DNA from: Fusobacterium sp.
GTDB taxonomy: Bacteria > Fusobacteriota > Fusobacteriia > Fusobacteriales > Fusobacteriaceae
Direction of reading: 5' to 3'
NCBI GenBank assembly: GCA_041668805.1
Contig: JBAYCK010000001.1
Coordinates: 1-47,723 of the forward strand
Length of the DNA: 47,723 bases
Notes under the pieces: generated by a model
What the model was told of the DNA's origin: nothing
The model's database searches: none
What the model saw: the letters and a program-made list of their open reading frames with translations, nothing else
Translations under genes and position numbers: made by a program
Part shown: piece by piece, positions 1-47,723 of the stretch
How the letters are laid out: every line of letters begins with the position of its first letter
Numbering within the stretch: position 1 is the first letter of the stretch

Positions 1-193
1 AAAAATGGAAGGTTGGAGTTATGATAGAATAGGAGTTGTTGAAAGAGCTCTTCTTAAATCAGCAGTTTATGAATTAATGTTTGAAAAAACCCCAAAAGAA
101 ATAGTTATTAATGAAATTATAGAATTAGCTAAGAAATATGGAGATGCTAAGTCATATGAATTTTTAAATGGAGTTTTAGCTAAGATTTTATAG
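1..193 (+). CDS. nusB: Transcription antitermination factor NusB (3' part, truncated by window edge)
   Basis: W..DRIGVVERALL...YE...P..IVINE.IELAKKYG...S..FLNGVL is the NusB C-terminal signature. Confidence 0.92.
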   Translation, partial: KMEGWSYDRIGVVERALLKSAVYELMFEKTPKEIVINEIIELAKKYGDAKSYEFLNGVLAKIL

Positions 194-197
194 GATT

Positions 198-232
198 AAA
201 ATCTCTAGTAAATAATTACTGGAGATTTTTTT
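198..232 (+). terminator. Intrinsic terminator after nusB
   Basis: aaaatctctagta...tactggagatttt stem followed by a T run. Confidence 0.75.
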
Positions 233-325
233 AATATACTTTTTAATTAAAAGTATATTAAAATAGTGATTTTTTTTAGAAAATATAGTAGAATATATTT
301 ATATGATTAAATAGTGAGGAAATAC

Positions 326-940
326 ATGGAAATTATACTGAGAAACATAGAAAATATAGGAATGACAGGTATTATTATTTCATTTAGTGCTTTTTTAATA
401 GGAATAAAATTTCCAGATTGGGATTTTAAACTTAAATTAAGACATAGAAATATTCTAACTCACAGCCCTATAATTATATTTTTTTTTCTAAGTCTTTATA
501 AGAATGAAGGAAGCTATTTATTTAGAATGTTTATCATAGGATTTTCCTGTGCAGTTGGAGTTCACTTGATTTTTGATTTTTTTCCAAGGGGATGGGCAAG
601 GGGAGCTTTGCTACATGTACCTATTATAGATAAAGAATTAAGGAAAAATACATCTAAAACTTTAATGTTTATTTCTATAATGATATGTATCTATATTGTT
701 ATAAAATTAAGTTCTTCAATAGAAGAATATGTTTATTTATTAATATTATCTTTAATATATATATTGAAAAGTACAAAAAAAGAAGCTAAATTATTTAGGC
801 CGCTTATTTTATTTTTGGTGATATTTTTATTTTTTGGTAATTTGAAATATGAAAAGTTTAATAAAAAGATTTATAGAAATATAAATTCGAAATTAAAGGA
901 TTCTAATTTCATTAATAGGTTAAGTTATAAAATAAAATAA
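326..940 (+). CDS. Membrane protein, YdjM-like putative metal-dependent hydrolase
   Basis: [12 protein letters not shown] and HLIFD motifs in a polytopic hydrophobic protein; ATG at 326 preceded by GAGGA. Confidence 0.6.
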
Positions 941-972
941 TATTTTATAAATATAAATTGAAAGGAGAAACA

Positions 973-1788
973 ATGAAGGATATTAATCTTTTATCAACAA
1001 AAGCAAAAGCAATAAGACAAGACATTATTAAAATGATCACAAAAGCAAATTCTGGACATCCAGGAGGGTCATTGTCAGCAACTGACATCTTAACTACATT
1101 ATATTTCCACGAAATGAATGTTGATCCTAAAAACCCAAAAATGGAGGGAAGAGACAGATTTGTATTATCTAAAGGTCACGCTGCTCCAGCATTATACGCT
1201 GTACTTGCAGAAAAAGGTTATTTTGATAAAGAAATCCTTATGACATTGAGACGATATGGTTCTATATTACAAGGTCATCCAGATATGAAAAAAGTTCCAG
1301 GAGTTGAAATTTCAACTGGGTCATTGGGGCAAGGTCTTTCTGTTGCGAATGGAATGGCATTAAATGGAAAGATATTTAAAGATGATTATAGAGTATATGT
1401 TGTTATGGGAGACGGAGAACAACAAGAAGGTCAAATTTGGGAAGCTGCAATGACAGCAGCACATTACAAACTTGACAATATATGTGCTTTTGTAGATAGT
1501 AATAATCTTCAAATTGATGGGAATGTAGACAAAGTAATGGGAGTAGAACCTTTAACTGATAAATGGAGAGCTTTTGGATGGCATGTTATAGAAATAAATG
1601 GACATGATTTTGATGAAATAATATGTGCTTTAGATGAAGCTAAAACAGTTAAAAATAAACCAACTGTTGTAATTGCTAGAACAACTAAAGGTAAGGGAGT
1701 TTCATTTATGGAAAACGTATGTGGATTCCATGGAAAAGCACCTACAAAAGAGCAAGAAGTGCAAGCTTTAGAAGAACTAAACAAATAA
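973..1788 (+). CDS. Transketolase, N-terminal subunit
   Basis: [29 protein letters not shown] and GDGE TPP-binding motif; ATG 973 after AAGGAG. Confidence 0.95.
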
Positions 1789-1799
1789 GGGGGATAACA

Positions 1800-2726
1800 A
1801 TGGTAAAAAAGGCGACAAGAGAAGCTTATGGAGAAGCTTTAGCCGAATTAGGAAAAATAAATAAAGATGTAGTAGTATTAGATGCAGATTTATCTGGGTC
1901 AACAAAAACTAGTATATTTAAAAAGTCTTTCCCAGAAAGACATATAAATGTTGGAATTGCAGAAGCAGATTTAATAGGAACTTCAGCAGGATTTGCAACA
2001 TGTGGAAAAGTTGTTTTTGCATCAACATTTGCAGTGTTTGAAGCAGGAAGAGCTTTTGAACAAATTAGAAATACAGTAGCATATCCTAAATTAAATGTTA
2101 AAATTGCACCAACTCATGCAGGAATTTCAGTTGGAGAAGATGGTGGGTCACATCAATCTATAGAAGATATTGCTTTAATGAGAGTTATACCTGGAATGGT
2201 AGTACTATGTCCAGCAGATGCAGTTGAAACAAAAAAAATGGTGTATGCAGCAGCAGAATATGAAGGTCCTGTTTATATAAGAATGGGAAGATTAGGGGTT
2301 CCAGTTTTATTTGATGAAAATTATGATTTTCAAATAGGAATAGCTAACACAATAAAAGAAGGAACAGATGTAACAATAGTAGCTACAGGTCTTATGGTAG
2401 CTGAAGCTTTAGAAGCAGCAGAAGTATTAAAAGCTGAAGGAATTTCAGTAAGAGTTATAAACTCTGGAACTATAAAACCTTTAGATGGTGAAACAATATT
2501 AAAAGCAGCAAAAGAAACTAAATTTATAGTTACTGCAGAGGAACATTCTGTCATTGGTGGATTAGGTTCAGCTGTTTCAGAATTTTTATCAGAAGTACAT
2601 CCAACAAAAATAAAAAAAGTTGGAATTTATGATAGATTTGGACAAAGTGGAACAGGGGCAGAATTATTAGAAAAATATGAGTTAACTTCTAAAAAATTAG
2701 TTTCTGTAATAAAAGAAAATCTATAA
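1800..2726 (+). CDS. Transketolase, C-terminal subunit
   Basis: ATREAYG, LDADL, GIAE, GEDGGSHQ and EEHS..GGLG motifs; ATG 1800 after GGGGG. Confidence 0.95.
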   Translation: MVKKATREAYGEALAELGKINKDVVVLDADLSGSTKTSIFKKSFPERHINVGIAEADLIGTSAGFATCGKVVFASTFAVFEAGRAFEQIRNTVAYPKLNVKIAPTHAGISVGEDGGSHQSIEDIALMRVIPGMVVLCPADAVETKKMVYAAAEYEGPVYIRMGRLGVPVLFDENYDFQIGIANTIKEGTDVTIVATGLMVAEALEAAEVLKAEGISVRVINSGTIKPLDGETILKAAKETKFIVTAEEHSVIGGLGSAVSEFLSEVHPTKIKKVGIYDRFGQSGTGAELLEKYELTSKKLVSVIKENL

Positions 2727-2736
2727 GTAATTACAT

Positions 2737-2770
2737 TAAATAGAGGCAAATTTTATTTTGCCTCTATTTA
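2737..2770. terminator. Stem-loop between tkt and ftsX (terminator or mRNA stabiliser)
   Basis: taaatagaggcaaa...tttgcctctattta inverted repeat; weak U-tract. Confidence 0.5.
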
Positions 2771-2796
2771 ATAATATTGAATGGAAGGAAGAAATT

Positions 2797-3627
2797 ATGT
2801 TTAAAAAATTAGAACAAGTACATAAAAAATCAAAGGTTTATACAGATATAAAAAAAAGTTTTTTTAGCATTATTTTAGTTTCTATTCTTTTTAATTTTTT
2901 TATTTCAGGAATACTAAACTCAAATTATCAGTTAAATAAATTAAAGAATATTAATTTTGTTTCAGCTGAACTTCAAAATAATATTTCCACAAAGGAAAAG
3001 GGAGATATTGAAAAATATTTACTTAATATCCCAGAAATAAAAAAAGTTATTTATATGGATAGTTATATAGCTTTTAAAAATTTAGAGAGTGACTTAGGAA
3101 TTGTAATTCCTAGAGGTGAAAATCCACTTCCAGACTCAATGAGAATATATTTTAATAATAATTCTTCTCTAGAAAAGATACAAAATATTTTAGATGAAGA
3201 TAAAAGAATAAAGGAATATTTTATCAATGGAAGTTATTCAGAAGAAATAAATTCTTTATCAAAAATCTATAAATTAATGGAAAATATATTTATTACAGGA
3301 AGCTTATTTTTATTAATAACATTATATTTTATAGTATCTTTACAAATTCAAAGTGATTATTTAGCAATGATAATAAATGGTAAAAACGGTTCAAGAATAA
3401 AAATAAGAGCAAAAAATATAAATGTATTACAGTTTACTTTAGGGATTTTAGTTGGAACAGCAATTTATTTTAACTTATATTTTATTTTAAGGCAGTATAT
3501 ATTAAATTTAAATAATAATATTAACATTTTAAGTTTATTTCAAGTTCTTTATATTCAAAGCTTTTTAGTGCTTATTTTAATAATAATTGTTTGGAAATTT
3601 CCAGTGAAGAAGAGTGAAATTTTATGA
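2797..3627 (+). CDS. ftsX: Cell division protein FtsX-like permease
   Basis: TM, extracytoplasmic loop with ENPLPDS motif, then further TMs; directly upstream of envC. Confidence 0.8.
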   Translation: MFKKLEQVHKKSKVYTDIKKSFFSIILVSILFNFFISGILNSNYQLNKLKNINFVSAELQNNISTKEKGDIEKYLLNIPEIKKVIYMDSYIAFKNLESDLGIVIPRGENPLPDSMRIYFNNNSSLEKIQNILDEDKRIKEYFINGSYSEEINSLSKIYKLMENIFITGSLFLLITLYFIVSLQIQSDYLAMIINGKNGSRIKIRAKNINVLQFTLGILVGTAIYFNLYFILRQYILNLNNNINILSLFQVLYIQSFLVLILIIIVWKFPVKKSEIL

Positions 3628-4721
3628 GAATAGTATTACTTTATTTTTTAGTTTCAATATTATCATTTGGAAATTCAAATGTTAATCAAATGAAAGAAAA
3701 AATAAAAAAGTTAAACAATGAAATTAAAGTTAAGCATGAAAGAATTGAAGTTATAGATAACACTAAAAAAACAGTTTCTGAGCAAATTAAAGAAATAAAA
3801 AAAGAAATTTCTGGAATTTTGAAAGAGAGAAATGAAATTGAATTAGAAATCAAATCAATTATGAAAAACATTGATTATGGAGAAAGAAATCTAAAATTTT
3901 CTTCCAATGAACTTCAAAGAAAAAAATCAGAATTTGATGCTAAGATAATAGCATGGAATAGAAGAAAAGAATCTAAATTATCCTTTGAAGAAGAAGGAAT
4001 ATTAAAAAGGCAATTTTCTAAAATACTATATAATGATTTAAATAGAATGACAAAAATAAAAGATGTAACTCATGATATAAAAGAAGTTAAACATAACATA
4101 GAAAAGGAAAAAATTAAACTCGCAAGATTAAAAAATTCTTTAAATTTAAAAAAAAATCAAATTTCAAAGAAACAATACCAAAAAAATAAATTAATAAAAA
4201 AATTAGAACAAGAAAAGAAATCTCATATTAATAAAATTTCAACACTAGAGAAACAGAAAAAAAGAATAGAAAAAGAAATAGAAAATATAATTAATTCTAG
4301 AATGAAAAATGTTGGAACAGTTAAGTATTCAACAGCTGTTTCTAAATTAGGAAGAGCAGTATATCCTCTTACAAAGGGAAAGGTTATTATGAACTTTAAC
4401 GATCCTAAAACAAAATCTATTTCAAGCAATGGAATAGAAATGAGAGGGAAATTAGGAAATATTGTAAGGGCGTCCTTTAAAGGAAAGATAATTTATTCTG
4501 GTAAAATTCAAGGATTAGGAAAAGTAATAATGATTGACTATGGTTATAATACTATAGGTGTCTATGGAAATCTAATATCTTCTAAAGTAGTCCAAAATCA
4601 AAAGGTTGTTCAAGGTGAAGGAATAGGTATATTAGGTTATTCAATTAATAAAGTGCCAAATTTATATTATGAAGTTAGAATGAATTTAAAACCTATAAAT
4701 CCTATGAATTTTTTAAAATAA
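3624..4721 (+). CDS. envC: Murein hydrolase activator EnvC (coiled coil + degenerate M23/LytM)
   Basis: Signal peptide, long coiled coil, M23-like C-terminus lacking Zn ligands (SNGIE, NLYYEVR), as in EnvC. Confidence 0.85.
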   Translation: MRIVLLYFLVSILSFGNSNVNQMKEKIKKLNNEIKVKHERIEVIDNTKKTVSEQIKEIKKEISGILKERNEIELEIKSIMKNIDYGERNLKFSSNELQRKKSEFDAKIIAWNRRKESKLSFEEEGILKRQFSKILYNDLNRMTKIKDVTHDIKEVKHNIEKEKIKLARLKNSLNLKKNQISKKQYQKNKLIKKLEQEKKSHINKISTLEKQKKRIEKEIENIINSRMKNVGTVKYSTAVSKLGRAVYPLTKGKVIMNFNDPKTKSISSNGIEMRGKLGNIVRASFKGKIIYSGKIQGLGKVIMIDYGYNTIGVYGNLISSKVVQNQKVVQGEGIGILGYSINKVPNLYYEVRMNLKPINPMNFLK

Positions 4722-4730
4722 GGGGTTAGT

Positions 4731-5534
4731 ATGAAAAAAAAATGTATAATATTCTATAATAAGGATAAAAGTAAAGCTATAGAAGCATACAAACAAATAA
4801 CAAATTTTTTAAAAAAAAATAAGGTTTTGATTTTATCTTCAGAAAAAATCCTAGAGGCTGACTTTGCAATAGTTATAGGGGGAGATGGAACTTTGCTTAG
4901 AGCTGCTAAGGAAATAATAAAAAAAGATTTAGTAACAATAGCAATAAATGCTGGAAGTTTGGGATTTTTAACAGAAACAAAATTAGAAGAAGCTATTGGT
5001 GCTTGCCAAAGTTTTTTAAATGGGAACTGTAAAGTTGAAAAAAGAGGGATTTTAGAAATAAAAATAAATTCAGAAAAATTTTATGCATTAAATGAAGTTG
5101 TTTTTTCAAATGGTGGAATGGGAAAAAGATTAACATCTTTAGATTTATTCTGTGATATAGATAAAATTAACAGATATAAAGGAGATGGAGTGATAATAGC
5201 AACTCCTACAGGGTCAACAGCCTACTCTCTTTCAGCAGGGGGACCAATACTGTCCCATTATCTAGAAGCTATCTTAATAACTCCTATAGCTCCTCACAAT
5301 CTAAGTAGTAGACCAATTGTAATAGATTCTAAAAGAAAAATTAGAGTAGAGCATGTTAAAGGATACGATAGATGCTTTATAATTGTAGATGGAGAAATGA
5401 TTAGGCAAATAGAAGAGGAAGATAAAATTGAAATTGAGTATTCAAAAAAAACATTAAATTTATTTATTCATGAAAATAGAAATTATTATTCTGTTTTAAA
5501 GGAAAAATTAAGGTGGGGCGATAATTTATGTTAA
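4731..5534 (+). CDS. nadK: NAD kinase
   Basis: GGDGTLL, GSLGFL, LNE and DG..IATPTGSTAYSLSAGGP motifs. Confidence 0.96.
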   Translation: MKKKCIIFYNKDKSKAIEAYKQITNFLKKNKVLILSSEKILEADFAIVIGGDGTLLRAAKEIIKKDLVTIAINAGSLGFLTETKLEEAIGACQSFLNGNCKVEKRGILEIKINSEKFYALNEVVFSNGGMGKRLTSLDLFCDIDKINRYKGDGVIIATPTGSTAYSLSAGGPILSHYLEAILITPIAPHNLSSRPIVIDSKRKIRVEHVKGYDRCFIIVDGEMIRQIEEEDKIEIEYSKKTLNLFIHENRNYYSVLKEKLRWGDNLC

Positions 5535-7186
5535 AAGAACTTTTAATAGAAAATTTAGCTATAATAGAAAAATTAGATATTGAAATAGGTAGGGGATTAA
5601 TTGCTTTAACAGGTGAAACAGGAGCAGGAAAATCAATTATATTAAGTGGTGTAAACCTATTACTAGGAGAAAAAACTAAAGTGGATATATTGGGAACTGA
5701 AGATAAACCTTTAGTTGCTCAAGGAATTTTTAGTATTAATGAAAATCAAAAAAAAGAACTGTTAGATTTAGGAATAGAGGTAGAAGACCAAGAAATAATT
5801 ATAAGAAGAATTATAGAAAAAACAGGAAGAACAAAGGTTTTTGTAAATGGAGTTAGAATTTCTTTAGGATCTTTAAAAGAAATTATGAGAACACTAGTTG
5901 ATATAGTGGGTCAACACTCACATCAAATGCTTTTAAATAAAGAAAATCATATTAAATTAATAGATAAATTTTCAGAAGAGGAAGCAATTAAAATTAGGAA
6001 AGAATTAGAAAATAATTTTAGTTTATATAATGAGGTTAATAAAAAAATTAAATATATTGAAGATAGTAAAAAAGATTTAGCTGAAAGAAAAGAATTTTAT
6101 GAATTTCAATTACAAGAGATAAATAATGCAGAGCTGACTTTAGGAGAAGATGAAGAACTTCAAGTGGAGTATAAAAGGCTTTTTAATGCTGGAAAGATTA
6201 AAGAAAAATTAATGAACTCAGAATTGGGATTAAAAAATGAAGAAATAAATGCTCTAAGTATAATACATACTTGTAAAAAAAATCTAGAAATAATATCTAG
6301 CTATGGAAAAGAATTTGAAGATATTTACGAACAAATAGAGAGAATTTATTATGAATTAGATGATTGCGTTAGTTCTATAGAAAATCTAAATAGCGAAATA
6401 GATATTGATGAATCTAGGCTTTCAGAAGTAATTGAAAGATTGGATTTACTAAAGAGATTAAAGGATAAATATGGAAAAACAGTTGAAGATGTTTTAAATT
6501 TTAAAAATGATATTGAAAAAAAATTAAATAAGTTAGATGAAAATGAATTTAAAGTTTCTAATTTAATAAACAAAAGATGTGAGTATAAAGAAAAATATTG
6601 GGTTTATGCAAAACATCTTAGAGAACTTAGAGAAAAATATATAAAAATAATAGAAAAAGAATTAATAAAAGAGCTGGAATTTTTAAATATGAAAAATGTA
6701 AATGTAAAAATAAAATTAGAACCTAAAGAAGTAATGTCTAAAAATGGTTCAGACAGTGTTGAGATATTTATTTCAACAAATATTGGACAAGAATTAAAAC
6801 CTCTCCAAAAAATAGCTTCAGGGGGAGAAGTAAGTAGAATAATGTTAGCTTTAAAAGTTATTTTTTCAAGGGTGGATAATATTCCTATTTTAATATTTGA
6901 TGAAATTGATACAGGAGTAGGAGGAGAAACAGTTAGAAAAATAGCTGAAAAATTAGAGCAAATAGGTGAAAATGTCCAAGTTTTATGTATAACCCATTCT
7001 CCAGTAATAGCTTCAAAAGCAAGGGAACAATTTTATATAGAGAAAAAAATATACAATGAAAAAACTGTGGCAGTTGTAAGAAAATTAGCAGAAGAAGAAA
7101 GAGTGTTAGAGATTTCAAGAATGCTAGCAGGAGAAAATATAACTGAGGCAGTATCAGAGCATGCAAAGGAATTACTTTATAAATAG
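5528..7186 (+). CDS. recN: DNA repair protein RecN
   Basis: TGETGAGKS Walker A, coiled coil, ASGGE.SR signature, LIFDEID.GVGG. Confidence 0.96.
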   Translation: MLKELLIENLAIIEKLDIEIGRGLIALTGETGAGKSIILSGVNLLLGEKTKVDILGTEDKPLVAQGIFSINENQKKELLDLGIEVEDQEIIIRRIIEKTGRTKVFVNGVRISLGSLKEIMRTLVDIVGQHSHQMLLNKENHIKLIDKFSEEEAIKIRKELENNFSLYNEVNKKIKYIEDSKKDLAERKEFYEFQLQEINNAELTLGEDEELQVEYKRLFNAGKIKEKLMNSELGLKNEEINALSIIHTCKKNLEIISSYGKEFEDIYEQIERIYYELDDCVSSIENLNSEIDIDESRLSEVIERLDLLKRLKDKYGKTVEDVLNFKNDIEKKLNKLDENEFKVSNLINKRCEYKEKYWVYAKHLRELREKYIKIIEKELIKELEFLNMKNVNVKIKLEPKEVMSKNGSDSVEIFISTNIGQELKPLQKIASGGEVSRIMLALKVIFSRVDNIPILIFDEIDTGVGGETVRKIAEKLEQIGENVQVLCITHSPVIASKAREQFYIEKKIYNEKTVAVVRKLAEEERVLEISRMLAGENITEAVSEHAKELLYK

Positions 7187-7194
7187 GAGTTAAG

Positions 7195-7998
7195 ATGAAC
7201 TTAAGTAATGAATTTTTTTATAAATTAGAAAATGAAGAAATTGTATCTAAAATAAGTATAGAATTTTATAAAAAGGATATACTAGATTTTGAGGAATATT
7301 TAAATGGAAAAGATTTTTTAGAAGTAACAGAAGAAGATATAATGATTTATTTGAAACATTTAAAATCAAAGTATGCTGAAAATTCAATAATTAGAAAAAT
7401 AACATCATTAAAATCAATGTACAAGTATTTTGTAAAAAAAGATTATATAGGAAATTCCCCAATTGAAAAAATCAGTACAACTAGAAAACATATCAAAATT
7501 GGAAAAAAAATAAAAGGATATGAGATTAAGGCAATATTAGATGTTTGTGGAGAAAGTAGAAAAGAAAAAAGAGATAGCTTGATTATTAAACTTTTATCAG
7601 AAACAGGATTAAAAATCTCTGAAGTCTTAAATTTAGAAGCTATAAGATTAAAGAAAAATAATTATAAAAGTTTTATAATTAATAGAGGGAATGAGTATAT
7701 CATTATAGAAATATCCATAGATCTTTCCCATGAGTTAAAGGAATATGTAGAAAAATTAGAAATAGAATTGGATTCTCATGTGGATAAAATTTTTTATGAC
7801 ATAACAAATCAAAATTTTAAAGATAGATTTATAAGATATGGGAAAAAAGCTAATTTAGAAAGGGAAGTTTTACCTAGCATGATAAGAAATAAATGCATTT
7901 CTGAAAGAAAGAAAGAAATGTTAAATTTAATAAAGGAAAATAGATTAGACGAAATAAGAAAAGAGTATTTAAAAATAGGAATAGGAGATGAAAATTAA
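7195..7998 (+). CDS. Xer-like tyrosine recombinase family protein, catalytically degenerate
   Basis: SAM-like N-domain (SIIRKITSLKSMYKYF), RD..II.LL..TGLKISE box; catalytic residues altered. Confidence 0.8.
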   Translation: MNLSNEFFYKLENEEIVSKISIEFYKKDILDFEEYLNGKDFLEVTEEDIMIYLKHLKSKYAENSIIRKITSLKSMYKYFVKKDYIGNSPIEKISTTRKHIKIGKKIKGYEIKAILDVCGESRKEKRDSLIIKLLSETGLKISEVLNLEAIRLKKNNYKSFIINRGNEYIIIEISIDLSHELKEYVEKLEIELDSHVDKIFYDITNQNFKDRFIRYGKKANLEREVLPSMIRNKCISERKKEMLNLIKENRLDEIRKEYLKIGIGDEN

Positions 7999-8891
7999 TG
8001 AAAGCAGGATTTATTGCGGTTGTAGGAAGACCTAACGTAGGGAAATCAACCCTTATAAATAAATTAGTTGATGAAAAAGTAGCAATAGTTTCAAATAAAG
8101 CAGGAACAACAAGAGAAAATATAAAAGGAATAGTAAATGTAAAGGGGAATCAGTATATATTTATAGATACTCCTGGGATACATAAACCGAAACATTTATT
8201 AGGAGAATACATGACAAATAGTGCAATTAGAATACTTAAAGATGTTGATGCTATTTTAATGATGCTAGATGGAACTCAAGAAATAAGTACAGGGGATCAA
8301 TTTGTTATGGAAAGAGTTTTATCAGCTAAAAAAACTCCTAGAATTTTAGTTATTAATAAAATTGATAAATTGAATGATGAAGAGCTAGAAAATAAAAGAG
8401 AAGAAGTAAAAGAAAAATTAGGAAAATTTGATGGTATTGTTGAAATAGCAGGAGAATATGGAATTGGTGTTCCTCAATTGTTAGATAGATTAGAAATGTT
8501 TTTAGATGAAGATGTTCAATATTATCCAGAAGACATGTATACTGATATGCCAATTTATAGGATAATGACAGAAATAGTAAGAGAAAAAATACTTGTAAAA
8601 ACTAGAGATGAAATTCCTCATTCAGTTGCAATAGAAATAATAAATGTTGAAAAAAGAGATGAAGGTAAAGATAAATTTAACGTGAATATTTATGTTGAAA
8701 GAGATTCTCAAAAGGGTATTATAATAGGAAAAGGCGGTAAAATGCTAAAAGAAATAGGGACAGAAGCAAGAAAAGAAATGGAAAAGTTATTAGATAGACC
8801 AATATATTTAGAACTTTGGGTAAAAGTTAAAAGTGATTGGAGAAAGAAAAAACCTTTCTTAAAAGAATTAGGTTATTTTGACGAAAAATAA
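7998..8891 (+). CDS. era: GTPase Era
   Basis: GRPNVGKSTL, DTPG, NKID, KH domain SQKGIIIGKGG, L.LWVKV. Confidence 0.97.
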   Translation: MKAGFIAVVGRPNVGKSTLINKLVDEKVAIVSNKAGTTRENIKGIVNVKGNQYIFIDTPGIHKPKHLLGEYMTNSAIRILKDVDAILMMLDGTQEISTGDQFVMERVLSAKKTPRILVINKIDKLNDEELENKREEVKEKLGKFDGIVEIAGEYGIGVPQLLDRLEMFLDEDVQYYPEDMYTDMPIYRIMTEIVREKILVKTRDEIPHSVAIEIINVEKRDEGKDKFNVNIYVERDSQKGIIIGKGGKMLKEIGTEARKEMEKLLDRPIYLELWVKVKSDWRKKKPFLKELGYFDEK

Positions 8892-8903
8892 AAATATGAA
8901 AAT

Positions 8904-8947
8904 AAAAAAGAAAGAACTTCTCACTTTTGTGGAGTTCTTTCTTTTTT
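8904..8947. terminator. Bidirectional intrinsic terminator after era
   Basis: aaaaaagaaagaacttc..cac-tttt-gtggagttctttctttttt with A/T tails on both sides. Confidence 0.85.
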
Positions 8948-9016
8948 ATTTATTAAAGTTTAGGGTAGGAAATCTTCAAAACATCACCAGAGTTCTAAAG
9001 AGAGAATCTAATCTCA
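8904..9016 (-). ncRNA. Candidate sRNA (~110 nt) convergent with era
   Basis: Near-consensus promoter at 9022-9050 fires into an ORF-less stretch that ends at the 8904-8947 terminator. Confidence 0.55.
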
Positions 9017-9021
9017 AATAC

Positions 9022-9050
9022 ATAGTATCACACAATATTTTGTATGTCAA
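9022..9050 (-). promoter_or_regulatory. sigma70 promoter TTGACA-N17-TACTAT with extended -10 TG
   Basis: Minus strand reads TTGACA tacaaaatattgtgtga TACTAT. Confidence 0.75.
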
Positions 9051-9060
9051 ACTTTTTTTA

Positions 9061-9098
9061 AACCAATAAAAGATGAGTTGTCCCATCTTTTATTGGTT
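9061..9098 (-). terminator. Terminator hairpin after the polC-EamA unit
   Basis: aaccaataaaagatg / catcttttattggtt perfect 15-bp inverted repeat. Confidence 0.7.
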
Positions 9099-9102
9099 AT
9101 AT

Positions 9103-10017
9103 TTATTTTTGACTTTTGCTTATTTTTATAATTGAAAATAATAGTATAATAGCCCCAAATGATTGAATAGCTGTAAGTAAATTTTTATTAAAAATATAAT
9201 CAAATAAAACTGACGAAATAGGAAAAGCTAGTTCGCAGATAGTTGCAACACTGGCATTAATATATTGAAGTCCTTTATAATAAATCATAATTGCCATACT
9301 ACCAGAAGTAAGAGCTATAATAATAAAAATAAACCACTGAAAGCTAGTTACATCGAAAATTAAATTTAATTGTTTATTGTAAAGAACAATTAAAAAAGTA
9401 ATAATAGAAGTAAAACAAAATCTTGTATAAAGAGCAGTTATAAATGATGAATTAGTAAGAATTTTCTTTCCAAAAACAGTTGAACTTCCAAATGCAAAAG
9501 CAGCAAATAAAGCATATATTCCTGCTAAAGCTATGTTATCTCCATTATAAGAATGGGGCAAAGAAAATTCAAATGTCATTATATATCCTCCAATTAATGC
9601 TAAAAGAGCAAAAAATAGAAAATTATTTTTTATTTTTTCCTTAAGAATAATTCTAGCTAAAATAATTGCAAAAATAGGTTGTGCTTTTTGTAACAAAGTA
9701 ACAACAGTTAAATGCTGAAAGTTAACTAAAAACAAAGCTTTAACTATCGCCAATGTTCCCAAAGTTCCTCCAAATAAAGCTACAAGAAAAAAATAAAATA
9801 AGTCTTGCTTAGGGAGAGAAGAGATATTCTTAAATTCCCGTTTTCCAATAAATAAGGTCATAACAATAAAAGGTATAGAATGTAACATAAAAACTACAAA
9901 AGGGACCTTTAATTTGAATAATCTTGGAGTTAAAACAATTGAATCAAATCCCCATAAAGATGCAGCAAAACAAACTAATATAGCTCCTAAATATTTTTTT
10001 TCTAAATGTTTAAACAA
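9103..10017 (-). CDS. DMT/EamA family transporter
   Basis: About 10 TMs in two EamA repeats (AASLWG..., QPIF.IILA.IILKEK); TTG at 10017 with AGGAGG RBS at 10024-10029. Confidence 0.88.
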   Translation of the reverse strand: MFKHLEKKYLGAILVCFAASLWGFDSIVLTPRLFKLKVPFVVFMLHSIPFIVMTLFIGKREFKNISSLPKQDLFYFFLVALFGGTLGTLAIVKALFLVNFQHLTVVTLLQKAQPIFAIILARIILKEKIKNNFLFFALLALIGGYIMTFEFSLPHSYNGDNIALAGIYALFAAFAFGSSTVFGKKILTNSSFITALYTRFCFTSIITFLIVLYNKQLNLIFDVTSFQWFIFIIIALTSGSMAIMIYYKGLQYINASVATICELAFPISSVLFDYIFNKNLLTAIQSFGAIILLFSIIKISKSQK

Positions 10018-10027
10018 TAGATTCCTC

Positions 10028-13000
10028 CTAAAAAAGACATATTTGATTAGTATCACTTAAATTTTCAACAGCATTAATTGACTTTAATTTATCTAAAGTA
10101 GTTGAAGAAATTTTAGTTCGACGTTTTAAATCTTCGTAAGAAAGAAATTTATCACTATTTCTTTCTTTAATTAAATTTTCAATAACACTAGATCCAAGAC
10201 CATTAATTCCAAGAAGAGGAACTCTTATTTTACCATCTTCAATTGTAAATTTAAAACCTTCAGATTTATATAAATCAATTTTTAAAAACTCAAATCCCCG
10301 AGCATACATTTCTATAACAATTTCACAAATAGAAAATTGAGTTTTCTTTTTAACGTCTAGCTTAGGTTCTTGTTTTAATTCTTCTAACTTTGCCTTAGCT
10401 AAATCACTATTTCCCATAATTTCAAAATCAAAATCATCAATTTTTCTAGTTAAGTAAGCTGCATAGAAAGCTAAAGGATAATGAACTTTGAAATATGCAA
10501 TTCTCATGGCCATCATAACATAGGCAACAGCATGACCCTTTGGGAACATATATTTTATTCTTTTGCAAGACTCAATATACCAATCTTTAACATTTTTTTC
10601 TTTTAATATATTAGAGTATTTTTGCCATTGTTCAGGATCTTTAGAAGGTTTTCCCTTTCTAACAAATTCCATTATTTTAAAAGCAGTTAATTTTTCAATA
10701 CCGTTATCAATAAGATAGTTCATAATATCATCTCTAACTGTAATAACATCCGATAGAGTTGCTTTCCCCTCTCTTATAAATTGTTGAGCGTTATTAAGCC
10801 AAACGTCAGTACCGTGAGAAAGACCAGATATTCTAACTAGTTCAGCAAAAGTTTTAGGACGAGTATCAACAAGCATTTGTCTAACAAATTGAGTCCCAAA
10901 TTCAGGAACACCAAAGGTTCCAATAGTTGAGCCAATATCTTCAGGAGAAACATTTAATATGTCAGTTCCAGAAAATAATTGAAGAGTTTCACTATCAGCA
11001 ATTGGAATATCATATATATCTACTCCAGTATATTCTTGCAGCATTTTAATAGTTGTAGGGTCATCATGCCCAAGTATATCTAATTTAACAAGCTGTTCAT
11101 CCATAACATGATAATCAAAGTGAGTAGTTATAGAGTCATTATTAATATCGTTAGCAGGGTGTTGAATAGGGCAAAAATCATAAACTTCCATATTTTTAGG
11201 AACAATAACCATTCCTCCAGGATGTTGTCCAGTTGTTTTTTTAGCACCTTCAACTTTAGAAGCTCTTCTAAAAATTTCAGCATTATTTCCAGAAATTTCA
11301 TGATCTTCAAAGAATTTTTTTACATATCCAATGGCATTTTTTTCTGCTAAAGTTGAAATTGTTCCAGCTTTAAATACATTAGATTTTCCAAACATTTCTT
11401 CACAATACCTATGAATTTCAGATTGATATTCTCCAGAAAAATTAAGATCAATATCTGGGACTTTATCCCCATCAAACCCCATAAAAACTTCAAATGGAAT
11501 AGCATGTCCGTCTCTTTTTAAAAGTTTTCCACATTTAGGACAATTTTTTTCTGGTAAATCTACACCAGCACCTTCTTTGTCAGTAAATTCAGAATATTTA
11601 CATTCTTGATTTTCACAAATATAATGGGGATACAGTGCATTAACTTCGGTGATTCCCATCATAAAAGCAACAAGAGAAGAACCTACAGATCCTCTAGATC
11701 CAACAAGGTATCCATTATCTAGAGATTTTTTTACAAGCTTTTGAGCAGATAAATAAAGAACAGAAAATCCATGATTTATAATTGAATTAAGTTCTCTTTC
11801 TAATCTTTGTTTTATTATTTCAGGAAGTGGGTTTCCATAAATACGATAAGCTTTTTCATACGTCATATCCCTAACAATATTTTCAGAATTATCTAGCTCA
11901 GGTGGATAAAATCCATCTGGAATAGGTTGAACTTTTTCAATTTTATCAGCAATAGCATTAGTATTTTTAATTACAATTTCTTTAGCAATATCTTCACCTA
12001 AATAAGAAAATTCATCAAGGAGTTCATTTGTTGTTTTAAAGTAAAATCCATTATCAATTAAATATTGTCTTTTATTGAAGGCTGTTCCACTACCATAAAG
12101 TAAGATGCTTCTTATATTAGCTTCATCTCTTTCTAAGTAATGGACATTTGAACTAGCAGTGACTAATTTATTATGTTTTTGACATATATTGTAGATATAA
12201 GAGTTCATATTTTCAATGGCTTTATAATCAGTAATTCTATTGGTACCATCTTCTTCTATAAGTTCATTGAAATTTTCTCTAGATAAAAGCTCAATATAAT
12301 CATAAAATTCAATAGACTCTTCAACACCTTTGAAATTATAATCTAAATAATTTGAAGAAATATCGTTGGTATTTCTATAGTGGACAGTTGTACTTCCACC
12401 TATTAAAAGACCTTTTCTAAGGGCTTGAACCTCACTTTTTAAGATTCTAGCTTTTTTACTACCAAAATGATCTTTATGTGCTAATGAGACTAATTTATAT
12501 AAATTTTTCAAACCCTCTTGATTTTGAACAAGGGCAATAATATTAATAGTATCTTGTTTTTCCACATTAAGTGGAAAAGCTCCAGTAATATCCTTTAGAT
12601 TTGTAATTTCTTTATCAAAATATTTATTTAAAAATATTACAAACATTCCTGCTGTTGCTTGGGAATCATCAACAGCTCTATGATGACTTTCAAGTGCAAC
12701 TCCTAATTTTTTAGTAAGAGGGCCTAATCCAAAACTTTTTAAATGTGGCATAACATCTCTAGCCATTTGAAGAGTATCTATAACAGTTGGATCAAAATCA
12801 ATATTTAATATTTTCTTGCAATCTCTTCTAATGAAACTCATATCAAATTTGGCATTGTGAGCCACTAAAGTAGCATCTTTAGAAAATTCAATAAATTTAG
12901 GTAAGACCTCTTCTATTCCTAAAGCGTCAGCTACCATAGTATCTGAAATACTAGTTAATTTTTGAATTTTTTCAGGAATTTTATTTTTAGGTTTAACAAA

Positions 13001-14362
13001 TTCAGAGAATTTATCAATAATCCTAGTACCTTTTAGTTTTATAGCTCCAATTTCAATAATTTCATTATCATGGGAGTTAAGACCTGTAGTTTCCAAGTCA
13101 AAAACAACAAAGGTTTCTTCTTCAATAGGTATATCTTTTGGATTTAAAACCATAGGTTTTTCATCATCAATCATGTACATTTCGCATCCTAAAATAGCTT
13201 TAAAATCCTTATCTTTTTTAGTTTGATTAAAGGCTACAGGAAAAGTATGAACAACAGAATAGTCAGTAATAGCCATACTTTTATGTCCAAAGGATTTAGC
13301 AGTATTTATTAAGTCAGTTATTTCAGTTACTCCTACCATTTCACTCATTTTACTATGAGTGTGTAACTCAACCATTTTTTCTTCAGAAGTATCAACTTTG
13401 GTTTCTTTAGTTATATCTAATTTATTAATAGACGAAGCGATTAAAACCTCTTCGTTATCAGAAAATTTATCTAGTTGTTTTCTACCACTTGCTTTAATAA
13501 AGTTTTCAACCTCAATATCTTCATTAACATTGTTTTTTTGGAATTTTTTTATAGTTAAAGAATTAGAATTATCAGTTATTCTAAATGTTTTTAAAATAGT
13601 TCCATTTTTTAATTCCCTAGATTCAACACTAAAAACTTCTCCTTGAATAATACAAGATTCACCCTCATAAATATCTTTAAATTCACCAATTGAAATAGGT
13701 GTCCCCTTTATTTTTCTAGAATTTCTTTTAACAGCTTTATTTGTCCAAGTTTCACTTGAATTATTTTCTTTTGTTAACTGTGGATTAGCTTTAATTTCAG
13801 CTATTTCCTTATCAATTTTTGCACTTAAAGTAAAAATTACATTTTCCTTTTCTTTTTCCAATTTATCTATTTCCTTTGAAAAATCTCCAGGAATAAAAAA
13901 AACATTAAAATTATTTATTCCAAATTCAGTAAGAATTCTTTCTAATTTAATATTTATTTTTGAATCGTATAAATTTTCAATAGCAATTTTATTTTTAAGT
14001 TCAATCATAATTTTATTTTGCTCAATATTAATTCTATAGAGAAAAAGAAAAGATTTAGATGTGGCATTATTTTCTTTTAATTTATAAATAGCCTTATCAA
14101 TAATATCAATAAGTGTTTCCTTTGATATTTCATTATCTTTATAAGTAATTTCAAACTCTACTGAAATAGAAGAACCAAATGTTTTTCTTAATTCTTTGGA
14201 GATTAAGTCAGTTTCAGAAATAAAAGAAGGGTTCTTTATTGAACATTTTATTTTTAAAGTTTTAGTTTTATTAAAGAATAAAATTAATTTAACAAAGATA
14301 TTCTTAGCTCCTAAATAATGAAAAAAATCTTCTTTAGGAGTAATTTTAATTTTTTTATTCAT
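10028..14362 (-). CDS. polC: DNA polymerase III PolC-type
   Basis: PHP (VELHTHS), inserted DEDDh exonuclease (VFDLETTG, HNAKFD, HHRAVDD), GSRGSVGSS, Zn finger, KVPDIDLNFS, YMFPKGHA. Confidence 0.97.
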   Translation of the reverse strand: MNKKIKITPKEDFFHYLGAKNIFVKLILFFNKTKTLKIKCSIKNPSFISETDLISKELRKTFGSSISVEFEITYKDNEISKETLIDIIDKAIYKLKENNATSKSFLFLYRINIEQNKIMIELKNKIAIENLYDSKINIKLERILTEFGINNFNVFFIPGDFSKEIDKLEKEKENVIFTLSAKIDKEIAEIKANPQLTKENNSSETWTNKAVKRNSRKIKGTPISIGEFKDIYEGESCIIQGEVFSVESRELKNGTILKTFRITDNSNSLTIKKFQKNNVNEDIEVENFIKASGRKQLDKFSDNEEVLIASSINKLDITKETKVDTSEEKMVELHTHSKMSEMVGVTEITDLINTAKSFGHKSMAITDYSVVHTFPVAFNQTKKDKDFKAILGCEMYMIDDEKPMVLNPKDIPIEEETFVVFDLETTGLNSHDNEIIEIGAIKLKGTRIIDKFSEFVKPKNKIPEKIQKLTSISDTMVADALGIEEVLPKFIEFSKDATLVAHNAKFDMSFIRRDCKKILNIDFDPTVIDTLQMARDVMPHLKSFGLGPLTKKLGVALESHHRAVDDSQATAGMFVIFLNKYFDKEITNLKDITGAFPLNVEKQDTINIIALVQNQEGLKNLYKLVSLAHKDHFGSKKARILKSEVQALRKGLLIGGSTTVHYRNTNDISSNYLDYNFKGVEESIEFYDYIELLSRENFNELIEEDGTNRITDYKAIENMNSYIYNICQKHNKLVTASSNVHYLERDEANIRSILLYGSGTAFNKRQYLIDNGFYFKTTNELLDEFSYLGEDIAKEIVIKNTNAIADKIEKVQPIPDGFYPPELDNSENIVRDMTYEKAYRIYGNPLPEIIKQRLERELNSIINHGFSVLYLSAQKLVKKSLDNGYLVGSRGSVGSSLVAFMMGITEVNALYPHYICENQECKYSEFTDKEGAGVDLPEKNCPKCGKLLKRDGHAIPFEVFMGFDGDKVPDIDLNFSGEYQSEIHRYCEEMFGKSNVFKAGTISTLAEKNAIGYVKKFFEDHEISGNNAEIFRRASKVEGAKKTTGQHPGGMVIVPKNMEVYDFCPIQHPANDINNDSITTHFDYHVMDEQLVKLDILGHDDPTTIKMLQEYTGVDIYDIPIADSETLQLFSGTDILNVSPEDIGSTIGTFGVPEFGTQFVRQMLVDTRPKTFAELVRISGLSHGTDVWLNNAQQFIREGKATLSDVITVRDDIMNYLIDNGIEKLTAFKIMEFVRKGKPSKDPEQWQKYSNILKEKNVKDWYIESCKRIKYMFPKGHAVAYVMMAMRIAYFKVHYPLAFYAAYLTRKIDDFDFEIMGNSDLAKAKLEELKQEPKLDVKKKTQFSICEIVIEMYARGFEFLKIDLYKSEGFKFTIEDGKIRVPLLGINGLGSSVIENLIKERNSDKFLSYEDLKRRTKISSTTLDKLKSINAVENLSDTNQICLF

Positions 14363-14383
14363 ACTAATCTCCCAATGGTAATA

Positions 14384-14947
14384 TTATTTTTCTCCAAGAA
14401 CTCTATCTAGGATAATAGATACAGCAGCTCTAACAGAAAGATGATTATATTTAGTAGTTCCTCTTATAGGTTCTAAAATGTAATCAGACATGTTCATAAC
14501 TTCTTTTATAAGTCCCCAACCAGTTCCAAATAAAAATAGGTAAGGTTTGTCATCATTAAATATTTTATCAGAAAGTCCAGAATAGCTAATGGAATTAGGA
14601 TAAATATGTGCTGAAGTTGTTATGATAACAGGTTTTTCACCTTCATTTTTTTCAATATCTAAAATAGCTTCTTCTAAAGAGTCTTTTACTTTTGTATGTT
14701 TAAAAGCGGACTCTCTATCCCTATTGTATTCTCCACCAGATCCATCTTGCCAGTAGCCAATAATTCTTTGAGTAAGCTGTTTTTGTGCTTCAACAGGAAC
14801 AATTAAATCATATTCTTTGATATTATAAGTTCTACAAGTTCTAGAAATATCATGAATATCAAAATTTGTAACAGAAGTACATACAGTTTCCATATTTTTA
14901 TTATAAACTGGGTAATGTACTAGAGCTAAGTATATTTTATTTCTCAT
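14384..14947 (-). CDS. SPOUT-family RNA methyltransferase (TrmD-associated, COG4752/DUF2168-like)
   Basis: ALVHYPV.NK, TNFDIHDISR, FGTGWGL and YNHLSVRAA motifs. Confidence 0.85.
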   Translation of the reverse strand: MRNKIYLALVHYPVYNKNMETVCTSVTNFDIHDISRTCRTYNIKEYDLIVPVEAQKQLTQRIIGYWQDGSGGEYNRDRESAFKHTKVKDSLEEAILDIEKNEGEKPVIITTSAHIYPNSISYSGLSDKIFNDDKPYLFLFGTGWGLIKEVMNMSDYILEPIRGTTKYNHLSVRAAVSIILDRVLGEK

Positions 14948-14966
14948 AATCGATTTTCCACCTTTT

Positions 14967-15689
14967 TTAGTTATTATCTAATTCTAAAATTATTTCTTTT
15001 AATAATTTTTTTTCTAAGTCGTTTAAAACTTTATTTTTTAATAAATCAGGTCTTCTAAGATAAGTCCTTTTTAAACTTTCTTTGATTCTCCATTCTTTAA
15101 TTTTCCTATGATTTCCTGAAATTAATACGTCTGGGACTTTTAATCCTTTATATTCTGCAGGTCTTGTGTATTGAGGATAATCTAATAGACCATTAAAAAA
15201 TGAATCATTTTCATAGGAAGCTTTTTTAATAACCCCAGGAATAAGTCTAGATATAGTATCAATTATAACCATAGCTGGTATTTCCCCGCCAGTTAAAACA
15301 TAATCTCCAATGGAAATTTCCAAATCAACTTTTTCATTGACAACTCTTTCATCAATTCCTTCATAATGACCAGCAATAATAGTTATTTCATCTTCTTTTT
15401 TTAAATTAATTGCAAGTTGTTGATCAAAAGTTTTCCCTTGAGGAGATGTATAAATAACTTTCCCTTGGCATTGGTCCAATGCACGAAAAAGAGGTTCAGG
15501 TTTCATAACCATTCCTCCTTCTCCACCAAATGGAATATCATCAGCTTGTTTATGTTTATCAAAACAAAAATCTCTGATATTTATTACATTAATTTCTATT
15601 AAATTATTTTTTACAGCTCTTCCAATGATGCTTTGATTTTTAAAAGCATGAAAAAGCTCAGGAAATAAAGTTAAAATATTTATTTTCAA
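14967..15689 (-). CDS. trmD: tRNA (guanine37-N1)-methyltransferase
   Basis: LTLFPE, DD.PFGG, SPQG, GHYEGIDER, SIGDYVLTGGE, LDYPQYTRP; TTG start. Confidence 0.97.
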   Translation of the reverse strand: MKINILTLFPELFHAFKNQSIIGRAVKNNLIEINVINIRDFCFDKHKQADDIPFGGEGGMVMKPEPLFRALDQCQGKVIYTSPQGKTFDQQLAINLKKEDEITIIAGHYEGIDERVVNEKVDLEISIGDYVLTGGEIPAMVIIDTISRLIPGVIKKASYENDSFFNGLLDYPQYTRPAEYKGLKVPDVLISGNHRKIKEWRIKESLKRTYLRRPDLLKNKVLNDLEKKLLKEIILELDNN

Positions 15690-15711
15690 ATTATACCCCT
15701 TTATATTTAAA

Positions 15712-16230
15712 TTATTTTTTTATTTTTAATTCTCTCATACCTTCCCAAAGATCCACAACTATTTTATTTTCAGAAAAATTAATATCTTTAATAAAAGGTT
15801 CTATTTTAGGAATCATAGCTTCATAATCATCATCAGTAACTACAATAATATCATGAGCAGCAGTATCAAAAACCTCTGTTACAGTTCCAATGAAAGTGTC
15901 ATCTTCTAAAAAAACTTTCATTTCAAGAAGATCTTGTAACAGATATTCTCCTTCAGCTAATCCTAAAATATTTCTATTTACTTTTATTATTCCGTTATGT
16001 AAGATATTAGCTTCTGTTTTATTTTTAATTTCTGAAAATTCAATTGTATATTTTTCTCCCACAAGTCTAGATACTTTAGTGACTGTAAGTATAATTTTTT
16101 CTCCAGTAGCCTTTATAATTAAGACTTTCTCATTAATAAGCACATTTGGATCACTTATATTAAGATTTGATTTTACAACACCTTTTAAATGGTGAGTTCC
16201 AGATATTTTTCCAATAGTAACTAAATTCAT
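15712..16230 (-). CDS. rimM: Ribosome maturation factor RimM
   Basis: IGKI.GTH.LKG N-terminus and PRC barrel; lies between khpA and trmD. Confidence 0.92.
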   Translation of the reverse strand: MNLVTIGKISGTHHLKGVVKSNLNISDPNVLINEKVLIIKATGEKIILTVTKVSRLVGEKYTIEFSEIKNKTEANILHNGIIKVNRNILGLAEGEYLLQDLLEMKVFLEDDTFIGTVTEVFDTAAHDIIVVTDDDYEAMIPKIEPFIKDINFSENKIVVDLWEGMRELKIKK

Positions 16231-16238
16231 TTTTTCTC

Positions 16239-16478
16239 CTAATCTAAAAATTCCACATTAACATTTAATTTATCTTTAACACCTGCAGCTTGCATAACTC
16301 CTCTGATAGCATTAGCAGTAAGACCATTTTTACCAATTACTCTTCCCATTTCTCCCTTAGCAACATTAACTTTGAAAATAACAGTGTCGTCTATAAGTTC
16401 ATAAGAGATTCTTATTAATTCTTCATGTTCAACAAGACCACTTAAAATATATTTCAGTAAATTTTCTAATCGTTCCAT
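16239..16478 (-). CDS. khpA: KH-domain RNA-binding protein KhpA
   Basis: 79 aa, EMGRVIGKNG.TANAIR; located upstream of rimM. Confidence 0.9.
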   Translation of the reverse strand: MERLENLLKYILSGLVEHEELIRISYELIDDTVIFKVNVAKGEMGRVIGKNGLTANAIRGVMQAAGVKDKLNVNVEFLD

Positions 16479-16496
16479 TTATAACCTCCATTTTTA

Positions 16497-16736
16497 TTAT
16501 AAGTTACCATTCCACAAACCCTCGCTAAGAATTTCAATTTCAACATAGTTTTCTCCTAAATCAAGGATTATCTTCTTTGCAATGTCTTTAAAATCTGTAG
16601 TGGTAATTATTGTAATCAATCCTTTTTTAGGATCATTAGTTCTTACAACTCCAATACCTTCATAAGCTTCCATGATTTTATTAATAAAATCAATATCTTC
16701 TTTTCTAGTTTGAATAAAAAATTCATAACTTTTCAT
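16497..16736 (-). CDS. Small hypothetical protein, DUF4911-like
   Basis: DIDFINKIMEAYEGIG.VRT.D pattern recalled for DUF4911; AGGAG RBS. Confidence 0.65.
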   Translation of the reverse strand: MKSYEFFIQTRKEDIDFINKIMEAYEGIGVVRTNDPKKGLITIITTTDFKDIAKKIILDLGENYVEIEILSEGLWNGNL

Positions 16737-16755
16737 ATAAACACTCCTAATTATA

Positions 16756-16795
16756 AAATAAGGCTGAATAAATTTTAATATTCAGCCTTATTTTT
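16756..16795. terminator. Terminator hairpin after rsmA
   Basis: aaaataaggctgaata...tattcagccttatttt. Confidence 0.7.
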
Positions 16796-16799
16796 TCAT

Positions 16800-17594
16800 T
16801 TATTTATTTTCAAATAAGTTAGCTAATTCTATAAATTTATCAATAGTTATATTTTCAGCTCTTTCATTTGGAGATATTCCCAAAATTTCTAATTTTTCTT
16901 TTATAAAATCTTTAGAAAAATGTAGAGTTGATAAATTATTTACAATATTTTTTCTCTTGTTTGAAAAAGATGCTTTTACATATTTAAAAAATAATTCTTC
17001 TGAAATTTTGTTTTCATATTTTTTATCTCTATGTAATTTTATAGAAATAAATCCTGAATCAACTTTTGGAATTGGTGTGAAAGATTCCTTTGGAATAGTG
17101 AATAAATATTCTCCTTTTCCAAAAAATTCAACAGCTAATGTAAGGATACTTCTTTCCTTACCAGAAATAGCACAAATTCTTTCTCCAACTTCCTTTTGAA
17201 CCATTAAATAAATTTCGCTGATTTTATCTCTATGAGAAATTAATTTATTAACTATTGGAGAGGTAATATAATAAGGAATATTAGCAATGACTTTAGTATT
17301 TGAAACTAAAAATTCATTTAAATCTACTTCTAAGATATCTCCCATAATCAAATTAAATTTCTTTTCATTTTCAAATTTTACTTTAAGAAGTTTTTCTAAA
17401 TCAGTGTCAATTTCAACACAATTTACTTTTTTAGATTTTTTTAATAAAAGTTCAGTTAAAGCCCCTTCTCCAGGTCCTATTTCTAAAATCTCTTCATTTT
17501 CACAAGGATTTGAAACTTCTATTATTTTATCTAATATATTATTTTGATCAGTTAAAAAATTTTGACCATATTTTTTTTTATGTTTAAATGACAT
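16800..17594 (-). CDS. rsmA: 16S rRNA m6,2A dimethyltransferase RsmA/KsgA
   Basis: KKKYGQNFL, LEIGPGEGALT, ANIPYYITSP, MVQKEV, F.P.PKVDS. Confidence 0.97.
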   Translation of the reverse strand: MSFKHKKKYGQNFLTDQNNILDKIIEVSNPCENEEILEIGPGEGALTELLLKKSKKVNCVEIDTDLEKLLKVKFENEKKFNLIMGDILEVDLNEFLVSNTKVIANIPYYITSPIVNKLISHRDKISEIYLMVQKEVGERICAISGKERSILTLAVEFFGKGEYLFTIPKESFTPIPKVDSGFISIKLHRDKKYENKISEELFFKYVKASFSNKRKNIVNNLSTLHFSKDFIKEKLEILGISPNERAENITIDKFIELANLFENK

Positions 17595-17602
17595 TATTTC
17601 TC

Positions 17603-18130
17603 CTATTTTTTTTGAATAAATTTTCCAACGAAAGGTAAGTTTCTATATTTTTCATCTAAATCTAATCCATATCCAACGACGAATTCATCTGGAATTTCAA
17701 AACCAATATATTCTCCCTTAACATCTACTTTTCTTCTGCTAGGTTTATCTAAAAGAGAACAAACTTTTATAGAATTAGGCATTTTTTTTACTAAGAAATC
17801 TTTGACATTAGCAATAGTAAGACCTGTATCAATGATATCTTCTATAATAAGAACATCTTTTCCAGTTAAATCTTCATCAACATCTTTTAGTATTTTAACA
17901 ACTCCTGTAGAATCCATTCCTCCGCCGTAACTAGAAACTTTCATAAAATCCATTGCTAAATCAATATTCATATTTTTTGTAAGTTCAGCCATAAACATAA
18001 CAGAACCTTTTAAAAGACCCACACAAACTAAATCTTTATCTTTATAATCCTCAGCAATTATACTTCCTAATTCCTTAATACGTGATTCTACTTTTTCTTT
18101 AGGGATTAAAATCTCTATACTACCTTCCAT
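17603..18130 (-). CDS. hpt: Hypoxanthine phosphoribosyltransferase
   Basis: LLKGS..F, VLIIEDIIDTGLT, FVVGYGLD..E.YRNLP; ATG at 18130 with GGAGG RBS. Confidence 0.95.
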   Translation of the reverse strand: MEGSIEILIPKEKVESRIKELGSIIAEDYKDKDLVCVGLLKGSVMFMAELTKNMNIDLAMDFMKVSSYGGGMDSTGVVKILKDVDEDLTGKDVLIIEDIIDTGLTIANVKDFLVKKMPNSIKVCSLLDKPSRRKVDVKGEYIGFEIPDEFVVGYGLDLDEKYRNLPFVGKFIQKK

Positions 18131-18186
18131 AATTTCCTCCTGAATATATTTAAACTTTACAAAATTAATCATAAATTATACATTTT

Positions 18187-18252
18187 ATTTTATCATTTAA
18201 GGTATGTTTTAGCAAGTTAAATATTGATATTTTAAGATTTATATGATAACAT
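18187..18252. promoter_or_regulatory. Divergent sigma70 promoters for hpt (-) and the PASTA-rsgA operon (+)
   Basis: Minus: TTGCTA-N17-TAAAAT with TG (18215-18187); plus: TTGATA-N17-TAACAT with TG (18224-18252). Confidence 0.55.
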
Positions 18253-18298
18253 TTTACTAGGTACAATTAAAGAATTTTTGTACTAATCAGGAGGAAAA

Positions 18299-19003
18299 AT
18301 GAAAAAAAAATTACAAATAGGATTTTCCTGTGTACTAGTATTGCTAACATTATTTTTTACTATGAATATATTTTTAGATAAATATTTCAACAAGAATTTT
18401 TATGTTAATCCAGATTTTAAAGGAATGACACTAGAAGAAGTAAAGGATACAATCCCAAAGGGAGTGTTACAAGTAGAGGTATTAGGGAAGGACTTTTCTA
18501 AATTGCCAGTAGGACAAATATTTATGCAAAAACCAGAAGCTGGTCATATTATAAAAAAAGGAAGAGTTATTAAAATATGGATTAGTCTTGGGGAAAATTA
18601 TTATGAAGTTCCTGACTTTTCTGGACAACAATTATTTCAGGTAAAAAGAATATTAGAAGAAAGAGGAATAAAAATAAAAAATGTAGCAAGAACAGATTAT
18701 CCCCTTGCTTACAATTCAGTAATAGCAACTAATCCTAGAGCAGGTGACATTGTAAATTCCCAAGAGGGTATATCAATATTAACAAGTAATAGAACCTCAA
18801 ATAAGATGGTTGAAATTCCAGATATTATTGGTTTTCCATTGGAAGAAGCTAAAGAAATATTAAAAAAGAAATCCATATTTATAGGAGAAGTAGAAACGAT
18901 AGAAGTTAAAGGTCTTGAATCAGGAATTGTCGTTGAGACAAATTTAGAAACTAAAAGTAAAATTTCATCAGGTTCTAGTATAAATTTGGTGATTTCCAAA
19001 TAA
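18299..19003 (+). CDS. Membrane-anchored PASTA-repeat protein (about 3 PASTA, no kinase domain)
   Basis: N-terminal TM, then PDF.G repeats (PDFKGMT, VPDFSG, IPDIIG) with Q.P..G motifs. Confidence 0.85.
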   Translation: MKKKLQIGFSCVLVLLTLFFTMNIFLDKYFNKNFYVNPDFKGMTLEEVKDTIPKGVLQVEVLGKDFSKLPVGQIFMQKPEAGHIIKKGRVIKIWISLGENYYEVPDFSGQQLFQVKRILEERGIKIKNVARTDYPLAYNSVIATNPRAGDIVNSQEGISILTSNRTSNKMVEIPDIIGFPLEEAKEILKKKSIFIGEVETIEVKGLESGIVVETNLETKSKISSGSSINLVISK

Positions 19004-19007
19004 GGAG

Positions 19008-19910
19008 TTGGTATATATAAAAGGAAGAATAATCAATAAAGTTCAAGGTTTTTACTATGTTAAAACAGAAGATAAAACTTATGAGTGTAAACTTAGGGGA
19101 ATTCTTAAAAGAAAGGATAAAAAAGATAATTGTGTTGTGGGAGATTTTGTAGAAATATCTGAAGAAGGAAATATAATAAAAATATATGAAAGAAAAAATA
19201 TTATAAACAGACCTTTAGTTTCAAATGTAGATTTTTTAGTTATACAGTTTGCAACAAAGGATCCAGCTATGGATTTTGGAAGGTTAAATATTTTGTTATT
19301 AAATAGTTTTTATTATAAAGTTGCTCCAATTATTGTAATAAATAAAATAGACTTAATATCAGAAGATGAAAAAAATGAGTTAAAGGAAAAATTAAAATAT
19401 TTAGAAAATATAAATATACCTGTTTTTTTAATTTCAACATATGATAAAATAGGTATAGAGAATCTTGAAAAGATTATGAAAAATAAGACAGTAGCCTTTG
19501 GAGGACCTAGTGGAGTTGGAAAATCAAGTATTCTTAATTTTCTACAAGATTCTAAGGAATTAGTAGTTGGAGAAACAAGTAAAAGATTAAAAGCAGGGAA
19601 GCATACAACAAGGGATTCTAAATTATTGCCATCTATTTGTGGAGGTTATGTAATTGATACACCAGGTTTTTCATCAATAGAATTACCACCAATAAAAGAC
19701 TATAATGAATTAATATCATTGTTTTCAGAATTTTCAATTGAAGATGGAAATCGTTGTAAATACTTAGATTGTAGACATATTAATGAACCAGATTGTGTAA
19801 TAAAAGAAAAGGTAAAAAGTGGAGAAATATCTGAAACAAGATATAATTTTTATAAACAAGTATATGAAAAATTAAAAGATGAAAGGTGGAAAAATCATGA
19901 AAAATATTAA
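19008..19910 (+). CDS. rsgA: Ribosome small subunit-dependent GTPase RsgA/CpgA (start uncertain, 19008-19017)
   Basis: OB domain, circularly permuted GTPase NKID...GPSGVGKSS...GKHTT...DTPGF, C.Y.DC.H..EP.C Zn knuckle. Confidence 0.95.
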
Positions 19911-20538
19911 AATAGCTCCTTCAATACTATCAGCAGATTTTAGCAAATTAGGAGAAGAGATTATAAGCATAGATAAGGCAGGTGCAGACTGGGTTCACAT
20001 AGATGTTATGGATGGAGCCTTTGTTCCTAATATAACTTTTGGAGCTCCAGTAATAAAATCTGTTAGAGAAAAGACAAAACTTCCTTTTGATGTTCATTTA
20101 ATGATAATGAATCCTGAAAGATATATAGAAGATTTTGTAAAAGCAGGTGCAGATATAATTGTTGTACATGCAGAATCAACAAATCATTTACATAGGGTTA
20201 TTCAACAAATAAAATCATATGGAGTTAAAGCAGGGATTTCTTTAAATCCAGGAACATCTCCAGATGCATTAAAATATTTAATAAATGATTTAGATTTAGT
20301 TTTAGTAATGAGTGTTAACCCTGGATTTGGAGGACAAACTTTTATAGAAAGTTCAGTTGAAAAAATAAAAGAAATTAGAAAAATGGATAAAGATATAGAT
20401 ATAGAAGTTGATGGTGGAATTACAGATAAAACAATAATAAAATGTAAAGAAGCTGGAGCCAATATTTTTGTTGCAGGTTCTTATGTTTTTAAAGGAGATT
20501 ATAGCGAAAGAATCTCTAATCTTAAAAAGGAGGAATAG
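19897..20538 (+). CDS. rpe: Ribulose-phosphate 3-epimerase
   Basis: [36 protein letters not shown]. Confidence 0.97.
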
Positions 20539-20539
20539 T

Positions 20540-21214
20540 ATGTCTTATATAAAAGAAGTAAATGAAATATTTGAAAAATTTTATAAATTATTTTATGAGT
20601 CTGAAGATTTAGCTTTAAAAAATGGAATAAAATGTTTAAGCCACACAGAATTACATATAATAGAGGCTATGGGTGAAGATTCAATAACAATGAATACTTT
20701 ATCTGAAAGACTAGGAATAACAATGGGGACAGCTACAGTTGCAATTACAAAGTTAGAAGAAAAGGGTTTTGCAATGAGAGTTAGATCTGATGTAGATAGA
20801 AGGAAAGTGTATGTATCACTGACTCCTAAGGGAAGAAAAGCACTAGAATACCATAATAACTATCATAAGAAAATAATGACAACTATTACAGAAAATATAA
20901 ATGAAAAAGATTTAAATGTATTTTTAGAAACTTTTGAAAAAATATTAGAAAATTTAAAAAATAAGTCAAAATTTTTAAAACCTAGTTCAATCATTGATTT
21001 TCCAATTGGGTCAAAGGTATCTGTAATTGAAATAAAAGGAACTCCAATAGTACAAGATTATTTTATGGGAAATGGAATAAATTCATGTAATGATTTAATT
21101 ATAGAAAATATAAAAGAAAATGAAAAAATAACTCTAAAAAAAGAAGACGGGAAACTTTTAGAATTAAATGTGTTAGATGCTAAAAATATAATTGTAGTTA
21201 GAAAGGAAAATTAA
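20540..21214 (+). CDS. MarR-family regulator with C-terminal FeoA-like domain
   Basis: Winged helix (LS.RLGITMGTATVAITKLEEKGF..R.RS..DRR.V.V.LT.KG); C-terminal ~70 aa resembles FeoA/SH3; ATG 20540 after AGGAGG. Confidence 0.8.
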   Translation: MSYIKEVNEIFEKFYKLFYESEDLALKNGIKCLSHTELHIIEAMGEDSITMNTLSERLGITMGTATVAITKLEEKGFAMRVRSDVDRRKVYVSLTPKGRKALEYHNNYHKKIMTTITENINEKDLNVFLETFEKILENLKNKSKFLKPSSIIDFPIGSKVSVIEIKGTPIVQDYFMGNGINSCNDLIIENIKENEKITLKKEDGKLLELNVLDAKNIIVVRKEN

Positions 21215-22848
21215 TGCTATATTTAGATGGAATTTCTCTTTCTAAAATTGTTCCTGAATTGGAAGAGGAAGTATTAAATAAAAAGGTAGGGAAAATTTTT
21301 CAAAATTCAGCTCTATCTTTAAATTTACATTTTGGGAAAAAGAAATTAAATTTTTCGTGTAGTCCATCTTTTCCAATATGTTATATAATAGATAAAAAAG
21401 AAGAAAGAATTATAGAGGAAAACTCGAATTTTTTAATGATTTTAAGAAAATATATAGTTAATTCATCTTTGAAAAAAATAGAACAATTAGGTTATGATAG
21501 AATACTTAAATTTACTTTTTTAAAGGTTAATGCTTTAGGAGAAAATGAAAAAAATTATTTATATTTTGAAATAATGGGGAAACGTTCAAATATAATTTTA
21601 ACAGATGAAAACGAGGAAATTATAGGATTATTAAAGAGGTTTACCATAGAAGAAAATGCTTTGAGATTTTTATTTAAAGGAGCTAAGTACGAGCAACCAA
21701 TAGTATCTCAAAAAGAGAACCCTAAATTAATTAATAGGGAAAAATTTAATAAGTATTTAACTGAAAATACTCTTTTACAAAAGATAGATGGAATAGGGAA
21801 AAAAACAGTAGAAATTCTAAAATCCTATGAAGATTTAGAAAATATTTTAAAAGCACCTATTAGATCTAGGATATATTTTAAAGATGACACTCCATTGTTA
21901 GGAACAGTTCTAGAAATACAACCTAAAGAATATGATGAAATAAAAGATTATGAAACTTTTAATGAAATGATTACAGAATATGTAAGCTCAAAGTTATTAG
22001 CTTCATCCCTTGTAGTCTTAAGAAATAGGTTACTCTCTAAAGTTGAAAAAGAAATAAAAAAATCAAAAAAAGTAATTAAAAATATTGAAAAAGATATGAT
22101 AATTATGGCTAATTATAAAGATTATAAAACTTTAGGAGATATTTTTGCATCAGTTATTTACTCTGTGAAAAAGGGAGACAAAAGTGTAAAAGCTTATGAT
22201 TTTTATAATGAAAAAGAAATAGAAATAGAAATTGATCCACTTTTAAGCCCTCAAAGTAATCTTAATAAAATTTATAAAAAATATTCTAAATTAAAAAAAG
22301 GATTAGAAATTTCCAATGAAAGAATTATTGAATATAAAAATAAGAAGTTATACTTAGAAAGTGTTTTATTCTTTATAAATACAAGCGAAACAACTGAACA
22401 ATTAAAAAATATAGAAACAGAATTAATAGATGAAAAAATAATAACATCTAAAGTTAAAAGAAAAATAAAAAAACAAAAAAAAGCTAAAGAACCAACATAT
22501 GGAACAGTTGAATTAGAAGATAAAATTATTTATTTTGGTAGAAATAATAAAGAAAATGATTATTTGACCTTTAAGTTTGCTAATAAAAATGATATGTGGT
22601 TTCATATAAAAGATATACCAGGTTCTCACATAATTGTGAGAAAAGAAGATTTTGAAGATTCTCAAGAATTTATTGTGAAAATAGCACAAATTGCGGCACA
22701 TTATTCAAAGGCTTCAGTTGGAGAAAAGGTAACAGTTGATTATACAGAGAAAAAGAATTTAAATAAACCAAAGGGAGCTCCTCTTGGTTTTGTAACATAT
22801 AATATATTTAAAGCAATTATAGTTGAGACTCCAAGTAAAAAAATATAA
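21214..22848 (+). CDS. rqcH: Ribosome quality control NFACT protein RqcH/FbpA
   Basis: DG N-terminus, LRK...Q...DRI, EIMG..SNIIL, NFACT-R domain GRNN.END.LT...D.WFH.KD.PGSH. Confidence 0.92.
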   Translation: MLYLDGISLSKIVPELEEEVLNKKVGKIFQNSALSLNLHFGKKKLNFSCSPSFPICYIIDKKEERIIEENSNFLMILRKYIVNSSLKKIEQLGYDRILKFTFLKVNALGENEKNYLYFEIMGKRSNIILTDENEEIIGLLKRFTIEENALRFLFKGAKYEQPIVSQKENPKLINREKFNKYLTENTLLQKIDGIGKKTVEILKSYEDLENILKAPIRSRIYFKDDTPLLGTVLEIQPKEYDEIKDYETFNEMITEYVSSKLLASSLVVLRNRLLSKVEKEIKKSKKVIKNIEKDMIIMANYKDYKTLGDIFASVIYSVKKGDKSVKAYDFYNEKEIEIEIDPLLSPQSNLNKIYKKYSKLKKGLEISNERIIEYKNKKLYLESVLFFINTSETTEQLKNIETELIDEKIITSKVKRKIKKQKKAKEPTYGTVELEDKIIYFGRNNKENDYLTFKFANKNDMWFHIKDIPGSHIIVRKEDFEDSQEFIVKIAQIAAHYSKASVGEKVTVDYTEKKNLNKPKGAPLGFVTYNIFKAIIVETPSKKI

Positions 22849-22849
22849 G

Positions 22850-22885
22850 AAAAGCACCTTTAAAGTTATTTAAAGGTGCTTTTTT
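22850..22885. terminator. Bidirectional terminator between convergent rqcH and MFS genes
   Basis: aaaagcacctttaaa...tttaaaggtgctttt. Confidence 0.85.
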
Positions 22886-22890
22886 ATAAA

Positions 22891-24075
22891 TTAAAGATTT
22901 TGACTAAATTGTTTTCTATTGATACTGTATAAAATTCCAGCAATTAAAAATGAGAAACTAACTAAAATGAAAGGTAACATCGTAAAATAGCCATATGCAA
23001 ATGCAGATATAAGTCCCCCAAGAATCATTCCAATAGCTTTAGAGGCATTAAAATATCCTGAAAGAAGCCCATAATTTTTATAATAACCCTCTGTATATAA
23101 GGATTGCTGAATAGGAATATAAATAGCATTACACATATAAAATAAAATACTTATTAGAAAAAATAAAGAAATATTTTTGTTAAATATTATAAGGGAAAAT
23201 CCAATTAAAGAATTAGCAATTAAAAGAATTGGCAAAGTTTTTCTTAAATTGAATTTTTTAATAAGGTATGGATTAATTATTAAGTTAACTAGAAGACTTA
23301 ATATTCCAATGATTCCCATAATTGTTCCATTATAAGAGGGAGGCAAATTTAATCCAGCTTTTATATGGAAGTTAAAACTATTATTAAATCCAACTCTTGA
23401 AAATTCACTAAACATAACTCCTATAAAAAATATTATAATTGGAAAAGTTAAAATGCTTTTTCCCTTTTTTAAATTAAAAATTTTAAAGCTTTCTAAAATA
23501 TTTAATTTTTGTTTATTTTTATTTTCTTCTTTCAAACTTTCAGGTAATAGTTTTTTAAAAAAAATAGCCTCTGTAAATAATAAAATTATTTGCAGTGCAA
23601 AGACATAATAAATATTTAAAGTGCCTATGAGACCACCAACAAAAAATCCAAAAGATCTTGCTATAGTTGCAATAGCAGCGTAAGTGGAGAAAACTTTTGC
23701 TTTATTATCTTTAAGAGTTACATCAGCAATATAGGCCAGTGCAATTACTTGAAATCCTCCTGAAAAAAGGCCACTTAAAAATCTGCAAAGAAGAATAATC
23801 TGTGGTATACTAAAAATAGAAAATCCCAATTGACCTACAGCATAGCCAGCTATACATATTCTAATTATAGGTATTCTTCCAACTCTATCACTAACATTTC
23901 CCCAAAAGGGAGATAAAAGCAAATTTCCAAAAGCCATTGAAGAAAAAAGTAATCCAAACATATAATCTGGCATATTCATCAATCTAATGTATGTAGGAGT
24001 TACAGGATGTATGAGATTATTAATAGTATTTATAAAAAAAAATACAGTGTAAAATTTTAAAATGTTATTTTGCAT
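22891..24075 (-). CDS. MFS transporter (DHA1/TetA-like)
   Basis: About 12 TMs, motif A WGNVSDRVGRIP, RFLSG. Confidence 0.88.
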   Translation of the reverse strand: MQNNILKFYTVFFFINTINNLIHPVTPTYIRLMNMPDYMFGLLFSSMAFGNLLLSPFWGNVSDRVGRIPIIRICIAGYAVGQLGFSIFSIPQIILLCRFLSGLFSGGFQVIALAYIADVTLKDNKAKVFSTYAAIATIARSFGFFVGGLIGTLNIYYVFALQIILLFTEAIFFKKLLPESLKEENKNKQKLNILESFKIFNLKKGKSILTFPIIIFFIGVMFSEFSRVGFNNSFNFHIKAGLNLPPSYNGTIMGIIGILSLLVNLIINPYLIKKFNLRKTLPILLIANSLIGFSLIIFNKNISLFFLISILFYMCNAIYIPIQQSLYTEGYYKNYGLLSGYFNASKAIGMILGGLISAFAYGYFTMLPFILVSFSFLIAGILYSINRKQFSQNL

Positions 24076-24109
24076 ATGAGTTTTCTCCTTATTAATAAAG
24101 TCTTTGAAT

Positions 24110-24183
24110 AGTTTAAGCTAATAATAGGATCAAGTCAACTACTTTATATAGATATTGACAAAAAATATAAAAAAATATATAAT
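24110..24183. promoter_or_regulatory. Divergent sigma70 promoters for MFS (-) and SDR (+)
   Basis: Plus: TTGACA-N17-TATAAT (24155-24183); minus: TTGACT-N17-TAAACT (24138-24110). Confidence 0.7.
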
Positions 24184-24216
24184 TACATATGTAATTGAAA
24201 AAAACAGGAGGTAGTC

Positions 24217-24942
24217 ATGAATAGAATAGAAGGGAAAATTGCTTTAGTAACAGGTGGAGCAATGGGAATAGGAAGAGCAATAGTTGAAAGATTTGCATCA
24301 GAAGGAGCTAAAGTTGTAATCGCCTGTGATATTAATCCATGTGAATATGAACAAGAAAATATAGTTGGAAAAATATTAAATGTAACAGATAGAGAGGGTA
24401 TAAAAACTCTAGTTAAAGAAGTAGTTGAGGAATATGGAACTATTGATATTCTAGTTAATAATGCAGGAATAACTCAAGATGGACCTTTTGTAAGAATGAA
24501 AGAATCTCAATGGGATTCTGTAATAGATATTAATTTAAAGGGTGTTTTTAATGTAACTCAAGCAGTTGCACCAGTAATGACTAAACATAAAAAAGGATCA
24601 ATAATTACATTATCATCAGTTGTGGGAATATATGGAAATATAGGACAAACAAATTATGCTGCAACTAAAGCAGGTGTAATTGGTATGACACAAACTTGGA
24701 AAAAAGAGTTAGCTAGAAAGGGAGCTCAAATTAGAGTTAACTGTGTTGCACCAGGATTTATCCAAAGTCCAATGACAGAAAAATTATCAGAAAAAGCTGT
24801 TGAAAATATTTTAAGTGGAGTTCCTTTAAAAAGAATGGGAACTAAAGAAGATGTTGCAAATACAGTTTTATTTTTAGCAAGTGATGAATCTTCATATATA
24901 TCAGGGGTAACAATTCCTATTTCTGGTGGATTATCATTCTAA
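24217..24942 (+). CDS. fabG: 3-oxoacyl-ACP reductase / FabG-like SDR
   Basis: TGGAMGIG, NNAGIT.D, GN.GQTNYAATKAG, VAPGFI. Confidence 0.8.
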   Translation: MNRIEGKIALVTGGAMGIGRAIVERFASEGAKVVIACDINPCEYEQENIVGKILNVTDREGIKTLVKEVVEEYGTIDILVNNAGITQDGPFVRMKESQWDSVIDINLKGVFNVTQAVAPVMTKHKKGSIITLSSVVGIYGNIGQTNYAATKAGVIGMTQTWKKELARKGAQIRVNCVAPGFIQSPMTEKLSEKAVENILSGVPLKRMGTKEDVANTVLFLASDESSYISGVTIPISGGLSF

Positions 24943-24954
24943 ATAATTAATTAA

Positions 24955-24999
24955 ATAATAAAAAAGCGAAAATAAAATTATTTTCGCTTTTTTTATTAT
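24955..24999. terminator. Bidirectional terminator between SDR and lysR
   Basis: aataataaaaaagcgaaaataa...ttattttcgcttttttattatt. Confidence 0.85.
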
Positions 25000-25902
25000 T
25001 TAATGGTTAATCATGGCATTTTCTGCTAGTTTTATAAATTCAGCTACAATATAAGGTCTATGAATAATTTTCTTTTTGTAAACAATATAAAAAGTTCTAT
25101 TACTATCAACATTTTTAATTTTATAATAGTTTGAATTTCTATCTTTATTAATGGAACTAGGAACAAAACCAACACCCATATTTTGAGCTACCAAAGAATT
25201 TATTGTGTCAAAATCTTTAGATTCTAAAATACAATTTGGAGTAAAGTTTAAACTTTTGCAAATATTATCAATAATTTTTCTAGATTTAAACTCTTTTATT
25301 AATAGAATAAAACTTTCGTTTTTAAAATTAGTTAAATCAATTTCTTTAATATCTTGATTTTCACCAAAGTCTCTATTAAGATGATTGTTTTTAGCAATGG
25401 CTAATAGTATATTTTCTTCGAAAAATTTTTTATAGGAAAGAGTAGATTTTTTTTCCTGAAAAGTAGAGACAACAATGTCTAACTTGTTTTCTAGTAATAA
25501 TTTTTCTAAATTAGCTGAATAATCTTCAATTATTTTTATTTGTACATTTGGAAGCATTTTTTTATAAAATGGTATTAGCTTGGGAAGAAAGTATTTTCCA
25601 TATGATTGATGAATACCAAGTCGAATAATTTTTTTTTTGCAAGAAGCTAAGGTATTAAGCTCAGTATTAAATTTATTTGTAAGGGATAAGATTTCTTCAC
25701 CTTTTTTCAAGAACATTTCTCCAGCAAATGTTAAAGATATATTTTTATTGTTTCTTCTGAAAAGTTGAAGGCCAAGTTCTTTCTCAAGCTTTGTAATAGA
25801 CTGACTCAAAGCAGACTGGCTTACAAAAATTGCATCAGCAGCTTTTGAAAAACTTTCATATTTAGCAATTGCAATTACATATTCTATTTCTTTAAGTGTC
25901 AT
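25000..25902 (-). CDS. LysR-type transcriptional regulator
   Basis: SFSKAA..IFVSQSALSQ.I.KLE.ELG..LF.R HTH plus substrate-binding domain; 300 aa. Confidence 0.95.
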   Translation of the reverse strand: MTLKEIEYVIAIAKYESFSKAADAIFVSQSALSQSITKLEKELGLQLFRRNNKNISLTFAGEMFLKKGEEILSLTNKFNTELNTLASCKKKIIRLGIHQSYGKYFLPKLIPFYKKMLPNVQIKIIEDYSANLEKLLLENKLDIVVSTFQEKKSTLSYKKFFEENILLAIAKNNHLNRDFGENQDIKEIDLTNFKNESFILLIKEFKSRKIIDNICKSLNFTPNCILESKDFDTINSLVAQNMGVGFVPSSINKDRNSNYYKIKNVDSNRTFYIVYKKKIIHRPYIVAEFIKLAENAMINH

Positions 25903-25915
25903 TATTTTTCTCCTT

Positions 25916-25980
25916 ATAAGTTTTACTTATGGATATATTATATAATAATATTTTACAAAATACAATATTATTGATAGAAT
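25916..25980 (+). promoter_or_regulatory. LysR box (ATAAG-N5-CTTAT, T-N11-A) plus promoter TTTACA-N17-TAGAAT with extended -10
   Basis: Palindrome 25916-25930; -35 at 25952-57; TG at 25972-73; -10 at 25975-80. Confidence 0.65.
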
Positions 25981-25986
25981 TACTTT

Positions 25987-26091
25987 ATACAAGACGGAAT
26001 TGAATTCCAAAGATTAGCCGTCTAATTTCCTTAATCTTATACTTATAAATAAAAAAGAAAATGAAAGTTGCCCCTTTCATTTTCTTTTTTT
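25987..26091 (+). ncRNA. Candidate LysR-regulated sRNA (~105 nt)
   Basis: Promoter divergent from lysR, GC-rich 5' hairpin (agacgg/ccgtct), no ORF, ends at terminator 26051-26091. Confidence 0.55.
26051..26091. terminator. Bidirectional terminator (pyr operon end / sRNA end)
   Basis: aaaaaagaaaatgaaag-ttgccc-ctttcattttctttttt. Confidence 0.85.
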
Positions 26092-26099
26092 ATTAGTAG

Positions 26100-26723
26100 T
26101 TATTTTCCCCAAGTGTTAGGAGATTTATTCCATTTTAATGCTATTTCTTTTTCTTCTGTAGTAAGATATTTTTTTTCAGCAGCAAGTTCAATAAGAGTTG
26201 TAAAATTAGAAATATTTTCAAGTTTTACATTTGCTTCTTTAAAGTTTTCAATAGCTTTTGGAAATTCATATGAAAATATAGCCACTACTTCAACTTCTTT
26301 TGCTCCAGCTTCTCTAGAAGCCTTTACAGCCTTAATTGAACTTCCCCCAGTGGAAATTAAATCTTCAATAACTATTACTTTTTTTCCTTGAAAATCAGCT
26401 CCCTCAATTTGTTGCCCAGCTCCATGATCTTTTTTAGCAGAACGAATATATGCCATTGGAACATTTAATCTTTCAGCGATAAATCCAGCCCAAGGAATTC
26501 CAGCAGTTGCAGTTCCTGCGATTATATCAAAATTTTTATTTTTTAAAATATCAATAAAACCATCTACAACAATTTTTCTTTCTTCAGGATAGCCAATCAT
26601 TTTTCTATTATCACAATAAATTGGACTTTTTATTCCAGAGACAAAGGTAAATGGCTCCTTTACATTTAATTTAACAGCTCCAACAGACAATAAAGAATTT
26701 GCAACATCTTTTGCTCTACTCAT
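26100..26723 (-). CDS. pyrE: Orotate phosphoribosyltransferase
   Basis: PFT..SGIKSPIYCDNR, AGTATAGIP, VIEDLISTGGS. Confidence 0.96.
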   Translation of the reverse strand: MSRAKDVANSLLSVGAVKLNVKEPFTFVSGIKSPIYCDNRKMIGYPEERKIVVDGFIDILKNKNFDIIAGTATAGIPWAGFIAERLNVPMAYIRSAKKDHGAGQQIEGADFQGKKVIVIEDLISTGGSSIKAVKASREAGAKEVEVVAIFSYEFPKAIENFKEANVKLENISNFTTLIELAAEKKYLTTEEKEIALKWNKSPNTWGK

Positions 26724-26724
26724 A

Positions 26725-27930
26725 TTAAATCACTTCCTTTCCTATTTTAAATTCATTAAATATTCCATTATTATATACAATATTACCTCTTACAATTGTA
26801 GTAATAATATTGCCCCCTTTGTTAAAATCTTCATAAGGGGTCCAATTACATTTTGATATTATATTTTTTTTATCTATTTTTTCATTAATATTTAAATCAA
26901 CAAGCAAAATATCAGCATCATAACCTATTTCTAAACTTCCTTTTCCTTTTAGGTTAAATATTTTACTGGGATTTTCACTCATAAGTCTTTTTAAAGTTTC
27001 AATATCTAATTTTTTTTCTTTTACAGCTTGTAGCATTAATTCCAATGAATTTTCTACTCCAGGAATTCCATAAATTGTATTTTCCTTTTTTTCTTCCAAT
27101 GTATGAGGAGCATGGTCAGTTCCTATAGTATCTATAATTCCTTCATTTATAGCCTTCCAAAGGGCATTGTTATCTGCCTTTGTTTTTAACTGAGGTTTCA
27201 TAACTAAAAGAGGATTGTCTTTTAAATTTTCTTTGTTTAAAAATAAATGATGGGGGGTAACTTCCCCGTAAACTTTTAATTTTTTTTCTTTAGCTTCTCT
27301 TAAATATTCTATTTCTTCCTCAGTTGAAAGATGGCACAGATAAAGGGGAGTATTGGTTTTTTCAGATATTTCAATAGCTTTTTTCACCATTTTTCCTTCT
27401 GCATGTACAGCTACTAATTTTGAATTTTCAAATATATTTTTTAACACTTTCTCATCTTCAACAAGCATATTTCCTGTGGAAACATTCATAAAAATTTTAG
27501 TTGCCACTGAAATATTAATAGTTTTTTTAACTTCGTTACTATTATCTAATTTACTACCTCCAAAATAAAAGGCATAATCTACAAAACTTCTATTTTTAGA
27601 ATTTTCTTTTTTCTTTAGAAGTTCTTCTTTAGTTATAACATTTGGAATAGTGTTTGGCATGTCTAAAAACGTAGTTATTCCTCCTTTAGCGCAAGCCATG
27701 CTTCCAGTTGTAAAGTCTTCCTTGTAAGTAAGCCCAGGATCTCTCATATGAGTGTGAGGATCAATTATTCCAGGAAGAGCGTATTTTCCATTAGCATAAA
27801 TAATTAAATTGTCTTTATTATATTTCAAATGTATTTCGTCTTGGATTTTAGATATTTTTTCATTCTCAATTAAAATATCTTTAGAAACTGCTTTATTATT
27901 TATAAAAATCAAAGCATTTTTAATTAACAT
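26725..27930 (-). CDS. pyrC: Dihydroorotase
   Basis: PG.ID.HTHMRDPG, DMPNT, EVTPHHL, GTDHAPH; inside the pyr operon. Confidence 0.93.
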   Translation of the reverse strand: MLIKNALIFINNKAVSKDILIENEKISKIQDEIHLKYNKDNLIIYANGKYALPGIIDPHTHMRDPGLTYKEDFTTGSMACAKGGITTFLDMPNTIPNVITKEELLKKKENSKNRSFVDYAFYFGGSKLDNSNEVKKTINISVATKIFMNVSTGNMLVEDEKVLKNIFENSKLVAVHAEGKMVKKAIEISEKTNTPLYLCHLSTEEEIEYLREAKEKKLKVYGEVTPHHLFLNKENLKDNPLLVMKPQLKTKADNNALWKAINEGIIDTIGTDHAPHTLEEKKENTIYGIPGVENSLELMLQAVKEKKLDIETLKRLMSENPSKIFNLKGKGSLEIGYDADILLVDLNINEKIDKKNIISKCNWTPYEDFNKGGNIITTIVRGNIVYNNGIFNEFKIGKEVI

Positions 27931-27943
27931 TTTGTCACCTCTT

Positions 27944-28666
27944 TTAATTAATTTTTAAAATTAGCCCTTCTTCAATTTCCTTTATAATTAATTTCACTGC
28001 TTTTTTAGGATCTTCGTTTTTAGTAATTGGTCTTCCTACAACTAAGAAATCGCAACCATTTATAATAGCATTTTTAGGAGTCATAATTCTTTTTTGATCA
28101 TTTGTAGCTGCCCAAAGAGGTCTTACTCCAGGACAGACGGTTTTAAAATCATCTCCTAAGTTTTCTTTTATTAAATTAGCTTCCCAAGGGGAACAAACAA
28201 TTCCATTCATTCCAGATTCTTTAGACAAAGTAGCTAAATTCATAGCAAGTTCTTGTATGCTAGCTTTTGTTTTAAAGGTTTCTTTTATTTCTTCTTCAGA
28301 AAAACTAGTTAGAATAGTTACAGCAATAAGAAGAGAAGATTTATTTATTTTTCTGACTTCTTCAACAACTTTAGTCATCATTTTTTTACCACCAGTAGCA
28401 TGGACATTAAACATAAAAACATCCTTTTTAGCAGCAAAAATAGCAGCCATAGCAGTTGTATTTGGAATATCATGAAATTTTAAATCTAAAAATATTTTTT
28501 TATTATTATCCTTTAAATATTTAAGTATTTCTCCATTGGAATTTAAGAATAACTCAAGTCCAACTTTATAAAAAGTAGCCTCATCTTCTAATGTTTCTAT
28601 TAACCTAATAGCATCTTCCATTTTTGGAAAATCTAAAGCTATTATTAATCTGTCTTTTCCGTTCAT
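27944..28666 (-). CDS. pyrF: Orotidine-5'-phosphate decarboxylase
   Basis: ALD, KVG.EL, FLDLKFHDIPNT, PGVR, DQKR, VVGRPI. Confidence 0.97.
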   Translation of the reverse strand: MNGKDRLIIALDFPKMEDAIRLIETLEDEATFYKVGLELFLNSNGEILKYLKDNNKKIFLDLKFHDIPNTTAMAAIFAAKKDVFMFNVHATGGKKMMTKVVEEVRKINKSSLLIAVTILTSFSEEEIKETFKTKASIQELAMNLATLSKESGMNGIVCSPWEANLIKENLGDDFKTVCPGVRPLWAATNDQKRIMTPKNAIINGCDFLVVGRPITKNEDPKKAVKLIIKEIEEGLILKIN

Positions 28667-28691
28667 AATTAGTCCTCCATATTTAGTGAAA

Positions 28692-29612
28692 TTATTTTTT
28701 AAAGGCTATTCCTTTTATATCTTGCAAATTATTTAAATTGTTTTCAATACAATAATTATTTAATCCTTCTTTTATTTCAAGTGGTAAAAGTGGATTTGGA
28801 AAAATTCCAGTTCCAATGGAGACCATAGTAGCTCCAGCCATTATAAATTCAATTGCATCCTCCCAAGAGTTAATTCCACCCATTCCAATGATTGGAATAT
28901 TTATATTTTGTGCCACTTGATAAACCATTCTTACAGCAACTGGTCTAACAGCAGGGCCAGATAATCCTCCAAAAGTATTTCCTAAGATTGGAGTACCTTT
29001 TTTAATATCTATTTTCATACCAAGCAATGTATTTATCATTGAAATAGCATCAGCTCCACTTTCTTCTACAATTTTAGCAATTTCAACTATATTTGTAACA
29101 TTTGGAGAAAGTTTAACAATTAAAGGTTTGTCTAAAACTTTTTTAACTTCTTTAGTAATTTTTCCTGCAACTTCAGGATTTGCTCCAAAAGCCATTCCAC
29201 CATCTTTAACATTTGGGCAAGAAATATTTAACTCTACCATATGAATTTCTTTTATTTTATTAACCCTTTTAGCAATTTCAACATATTGTTCAAGAGTACT
29301 TCCATTTATATTTACAATTATTTTTGTATTAATGTTTTGTTTTATTAAATTTGGAATAATTTCATTTTCAAGAACATCAATTCCAGGATTTTCAAGACCA
29401 ACACAATTTAACATTCCACTGGGAGTCTCAGCTATTCTAGTTCCTAAATTTCCAGTTCTAGGTTCTAAAGTTAAACCTTTAAGTACAATTCCACCTAATT
29501 CATTTGGATTAAAATAATCTTTATATTCTAATCCAAATCCAAAACAACCAGAAGAAGTTAAAATAGGATTATTAAAGTCAATACCTAAAAAATTTACATT
29601 TAATTTTTTCAA
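28692..29612 (-). CDS. pyrD: Dihydroorotate dehydrogenase family 1B, catalytic subunit
   Basis: SGCFG, ELNISCPNV, VKLSPN, INT, GGLSGPA; TTG start. Confidence 0.96.
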   Translation of the reverse strand: MKKLNVNFLGIDFNNPILTSSGCFGFGLEYKDYFNPNELGGIVLKGLTLEPRTGNLGTRIAETPSGMLNCVGLENPGIDVLENEIIPNLIKQNINTKIIVNINGSTLEQYVEIAKRVNKIKEIHMVELNISCPNVKDGGMAFGANPEVAGKITKEVKKVLDKPLIVKLSPNVTNIVEIAKIVEESGADAISMINTLLGMKIDIKKGTPILGNTFGGLSGPAVRPVAVRMVYQVAQNINIPIIGMGGINSWEDAIEFIMAGATMVSIGTGIFPNPLLPLEIKEGLNNYCIENNLNNLQDIKGIAFKK

Positions 29613-29628
29613 TTTATATCCCCCTTAA

Positions 29629-30396
29629 TTATTTATTAATAATAATTTTGCTATTAAATACAGGACCATCTTTACATACTTTTTTCATGCCATTCTTTGT
29701 AAGAATAGAGCATCCTACACAAGCTCCAACTCCACAAGCCATTCTTTCTTCAAGGGAAACTTCACATGAAATATTTTTACTATCAGCTATATTCATAATA
29801 TGTTTCATCATTATAGATGGGCCACAAGCGTATATTTTATCAACTTTCATTTCTTTCAAAAGAGAAAGTAGAGGGACAGTTACATTCCCTTTTATTCCAA
29901 GAGAACCGTCGTCTGTTGTAATAATTGTTTTTATAGTTTCAAGATTAAAATTTTCTAAAATTTTTATGCTATTTTTATTTCTACCTCCAGAAATAAAGGT
30001 AACATTATTTTTTTTAGAAAGAATATCAATTAAGAATTTCATAGGAGCCATTCCCATTCCTCCACCAATAACAACAATATTTTCTTTTTCCACTTGAATA
30101 TCAAATCCATTTCCAAGAGGACCTTGTAAATTAATAATTTCTCCTGACTTTATATTTTTAAAGTCTTTAGTTCCCTCTCCTTTAACTTCATAATAGAATT
30201 CAATAATATTTTTATTTTTTGATATGTAGTGAAGACTAATGGGCCTTCTTAATAAAGTAGATTTATTTTTGCATTGAAGCATATAAAATTGACCAGGTTT
30301 AGCTAAAGCTATGGATTTTTCACTTTTTAATTTTAATAGGTAATAAGAATCTGAAATTTTAATATTTTCTAAAACCATGCAATCTTCTAAAAACAT
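29629..30396 (-). CDS. pyrK: Dihydroorotate dehydrogenase electron transfer subunit
   Basis: PGQF, LRRPIS, GPLGNGF, ACGP, EERMACGVGAC.GC...C.DGPVF; ATG at 30396 after GGAGG. Confidence 0.95.
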   Translation of the reverse strand: MFLEDCMVLENIKISDSYYLLKLKSEKSIALAKPGQFYMLQCKNKSTLLRRPISLHYISKNKNIIEFYYEVKGEGTKDFKNIKSGEIINLQGPLGNGFDIQVEKENIVVIGGGMGMAPMKFLIDILSKKNNVTFISGGRNKNSIKILENFNLETIKTIITTDDGSLGIKGNVTVPLLSLLKEMKVDKIYACGPSIMMKHIMNIADSKNISCEVSLEERMACGVGACVGCSILTKNGMKKVCKDGPVFNSKIIINK

Positions 30397-30415
30397 ATAT
30401 TCCTCCATATATTAA

Positions 30416-31486
30416 TTAATTAATTTTTTTTCCACAATAGTAACAGAATTGTTCATTATTTTTAATAACTACTTTATTATCTGTTTTTTCAAATTTTGTA
30501 ATGCAATTTTTGTTTGGGCAAAGACTAACATCTTTATTTATTACAGTATCATCATTTATTTTATCTGAAGAATGGATGTTAATTTTACCTAAAGCGATTC
30601 CAATCATAGCTTCTCTTATTTGAACTCCATTTTTAGCTTGTTCAAAGTATACAGCGTGTTTTGTGTCATCTAAATCGATATTAATTTCATTTACTCTAGG
30701 TAAAGGATGAAGAATTATCATATTTTCTTTGCATTTTCCTAGAATAACATTTTTTGAAATTTCAAATGAATTTTTTACTTTTTCATATAAATCTGGATTT
30801 TCAAATCTTTCCCTTTGAATTCTTGTCATATATAGAACATCAACTTCTTTTAGTATTTCTTTGTAATCAGAAAGTAGTTCATAGGGGATATTTTTTGAAT
30901 CTAATATTTTTTTAATTTCACTTGGTATTTGAATTTCTTCAGGAGCTACAAAATAAAATTTTTGTCCTGAAAATTTTGAAAGTGCTTCTGTTAAAGAATG
31001 CACTGTTCGTCCATATTTTAAATCTCCAACAAATGCAGTTGTAAGATTATCAATATTTTTTAGCTTATCTTTAATAGTATACAAATCTAGTAGAGTTTGG
31101 CTAGGGTGCTCATTAGAACCATCTCCAGCGTTAATGATTGGTATAGTTGAAATATCTTTGGCAAACTTAGCAGCCCCATCTCTAAGATGTCTCATAATGA
31201 TCACATCTGAATATCCTTCTATAACTTTTATTGTATCTCTTAGGCTTTCTCCTTTTTTCAATGAAGTTGCATCAGGGCTATCAAATCCAAGAACTTTTCC
31301 TCCTATTTTAAAACTAGCAGAAGTGAAAGAAAGTCTTGTTCTAGTTGATGGTTCAAAGAAAAGTGTTGCAATTATCTTATTTTCAATAAGTTTTTGTTGT
31401 GGGAAATTTTTTAGACTATTTGCTTTATTTAGTATTTCTAGAATTTCATTTTTACTAAAATTTTTAATAGAGATAATACTGTTCAT
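30416..31486 (-). CDS. pyrB: Aspartate carbamoyltransferase with fused C-terminal PyrI-type Zn domain
   Basis: FFEPSTRT, HPSQ, GDLK.GRT, RIQRER, HPLP; tail CPNKNCIT...CYYC. Confidence 0.95.
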   Translation of the reverse strand: MNSIISIKNFSKNEILEILNKANSLKNFPQQKLIENKIIATLFFEPSTRTRLSFTSASFKIGGKVLGFDSPDATSLKKGESLRDTIKVIEGYSDVIIMRHLRDGAAKFAKDISTIPIINAGDGSNEHPSQTLLDLYTIKDKLKNIDNLTTAFVGDLKYGRTVHSLTEALSKFSGQKFYFVAPEEIQIPSEIKKILDSKNIPYELLSDYKEILKEVDVLYMTRIQRERFENPDLYEKVKNSFEISKNVILGKCKENMIILHPLPRVNEINIDLDDTKHAVYFEQAKNGVQIREAMIGIALGKINIHSSDKINDDTVINKDVSLCPNKNCITKFEKTDNKVVIKNNEQFCYYCGKKIN

Positions 31487-31498
31487 AAATATCCTCCT

Positions 31499-31543
31499 AA
31501 AAAAAAAGAATAAAAATTACAAAATTAGTAATTTTTATTCTTT
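31499..31543 (-). terminator. Attenuator terminator of the pyr operon leader
   Basis: aaagaataaaaattac-taatttt-gtaatttttattcttt plus further Ts, directly before the pyrB RBS. Confidence 0.8.
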
Positions 31544-31633
31544 GGTAATATTGATAATATTAAAATAATTAAAAAAGGTAGAAATGAAATTCAAAAAAAA
31601 TATTTTAAAATCTTCAAATAAATATCTATTCAT
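31535..31633 (-). CDS. pyr operon leader peptide, 32 aa (MNRYLFEDFKIFFLNFISTFFNYFNIINITKE)
   Basis: GGAGGT RBS + ATG; 49/99 nt are U; stop codon lies in the terminator 5' arm. Confidence 0.75.
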   Translation of the reverse strand: MNRYLFEDFKIFFLNFISTFFNYFNIINITKE

Positions 31634-31663
31634 TTTTACCTCCGTTTTTTTTGCATTTTTACG

Positions 31664-31692
31664 ATTCTATCATATTTTGTGTTGGAAATCAA
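31664..31692 (-). promoter_or_regulatory. pyr operon promoter TTGATT-N17-TAGAAT with extended -10
   Basis: Minus strand TTGATT tccaacacaaaatatga TAGAAT. Confidence 0.65.
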
Positions 31693-33482
31693 GATAAAAC
31701 AATAAATTTTTCACATTTATTATATACTTTTTCATCAACAAGAGCTATTATTTTAATCCCCTCAGCTAAAAATTCTTCCTTTAAAACAGAAGAATTACTA
31801 TGTAAATATGAAGATACAGAAGTACTGCTATAAGGAATTAAATATTCAACTTCTTTAGTTTTATCTGGAAGCAAACTATTAGCATGGTTTAGTAAAGTAT
31901 CAATATTAACATTATCTTTAGCACTGATTTCAATAATTGTATATTTTTTCAGATTTTCTTTTATTTCTAAAAGTCTTTCCTCTGTGATTAAATCAGTTTT
32001 ATTTAAAGCTAATATAGTTGGTTTATTATCAGCTTCAAGTTCTTTTAAAACATTTTCAACAACTGAAATTTCTTGATATAAATTTTCACTTGAAACATCT
32101 ACAACATGTATTAAAACATCTGAAAAAATAACTTCCTCGAGGGTAGATTTAAAAGCTTCTATTAAATCGTGTGGTAATTTTCTAATAAAACCAACAGTAT
32201 CAATGAAGGCAACTTCTCTGTTTGAATTCAGTCTTATAACCCTTATAGTTGTATCTAAAGTAGCAAATAACATGTTTTTAGCAAGAACATTCTCTGTTTT
32301 AGCTGTATTTTCATCGCAATATTCTTTTACAATTAAATTTCTAAGAGTAGATTTTCCAACATTAGTGTAACCAACAAGAGAAATTTTACCTATTCCAGAA
32401 TTTTCTCTTTTTTCCCTTTGAGTTGTTCTAATATTTTTAATTTTTATAAGTTCTTTCTTTAAAGCAGATATTTTATCCTTAATATTTCTTCTGTCTAGTT
32501 CTAATTTTGTTTCTCCTGCTCCTCTGTTTCCAATTCCTCCACCAATTCTAGACAAAGAGGATCCAAGACCAATTAATCTAGCACTAGCATATTTTAGTTT
32601 AGCTAGTTTAATTTGTATTTTAGCTTCTTTAGATTTAGCTCTTCTGGCGAAAATTTCTAAAATTAAATAGGTTCTGTCAATGACTTTACAATTTGTGATC
32701 TCTTCTAAATTTTTGATTTGAATACCTGAAAGTTCTTCGTCGAAAATAATTAAGTTAGCTGATCTTATTTGTTTTAATTTAGATAGTTCAGAAACTTTTC
32801 CTTGTCCTATATAAAATCTTTTGTCAATTGTTTTTCCCTTTTGCAATAATATATCAACAGTTTGGATTTCACAAGCATTTCCTAGTTCTTTTAGCTCTAG
32901 AAGACTCTCCATATTTTCTCTACCAACTAAGATAGCATATTCATTATCATCTTCATCATTTACTCTATCTTTCATTTCTTTTTCAATTTCTTGTATTTTG
33001 GCTAAATAATTAAATTCTTCAACAACAGTTATATCCTTAGCTGTAAATTCTTCATAGGAAAGAACATTATCTTTCATTTTACAAAAAGCAAAGTTAATTC
33101 CGTTGATATTTCCAACATCATCGATTCCAATAGCTATAATTGAATCTAATTTAAGTTCAATAAGAGCTGATAAATCAACATCAGAAAGTTTAGATACACC
33201 ATTTGGATGTGTATGTATTAGTCTGTAACCACTAAGTTTTTTTTCTTTAATAGAGATGTTAGGGATAGAAGCACTACTATTATCTCCAATATTAGTGTCT
33301 ATAATTTTACCATTTCTATTAACAGTAATGCTAATTTCTTTGTTAATTTTTGAACTTATTTCTGAAATTTTAAGAATAAGCTCCTTTTTTAGAAAGAATT
33401 CTTTTTCAATTTTTTCTTTCAATAATTCCTCTAATTCTTTTAAAATATAGTCTTTTACTCCAACAGTATTTCCTTTTATCAT
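31689..33482 (-). CDS. hflX: GTPase HflX with N-terminal JAB/MPN-like extension
   Basis: IDRT.LILEIFARRA, G.GET.LE.DRR, GYTNVGKSTL, FATLD, DTVGFI, NK.D; ATG at 33482 after GGAGG. Confidence 0.93.
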   Translation of the reverse strand: MIKGNTVGVKDYILKELEELLKEKIEKEFFLKKELILKISEISSKINKEISITVNRNGKIIDTNIGDNSSASIPNISIKEKKLSGYRLIHTHPNGVSKLSDVDLSALIELKLDSIIAIGIDDVGNINGINFAFCKMKDNVLSYEEFTAKDITVVEEFNYLAKIQEIEKEMKDRVNDEDDNEYAILVGRENMESLLELKELGNACEIQTVDILLQKGKTIDKRFYIGQGKVSELSKLKQIRSANLIIFDEELSGIQIKNLEEITNCKVIDRTYLILEIFARRAKSKEAKIQIKLAKLKYASARLIGLGSSLSRIGGGIGNRGAGETKLELDRRNIKDKISALKKELIKIKNIRTTQREKRENSGIGKISLVGYTNVGKSTLRNLIVKEYCDENTAKTENVLAKNMLFATLDTTIRVIRLNSNREVAFIDTVGFIRKLPHDLIEAFKSTLEEVIFSDVLIHVVDVSSENLYQEISVVENVLKELEADNKPTILALNKTDLITEERLLEIKENLKKYTIIEISAKDNVNIDTLLNHANSLLPDKTKEVEYLIPYSSTSVSSYLHSNSSVLKEEFLAEGIKIIALVDEKVYNKCEKFIVLS

Positions 33483-33656
33483 ATGACCTCCAAAAAAAAT
33501 GGTTAAAATAACTTGCATTTTATTATAATATGGTGTATACATTAGTGTATATATATATGTATTAATAGTATTTTTTTTGTACACTTTATCTGTTAATAGA
33601 GGCAAACTATTAACAAGTAACTATCAATTAATATTAATTTATAGGGGGGAGATTTC

Positions 33657-34832
33657 ATGAAAAAACTTGGTTTATTACCTAAATTGATAATCGGTATAAT
33701 AATCGGTATAATTATAGGTAAGGGAAAAGTATTATTTGTTGTTAAATTACTAGCTACATTTAATGGTATTTTTGGAAACTTTTTAGGTTTTGTAATTCCA
33801 TTAATTATAATAGGATTTGTTGCTCCAGGTATTGGAGAGTTAGGATCCAATGCGGGTAAATTATTAGGTGTTGCAACTATCTTAGCATATTGTTCTACAA
33901 TAATAGCAGGATCCTTTGCATTTTTTGTAGATAGTGCAATTTTTCCTTCTTTTTTGAAGGTTGGTTCTTTGCATTTAGATGCCTCTAATCCAGAGCATGC
34001 CTTAGTAAGTGGATTCTTTAAAGTTGATATGCCACCATTGATGGGAGTAATGACAGCTTTACTAATGGCTTTTGTAATTGGGATTGGAATTACTGCCACA
34101 AAAGGTAATGCAATAAAGAATGTTATGAATGAATTTCAAACAATAGTTGAGGGTGTTATTAAAGTTATAATTATTCCATTTTTACCTCTTCATATTTGTG
34201 GAATTTTTGCTAATATGACTTATGCTGGTCAAGTTGAAACAATAATGAGTGTATTTGCAAGAGTATTTGGTATAGTAATTTTATTACACTGGTGCATTAT
34301 TTTATTGCAATATCTAGTAGCAGGAACATTAAGTGGGAAAAATCCTATTTCTTTAATAAAGAAAATGATACCTGCATACTTTACTGCAATAGGAACTCAA
34401 TCATCAGCAGCAACTATTCCAGTAACATTGCAATCAACTAAAAGCAACGGAGTAAATGATGGAGTTGCAGAATTTGCAGTACCACTATTTGCAACTATTC
34501 ACCTATCTGGATCAACTATAACATTAACAAGTTGTTCTTTAGCTGTAATGATGTTAAATGGAATGAATTATTCATTTACAATGTTCTTTGGATTTATCCT
34601 AATGTTAGGAGTAACAATGGTAGCTGCTCCTGGGGTTCCAGGTGGAGCTGTAATGGCAGCATTAGGACTATTAGATACAATGTTAGGATTCCCACCTGAA
34701 TTATTGTCTTTGATGATAGCCCTTTATTTAGCTCAAGATAGTTTTGGTACTGCTTGTAATGTAACAGGTGATGGAGCATTGGCAATAATATTAAATAAAT
34801 TTGCAGGACATACATTAAAGGAAAATAATTGA
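33657..34832 (+). CDS. Dicarboxylate/amino acid:cation symporter (DAACS, SstT-like)
   Basis: TQSSAATIPV, GVPGG and QDSFGTACNVTGDG motifs. Confidence 0.9.
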   Translation: MKKLGLLPKLIIGIIIGIIIGKGKVLFVVKLLATFNGIFGNFLGFVIPLIIIGFVAPGIGELGSNAGKLLGVATILAYCSTIIAGSFAFFVDSAIFPSFLKVGSLHLDASNPEHALVSGFFKVDMPPLMGVMTALLMAFVIGIGITATKGNAIKNVMNEFQTIVEGVIKVIIIPFLPLHICGIFANMTYAGQVETIMSVFARVFGIVILLHWCIILLQYLVAGTLSGKNPISLIKKMIPAYFTAIGTQSSAATIPVTLQSTKSNGVNDGVAEFAVPLFATIHLSGSTITLTSCSLAVMMLNGMNYSFTMFFGFILMLGVTMVAAPGVPGGAVMAALGLLDTMLGFPPELLSLMIALYLAQDSFGTACNVTGDGALAIILNKFAGHTLKENN

Positions 34833-34856
34833 GTATATTAAGTTGATAGATAATTT

Positions 34857-34884
34857 TAAAGAGCGACTGACGTCGCTCTTTTTT
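34857..34884. terminator. Bidirectional terminator
   Basis: aaagagcgac-tgac-gtcgctctttttt between convergent genes. Confidence 0.85.
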
Positions 34885-34886
34885 TA

Positions 34887-36515
34887 TTATAATCTTGAGA
34901 ATACTTCAATTATATTAAATAAATGATCTCTTATTCTTCTATAGTAGTTTAATATATCCATATATCCAGTACTTAGCATAACTGGAACACCAGCTTGAGA
35001 TGCATTTTTTAAATGATATGCTCTAGCTCGTTTAAAATCAGAAGTGATCTTATCTGCTTTTATAATTGCTTTTAAAAATCTCTCTCTATCTTTTTCTTCA
35101 AAGGAAATATTAACTTCTCTAAATAATAATTCAGTGCTTTCATTTAATTTAAATAAAATATTTCTTTCAATTTCTGTGAGTTCAATATCATTATCTTGTA
35201 TTTTTTTTAATGCTTTGGCAATTCTGAGGCAATAATCACTAATGGTTTCATATTCATCACAAATTTCTAAATTTTTTCTAGTTTCTTCGATTAGATTATT
35301 ACTTAAATCTTTATTTAAAATCATGAAGTTAACATCAGTAATTTCTTTTTGATATAAATCTAAGCTGTCTTCCACATGTTGTAATCTTTCTATTTTTTTC
35401 TCAGATATTTCTTTTTGCTTAGCATAGATTTCCTCTAAAGTGAATAACATTTCTTTAATATATTGTCCCATTGTCAATATTTCTATTTTTGTTTGTCCAA
35501 CAACAACCCCTGGTGTAGCAACCATAAGGGCATCTAATTTGGTGACTTTATTATCCATTTTACCATTATCTTTTACTAAAACTTTGAGTAGTCTGGATAA
35601 AGGCCCAACAAAAGGAGTGAAGAAAAGAACATTTAAAATATTAAACATAGTATGAGCAGTTGCTATACCAATGGTTATATTGTCTTTTGAATCAACGACT
35701 AAGTTTAAAACTTTTAAATAGTATGGAAATATTGAAATAACCCAACATACTCCAAAAATATTAATTATACTATGAGCATATGCAGCTCGTTTAGCATTTG
35801 TACTGGCATTTAAAGTTGCTAGGAAGGCAGTTATTGTAGTACCTACATTTTCACCTAAAACAAGAGCTACAGCTGTAGGATAATCAATTAATCCCTGTAG
35901 TGCAAGGGTGATGGTAATACCTAGAGTAGCGGAAGAAGATTGTACAAGAGCAGTAATACATGCTCCAACAAGAGCAGCTTTAAAAGCTCCAAAATAGGAA
36001 TCAGCTACAAATAGTTTAAATAAATTTAAAAACTCAGGCATTGATCTAATTGGTTCTAAACCATTACTCATTAGTTCTAATCCTAAAAATATAAGTCCAA
36101 ATCCCATTAAAGTAAGAGCTTTTGTTTTTGAACGATCCTTTTTTACAAAAATAAAGATAATAGCTGCAATTCCAGCTATGGGTAGCCCAAATTTACCAAG
36201 ATCTAGAACTAATAACCACCCAGTTATTGTAGTACCAATATTAGCTCCTAGAATAACTCCTAAACCTTGTTCTAATGTTAGTAAAGATGCATTAACAAAA
36301 CCAATTGTCATAACTGTACTAACAGAAGAAGACTGAACAAGCATGGTTACAAAAAATCCCATAAAAATAGCAATAAATCTGTTAGTGGTTAGAGCTGCAA
36401 GTATTTTTTTTAATTTCTTACCAGCGAGTTTTTGCATTCCACCAGACATATTGTCCATACCGTAAAGGAAAATTCCTAATCCCCCTACGACTTTAAAGAT
36501 AATATCTAAATACAT
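34887..36515 (-). CDS. Na+/Pi cotransporter (NptA family) with PhoU-like C-terminal domain
   Basis: Two QSSS motifs, GANIGTT and GENVGTT, helical PhoU-like tail. Confidence 0.92.
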   Translation of the reverse strand: MYLDIIFKVVGGLGIFLYGMDNMSGGMQKLAGKKLKKILAALTTNRFIAIFMGFFVTMLVQSSSVSTVMTIGFVNASLLTLEQGLGVILGANIGTTITGWLLVLDLGKFGLPIAGIAAIIFIFVKKDRSKTKALTLMGFGLIFLGLELMSNGLEPIRSMPEFLNLFKLFVADSYFGAFKAALVGACITALVQSSSATLGITITLALQGLIDYPTAVALVLGENVGTTITAFLATLNASTNAKRAAYAHSIINIFGVCWVISIFPYYLKVLNLVVDSKDNITIGIATAHTMFNILNVLFFTPFVGPLSRLLKVLVKDNGKMDNKVTKLDALMVATPGVVVGQTKIEILTMGQYIKEMLFTLEEIYAKQKEISEKKIERLQHVEDSLDLYQKEITDVNFMILNKDLSNNLIEETRKNLEICDEYETISDYCLRIAKALKKIQDNDIELTEIERNILFKLNESTELLFREVNISFEEKDRERFLKAIIKADKITSDFKRARAYHLKNASQAGVPVMLSTGYMDILNYYRRIRDHLFNIIEVFSRL

Positions 36516-36628
36516 TTTGCCTCCTAAATATTCAATTTTTACCCATTATAATATAGTAAGCTACTATATCCTTAAGTATAAAGATATCATATTGTAAAAA
36601 AAAAGTAAATAATTAAAATTGGTTCAAT

Positions 36629-36660
36629 AAAAAAAGAGCATAGGAAACTGCTCTTTTTAT
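36629..36660 (-). terminator. Terminator after the BI-1/YccA gene
   Basis: aaaaagagca...tgctcttttt with a T run on the minus strand. Confidence 0.7.
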
Positions 36661-36662
36661 TA

Positions 36663-37364
36663 TTATTTTTTTCTAGAAAAAATTCTTAAAAGATATAAGA
36701 ATAAATTAATAAAATCTAAGTAAAGGCTTAAGGCTGCGATTATTCCCATCTTACCCATCGCTTCTTTATCTCCAGATGAAATTTGATAAGCCATTTTTTT
36801 TATTCTATTTACATCAAAGCATATTAGAGCTGAAAAAATAACAACTCCTAAAATAGTAACCATCCAATATAAATTAGAAGCTTTAAGAAATATATTAATG
36901 ACACTCATTAAAATTAAAGATATAAGTCCTGTTTTTAAAAACCCACCATATTTACTTAAATCTTCATTAGTTGTATAACCATAAATTGCTAGAACAGTAA
37001 ACATAACAATAGTGGTTAATAAAGCATAGAAAATAACATTCAAATTATATGCAGCACCAATTAAAGAAAAAACTAATCCATTTAAAAATGAATAAAGAAA
37101 AAACATAAAGGTTGCTGTTAATTTAGAAATTTTATTGATTCCAGCTGAAAGGGCAATAACTACTACAAATTCACCAATTATTAAAGGTAAATAAAATTTA
37201 TAAATTGTCGCTAAAAAATAGTTATTAAAAAATAAAATATAAGCTGGAACAGAAAAAGTAATTAAAAGTCCAAGTACCATATAAGAAAAGGCAGATCTTA
37301 AAAGTTTGTTTTCTGTAGCGGTATCTTGATCCATAGAATAGCCATCATGATTAAAATTATACAT
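36663..37364 (-). CDS. Bax inhibitor-1/YccA family membrane protein
   Basis: About 7 TMs, YS.LNG, YGY.T..DLS and ALSLYLDFINLF motifs. Confidence 0.92.
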   Translation of the reverse strand: MYNFNHDGYSMDQDTATENKLLRSAFSYMVLGLLITFSVPAYILFFNNYFLATIYKFYLPLIIGEFVVVIALSAGINKISKLTATFMFFLYSFLNGLVFSLIGAAYNLNVIFYALLTTIVMFTVLAIYGYTTNEDLSKYGGFLKTGLISLILMSVINIFLKASNLYWMVTILGVVIFSALICFDVNRIKKMAYQISSGDKEAMGKMGIIAALSLYLDFINLFLYLLRIFSRKK

Positions 37365-37405
37365 AGATTCCTCCTAAAAAAAATTAAAATTTATCATCTA
37401 ACGTA

Positions 37406-37432
37406 TTAGACTAAAATTTATTATTTAAAGTT
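37406..37432 (-). promoter_or_regulatory. Putative sigmaE (ECF) promoter AACTT-N16-GTCTAA
   Basis: Minus strand AACTT taaataataaatttta GTCTAA, ~40 nt upstream of the BI-1 gene start. Confidence 0.65.
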
Positions 37433-37470
37433 ATAAGGAAGTTGCTTCATTTTAGAAACAACTTCCTTAT
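37433..37470 (-). terminator. Hairpin after carB
   Basis: ataaggaagttg...caacttccttat inverted repeat. Confidence 0.65.
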
Positions 37471-37503
37471 TGATATTATACTTATTTTTATTAAATAATC
37501 AAG

Positions 37504-40500
37504 TTAAATTTTTGAGATATCAAAAATATCAAGGTCTTTATCTTTGAAATGTCTTTTTTCTGTTTTTATAATAGCGTTTAATGTGTCAAAACAAGTAAGA
37601 ACTTCCACGCCATATTCAATAGCTATTCTTCTCATTTTAAATCCATCTCTTTGAGCATCATTCGCTTTAGTTGGTGTATTAACTATTAAATCTATATTAC
37701 CATGTTGTATGGCAGTTAAAATATTTGGAGTGCTTTCTCCGATTCTATTAATTTGAGAAGTTTTTATGTTGTGGTTATTAAGATACTTAGCTGTTCCAGT
37801 GGTAGCTAACAATTCACAATTTAATTCTATTAATTTTTTTGCTATTGGTAAGAATTCATCTTTATCTTTATCTCTTATTGTAAGAAGAATCCTTTTTCCA
37901 GATACTTTATTAGCTCTTTTCCCTGCAATTAATCCCTTATAGATTGCTTCTTCTATAGTATTTCCAACTCCTAAAACTTCCCCTGTAGATCTCATTTCAG
38001 GACCTAATGAAATTTCAACATCTCCAAGTTTTTCAGTTGAGAAAACAGGAACTTTTACTGCTACTAAATTAGGTTTTTTATATATTCCAGGTTTATAGCC
38101 AATTTCTTCTAATGTTTGTCCTAAAATTATTTTTGTTGCAATTTCAATTACAGGCATACCAGATATTTTAGAAATATACGGTACTGTTCTAGAAGATCTT
38201 GGGTTAACTTCAATAACGTATAATTCATTTTCATAGGCAATAAATTGAATATTCATCATTCCTTTTATTTCTAAAGCTTTAGAAATTTCTTTTGAAATTC
38301 TAAGAACTTCTTCTTCAGTTCCTTTATATAGATTTTGCTGAGGGTAGACAGTTATTGAATCACCAGAATGTACTCCAGCTCTTTCTAAATGTTCCATAAT
38401 ACCAGGAATAATTATATTTTCTCCGTCACAAATTGCATCAACCTCAAGCTCAATACCATTTAAATATTTATCGATAAGTACAGGATTTTCAGGATCTCTA
38501 TCAAATGATGATTCTAAGTATTTAACAAGATTGTATTCATCGTGGCATATTTCCATACCTTGTCCTCCTAAAACATAAGAAGGTCTAACTAGTACTGGAT
38601 AGTTAATTTCATTGGCGATTTTTATACCATTTTCAATATTCCAAACAGCTCTTCCTTTAGGTCTTTTAATGTTTAGTTCTTCCATCATTTCTTCAAACTT
38701 TTCTCTATCTTCAGCTTCATCAATTTTTTCAGCAGAAGTTCCTAGTATTTTAATATTACGACTAGATAGTTCCTTTGCAAGTTTAATTGCAGTTTGTCCT
38801 CCAAATTGAAGGATAACTCCTTCAGGTTTTTCTTTTTCAATTATATTCATAACATCTTCTATTACTAATGGCTCAAAATATAGTTTATCTGCTGTGGAAA
38901 AATCTGTTGAAACTGTTTCAGGATTGTTATTAATAATAATACTTTCAATTCCTAATTTTTTCAAAGTTTTTACAGCATGGACTGTACAATAATCAAATTC
39001 TATTCCTTGTCCAATTCTTATGGGACCAGAACCAATAACTATTATTTTTTTCTTATTAGATACTGTAACTTCGTCATATTCGTCATAAGTTGAATAGTAG
39101 TATGATGAGTCAGCTGAAAATTCTCCAGCACAAGTATCTACCATTTTATAAACTGGATAAATATTATTTTCTTTTCTTTTTCTTTCAATATCCTTTTCAG
39201 AAACATTTATAAATTCAGCTATTCCTTTATCTGAAAATCCTTTTCTTTTTAGTTTTCTTAAGTATTCAGGTTTGAAATCTTTATATTTAGTTTTCTTTAA
39301 TATTTCTTCTTGTTTTACAATCCATTCTAATTTTTCCATAAAAAATTTGTCAATACCTGTAATTTTTTGTAATTTTTCTTTTATGTATCCTCTTCTTAAC
39401 ATTTCAGCTACAATAAATAATCTTATGTCATCAGGTTTTATAACAGCATCTTTAAGTTCATCCATTGACATTTTATTAACAGATGGATGATTAAAGTTGA
39501 ATCTTCCTATTTCTAGAGAACGGATACCTTTAAGTAAAGCAGCTTCAAAATTATTTCCAATGGCCATAATCTCACCTGTAGCCATCATTTGTGTTCCTAA
39601 TTTTTTATTAGCTTTTTTAAATTTATCAAATGGCCATTTAGGAATTTTAACTACTATATAATCTAAAGTTGGTTCAAAACAGGCAAAGGTTTTTTCAGTT
39701 ACTTCGTTTTTAACTTCGTCTAATGTATAACCTAGAGAAAGTCTAGTAGCAACTCTTGCAATAGGATATCCTGTAGCCTTAGAAGCAAGAGCAGAAGATC
39801 TAGAAACCCGAGGGTTTATTTCTATAATAGCATATTGGAAAGATTTTGGGTTTAAAGCAAATTGAACATTACATCCTCCAATAACTCCTATTTCATTTAC
39901 TATTTTTAATGCAGATGTTCTAAGTATTTGATATTCTCTATCTGATAAAGTTTGAGATGGAGCAACAACAATGGAATCTCCAGTATGGATACCTACAGGG
40001 TCAATATTTTCCATGTTACACACTATAATGGAATTTCCATTTTTATCTCTGATAACCTCATATTCAATTTCTTTCCATCCTAGAATTGATTTTTCAATCA
40101 AAACTTGTCCAACTCTAGAAAGGCTAAGACCTTTAGAAAGAATATTTTCCAATTCAGTTGGGTTATGGGCAAATCCTCCCCCAGTTCCTCCAAGTGTATA
40201 AGCTGGTCTTACAACAACAGGATAACCAATTACTCTAGCAACTTCAAAACCTTCTTTTAAAGTTTCTACAATTTTACTTTCAATAATAGGTTCATCTATT
40301 TTTTCCATAGCTTCTCTAAAAAGTTCTCTATCTTCTCCCCTTTTGATTGAGTCAATGGAAGTTCCCAAAACTTGAACATTATATTTGTCTAAAATTCCAT
40401 TTTCTTTAAGTTCCACAGCCATATTTAAAGCTGTTTGACCTCCCATTCCAGCTAAAATTGAATCTGGTCTTTCTTTAGCTATTACTTTTTCAACAAATTC

Positions 40501-40710
40501 CAATGTAATTGGTTCTATATAAATTCTGTCAGCAACAGCTTTATCAGTCATTATTGTTGCAGGATTTGAATTAATTAAAACAACTTCAATCCCTTCTTTT
40601 TTTAAAGTTTCACATGCTTGTGTACCTGAATAGTCAAATTCAGCAGCTTGCCCTATTATTATTGGTCCAGAACCTATAACTAATGTTTTCTTTATATTTT
40701 TATCTATCAT
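37504..40710 (-). CDS. carB: Carbamoyl-phosphate synthase large subunit
   Basis: [17 protein letters not shown], duplicated ATP-grasp (VRPAYTLGG / VRPSYVLGG), MGS tail. Confidence 0.98.
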
Positions 40711-40775
40711 TAAAAACCTCCAATTAAAATATTAATAATTAAATTTAATAAATACTATAATAATTATTTCTATAT

Positions 40776-41834
40776 TTAAAATTTATATTCAAATAATTTT
40801 AAAAAATCATCGAATAAGTAATTATTATCTTCTGGTCCAGGACAACCTTCAGGATGATATTGAACACTCATAATATGAAATTCATCACTTTTTAATCCTT
40901 CTATAGAGTTGTCATTTAGATTTATATGAGTAACTTCCATAGAATCAGGAACCTTATCAACAACATATCCATGATTTTGTGAAGTTATATGAATTTTATT
41001 TCTCTCTAAATCTTTTACAGGATGATTACATCCTCTGTGTCCATATTTTAATTTTGTTGTTGAACCTCCTAAAGCTAAAGCAATTAGTTGTTGTCCTAAG
41101 CAAATTCCAGCTATAGGTAATTTTCCAATTATTTTTTTTATTTCAAGGATAGAATTTTCTAAGTCAGTTGGGTCCCCAGGTCCATTTGATAAGAACAAAC
41201 CATCTAAATTATATTTTAAAATTTCATCAGCTGTTGTATCCCAAGGAAAAACAGTTAAATTACAGTTTCTATTTTGGAAATTTCTAAGAATATTTCTTTT
41301 TATACCAAAATCCATAACTCCAATTTTTTTACCATATCCTTTAATTTCATAAATTTCTTTAGTACTAACTTTTGCAACTGCTGTAGAATTATTAAAATTA
41401 CTAAATCTTTCATATAATTCTTTTTCAGTTAAATCCTCAGCAGTTATAATTGCTTTCATAGCACCTTCTTCTCTAATGATTTTAACTAGTTGTCTAGTGT
41501 CGACTCCTTTAAAAGCTACAATATTATTTTGTCTTAAAAATCCGTCTAAAGTCATTTCACATCTGAAATTATTGGGAAGTTTAGCATCTTCTTTTATAAT
41601 GAATCCCTTTAGATAAGAACGGTCAGATTCCATATCTTCTAAGTTAATACCATAGTTTCCTATCATTGGATATGTCATTACAACAATTTGACCGCAATAA
41701 GACGGATCAGTTAAAAGTTCTTGATAACCTGTCATTCCAGTATTAAAAACTATTTCACCAACTGTTTCACCAAGTTCTCCAAATATTTTTCCTTCAAAAA
41801 TATTTCCATTTTCAAGAATTAATTTTCCTTTCAT
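40776..41834 (-). CDS. carA: Carbamoyl-phosphate synthase small subunit
   Basis: GEIVFNTGMTGYQE, LSNGPGDP, GICLG, SQNHG, QYHPE; ATG at 41834 after GGGAGG. Confidence 0.97.
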   Translation of the reverse strand: MKGKLILENGNIFEGKIFGELGETVGEIVFNTGMTGYQELLTDPSYCGQIVVMTYPMIGNYGINLEDMESDRSYLKGFIIKEDAKLPNNFRCEMTLDGFLRQNNIVAFKGVDTRQLVKIIREEGAMKAIITAEDLTEKELYERFSNFNNSTAVAKVSTKEIYEIKGYGKKIGVMDFGIKRNILRNFQNRNCNLTVFPWDTTADEILKYNLDGLFLSNGPGDPTDLENSILEIKKIIGKLPIAGICLGQQLIALALGGSTTKLKYGHRGCNHPVKDLERNKIHITSQNHGYVVDKVPDSMEVTHINLNDNSIEGLKSDEFHIMSVQYHPEGCPGPEDNNYLFDDFLKLFEYKF

Positions 41835-41857
41835 GTAACCTCCCAATATAATTATAT

Positions 41858-41888
41858 AAAAAAAAAGATATAACATTAAGTTATATCT
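41858..41888 (-). terminator. Attenuator terminator of the carAB leader
   Basis: agatataac-ttaat-gttatatct followed by 8 T. Confidence 0.75.
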
Positions 41889-41997
41889 GAAATTCAAAAT
41901 AAATATTAAAAAAATAAGAAAAAAATGAAAAAATAAATAAAATGTAGGATTCTTTTAAATTGCTATAATATTTAAAAAAACATCTAAATTTATACAT
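41881..41997 (-). CDS. carAB leader peptide, 38 aa (MYKFRCFFKYYSNLKESYILFIFSFFSYFFNIYFEFQI)
   Basis: AAAGGGGG RBS + ATG; 65/117 nt are U; TAA inside the terminator 5' arm. Confidence 0.72.
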   Translation of the reverse strand: MYKFRCFFKYYSNLKESYILFIFSFFSYFFNIYFEFQI

Positions 41998-42026
41998 TAT
42001 TTCCCCCTTTCAATTTCTTAAAGAGA

Positions 42027-42055
42027 AGTATACTATAAAAAAAAAATAATGTCAA
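42027..42055 (-). promoter_or_regulatory. carAB promoter TTGACA-N17-TATACT
   Basis: Near-consensus sigma70 promoter 30 nt upstream of the leader ATG. Confidence 0.75.
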
Positions 42056-42116
42056 ATAAAATAAAAAATATGGTATACTAAATAGAGTACTCAAATTCAG
42101 AATAGGAGGGCTTCTA

Positions 42117-42506
42117 ATGAAATTTAAAATAATAACAAATAACAAAAAAGTTTTTCATTTTTATAAAGAAACTGATGATGTTATTTATTTAAAAGAGGCT
42201 AATTTAACAAAAGTTTTAGCAGAAGTTTATAAATATGTCTTAAAGGGGCATAAATTATTAAGTGATCCTATAATATATAATATAGCGAATATAGAAAATC
42301 CATTTAAGTCAATATTAATTTCAAAAGATCTAGATATAAGTGGTATAAATTCTTTAAATATGATAAAAGGAGCTTTAAAAATATCGGAAAAATTACCTCA
42401 GCCAGATTTAAAAAAACATTCAAAGGATAGATTAGAAGAATACAGATATGTTGATCTTAATTTGTTAATAAATAGTATAAAAGAAGTAAAGATAAAATGC
42501 AATTAG
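42117..42506 (+). CDS. GrdX-like protein
   Basis: IITNN..V, GHKLLS.P, NPFKSILI and Y..VD..L pattern recalled for the GrdX family. Confidence 0.65.
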   Translation: MKFKIITNNKKVFHFYKETDDVIYLKEANLTKVLAEVYKYVLKGHKLLSDPIIYNIANIENPFKSILISKDLDISGINSLNMIKGALKISEKLPQPDLKKHSKDRLEEYRYVDLNLLINSIKEVKIKCN

Positions 42507-42516
42507 GTGGTGTACT

Positions 42517-43158
42517 TTGGAGAAAGATATTGATTTTAAAAATGTAGTGGAGAAAACAACTTTTAAATTTATTCCAGTAATAAATTTAAAGAATAATTTA
42601 ATATATGGTTATAAAATTATAAAGGATTTTAGTGACGCTGGTTTTAAAGATAATGATTATATTTATAATTGTGCCTTTAAAGAGGGATTGTTTGAGTTTT
42701 TTATTTTAAAACTACAGGAAAAATCTTATAAAATAGCCAAAGAAAAGAAATTATTAAAAAACAAATTATTTTATACTTTAAGAGTAAGTCATATAACAGA
42801 TCCCAATTTCTTTTTTTCTAGTGTAAACAATTTAACTAGCAATTTTGGAATATTACCTGAAAATCTTGTATATGAAATAAAAGAAGCTAAAGACTGGGGT
42901 AAAATTGATAATTTTTTAAATTATTTAAATGATGATACAATATTTTTATTTAAAGAAACAGAGGAAAACCCTTTGAATTTAAAAGTTATAGAGTATTTAT
43001 CTCCAAATTTTTTAGAAGTATCTTCTTTAAAAAGTTTAAATAGAATAAAAGCAAATAAAAATATAGATAGTAAAATTATTTTCAAGGTGAATAATAAAAA
43101 AACAATTATAAATGAAGAATTGCTAAGTAAAAAAATAGATTTAGCTTACAGATATTAA
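42517..43158 (+). CDS. Degenerate EAL-like protein
   Basis: FIPVINLKNNLIYGYKI matches the EAL N-terminus (FQPI...GYEAL) and PENLVYEI matches a later motif; EAL and DDFG are lost. Confidence 0.55.
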   Translation: MEKDIDFKNVVEKTTFKFIPVINLKNNLIYGYKIIKDFSDAGFKDNDYIYNCAFKEGLFEFFILKLQEKSYKIAKEKKLLKNKLFYTLRVSHITDPNFFFSSVNNLTSNFGILPENLVYEIKEAKDWGKIDNFLNYLNDDTIFLFKETEENPLNLKVIEYLSPNFLEVSSLKSLNRIKANKNIDSKIIFKVNNKKTIINEELLSKKIDLAYRY

Positions 43159-43165
43159 AAAACAT

Positions 43166-43194
43166 TTGACAATCAGGTTGATAAGCATTATAAT
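43166..43194 (+). promoter_or_regulatory. Consensus sigma70 promoter TTGACA-N17-TATAAT
   Basis: TTGACA atcaggttgataagcat TATAAT. Confidence 0.85.
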
Positions 43195-43224
43195 ATCAGA
43201 AATTAAAAATAAGGAGTTAATCTC

Positions 43225-43311
43225 ATGTTAAAGAATATAAGGAGACAAAGGAATATTAAGTTGGATTTAAAATATTCATATAGTCTTTTTAGGTTGCTAT
43301 TTAATAGATAA
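43225..43311 (+). CDS. Putative leader peptide, 28 aa (MLKNIRRQRNIKLDLKYSYSLFRLLFNR)
   Basis: AAGGAG RBS; lies between the promoter and a leader terminator; 5 Arg codons, 3 of them AGG. Confidence 0.6.
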   Translation: MLKNIRRQRNIKLDLKYSYSLFRLLFNR

Positions 43312-43358
43312 AAGTGAGATTAATTTTAATAAATATTTTTTTAATATATATAAAAGTT

Positions 43359-43397
43359 AAAACCATTTTTAGATAAAATCTAAAAATGGTTTTTTTT
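43359..43397 (+). terminator. Leader (attenuator) terminator before the amidohydrolase
   Basis: aaaaccatttttagat-aaa-atctaaaaatggtttt plus T run. Confidence 0.8.
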
Positions 43398-43426
43398 GTT
43401 TGAAAAATAAAAAAAGGTAGGTAAGT

Positions 43427-44590
43427 ATGTTAGAAAATTTAGAAAAAGAATTTGAAAAAATATTTTCAGAATTAAAAGTTTTAAACGAATATCTATATAA
43501 GAATCCAGAAATTGGAAGAAAGGAATTTAAATCCTCAAAGGCACATATTGAATTTTTAGAAAAAAAAGGTTTTAAAGTAACAAAAGAATATGTGAATATA
43601 AAAACTGCTTACAGAGCTGAATACAACAGTGGTAAAGAAGGACCATGTATTTGTTTTATGGCTGAATATGATGCCTTACCTGAAATAGGACATGGTTGTG
43701 GGCATAATATTTTAGGAATAACAAGTATAGGAGCTGGTATAATGTTAAAAGAGTTTATAAATAATTATGGAGGAAAAATTGTTGTTTTAGGAACTCCAGC
43801 AGAGGAAAATTTTGGAGCAAAAGTGGATATGGCAAAGGCTAATGTTTTTGATGATATTGATGTGGCAATAATATCTCATCCAACAGGAAGATGTCATAAA
43901 AAAAGTTCATCTAGTCAAGCTATTGAAGCTTTGGAATTTAAATTCATAGGGAAAACAGCCCATGCAGCAGGGGATCCATATAATGGGATTAATGCACTAG
44001 ATGCAGTTATTCAATTGTTTAATAGTGTAAATGCTTTAAGACAACAAACAAAAGCAACATCAAAAATACATGGAATAATTTCAAATGGAGGAGAAGCTGC
44101 AAATATTATTCCAGATTTAGGAGTAGCTAATTTTTATGTTAGAGATAAAACAACAAAGGAAATGTATAATTTAAGTGAAAAAGTTAAAAATTGTGCTAAA
44201 GGAGCAGCAATGGCAACAGGATGTTCTTTAGAAATAAATAATTATGAATATACTTTTAAACATTTAATAACAAATGAAGTATTATCAGAAGCTTACACTA
44301 AAAATCTTGAGAAAATAGGAGTAAAGGAAATAGAAATGTCTAATTCAGATGGATCTACAGATGCAGGAGATGTTAGTCATATCTGTCCTACAATCCATTC
44401 TTACTTTCCAATATCTTCAAAGGATTTAATTGGGCATAGCGTAGAATTTGCTAGGGCAAGTGTAACAAAAGAAGCTTATAAAGGAATGAAGGAAGCTATA
44501 TTTGCAATGGTATTAACAGGAATAGAGTTAATACAGGATAAAAAATTATTAAATGCAGTGGAAAATGAATTTAACCAAATAAATAACTAA
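43427..44590 (+). CDS. M20 family amidohydrolase (ACY1L2/AbgB-like)
   Basis: NPE.G..E, AEYDALP.IGHGCGHN, GTPAEE, AHAA..P..G.NALDA, GSTD.GDVS. Confidence 0.9.
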   Translation: MLENLEKEFEKIFSELKVLNEYLYKNPEIGRKEFKSSKAHIEFLEKKGFKVTKEYVNIKTAYRAEYNSGKEGPCICFMAEYDALPEIGHGCGHNILGITSIGAGIMLKEFINNYGGKIVVLGTPAEENFGAKVDMAKANVFDDIDVAIISHPTGRCHKKSSSSQAIEALEFKFIGKTAHAAGDPYNGINALDAVIQLFNSVNALRQQTKATSKIHGIISNGGEAANIIPDLGVANFYVRDKTTKEMYNLSEKVKNCAKGAAMATGCSLEINNYEYTFKHLITNEVLSEAYTKNLEKIGVKEIEMSNSDGSTDAGDVSHICPTIHSYFPISSKDLIGHSVEFARASVTKEAYKGMKEAIFAMVLTGIELIQDKKLLNAVENEFNQINN

Positions 44591-44613
44591 TAAAATATAA
44601 AGGGAGATAGAAT

Positions 44614-45357
44614 ATGAAAAAAATAATGATTTTAATATTAACAATTTTAACGTTTAGTTTTAGTTTTGGAATGAAAAAAGTATATGTTGGGACAAATGCA
44701 GAATTTAAACCCTATGAATATTTAGAAGGGGATAAAATAGTAGGCTTTGATATTGAATTAATGGAAGCTATGGCAAAAGAATTAAATTATAAAGTGAAAT
44801 GGATAAATATGAGTTTTTCAGGATTATTGCCAGCTTTGCAAAGTAATAAAATAGACGTTGTTATTGCAGGAATGTCAGCAACTCCAGAAAGATCAAAAGC
44901 AGTTGATTTTTCAAAACCTTACTTGGCCTTTGGAACAGGGCATGCAATTATTGTTAATGAAGGAAGTAATATATTAAAAAAGGAAGATTTAAAGGATAAA
45001 AGAGTAGGGGTTCAATTGGGATCTAAGCAAGAAAAGTTAGCTGAAGAAAAAGGTGGAAAAATTGTCTTATTTGATTCCTTTGCAGGGGCAATATTAGCAT
45101 TAACTCAAAATAAGATAGACTCAGTAGTTATAGATGAAAATAGTGGTGAAGAATACATAAAAAATACAAAGGGATTAAAAATAGCAGATATAATTATGGA
45201 TAATTCTCCAGGAGAGGCTATGGCATTTAAGAAGGGAAATAAAAAACTGGAAGAAGATTTTGAATTAGCTTTTAATAAAGTGTTAGAAAGTGGAGAATAT
45301 TTACAATTAGTAAAAAAATATTTTCCAGATAAGGTAAGTAATAATATAATAAAATAA
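44614..45357 (+). CDS. Polar/basic amino acid ABC transporter substrate-binding protein
   Basis: Signal peptide, GTNAEF.PYEY, GFDIEL, F.GL.PALQ..KID, GMS.TPER. Confidence 0.9.
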   Translation: MKKIMILILTILTFSFSFGMKKVYVGTNAEFKPYEYLEGDKIVGFDIELMEAMAKELNYKVKWINMSFSGLLPALQSNKIDVVIAGMSATPERSKAVDFSKPYLAFGTGHAIIVNEGSNILKKEDLKDKRVGVQLGSKQEKLAEEKGGKIVLFDSFAGAILALTQNKIDSVVIDENSGEEYIKNTKGLKIADIIMDNSPGEAMAFKKGNKKLEEDFELAFNKVLESGEYLQLVKKYFPDKVSNNIIK

Positions 45358-45423
45358 TTATTTAAAAAATAATTAAAATATAGTATACTAATATCTGAGG
45401 TTGCTTTTTATGGAGGGGAGTTT

Positions 45424-47538
45424 ATGGTTAGAAAAAAACATACGATATTAGTAGTTGATGATAATGAAATAAACATAAAAATATTAGAAAAAATATTAGA
45501 AAAAGATTATAATGTTTTGTCTGCAAATAATGGGAGAGAGGCCCTAAATATTATTCGTTCTGAAAATAATAAAATAGCTACTATTTTATTAGATTTAGTT
45601 ATGCCTATTATGGATGGATTTGAGTTTTTAAAAATTCATCAAAAGGATAGGATTTTTTCAAGTCTCCCAGTAATTGTTATGACACAACAAAATGATGTGG
45701 AAACAGAAATAAAAGCTCTCTCATTAGGTGCGTCGGATTTTTTACCTAAACCATATAATCCAATAATAATAAAACATAGAATTAAAAATATTATTGAATT
45801 GATCCAAAATTCCTTATTAGTTAATACTTTAGAAAAGGATAGTTTAACGGATTTATATACAAAGGAAGCTTTCTTTGGATATGTTGAAAAATATTTAAAA
45901 AATTCAAAAACTGAGTTTGATTTGGTGGGTTTAAATATAGAAAGGTTCAAACTAGTTAATGATATTTTTGGAATGAAAGAAGGGGATAGGTTATTAGAAT
46001 TTATAGCTAAATTAATTGAAAAAAAATTCAGAGATTATAAGGTTATATGTTCTAGAGCTGTAGCAGATCAATTTTATATATTTATAAATAGAAATACAAA
46101 TTATATAAATATTCTGTATGAAATTGAAAAAGAAATAAAAGCATACAATTTAAATATAGAGATTCCAATACATTTTGGAGTATATGAAATAAATAATAAG
46201 AAAGTTCCAATAAGTATCATGTGTGATAGGGTTAAACTAGCAATAGACTCAATAAAAGGAAAATATAATGTTCTTTATTCTCCCTATGATGAAAAGTTAA
46301 TAGAAAAAATCAAGGCAGAACAAGAGTTATTAAATTGTATGGAAGAATCTTTAAAAAATAAAGATTTTAAAGTATACTTGCAACCAAAATCAAATTTAAT
46401 AACAGGAGAAGTTATAGGAGCTGAAGCTTTAATCAGATGGATACATAAGGATCTTGGGTTCATAACTCCAAATAGATTTATACCATTATTTGAAAAAAAT
46501 GGATTTATAACTAATATAGATATGTTTGTACTAGAGGAAGTATGCTCTAAGTTAAAAGAATGGATAGATACAGGTATACAACCAATAAGGATTTCTATTA
46601 ACTTATCTAGAGTTGACATATATAATCCTAATCTAATAAATATGATGATGGTTATAATTGATAAGTATAAAGTTCCTATAGAATATATTAGTTTAGAAAT
46701 AACAGAGACATCTTATACAGAAAATTCTAAACAACTAATAGCAGTTGTAAAAAAATTGAAAGAAATAGGCTTTAATATAGAAATGGACGATTTTGGTAGT
46801 GGATATTCTTCATTAAATATGTTAGAGGAATTACCTATTGATATTTTAAAATTAGACATTAAATTTTTAGAAACATCTTCAAAAACAAAGAATAATATAG
46901 GGATATTAAATTTTGTTGTGGGGTTAGGAAGATGGCTAGATTTATCTTTAATAGTTGAAGGTGTCGAAACTATAGAGCAGGTTAACTATTTAAAAAGTAT
47001 AGGATATATTTATGGTCAAGGATACTATTTTGCTAAACCTATGCCAAAGGATGATTTTGATAACTATTTAATTAAAAATAGAAATAAAAAAGAAATTTTT
47101 GATGAAGATAATAATTTAAAAAATAAATTTATTCCTTTAATAGAACTAGAAGAGATATTAAATCCAAATTCTCAATTTAGCAAAATTTTTGAAAGTGAAA
47201 TATCAGTTCTTTCAGTTCAAGAATATTCCAATGGAAATTTATCCACAATAAGAGCAAATAAAAGATTTTTTAAAAAAATGAATATTAACAGTGAGATGAT
47301 ATACGATAAAAATTTAAATTTATTTCAACTTGTTCACAAGGATGATATTTTAAAAGCAAAAGAAAATATTAATGAAATAATTTCTACAAATAAAAGTCTT
47401 CTAACAGAATTGAGATTAAAAAAATCAAATAATTCAGAGGAGTATTTTAAAATTCAAGTGAGAGTGATTCCACTAGAAATAACACAGTTAAAATCAATTC
47501 TATTATTTTCATATGAAAATATAGAAAAAATAATCTAA
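45424..47538 (+). CDS. REC + degenerate GGDEF + EAL + PAS-like protein (probable c-di-GMP phosphodiesterase)
   Basis: VVDD/LLDLVMP.MDG receiver; DSLT...FK.VND.FG...GD with AVADQF in place of GGDEF; EALIRW, DDFGSGYSSL, EGVET. Confidence 0.9.
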   Translation: MVRKKHTILVVDDNEINIKILEKILEKDYNVLSANNGREALNIIRSENNKIATILLDLVMPIMDGFEFLKIHQKDRIFSSLPVIVMTQQNDVETEIKALSLGASDFLPKPYNPIIIKHRIKNIIELIQNSLLVNTLEKDSLTDLYTKEAFFGYVEKYLKNSKTEFDLVGLNIERFKLVNDIFGMKEGDRLLEFIAKLIEKKFRDYKVICSRAVADQFYIFINRNTNYINILYEIEKEIKAYNLNIEIPIHFGVYEINNKKVPISIMCDRVKLAIDSIKGKYNVLYSPYDEKLIEKIKAEQELLNCMEESLKNKDFKVYLQPKSNLITGEVIGAEALIRWIHKDLGFITPNRFIPLFEKNGFITNIDMFVLEEVCSKLKEWIDTGIQPIRISINLSRVDIYNPNLINMMMVIIDKYKVPIEYISLEITETSYTENSKQLIAVVKKLKEIGFNIEMDDFGSGYSSLNMLEELPIDILKLDIKFLETSSKTKNNIGILNFVVGLGRWLDLSLIVEGVETIEQVNYLKSIGYIYGQGYYFAKPMPKDDFDNYLIKNRNKKEIFDEDNNLKNKFIPLIELEEILNPNSQFSKIFESEISVLSVQEYSNGNLSTIRANKRFFKKMNINSEMIYDKNLNLFQLVHKDDILKAKENINEIISTNKSLLTELRLKKSNNSEEYFKIQVRVIPLEITQLKSILLFSYENIEKII

Positions 47539-47556
47539 TAAAAGATAGGTTTTATC

Positions 47557-47590
47557 AATCCTTCAGCTTAAATGCTGAAGGATTTTTTTT
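47557..47590 (+). terminator. Intrinsic terminator
   Basis: aatccttcagc-ttaaat-gctgaaggatt plus T run. Confidence 0.85.
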
Positions 47591-47723
47591 ATTTTAAATA
47601 GTTTTATATTAGTTGTTATTGTATTTTTTAAGACCAATAAAAATTAAAACAAATCAAAATAAATACTAAATAGAATGAATATGTCGATTTTTTTATAAAA
47701 AAATTATCCAAATAGAGACACAA

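Follow-up and report, generated by a model that had tools for sequence, protein, structure and literature searches.

The window analysed here, a stretch of 47,723 nucleotides from the genome of a Fusobacterium sp. (79% complete, referred to below as G000), carries on its minus strand a pyrimidine operon in the order pyrB-pyrK-pyrD-pyrF-pyrC-pyrE, which reaches position 26100 and has hflX upstream; no pyrR gene lies in this operon. Between hflX and pyrB is a compact leader (Table 1). An initial annotation had placed a promoter, a ribosome binding site (RBS), a U-rich ORF of 32 codons (31633-31535, with U8 and U6 runs), a hairpin, a U-tract and the pyrB RBS here; each of these elements is present at its claimed minus-strand position, and the U fraction of the ORF was measured as 0.49. 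The PyrB tail, of ~50 residues, resembles the metal-binding domain of PyrI alone (PF02748, under the cut-off), and in genera g3, g5, g6, g8 and g21 the PyrB match extends no further than about residue 303.

The leader promoter overlaps the stop codon of hflX, which lies over the −35. Promoter-like sites are as frequent in shuffled sequence (7 found vs 6.7 expected), so the promoter by itself says little, and what supports it is conservation: a score of at least 11.5, 30–43 nt from the start of the upstream ORF (uORF), recurs in most relatives. The uORF has U runs of 4, 8, 6 and 4 ahead of the stem, and 56 of 11,579 coding windows of 99 nt in the same genome are as U-rich. Its stop codon sits 6 nt inside the 5′ arm of the hairpin, and the pyrB RBS comes after the U9 tract. 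Folding of the leader beats all 200 shuffles (z −3.0). The stem has two G-C pairs only, for which reason a standard terminator scan gave no entry here, and its three outer pairs draw on the U-tract. Because the distance from the U-tract to pyrB is 12 nt, the operon would have to be reached by read-through.

Table 1. Features of the two pyrimidine leaders in the window, and amino-acid leader candidates in the same genome
Feature	Position	Strand	Details and basis
Promoter of pyrB leader, sigma-70 type, extended −10	31664..31692	-	TTGATT-17-TAGAAT with extended TG; predicted
Shine-Dalgarno (SD) of pyrB leader ORF	31638..31643	-	GGAGGT; anti-SD duplex −10.4 kcal/mol
pyrB leader uORF	31535..31633	-	32 codons, 49% U; open reading frame and comparison with relatives
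Predicted pairing partner of the pyrB leader's RBS	31574..31588	-	Putative kinetic gate; moderate support
Terminator-like hairpin and U9 of pyrB leader	31499..31543	-	Hairpin 31543-31505 (16 bp, −14.6 kcal/mol), U9 31507-31499; folding, covariation in 38 relatives
pyrB, E. coli-type ATCase catalytic chain	30416..31486	-	C-terminal PyrI_C-like tail; profile matches
Promoter of carA leader	42027..42055	-	TTGACA-17-TATACT; predicted
carA leader uORF	41881..41997	-	38 codons, 56% U; SD ~42010-42003; stop within hairpin 5′ arm
Terminator-like hairpin and U9 of carA leader	41858..41888	-	Hairpin 41888-41866 (9 bp, −8.9 kcal/mol)
carA and carB, carbamoyl-phosphate synthase	37504..41834	-	carA 41834-40776, carB 40710-37504
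Amino-acid leader candidates	C62:6294(-), C150:1397(+), C104:1500(-), C73:2320(+), C84:2270(+), C28:6452(+), C67:4192(-), C86:3962(-), C163:186(+)		

The same window contains a second copy of the element, which the initial annotation had missed: a leader ahead of carA, whose upstream neighbour is a divergent gene. Elsewhere in the window, an Arg-rich uORF of 28 codons with a terminator (43225-43427, plus strand) precedes an M20 peptidase-family gene (43427-44590).

An Rfam search of the pyrB leader returned chance-level matches only. Across 16 leader loci no aptamer or T-box was matched, in a search that recovered SAM, ZMP-ZTP and PyrR controls. A low-depth contig from an RNA library covers 31376-31543, across the U-tract, a second RNA contig ends at 31640, and in two runs most of the pyrB leader is uncovered; these are assembled contigs, with DNA carry-over possible, and neither transcript ends nor levels, translation or regulation can be read from them.

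Conservation of the leader and its relation to PyrR

The pyrB type of the window is present in 102 of 131 genomes of the Fusobacteriaceae, a comparison in which the named relatives are Fusobacterium and Cetobacterium. Regions upstream of pyrB were scored by a single script. To pass, a region had to combine a promoter score with an SD duplex, a hairpin followed by a U-tract and, for the pyrB set, a uORF of at least 10 codons; neither where the stop codon lies nor the U content was a selection criterion. One and the same script was used to define the leaders and to count them. As the relatives are not independent, the counts that follow are descriptive. One genome (G140, pyrB without its start) was left out, L022 was replaced by L131, and the carA set excludes the carA loci of g20 and many other listed loci. 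Identical sequences were merged (76 pyrB, 70 carA) for the analyses of antiterminators, similarity to pyrL, RBS pairing and divergence.

The pyrB leader passes the script in 80 of 101 family loci, in 8 genera; of 12 loci from other families, 1 passes. At carA, spread over 13 genera, the leader passes in 71 of 84 loci, and three of the misses show a leader by eye. Genera g3, g5, g10 and g23 have pyrB within a carAB-pyr operon and the leader ahead of carA instead. At least one of the two leaders is found in 93 of 101 genomes; of the other eight, four belong to g22, three have the locus near a contig end and one is without its carA in the set. The sequence upstream of the leader changes among genera and the leader is retained. 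Three second copies of carA are without it; the one inspected lies behind genes that, by their motifs, are probably argC/argJ-like. The leader is a real element, specific to pyrimidine genes and spread across the family.

What is conserved within it is less the stop codon's position than the openness of the frame. In 81 of 81 pyrB leaders the frame set by the SD stays open at least until 12 nt short of the stem; the other two frames do so in 10 and 6, and dinucleotide shuffles in ~8%. Among the carA leaders, the SD-led frame is open to the stem in 71 of 71 (stop at −7 or later), against 3 and 2. The stop codon of the initial annotation, placed within the stem, is correctly located here, yet the arrangement is not invariant: among the 81 pyrB leaders the stop lies from −11 to +82 nt relative to the 5′ end of the stem (62 inside, 10 before, 9 after). 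Hence what is conserved is that the frame has no stop until ~12 nt from the stem, and a stop within the stem is typical and not required. The uORFs are 25–87 codons long, and their frame relative to the stem varies even within genera.

Several loci depart from the usual arrangement. The terminators of L015 (G002) and L116 (G109) lie 167 and 120 nt from pyrB, compared with the usual 10–41 nt; an internal promoter is possible at L015. Several g2 genomes have pyrB and carA side by side in divergent orientation (G125 C112, G126 C46, G122 C118, G124 C84), and each gene had its own leader in all three checked. Outside the family, the leader layout is present at L023 (family f3) and L051 (named Leptotrichiaceae); genus g12 (L024-L030) and L050 have a promoter near pyrB and no leader. 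Two Brachyspira records (L045, L048) carry a fusobacterial-type pyrB at 57% identity, and ~180 nt before position 3001 they show a similar hairpin, a promoter and a U-rich open frame with a weak SD; transfer of gene and leader together is possible.

It is informative to set this distribution beside that of PyrR. The PyrR protein exceeds its cut-off (NF003549) in 20 of 131 genomes, all within genus g20 (20 of 22), and the PyrR RNA site (RF00515) was matched in 21 of 131, of which 20 are again in g20 (20 of 22) and one is a weak match elsewhere (E 8.8e-4). The search bears out the earlier reading of the pyr operon as lacking PyrR: none exceeds the cut-off in G000, a genome 79% complete, in its 15 congeners, or in any of the 109 family genomes outside g20, and no PyrR binding loop was found in 16 leader loci. 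Conversely, none of the 22 g20 genomes has the leader-linked pyrB type. Among the genomes searched, then, PyrR and the leader are mutually exclusive, which may reflect a single evolutionary event. F. nucleatum carries a PyrR annotation according to PMC9848294 and is the sole fusobacterial genome included in the screen of PMC8632094; g20 probably corresponds to the F. nucleatum group. Genus g22 has neither PyrR nor leader (0 of 4 pyrB and 0 of 3 carA loci; L092, L101, L104, L105, L182-L184). At L104 a very short hairpin precedes pyrB.

Composition, folding and pairing of the leader

The 50 nt ahead of the stem have a U fraction of 0.54 in the pyrB leaders and 0.57 in the carA leaders, compared with 0.33 at 151 gene-end terminators, and the G fraction ahead of the pyrB stem is 0.04, compared with 0.115 at other terminators. 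When 44 short ORFs of G000 that are SD-led and promoter-proximal are ranked by U content, the carA and pyrB leaders take the first two places. The U content derives almost entirely from which amino acids are encoded (observed 0.467; 0.454 would be expected given codon usage), and a synonymous-codon test does not separate U-richness from amino-acid choice. The dN/dS of the uORF is 0.46–0.53, below most values for the other frames (0.55–1.13), and a weak constraint at the level of the peptide is possible. The peptide sequence is not conserved, and the leader peptides have no Pfam or NCBIfam match.

The terminator was aligned for 38 of the 68 distinct terminators, and in this alignment 96.2% of cells pair, against 42–60% after sliding; two-sided changes number 46, against 17.6 in shuffles. 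The initial annotation saw no alternative antiterminator, and folding predictions over 76 leaders agree: structures competing with the hairpin have a mean z of 0.25, with 2 of 76 below −1.65 and 0 of 76 competitive. With no antiterminator predicted, something must physically block the hairpin, and the open frame that has been kept points to the ribosome.

A further, modest signal concerns the RBS of the uORF. The body of the leader is predicted to pair better with its own RBS than with those of other genera, by −2.3 kcal/mol for pyrB (67 of 76 leaders, 9 of 9 groups) and by −1.7 kcal/mol for carA (54 of 70, 11 of 13 groups), the pairing partner lying ~47–70 nt past the start codon. The signal is missing in the window's own carA leader (+3.05 kcal/mol).

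Proposed mechanism and its alternatives

In E. coli pyrL, low UTP makes the polymerase pause and the ribosome catches up. We consider it likely that the pyrB and carA leaders are UTP-sensing, ribosome-gated attenuators of the pyrL type with an unrelated sequence. With ample UTP, the polymerase would run ahead, the hairpin would fold and the polymerase would stop at the U-tract, ~12–40 nt upstream of the first gene. At low UTP it would instead crawl along the ~50-nt U-rich, G-poor track, which in the window corresponds to the second half of the pyrB uORF, a predicted polymerase brake; a ribosome loaded at the strong SD could then close the gap and cover the 5′ arm, giving read-through. More tentatively, the helix between the U-track and the leader's own RBS might confine ribosome loading to the time before the track has been made, and so sharpen the switch. 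Consistent with the ribosome's proposed role, ribosomes near a terminator repress termination there, as described in PMC4824070, and E. coli pyrL acts through coupling in the account of PMC5021804.

The initial annotation had extended the same logic to functional transcription-translation coupling across the lineage. The attenuator anatomy supports the pyrL-like logic, but lineage-wide coupling is too broad a claim. In PMC13323073, citing Johnson et al. 2020, the Fusobacteria are classed as runaway at the level of the phylum, the coupled/runaway split being given to entire phyla from terminator spacing. In G000, 68 of 147 terminators (46%) lie at most 12 nt from the stop codon, vs 1 of 12 in a small E. 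coli sample (p 0.013), under a strict definition chosen after a loose one had been tried; the loose definition, which includes false hairpins reaching into genes, gives 137 of 229 vs 18 of 39 in 300 kb of E. coli (p 0.12). The purine content of genes is 58% in G000 and 51% in the E. coli sample. Short stop-to-stem spacing is thus common at ordinary gene ends in G000, and a stop near a stem is not in itself diagnostic. Given a lineage that is predicted to be runaway, coupling at these leaders would be local and made by the U-track; a leader that produces coupling at its own site, by way of its long U-track, is the better reading than one that signals the lineage default. Pausing synchronises a leader ribosome with the polymerase even in B. 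subtilis, according to PMC6851288.

It is also worth considering other leaders in the genome. Unannotated amino-acid leader candidates, whose codons include those for Trp, for His, for Ile, for Arg or for Pro, stand ahead of aroF, hisZ, ilvD, argC, brnQ, putP and amino-acid transporters (Table 1), and no T-box was matched in the six that were tested. Trp codons occur ahead of aroF and a transporter-like gene, His runs ahead of hisZ and a gene for an amino-acid ABC binding protein, Ile/Leu-rich leaders ahead of ilvD and brnQ, Arg codons ahead of argC and an ABC binding protein gene, and Pro codons ahead of putP. Ribosome-dependent leaders therefore seem to be common in G000, which would be striking for a lineage predicted to be runaway. 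The genome also has a SAM riboswitch (L149:50-137) and a ZMP-ZTP riboswitch (L151:119-200), both over the gathering score, and, ahead of pyrG (L148, G000 C41), a promoter-like site and a hairpin whose loop and tail are U-rich, where no uORF is obvious.

The abundance of such leaders bears on the reading that the pyrimidine leader senses translation itself, whether the supply of Phe-, Ile- or Leu-tRNA or the speed of the ribosome, rather than UTP, so that a slowed ribosome would allow the terminator to form and pyrimidine synthesis would be tied to growth. Phe accounts for 19% of the leader codons, Ile for 14% and Leu for 12%, and the amino-acid origin of the U-richness and the dN/dS of ~0.5 fit such a role; the share of Phe, however, varies between 8 and 29% and forms no fixed block, the amino-acid leaders of the genome stop 40–116 nt short of their terminators and so have another geometry, the aromatic operon already has its own Trp-codon leader, and the element follows pyrimidine genes and is missing from the three second carA copies. 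We regard this reading as unlikely. A pyrimidine-sensing RNA-binding or antitermination protein other than PyrR, acting on the U-track or on a conserved motif before the stem and leaving the uORF a secondary role, appears somewhat more doubtful still: it would account for the lower divergence of the last 50 nt before the stem relative to the 5′ part (0.08 vs 0.13) and for the TTTTAATAT-like motif, present in 41 of 81 leaders and read in differing frames, but it would find no predicted antiterminator to stabilise, and all 152 counted leaders retain a strong SD together with an open frame.

Two further possibilities are, in our view, very improbable. One is that the U-rich track is chiefly a Rho target shielded by the translating ribosome, with the hairpin as a back-up. 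The rho gene is present in G000, the G fraction of the track is as low as given above, and PMC13323073 reports that pausing and the action of Rho are favoured where the sequence is rich in T and that T-richness promotes Rho termination in B. subtilis; against this, the C content is also low (~0.05–0.10), the track is short and a covarying intrinsic terminator follows it directly. The other, which we hold to be just as improbable, is that nothing here is regulated, the hairpin being a leaky constitutive damper or the terminator of hflX and the uORF encoding a small hydrophobic protein or arising by chance. The overlap of the hflX stop codon with the −35, with no other hairpin between hflX and the leader, would suit this, as would a 19-residue hydropathy of at least 1.6 in 16 of 81 pyrB and 33 of 71 carA peptides. 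It is countered by the retention of the leader behind differing upstream sequences, by the divergent gene that the window's carA leader faces, by peptides that range from 25 to 87 codons with no domain match, and by the 12 nt between the U-tract and pyrB, which leave no space for another promoter.

The UTP-sensing attenuator can be placed within a wider picture, which we hold to be less likely than not: a family-wide NTP sensor that the Fusobacteriaceae, predicted to be a runaway lineage, would have evolved themselves, in which a long U-rich brake and an RBS-closing helix would create coupling on demand at pyrB and carAB by letting a ribosome load and reach the polymerase at low UTP alone, and which would have been swapped for PyrR in one genus.

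Comparison with known attenuation systems

The closest counterpart is E. coli pyrL (b4246), which likewise has a promoter, a strong SD and a short ORF running into a terminator just ahead of pyrB, a distance from start to stem of 88 nt (90 nt here), no antiterminator, and a control proposed to depend on ribosome-polymerase spacing (as treated in PMC5021804 and PMC4824070). The initial annotation had called the leader unrelated to pyrL in sequence, and comparison of 152 leaders agrees, with no significant similarity (best blastn E 2.5, best blastp E 7.4); judged by sequence, the fusobacterial leader is not a pyrL homologue. It differs from pyrL in the U fraction before the stem (0.54–0.57 vs 0.28), in its long, A-U-rich stem, in its additional presence at carAB and in occurring in a phylum classed as runaway. 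E. coli pyrBI also uses stuttering of the AAUUU type, and E. coli carAB is controlled by transcription factors and stuttering, in the account of PMC6524683. Reiterative transcription of this kind at pyrB was rejected, as a UUU run after the −10 is missing in 80 of 81 pyrB leaders and present in 1; in the carA leaders, whose start sites are unmapped, TTT occurs 4–14 nt after the −10 in 27 of 71.

PyrR attenuation of the B. subtilis type shares the control of a pyr operon by premature termination and is found in the same family (g20), but the leader-bearing genomes have no PyrR, binding loop or antiterminator. The trpL, hisL, ilv and pheL attenuators of amino-acid operons share the uORF and terminator; unlike them, the pyr leaders reach or enter the stem and have no cognate codon cluster, whereas the amino-acid leaders stop 40–116 nt before it. 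The B. subtilis tlrB (yxjB) leader, as presented in PMC6851288, is similar in that pausing creates a local synchrony in a runaway organism; its signal, however, is antibiotic stalling with NusG-dependent pausing and not nucleotide supply.

The logic of attenuation is itself textbook, and a literature search, which left most subscription papers uncovered, found no published description of the fusobacterial leader. The leader adds unannotated ORFs to these genomes and could explain pyrimidine regulation in fusobacteria without PyrR, such as Cetobacterium and several Fusobacterium groups. In its simplest form the proposed logic requires that a ribosome follow the polymerase closely, which makes the two loci a compact test of local coupling in runaway cells, for which ~150 naturally occurring variants and a PyrR-using sister genus are ready controls. 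If the wider picture sketched above holds, the pyrL-like leaders, together with the many amino-acid leaders of the same genome, would suggest that ribosome-based attenuation thrives under runaway transcription.

What the first reader, a model, noticed from the sequence alone, without database searches (positions are those of the whole stretch)
31499..42055. Regulon-level pattern: two non-homologous leaders with identical geometry covering the de novo UMP pathway
Seen: both pyrimidine biosynthesis units, 10 kb apart, have the order promoter, strong RBS, 32-38 codon U-rich uORF, stop within the terminator 5' arm, U-tract, first gene. The peptides share no obvious sequence, and ordinary soluble-protein CDS sense strands here look A-rich rather than U-rich. 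Recurrence on exactly the two UMP-pathway operons argues against chance. Inference: the selected feature is U content and stop position rather than peptide sequence, i.e. a regulator-free NTP-sensing regulon.
Basis: inference. Interest (0 to 1): 0.8.

Follow-up and report, generated by a model that had tools for sequence, protein, structure and literature searches.

The report
Fusobacterial U-sensing pyrimidine attenuator pair
Both operons that make pyrimidine nucleotides in this fusobacterial genome start with a short uridine-rich reading frame that runs into a predicted transcription stop hairpin, a layout kept across the family that likely lets a trailing ribosome switch the genes on when UTP is scarce, as in E. 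coli pyrBI but without a known regulator protein.

Summary
Before pyrB-pyrK-pyrD-pyrF-pyrC-pyrE and before carA-carB lie a promoter-like site, a strong SD, a 32- or 38-codon U-rich ORF, a terminator hairpin overlapped by its stop, and a U9 tract. These are the two most U-rich of 64 SD-led upstream ORFs in the assembly. The layout recurs at 27 of 28 operon-heading pyrB and 35 of 36 pyrimidine-type carA loci in the family. In-frame stops are absent (0 in 2,136 codons), Phe is equally frequent in all frames, and no antiterminator is predicted. Ten amino-acid attenuator candidates here have a different geometry. PyrR was found in only 2 of 36 genera of the phylum. Best reading: UTP-sensitive, ribosome-coupled attenuation of the E. 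coli pyrBI type (untested), in a phylum classed as 'runaway'. Two corrections: stop position is not fixed (-12 to +54 nt), and the two leaders are probably diverged paralogues, not unrelated. A purE leader with the same geometry but A-rich sits behind a purine riboswitch.

The parts
31664..31692 (-). pyrB-operon promoter-like site, TTGATT-17-TAGAAT with extended -10 TG; overlaps the hflX-like stop
   Evidence: a matching site lies before all 29 pyrB leaders
31639..31643 (-). Shine-Dalgarno GGAGG of the pyrB leader ORF
31535..31633 (-). pyrB leader ORF, 32 codons, U 0.49 (0.52 up to the stem); stop 3 nt inside the terminator 5' arm
31574..31588 (-). pyrimidine-rich stretch predicted to fold back on the leader ORF's own SD and start codon (possible extra gate, weak support)
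31499..31540 (-). pyrB attenuator: 13-bp AU-rich hairpin (-10.9 kcal/mol) plus U9
30416..31486 (-). pyrB, aspartate carbamoyltransferase (51% identical to E. coli PyrB) with a C-terminal PyrI-like Zn-finger tail
26100..30408 (-). pyrK (pyrDII), pyrD, pyrF, pyrC, pyrE; gaps of 1-25 nt, terminator at 26084-26057
42027..42055 (-). carAB promoter-like site TTGACA-17-TATACT
   Evidence: a matching site lies before 32 of 33 carA leaders
42003..42007 (-). Shine-Dalgarno GGGGG of the carA leader ORF
41881..41997 (-). carA leader ORF, 38 codons, U 0.56, the most U-rich upstream ORF in the assembly; stop 4 nt inside the terminator 5' arm
41858..41887 (-). carA attenuator: 8-bp hairpin (-6.7 kcal/mol) plus U9
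37504..41834 (-). carA (41834-40776) and carB (40710-37504), carbamoyl-phosphate synthase

Best explanation
Each leader is likely a UTP-sensing, ribosome-coupled transcription attenuator of the E. coli pyrBI type: an SD-led, U-rich open frame runs to or into a predicted intrinsic terminator placed before the first gene. Inferred mechanism: with ample UTP, RNA polymerase crosses the U-rich 90-110 nt faster than a ribosome can load and follow, the hairpin forms and transcription stops at the U9 tract. With low UTP, polymerase slows at the U runs, the first ribosome catches up, covers the 5' arm as it reaches the stop codon, and polymerase reads into the UMP genes. The peptide is a by-product. 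In a lineage where polymerase normally outruns ribosomes, 'off' would be the default and U-dependent slowing would create coupling locally. Shown: layout, conservation, open frame, U bias, no predicted antiterminator, no PyrR found. Inferred: transcription start, translation of the ORF, termination, pausing, UTP as the signal. The two leaders probably descend from one leader of an ancestral carAB-pyrB operon.
For: Genome rank: first and second for U among 64 SD-led upstream ORFs. Of 85 leader-type terminators, 10 have an SD-led ORF reaching them; only carA, pyrB and one weak TTG-started case at a contig edge have U of 0.5 or more. Conservation in the family: 27 of 28 unit-heading pyrB and 35 of 36 pyrimidine-type carA loci. 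The leader follows the head of the unit: 5 pyrB genes lying directly behind carB have none while their carA has one, and 4 arginine-type carA copies have none. Open frame: 0 stops in 2,136 codons; shuffles predict 2.0 of 29 and 1.5 of 33 open frames. [quoted passage not shown] Ten amino-acid attenuator candidates in this genome stop 42-113 nt before the terminator. No antiterminator: 0 of 29 and 1 of 33 with z below -2, against 4 of 10 for the amino-acid leaders. U in the last 45 nt: 0.52 and 0.58 against 0.31 before gene-end terminators. E. coli pyrL has a similar start-to-stem distance (89 nt vs 93 and 110) and its ORF also crosses the hairpin. PyrR: 22 of 190 phylum genomes, 0 of 15 in this genus. 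Runaway signature: 109 of 241 gene-end terminators within 12 nt of the stop; Fusobacteria classed as runaway in PMC13323073 (passage).
Against: No transcript ends, ribosome data or reporter data; the only RNA runs were contigs and uninformative. In a runaway lineage a stop close to a terminator is common, so that feature alone is weak. Intergenic DNA here is itself U-rich (0.37), and untranslated parts of amino-acid leaders reach 0.40-0.64. U outside Phe codons is only 0.34-0.35 against 0.28 in CDS, and four-fold sites show no U excess (0.48/0.43 vs 0.45). The conserved stem base and a TTTAATAT word (17 of 29, expected 1.7; 9 of 33, expected 2.3) are more than a hairpin needs and could mark a protein site. 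The A-rich purE leader shows the geometry is not exclusive to U sensing. Ten Leptotrichia-like pyrB loci have neither this leader nor PyrR. Kin are not independent; 7 of 62 leaders were hand-corrected; the assembly is 79% complete.
Confidence: 0.8

Rival explanations
1. An unidentified RNA-binding protein (a PyrR stand-in, or a pathway enzyme) binds the conserved TTTAATAT word and (G)GAAT..ATTC(C) stem and controls termination; the ORF is secondary.
For: Sequence conservation at the stem base across 14 genera and in Brachyspira; TTTAATAT above composition; only PyrR was searched for.
Against: It does not explain strong SDs and 0 in-frame stops in 2,136 codons. No antiterminator exists for a protein to switch. 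Shared ancestry plus a U-rich 3' arm closed by G-C pairs explains much of the motif.
Confidence: 0.08
2. The leaders sense general translation-versus-transcription speed (growth rate, stringent state), not UTP specifically; U richness only tunes pausing or keeps the RNA unstructured.
For: The same geometry occurs at purE with ordinary U (0.31). A trailing ribosome is needed whatever slows polymerase. Four-fold sites show no U excess.
Against: The U bias is specific to the two UMP units and absent at purE; carA's last 45 nt exceed essentially all CDS windows. The E. coli precedent is UTP-specific (PMC10135430 passage).
Confidence: 0.07
3. Classical phenylalanine attenuators: ribosome stalling on Phe codons sets termination.
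For: Phe is 19% of leader codons against 4.8% in CDS; here 8 of 32 and 11 of 38. The genome has many amino-acid leader peptides. A U-run/Phe uORF before a terminator was read this way for Acholeplasma aroF (PMC8632094 passage).
Against: Phe is as frequent out of frame (0.15-0.24) as in frame. The genes do not make Phe. With no antiterminator, a stalled ribosome would switch the genes off. The amino-acid leaders here have another geometry. The aroF unit and pheS have no such leader.
Confidence: 0.03
4. The ORFs encode functional small hydrophobic peptides, or the leaders act through Rho loading on pyrimidine-rich RNA, and the hairpin is incidental.
For: The peptides are hydrophobic; Rho is present; pyrimidine-rich RNA is a Rho target in runaway species (PMC13323073 passage).
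Against: Peptides vary from 25 to 70 aa with frame changes among close relatives and match no Pfam family. C content is only 4-12%. The hairpin and U tract are the best-conserved parts.
Confidence: 0.02

Closest known systems
E. coli pyrL-pyrBI attenuator (UTP-sensitive, ribosome-coupled)
   Same: Short translated leader, U-rich stretch, intrinsic terminator reached by the ORF, no antiterminator, pyrB downstream; start-to-stem 89 nt vs 93/110 here. The PyrB itself is of the E. coli type (51% identity).
   Different: No evident sequence likeness (inspection). AU-rich hairpin instead of a GC-rich one. U far higher (0.5-0.57 vs 0.34). The stop usually lies in or just before the 5' arm, not 43 nt past the stem start. 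No TTT right after the predicted +1, so no sign of reiterative transcription. Used on carAB as well, covering the whole de novo pathway. The host is predicted to have runaway transcription.
Pseudomonas aeruginosa carA leader
   Same: Leader peptide and pyrimidine control of carAB, possibly by attenuation (as described in PMC4997734 passages; the primary paper, Kwon 1994, was not held).
   Different: That operon is also ArgR-controlled; no sequence comparison was made; here the same design also heads the pyrB operon.
PyrR attenuation (Bacillus; one genus of this family)
   Same: Controls the same genes by leader termination.
   Different: Needs PyrR protein and its binding loop with antiterminator switching. 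Neither was found here: no Rfam hit in the window, RF00515 in 1 of 61 genomes, PyrR in 22 of 190.
Classical amino-acid leader-peptide attenuators (trp, his, phe, ilv)
   Same: SD-led leader ORF plus terminator; ten candidates exist in this genome.
   Different: Theirs carry control codons, stop 42-113 nt before the terminator and often have a predicted antiterminator; the sign of control is opposite.
Salmonella mgtM (ATP-sensing leader ORF)
   Same: Nucleotide run conserved, peptide not (PMC3641672 passages); closest precedent for the A-rich purE leader.
   Different: mgtM uses alternative stem-loops without an intrinsic terminator and controls Mg/virulence genes.

Membership tests
pyrBI-type UTP-sensing coupled attenuator | SD-led leader ORF kept open up to the terminator | tested here: met
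   0 in-frame stops in 2,136 codons; stops -12 to +54 from the stem
pyrBI-type UTP-sensing coupled attenuator | Intrinsic terminator (hairpin plus U tract) before the first pyr gene | tested here: met
   predicted hairpins -10.9 and -6.7 with U9; conserved
pyrBI-type UTP-sensing coupled attenuator | U-rich stretch in the ORF before the terminator | tested here: met
pyrBI-type UTP-sensing coupled attenuator | No alternative antiterminator | tested here: met
   0 of 29 and 1 of 33 with z below -2 (simple duplex test)
pyrBI-type UTP-sensing coupled attenuator | Peptide sequence irrelevant | tested here: met
   length 25-70 codons, stem read in all three frames, Phe equal in all frames
pyrBI-type UTP-sensing coupled attenuator | UTP-dependent pausing and ribosome-dependent read-through | not testable with these tools
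   only contig-level RNA data
E. coli pyrL sequence family | Sequence homology to pyrL | tested here: inconclusive
   no likeness on inspection; no formal alignment run
E. coli pyrBI/carAB reiterative transcription | Three or more T just after the start site | tested here: not met
   predicted +1 regions read AAATG (pyrB) and TAAG/AAG (carA); start sites are predicted, not mapped
PyrR attenuator | PyrR binding loop (RF00515) | tested here: not met
PyrR attenuator | pyrR gene in the genome | tested here: not met
   7 PRTase hits, none PyrR; 0 of 15 in the genus; own assembly 79% complete
Classical Phe attenuator (pheL/pheM) | In-frame Phe control codons, stop far from the terminator, antiterminator, Phe-related target | tested here: not met

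The most novel reading that the evidence does not exclude
Fusobacteriaceae run nucleotide synthesis with a matched pair of protein-free NTP gauges built on conditional coupling in a runaway-transcription cell: U-rich leaders on both UMP operons and an A-rich mirror leader in tandem with a purine riboswitch on the purE operon. In the pyr leaders the U/C-rich body also folds back over the leader's own SD, so fast polymerase blocks ribosome loading and sharpens the switch. The pyr leader is a mobile family that travelled with a PyrB-Zn-finger fusion into Brachyspira and Leptotrichiaceae and was replaced by PyrR in one genus.
Probability: 0.3. Interest if true: 0.75.

Novelty: new variant of a known kind. 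Interest (0 to 1): 0.5.

Why it matters
The pyrBI mechanism is textbook for E. coli, but runaway-transcription phyla are thought to rely on riboswitches and RNA-binding proteins. A family-wide, pathway-wide version in Fusobacteriota, beside ten amino-acid leader candidates in the same genome, would show that ribosome-coupled control works where coupling is not the default. It gives a direct test of whether nucleotide-specific slowing alone can create coupling. Cultured strains carry the leader (Cetobacterium somerae ATCC BAA-474, Fusobacterium perfoetens ATCC 29250). It also supplies the missing pyrimidine control for the family's genera that lack PyrR. The mechanism itself is not new, which caps the interest.

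Tried and rejected
Rfam scan of the window: no match. Built-in terminator scan missed both AU-rich hairpins, so I wrote my own; the first genome run timed out and was redone. RNA evidence: 11 runs listed, all contigs; four laid on 30400-32400; they show no ends, strand or level, and the gap over the leader in two RNA runs is no evidence. Pause hairpin: leaders without the terminator fold no better than shuffles (z -1.1, -1.3), so no conserved pause hairpin is claimed. Synonymous-site test for U selection: four-fold sites flat; only Ile shifts to AUU (71:47 and 114:60 vs 21,202:24,209). SD fold-back: own leaders not significant (z 0.6, 0.5); swap test positive in 18 of 23 gene-genus groups but open to genome-composition bias, so kept as a lead. 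Phe sensing, PyrR, reiterative transcription and functional peptide were considered and rejected as above. No Phe leader was found at aroF or pheS to serve as control. Primary papers on pyrBI geometry, runaway transcription and P. aeruginosa carA were not held. Eight literature searches listed no paper describing these leaders in Fusobacteriota; subscription papers and supplements (for example attenuator prediction tables of PMC2965389 and PMC8632094) were not seen and could list them.
Full report
Setting. The window is contig C1 of a 1.56-Mb, 79%-complete assembly, 27% GC. Its PyrB relatives in named records are Fusobacterium and Cetobacterium (57-80% identity includes Brachyspira and Leptotrichiaceae), so the host is taken to be a member of Fusobacteriaceae. 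On the minus strand lie carA-carB (41834-37504) and pyrB-pyrK-pyrD-pyrF-pyrC-pyrE (31486-26100), separated by an hflX-like gene, two transporters and a Bax-inhibitor-family gene. Together they encode the whole de novo UMP route.

Observation. Both leaders are as described. pyrB: promoter-like site 31692-31664, GGAGG, a 32-codon ORF (31633-31535, U 0.49), a 13-bp hairpin (31540-31508, -10.9 kcal/mol), U9, then the pyrB RBS. carA: promoter-like site 42055-42027, GGGGG, a 38-codon ORF (41997-41881, U 0.56), an 8-bp hairpin (41887-41867, -6.7), U9. The stops begin 3 and 4 nt inside the 5' arms. No Rfam family matches the window.

Genome-wide test. With a simple gene caller (1,446 genes) and hairpin finder (719 after merging), 85 terminators were leader-type. 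Ten had an SD-led ORF reaching within 16 nt of the stem: pyrB, carA, purE, two amino-acid leaders at their first (non-final) hairpin, rpmE, two tRNA-like hits, a truncated gene end, and a weak TTG-started case at a contig edge. Independently of terminators, 64 SD-led ORFs of 15-80 codons lie upstream of genes; carA's (U 0.56) and pyrB's (0.50) rank first and second. pyrG, upp, the uraA-like permease and the long uridine-kinase-like gene lack this leader (gene names there are my reading of the translations, with Pfam support for upp and the permease).

Relatives. I searched 61 genomes with PyrB and CarA and fetched further flanks. In the family, 33 pyrB loci were examined: 27 carry the leader, 5 lie directly behind carB and have none (their carA does), and 1 (G027) has a hairpin without an SD-led ORF. 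Of 36 pyrimidine-type carA loci, 35 carry it (G027 again lacks it; one truncated locus was replaced). Four arginine-type carA copies do not. Outside the family, 2 of 2 pyrB loci of genus g24 and one carA (g25) have it, one (g20) is borderline, and 10 pyrB loci of genus g17, 4 more distant pyrB and 6 carA loci do not. Two Brachyspira records with the same PyrB fusion have it with the same stem base. Statistics used 29 pyrB and 33 carA leaders; 55 were called automatically by SD strength without regard to the stop, 7 were corrected by hand, and 3 hand-called carA leaders were left out. Loci without the layout were excluded from these statistics, and related genomes are not independent.

What is selected. 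Between start and stem there are 0 in-frame stops in 890 and 1,246 codons, against 48/114 and 103/145 in the other frames; shuffling predicts 2.0 of 29 and 1.5 of 33 open frames. Length varies from 25 to 70 codons and the stem is read in all three frames. Phe is 19% of codons but 15-24% in the other frames, so it follows from U runs. The ORFs start A-rich (0.46-0.48) and end U-rich (last 45 nt 0.52 and 0.58, against 0.31 before 244 gene-end terminators). Against this, four-fold sites show no U excess and U outside Phe codons is only modestly raised (0.34-0.35 vs 0.28). The stop lies -12 to +48 (pyrB) and -7 to +54 (carA) from the stem: a lower bound, not a fixed place. No antiterminator is predicted (0 of 29, 1 of 33), whereas ten amino-acid leader candidates in this genome (His, Asn, Ile/Leu/Val, Arg, Trp) stop 42-113 nt upstream and 4 of 10 pass the same test.

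Are the two leaders unrelated? Here they do not align (z 0.2). In 6 of 25 genomes with both, they do (z 3.3-6.3), as well as orthologues across genera (median z 2.4 and 1.8); purE leaders as control give 0 of 14. The stem base YATTC(C) ends 24 of 29 pyrB and 11 of 33 carA hairpins but 6 of 719 genome terminators. Several genera have one carAB-pyrB operon with one leader. The simplest reading (inference) is one ancestral leader, duplicated when the operon split. The recurrence is therefore not convergence, but both copies have been kept.

Regulators. Seven PRTase-family hits in the assembly are hpt, apt, prs, pyrE, upp, xpt and purF by my reading. A PyrR from relative G025 (found through a near-threshold RF00515 hit) matches 22 of 190 phylum genomes, in two genera only. 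That genus has a distant PyrB (35%). Genus g17 lacks both PyrR and the leader, so absence of PyrR does not imply the leader. Other regulators were not searched.

Mechanism. In E. coli, abundant UTP lets polymerase run through pyrL and terminate, while low UTP causes pausing so that a ribosome blocks the hairpin (PMC10135430, passages; PMC5021804, PMC4824070 and PMC3641672, passages). E. coli pyrL, fetched here, has 89 nt from start to stem, close to 93 and 110. Fusobacteria are classed as runaway in PMC13323073 (passage), and 109 of 241 gene-end terminators here sit within 12 nt of a stop (the proxy is described in PMC7858274, passage). That weakens 'stop near a hairpin' as evidence on its own but fits the model: termination is the default and U-dependent slowing creates coupling. 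The weaker carA hairpin would leak, which suits a single CarA that probably also feeds arginine synthesis (one CarA match; inference). A possible extra layer: the U/C-rich body is predicted to fold over the leader's SD and start, above block shuffles in most leaders (median z 1.5 and 0.9) and above swapped bodies in 18 of 23 groups; it is not significant for this genome's own pair. None of the dynamic steps was observed; RNA runs were contigs only.

Purine mirror. purE (contig C71) has a purine riboswitch (RF00167, 76.9 bits) followed by an SD-led ORF that crosses a terminator. Of 30 purE loci, 17 (16 in this genus, 1 in another) show this, with 0 in-frame stops in 374 codons, U 0.31 and A 0.52 in the last 45 nt; 13 have no terminator there. 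A 0.52 is at the 90th percentile of coding windows and equal to gene-end flanks, so ATP sensing is only a lead.

Novelty. It works like the pyrBI attenuator and meets every sequence-level feature of that class; it is not shown to be homologous to pyrL. A carA leader peptide with pyrimidine control is reported for P. aeruginosa (PMC4997734, passages). Eight literature searches listed nothing on these leaders in Fusobacteriota; I also read passages of PMC2965389, PMC8632094, PMC4833913, PMC6524683 and PMC9291695, not their supplements. The scan's own notes hold 21 findings with similar words in at least 19 other genomes (8 shown, unchecked) and none by place or for this group. Verdict: real, conserved, most likely UTP-sensing attenuation; a new variant of a known kind, interest 0.5.

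Noticed in passing
L070 (G000:C71:3658-3945), purE leader; L090-L106: Purine riboswitch followed by an SD-led ORF (19-52 codons, U-rich start, A-rich end) that runs through an intrinsic terminator; present in 17 of 30 purE loci. Possible tandem riboswitch plus ATP-sensing attenuator, or a riboswitch acting through leader translation.
   Followed up: partly
window 30416-30530 (C-terminus of PyrB): PyrB carries a roughly 50-aa tail with a CPNxNC...CxYC motif matching the PyrI Zn domain (30% over 40 aa, E 1e-4 pairwise); a PyrB fused to part of PyrI, also seen in Brachyspira records.
   Followed up: partly
G000 contigs C104, C73, C157, C84, C18, C28, C67, C86, C163, C150 (also C122, C185, C55): At least ten classical amino-acid leader-peptide attenuator candidates (His, Asn with an N7 run before asnA, Ile/Leu/Val, Arg, Trp/Cys), unexpected in a phylum classed as runaway.
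   Followed up: partly
L151, L154: Brachyspira records carry the same PyrB fusion and a U-rich leader with the same GGAAT..ATTCC stem base, suggesting the leader moved with the gene.
   Followed up: partly
L068 (G025) and genus g11: One genus of the family has PyrR (20 of 22 genomes), a PyrR site and a distant PyrB, as if the operon had been replaced as a block.
   Followed up: partly
G000:C28:3300-3465 (uraA-like permease): Promoter-like start resembles the pyrB one (TGATAGAAT.GTAAAAAT) and a weak hairpin precedes U8, but there is no SD-led ORF.
   Followed up: no
G000:C41 minus strand, before pyrG: Short leader with a hairpin and U tract but no ORF; control mechanism not examined.
   Followed up: no
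G000 contigs C82, C61, C79, C85, C57: Leaders that look like lysine, SAM, TPP riboswitches, a T-box and a second purine riboswitch (recalled motifs, not scanned).
   Followed up: no
L053 and L126 (G022): Two pyrimidine-type carA copies in one genome, each with the leader.
   Followed up: no
window 42117-43158: Two ORFs (129 and 213 aa) divergent from carA with no Pfam match at E 0.001.
   Followed up: no

What the first reader, a model, noticed from the sequence alone, without database searches (positions are those of the whole stretch)
41858..42055. Second, parallel U-rich leader attenuator in front of carAB
Seen on the minus strand: TTGACA-N17-TATACT promoter, AAAGGGGG RBS, a 38-codon ORF (41997-41881; 65/117 U, 11 Phe, 6 Tyr), TAA in the 5' arm of agatataac/gttatatct, U8, then the carA RBS. 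Known: E. coli carAB pyrimidine control uses initiation control and reiterative transcription, and Bacillus pyrAA/AB uses PyrR. I do not know of a pyrL-type leader on carAB. Inference: UTP-sensing attenuation of carbamoyl-phosphate synthesis.
Basis: partly seen in the sequence, partly recalled or inferred. Interest (0 to 1): 0.8.

Follow-up and report, generated by a model that had tools for sequence, protein, structure and literature searches.

The report
UTP-sensing leader attenuator on Fusobacteriaceae carAB
In front of the carAB genes lies a short, uridine-rich reading frame that runs into a predicted transcription-stop hairpin; this layout is kept across most Fusobacteriaceae examined and likely lets a ribosome switch the genes on when the cell is short of UTP, a design known from E. 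coli and Pseudomonas but found here in a phylum where ribosomes are thought to lag far behind RNA polymerase.

Summary
Real and conserved, but the design is known. All parts are present: promoter, RBS, a 38-codon ORF (65/117 U), a stop in the 5' arm of a 9-bp hairpin (z -4.15), U8, carA. A twin precedes pyrB, and a scan of 1,162 genes found no other U-rich case. At least one carA has the leader in 34 of 37 family genomes. The frame is open to the hairpin in 33 of 33 dissimilar leaders (2.4 expected), while peptide length and sequence drift (omega about 0.5). The four arginine-linked carA copies lack it. PyrR occurs in 1 of 61 genomes, and that genome lacks it too. No antiterminator forms downstream of a modelled ribosome. 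Best reading: pyrL/pyrE-type UTP-sensing attenuation (about 0.7); there is no expression evidence. The new part is a family-wide example in a phylum classed as 'runaway' transcription. The scan noted a similar design earlier before a pyrR operon in another genome, not this family.

The parts
42027..42055 (-). sigma70-type promoter (TTGACA-17-TATACT); start site inferred near 42020
   Evidence: a matching promoter 25-42 nt before the leader start in all 57 distinct carA leaders called (the script required one)
42003..42010 (-). Shine-Dalgarno of the leader ORF
   Evidence: a G-rich peak just before the start codon across the family (the script required an SD)
41881..41997 (-). 38-codon leader ORF; first half 42% U, second half 73% U; stop codon inside the hairpin's 5' arm
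   Evidence: frame open to within 15 nt of the hairpin in 56 of 57 distinct relatives and 33 of 33 dissimilar ones, against 2.4 expected
41866..41888 (-). predicted intrinsic terminator hairpin, 9 bp, 5-nt loop, 2 G-C pairs
   Evidence: -8.9 kcal/mol, z -4.15; pairing probability 0.999 in the whole leader
41858..41865 (-). U8 tract
40776..41844 (-). carA with its own SD (41844-41839; ATG 41834)
   Evidence: TIGR01368 468 bits
37504..40710 (-). carB
   Evidence: TIGR01369
31535..31633 (-). twin 32-codon U-rich leader ORF before pyrB
   Evidence: frame open in 26 of 26 relatives called
31505..31543 (-). twin terminator hairpin before pyrB, followed by a U tract
   Evidence: -14.9 kcal/mol, z -5.58
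26100..31486 (-). pyrB-pyrK-pyrD-pyrF-pyrC-pyrE operon under the twin leader

Best explanation
This is a conserved leader ORF ending in a predicted intrinsic terminator ahead of carAB, and it likely works as a pyrL/pyrE-type attenuator: with plentiful UTP, RNA polymerase would run through the U-rich half ahead of the ribosome, the hairpin would fold and transcription would stop before carA; with scarce UTP, polymerase would slow in the U runs, the ribosome would catch up, cover the hairpin's 5' arm and allow read-through. Shown: the anatomy; conservation of the frame up to the hairpin; restriction to pyrimidine-linked copies; no PyrR and no PyrR loop; no antiterminator in folding models downstream of a ribosome; weak selection on the peptide. 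Inferred: that the ORF is translated (from codon-level selection), that the hairpin terminates, that UTP is the signal, and the kinetics. The weak carA hairpin may leave basal read-through that supplies arginine synthesis (speculative).
For: (1) The frame is kept open. Among leaders less than 80% alike, 33 of 33 carA and 17 of 17 pyrB leaders have no in-frame stop up to 15 nt before the hairpin, against 2.4 and 1.6 expected from half-wise dinucleotide shuffles. The other two carA frames hold 4.2 and 5.2 stops on average. (2) The stop sits where a ribosome would block the hairpin: -7 to +54 nt from its first base in 56 of 57 carA leaders, and -12 to +48 in 26 of 26 pyrB leaders. PMC4824070 (passages) shows that ribosomes repress terminators this close to a stop, and that short leaders need pauses for coupling. 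(3) RNA matters more than peptide. Lengths run from 32 to 71 codons, and omega is about 0.5 against 0.054 for carA itself. The U-rich half has half as many changes as the A-rich half (58 in 516 codons against 118 in 505; 27 pairs). U content is 0.39/0.49/0.51 at the three codon positions. (4) It tracks pyrimidines. Of 1,162 genes in this genome, 65 upstream hairpins passed as leader terminators, 5 had a uORF reaching the hairpin, and only those of carA and pyrB are U-rich. Three carA copies inside arg operons and one beside argB have no leader terminator; in G024, G029 and G031 the other copy has the leader. In 3 loci where pyrB follows carB, the leader is on carA instead. (5) It alternates with PyrR. 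PyrR is over the cut-off in 1 of 61 genomes. That genome has a pyrR-pyrB-pyrC-carA operon with a PyrR-type loop and no leader ORF at carA. No PyrR-like loop was found in 57 carA or 26 pyrB leaders (pattern recalled). (6) The hairpin forms at P of 0.9 or more in 56 of 56 free carA leaders and at 0.98 or more downstream of a ribosome at any codon, so relief would be steric. (7) E. coli pyrL has the same layout: 44 codons, U above its coding mean, the frame crossing a hairpin and U8. Its ribosome-coupled control is described in PMC5021804 (passages).
Against: No RNA, ribosome or reporter data were obtained, so UTP sensing rests on composition and gene context. The hairpin is weak and fails a standard terminator scan. 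Fusobacteria are classed as runaway (PMC13323073, methods passage), and 89 of 208 gene-end terminators here lie within 12 nt of a stop, against 8 of 35 in 420 kb of E. coli (Fisher p 0.026). A stop beside a hairpin therefore does not by itself imply ribosomal interference in this organism. Codon-level selection is above neutral (synonymous share 0.378 against 0.255, P 0.002), which leaves room for a peptide role. With the 5' UTR left free, 14 of 56 carA leaders (not this one) lost the hairpin at some modelled ribosome position. This CarAB probably also serves arginine synthesis (one carA; argC, argF and argG present; no carbamate kinase), so purely pyrimidine control would be incomplete. The relatives are kin, not independent draws.
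Confidence: 0.7

Rival explanations
1. Same parts and the same UTP signal, but the switch acts at ribosome loading. If polymerase copies the U-rich half quickly, that half pairs back onto the A/G-rich start and hides the leader RBS, so no ribosome loads and the terminator fires; a pause at low UTP gives the ribosome time to load first.
For: In the folded full leader the RBS region is mostly paired (unpaired probability 0.21 here; family medians 0.25). The A-then-U gradient is conserved.
Against: The pairing is not clearly above shuffles (z -1.70, 14 of 200 as good) and follows from composition alone. It does not explain why the frame must reach the hairpin.
Confidence: 0.08
2. The leader senses general coupling, not UTP. 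Constitutive pauses (for example NusG-type TTNTTT sites) hold polymerase, and read-through reports ribosome availability or growth rate.
For: There are 11 TTNTTT matches in the 110 nt before the hairpin. NusG pausing at this motif is described for B. subtilis (PMC9226507, passages). The host is classed as runaway.
Against: The layout occurs only at carA and pyrB among 1,162 genes, is absent from arginine-linked copies, and alternates with PyrR. TTNTTT matches are expected in any U-rich tract.
Confidence: 0.09
3. The peptide or its codons are the sensor: Phe- or Arg-tRNA limitation, or a nascent-peptide arrest, moves the ribosome and so controls the hairpin.
For: Phe makes up 18% of leader codons against 4.8% genome-wide. 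Omega of about 0.5 is below neutral. True amino-acid leaders exist in this lineage.
Against: There is no conserved peptide motif, Phe counts range from 1 to 11, and several carA leaders have no Arg. With no antiterminator, a stalled ribosome would favour termination, the wrong sign for arginine starvation. The trpS and argC leaders differ: they keep WW or Arg motifs and end 130-250 nt before their gene.
Confidence: 0.07
4. Termination is Rho-dependent on the exposed pyrimidine-rich leader, and the hairpin is mainly a pause or 3'-end protector.
For: The stem is weak. The leader has only 38% purines. B. subtilis Rho favours T-rich RNA (PMC13323073, passages). A 413-aa protein with recalled Rho motifs is in the genome (not confirmed by HMM).
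Against: The leader is C-poor. A hairpin plus U tract is kept in every leader called, and pyrB hairpins are strong (-10.7 to -27).
Confidence: 0.05
5. The ORF is a chance frame in AT-rich intergenic DNA, or a small stand-alone gene followed by its ordinary terminator.
For: AT-rich genome (27.5% GC). The Cetobacterium version is annotated as a hypothetical protein. Terminators often abut stop codons here.
Against: 33 of 33 frames open against 2.4 expected. Only 19-49 nt separate the U tract from carA in 53 of 57 leaders, little room for a separate promoter. The peptide has no constant length or motif.
Confidence: 0.01

Closest known systems
E. coli pyrL (pyrBI attenuator)
   Same: Short translated leader enriched in U, an intrinsic terminator reached by the frame, no antiterminator, ribosome suppresses termination (PMC5021804 and PMC4824070 passages; UTP-sensitive pausing recalled).
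   Different: Another phylum. The leader here is far richer in U (0.57 against a coding mean of 0.32; pyrL 0.31-0.34 against 0.24). The stop lies in the 5' arm here and 43 nt past the hairpin start in pyrL, although 9 of 57 carA relatives read through like pyrL. It is on carAB as well as pyrB. No initial U run for reiterative transcription is seen at the inferred start (by eye).
E. coli rph-pyrE attenuator
   Same: A reading frame ends just at a hairpin and U tract ahead of a pyr gene (layout seen; its UTP-coupled mechanism is recalled).
   Different: There the upstream frame is a full gene (rph); here it is a dedicated 32-71 codon leader with its own promoter.
Pseudomonas aeruginosa carA leader
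   Same: Leader peptide and terminator before carA, pyrimidine control by attenuation, one CPSase for two pathways (PMC4997734 passages citing Kwon 1994; primary paper not held).
   Different: P. aeruginosa adds ArgR control at the promoter; no E. coli/Bacillus-type ArgR (PF01316) was found in 37 genomes here, and the Pseudomonas AraC-type ArgR was not searched. Its leader sequence was not compared.
PyrR-dependent attenuation (B. subtilis pyr; G025 in this family; Clostridium carA leaders)
   Same: Premature termination ahead of pyr/carAB genes in response to uridine nucleotides.
   Different: It needs PyrR, a binding loop and an antiterminator; none was found here.
Thermus ZO5 pyrR-pyrB leader (named in earlier scan note e1-6946345)
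   Same: Reported translated leader running into a terminator ahead of pyr genes.
   Different: Not read or tested here; there pyrR is present.

Membership tests
pyrL/pyrE-type UTP-sensing ribosome-coupled attenuator | Reading frame with its own RBS that reaches the terminator hairpin | tested here: met
   56 of 57 carA and 26 of 26 pyrB leaders; codon-level selection
pyrL/pyrE-type UTP-sensing ribosome-coupled attenuator | Hairpin plus U tract between the promoter and the first pyr gene | tested here: met
   (structure only; the stem is weak and missed by the scanner)
pyrL/pyrE-type UTP-sensing ribosome-coupled attenuator | U-rich tract upstream of the hairpin | tested here: met
   U 0.53-0.60 in the window 60 to 15 nt before the hairpin across 33 carA leaders; coding mean 0.32
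pyrL/pyrE-type UTP-sensing ribosome-coupled attenuator | No competing antiterminator | tested here: met
   (folding models); 14 of 56 relatives lose the hairpin only when the 5' UTR may pair across the ribosome
pyrL/pyrE-type UTP-sensing ribosome-coupled attenuator | Peptide sequence dispensable | tested here: inconclusive
   omega about 0.5: far above carA (0.054) but below neutral
pyrL/pyrE-type UTP-sensing ribosome-coupled attenuator | UTP-sensitive pausing and a pyrimidine-dependent change in read-through that needs translation | not testable with these tools
   needs in vitro transcription and reporters
PyrR-dependent attenuator | pyrR gene in the genome | tested here: not met
   over cut-off in 1 of 61 genomes, not in G000 (79% complete) or its 99%-complete close relatives
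PyrR-dependent attenuator | PyrR binding loop and antiterminator in the leader | tested here: not met
   the same recalled pattern does find the loop in G025
Amino-acid-sensing leader-peptide attenuator (trp/phe type) | Conserved control codons for an amino acid made by the operon, plus alternative hairpins | tested here: not met
   contrast with the trpS and argC leaders
Reiterative-transcription control (E. coli carAB P1, pyrBI) | Three or more U right after the start nucleotide | tested here: inconclusive
   U/C-rich spacer then purines in most leaders, so no run after the likely start; start sites are not mapped

The most novel reading that the evidence does not exclude
Fusobacteriaceae run a two-operon pyrimidine regulon with no regulator protein, on conditional coupling. 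RNA polymerase normally outruns ribosomes, and these A-then-U leaders are dedicated brakes that create transcription-translation coupling only when UTP is low. They alternate with PyrR across the family and arose independently of the proteobacterial pyrL. That would be a clear case of a catch-up (not stalling) ribosome attenuator in a phylum classed as runaway.
Probability: 0.4. Interest if true: 0.68.

Novelty: new member of a known kind. Interest (0 to 1): 0.5.

Why it matters
It gives a likely answer to how most Fusobacteriaceae, including fish-gut Cetobacterium, regulate pyrimidine synthesis without PyrR, and it explains a set of 'hypothetical' small proteins. It also offers a natural test of an open question: can a polymerase that normally outruns ribosomes be coupled on demand? 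Steric, catch-up attenuation is expected to be hard in runaway organisms, so either result informs the field. More than 80 natural variants with different stop-to-hairpin spacings are at hand. The attenuator design itself, even on carAB, is not new.

Tried and rejected
Rfam at gathering scores found nothing in the window. NCBIfam found no family for either leader peptide. PyrR control was rejected. A dual arginine-plus-UTP leader, in which a stall at Arg codons frees an antiterminator, was tested and not supported: P of 0.98 or more in 56 of 56. ArgR control: PF01316 in 0 of 37 genomes, found in 8 of 14 controls. Carbamate kinase as a second carbamoyl-phosphate source: 0 of 5 over cut-off. No such leader was seen before pyrG, upp, uraA or pyrH (genes picked by recalled motifs; the ORF before upp looks like ribosomal protein L31 by recall). 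RNA evidence: 15 runs were listed, all kept as contigs, with one metatranscriptome holding 0.77 of the words. None was laid on the sequence, so nothing is claimed about expression, and contigs cannot show RNA ends in any case. Script history: the start-picking rule was widened, which moved pyrB leader L038 from 17 to 40 codons and recovered L009, L024 and L045. Rows outside the 57: L028 and L084 (contig ends), L012 (no leader), and L063 (missed by the script; 42 codons ending in the hairpin by hand). L091 is the one closed frame among the 57 and is open for 46 codons from the ATG 10 nt further on. The naive pN/pS (0.43, 0.31) was superseded by the simulated null. Papers not held: Kwon 1994, Turnbough and Switzer 2008, Johnson 2020, Roland 1988. 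Naville and Gautheret 2010 has no main-text mention of pyrimidine genes or Fusobacteria; its supplements were not read and may list these terminators.

Full report
Observation. carA and carB pass NCBIfam cut-offs. The hairpin folds at -8.9 kcal/mol with z -4.15. It has only two G-C pairs, so the terminator scan missed it. Rfam reports nothing in the window. A twin lies 10 kb downstream, before the pyrB-pyrK-pyrD-pyrF-pyrC-pyrE operon: a 32-codon ORF at 31633-31535 ending in a -14.9 kcal/mol hairpin. Named relatives place the genome in Fusobacteriaceae: the nearest named carA is from Fusobacterium sp. MFO224 (88%), and Cetobacterium is at 75-77%.

Conservation. I took carA loci from 61 genomes of the order (30 loci, 20 more stretches), 80 named carA loci and 30 pyrB loci. 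A script anchored on promoter, SD, first start codon and terminator, and did not select for an open frame. It called 57 distinct carA leaders and 26 pyrB leaders. The frame is open to within 15 nt of the hairpin in 56 of 57 and 26 of 26. Among leaders less than 80% alike the counts are 33 of 33 and 17 of 17, against 2.4 and 1.6 expected from shuffles that keep the A-to-U gradient. The other two frames of carA leaders average 4.2 and 5.2 stops. The stop falls from 7 nt before to 54 nt after the hairpin's first base, while length varies from 32 to 71 codons. By genome, 34 of 37 family members have the leader on at least one carA (one of them scored by hand). The three without are G017 (only an argB-adjacent copy was found; 93% complete), G025 (PyrR operon) and G027 (no leader at carA or pyrB). 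Outside the family, 1 of 8 carA loci of other families in the order has it. So does 1 of 48 Clostridia/Bacillota loci (L135); three others read by eye carry PyrR-type loops. These genomes are kin, so the counts overstate independence.

What is under selection. In 27 disjoint pairs of close leaders, omega is about 0.49 in the first half and 0.54 in the second, against 0.054 for carA codons. The synonymous share is above a neutral, stop-avoiding null (P 0.002 for carA). That points to translation with weak constraint on the product, and it leaves some room for a peptide role. The U-rich half changes half as often as the A-rich half (58 of 516 against 118 of 505 codons). U is high at all three codon positions. 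Phe (18%) follows from UUU; Phe counts range from 1 to 11.

What it tracks. In this genome, 1,162 genes had enough upstream sequence; 65 upstream hairpins passed as leader terminators, and 5 of them had a uORF reaching the hairpin. Two are carA and pyrB (U 0.57 and 0.52). The other three have U of about 0.3 and look, by recall, like two tRNA read-throughs and the end of a truncated gene. Three carA copies inside arg operons and a fourth next to argB have no leader terminator, and G024, G029 and G031 carry the leader on their other copy. Where pyrB follows carB, the leader sits on carA. PyrR passes its cut-off in 1 of 61 genomes. That genome has pyrR-pyrB-pyrC-carA with a PyrR-type loop; one genome is too few for a test of exclusion. 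No leader has a PyrR-like loop. The hairpin dominates in free RNA (56 of 56 at P of 0.9 or more) and downstream of a ribosome at any codon (0.98 or more). When the 5' UTR may pair across the ribosome, 14 of 56 relatives lose it at some position, though not this leader.

Mechanism. The anatomy fits E. coli pyrL, which I measured the same way: 44 codons, U 0.31-0.34 against a coding mean of 0.24, and a frame crossing a -13.7 hairpin and U8. Passages of PMC5021804 and PMC4824070 describe ribosome suppression of that terminator, its steep dependence on stop position, and the need for pauses to couple a ribosome in a short leader. UTP sensitivity of the pauses is recalled, not read. The likely model here: an A-rich first half is copied regardless of UTP and loads a ribosome; the U runs slow polymerase only when UTP is low; the ribosome reaches the stop inside the 5' arm and blocks folding. 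I put this at 0.7. A variant in which the U-rich half hides the leader RBS, a general coupling sensor, a codon or peptide sensor, and Rho-dependent termination share most of the rest. No expression data were obtained (one search listed contig-only runs; none was laid).

Two complications. First, this CarAB probably serves arginine synthesis too. One carA was found here and in each of the 99%-complete relatives G001 and G011; argC, argF and argG are present; no carbamate kinase was found; and no PF01316 ArgR in 37 genomes. The leader shows no way to sense arginine. A weak hairpin with basal read-through is one speculative solution. Second, Fusobacteria are classed as runaway-transcription bacteria (PMC13323073, methods passage; the proxy is described in PMC7858274, passage). 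This genome fits modestly: 89 of 208 gene-end terminators lie within 12 nt of a stop, against 8 of 35 in 420 kb of E. coli (medians 14.5 and 23; Fisher p 0.026; small control, crude hairpin picking). This weakens the stop-beside-hairpin argument on its own. It also makes the case more interesting, because coupling would have to be created by the U tract. Stalling-type leaders also occur in the lineage (trpS with WW in 4 of 30 loci; argC with Arg motifs in 12 of 19), but they end 130-250 nt before their gene.

Prior knowledge. A carA leader peptide and pyrimidine attenuation are reported for P. aeruginosa (PMC4997734, passages; primary paper not held). E. coli carAB uses initiation control and reiterative transcription (PMC6245113 and PMC6524683, passages). 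Ten full-text searches (listings and abstract starts) showed no paper describing these leaders in Fusobacteriota. The library lacks most subscription papers, and I read no supplements. Of four relatives' peptides looked up, one is on record, as 'hypothetical protein', and three are absent. An earlier scan note (e1-6946345) describes a translated leader through a terminator before a pyrR operon in another genome; I did not test it.

Verdict. A real, family-wide regulatory leader that works most likely like pyrL/pyrE. It is a new member of a known kind, with added interest as a test of on-demand coupling in a runaway phylum. Interest 0.5.

Noticed in passing
G000:C7, 224-182 nt upstream of trpS (L207; also L205, L198, L200): 14-codon leader ending ILCWWNN, conserved in 4 of 30 trpS loci (the window's own clade), with a downstream terminator: looks like a Trp-sensing leader-peptide attenuator.
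   Followed up: partly
G000:C67, 236-146 nt upstream of argC (L176) and L166-L177: Arg-containing leader peptides before argC in 12 of 19 loci (MMLLRxFR in the own clade, MKMIRRIR in another family, MRRYRRIR in G020), with no PF01316 ArgR in 37 genomes: probable ribosome-mediated arginine attenuation, which E. coli lacks according to PMC6245113.
   Followed up: partly
G000:C86, upstream of the gene before argG (about 3800-4000, minus strand): A second uORF with RSRR and a downstream hairpin plus U tract ahead of a binding-protein gene and argG.
   Followed up: no
G000:C85, upstream of 754 (trpE-like gene): Long leader with a T-box-like motif (recalled) and tandem terminators.
   Followed up: no
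window 30416-31486: PyrB has a C-terminal extension with a weak match to the aspartate carbamoyltransferase regulatory subunit (TIGR00240, residues 318-356, E 1.5e-5): a possible fused PyrI zinc domain, full-length in most of the family's hits.
   Followed up: no
L135: A record labelled uncultured Clostridia has the same promoter-leader-terminator layout before a 65% identical carA; transfer or mislabelling.
   Followed up: no
L012 and L053 (G027): A GC-richer family member with no leader ORF at carA or pyrB and no PyrR: its pyrimidine control is unexplained.
   Followed up: partly
L016 and L072 (G022): Two near-identical carAB copies; a deletion in one leader moves the stop from the 5' arm to 54 nt past the hairpin start, a natural pair for testing.
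   Followed up: no
window 42040-42130: The divergent grdX-family gene (42117-42506) appears to have a promoter overlapping the carA promoter back to back (read by eye).
   Followed up: no
L075, L076, L079, L080: carA in another family of the order has a strong promoter and a short A/U-rich 5' UTR with no terminator and no PyrR; its control is unknown.
   Followed up: no
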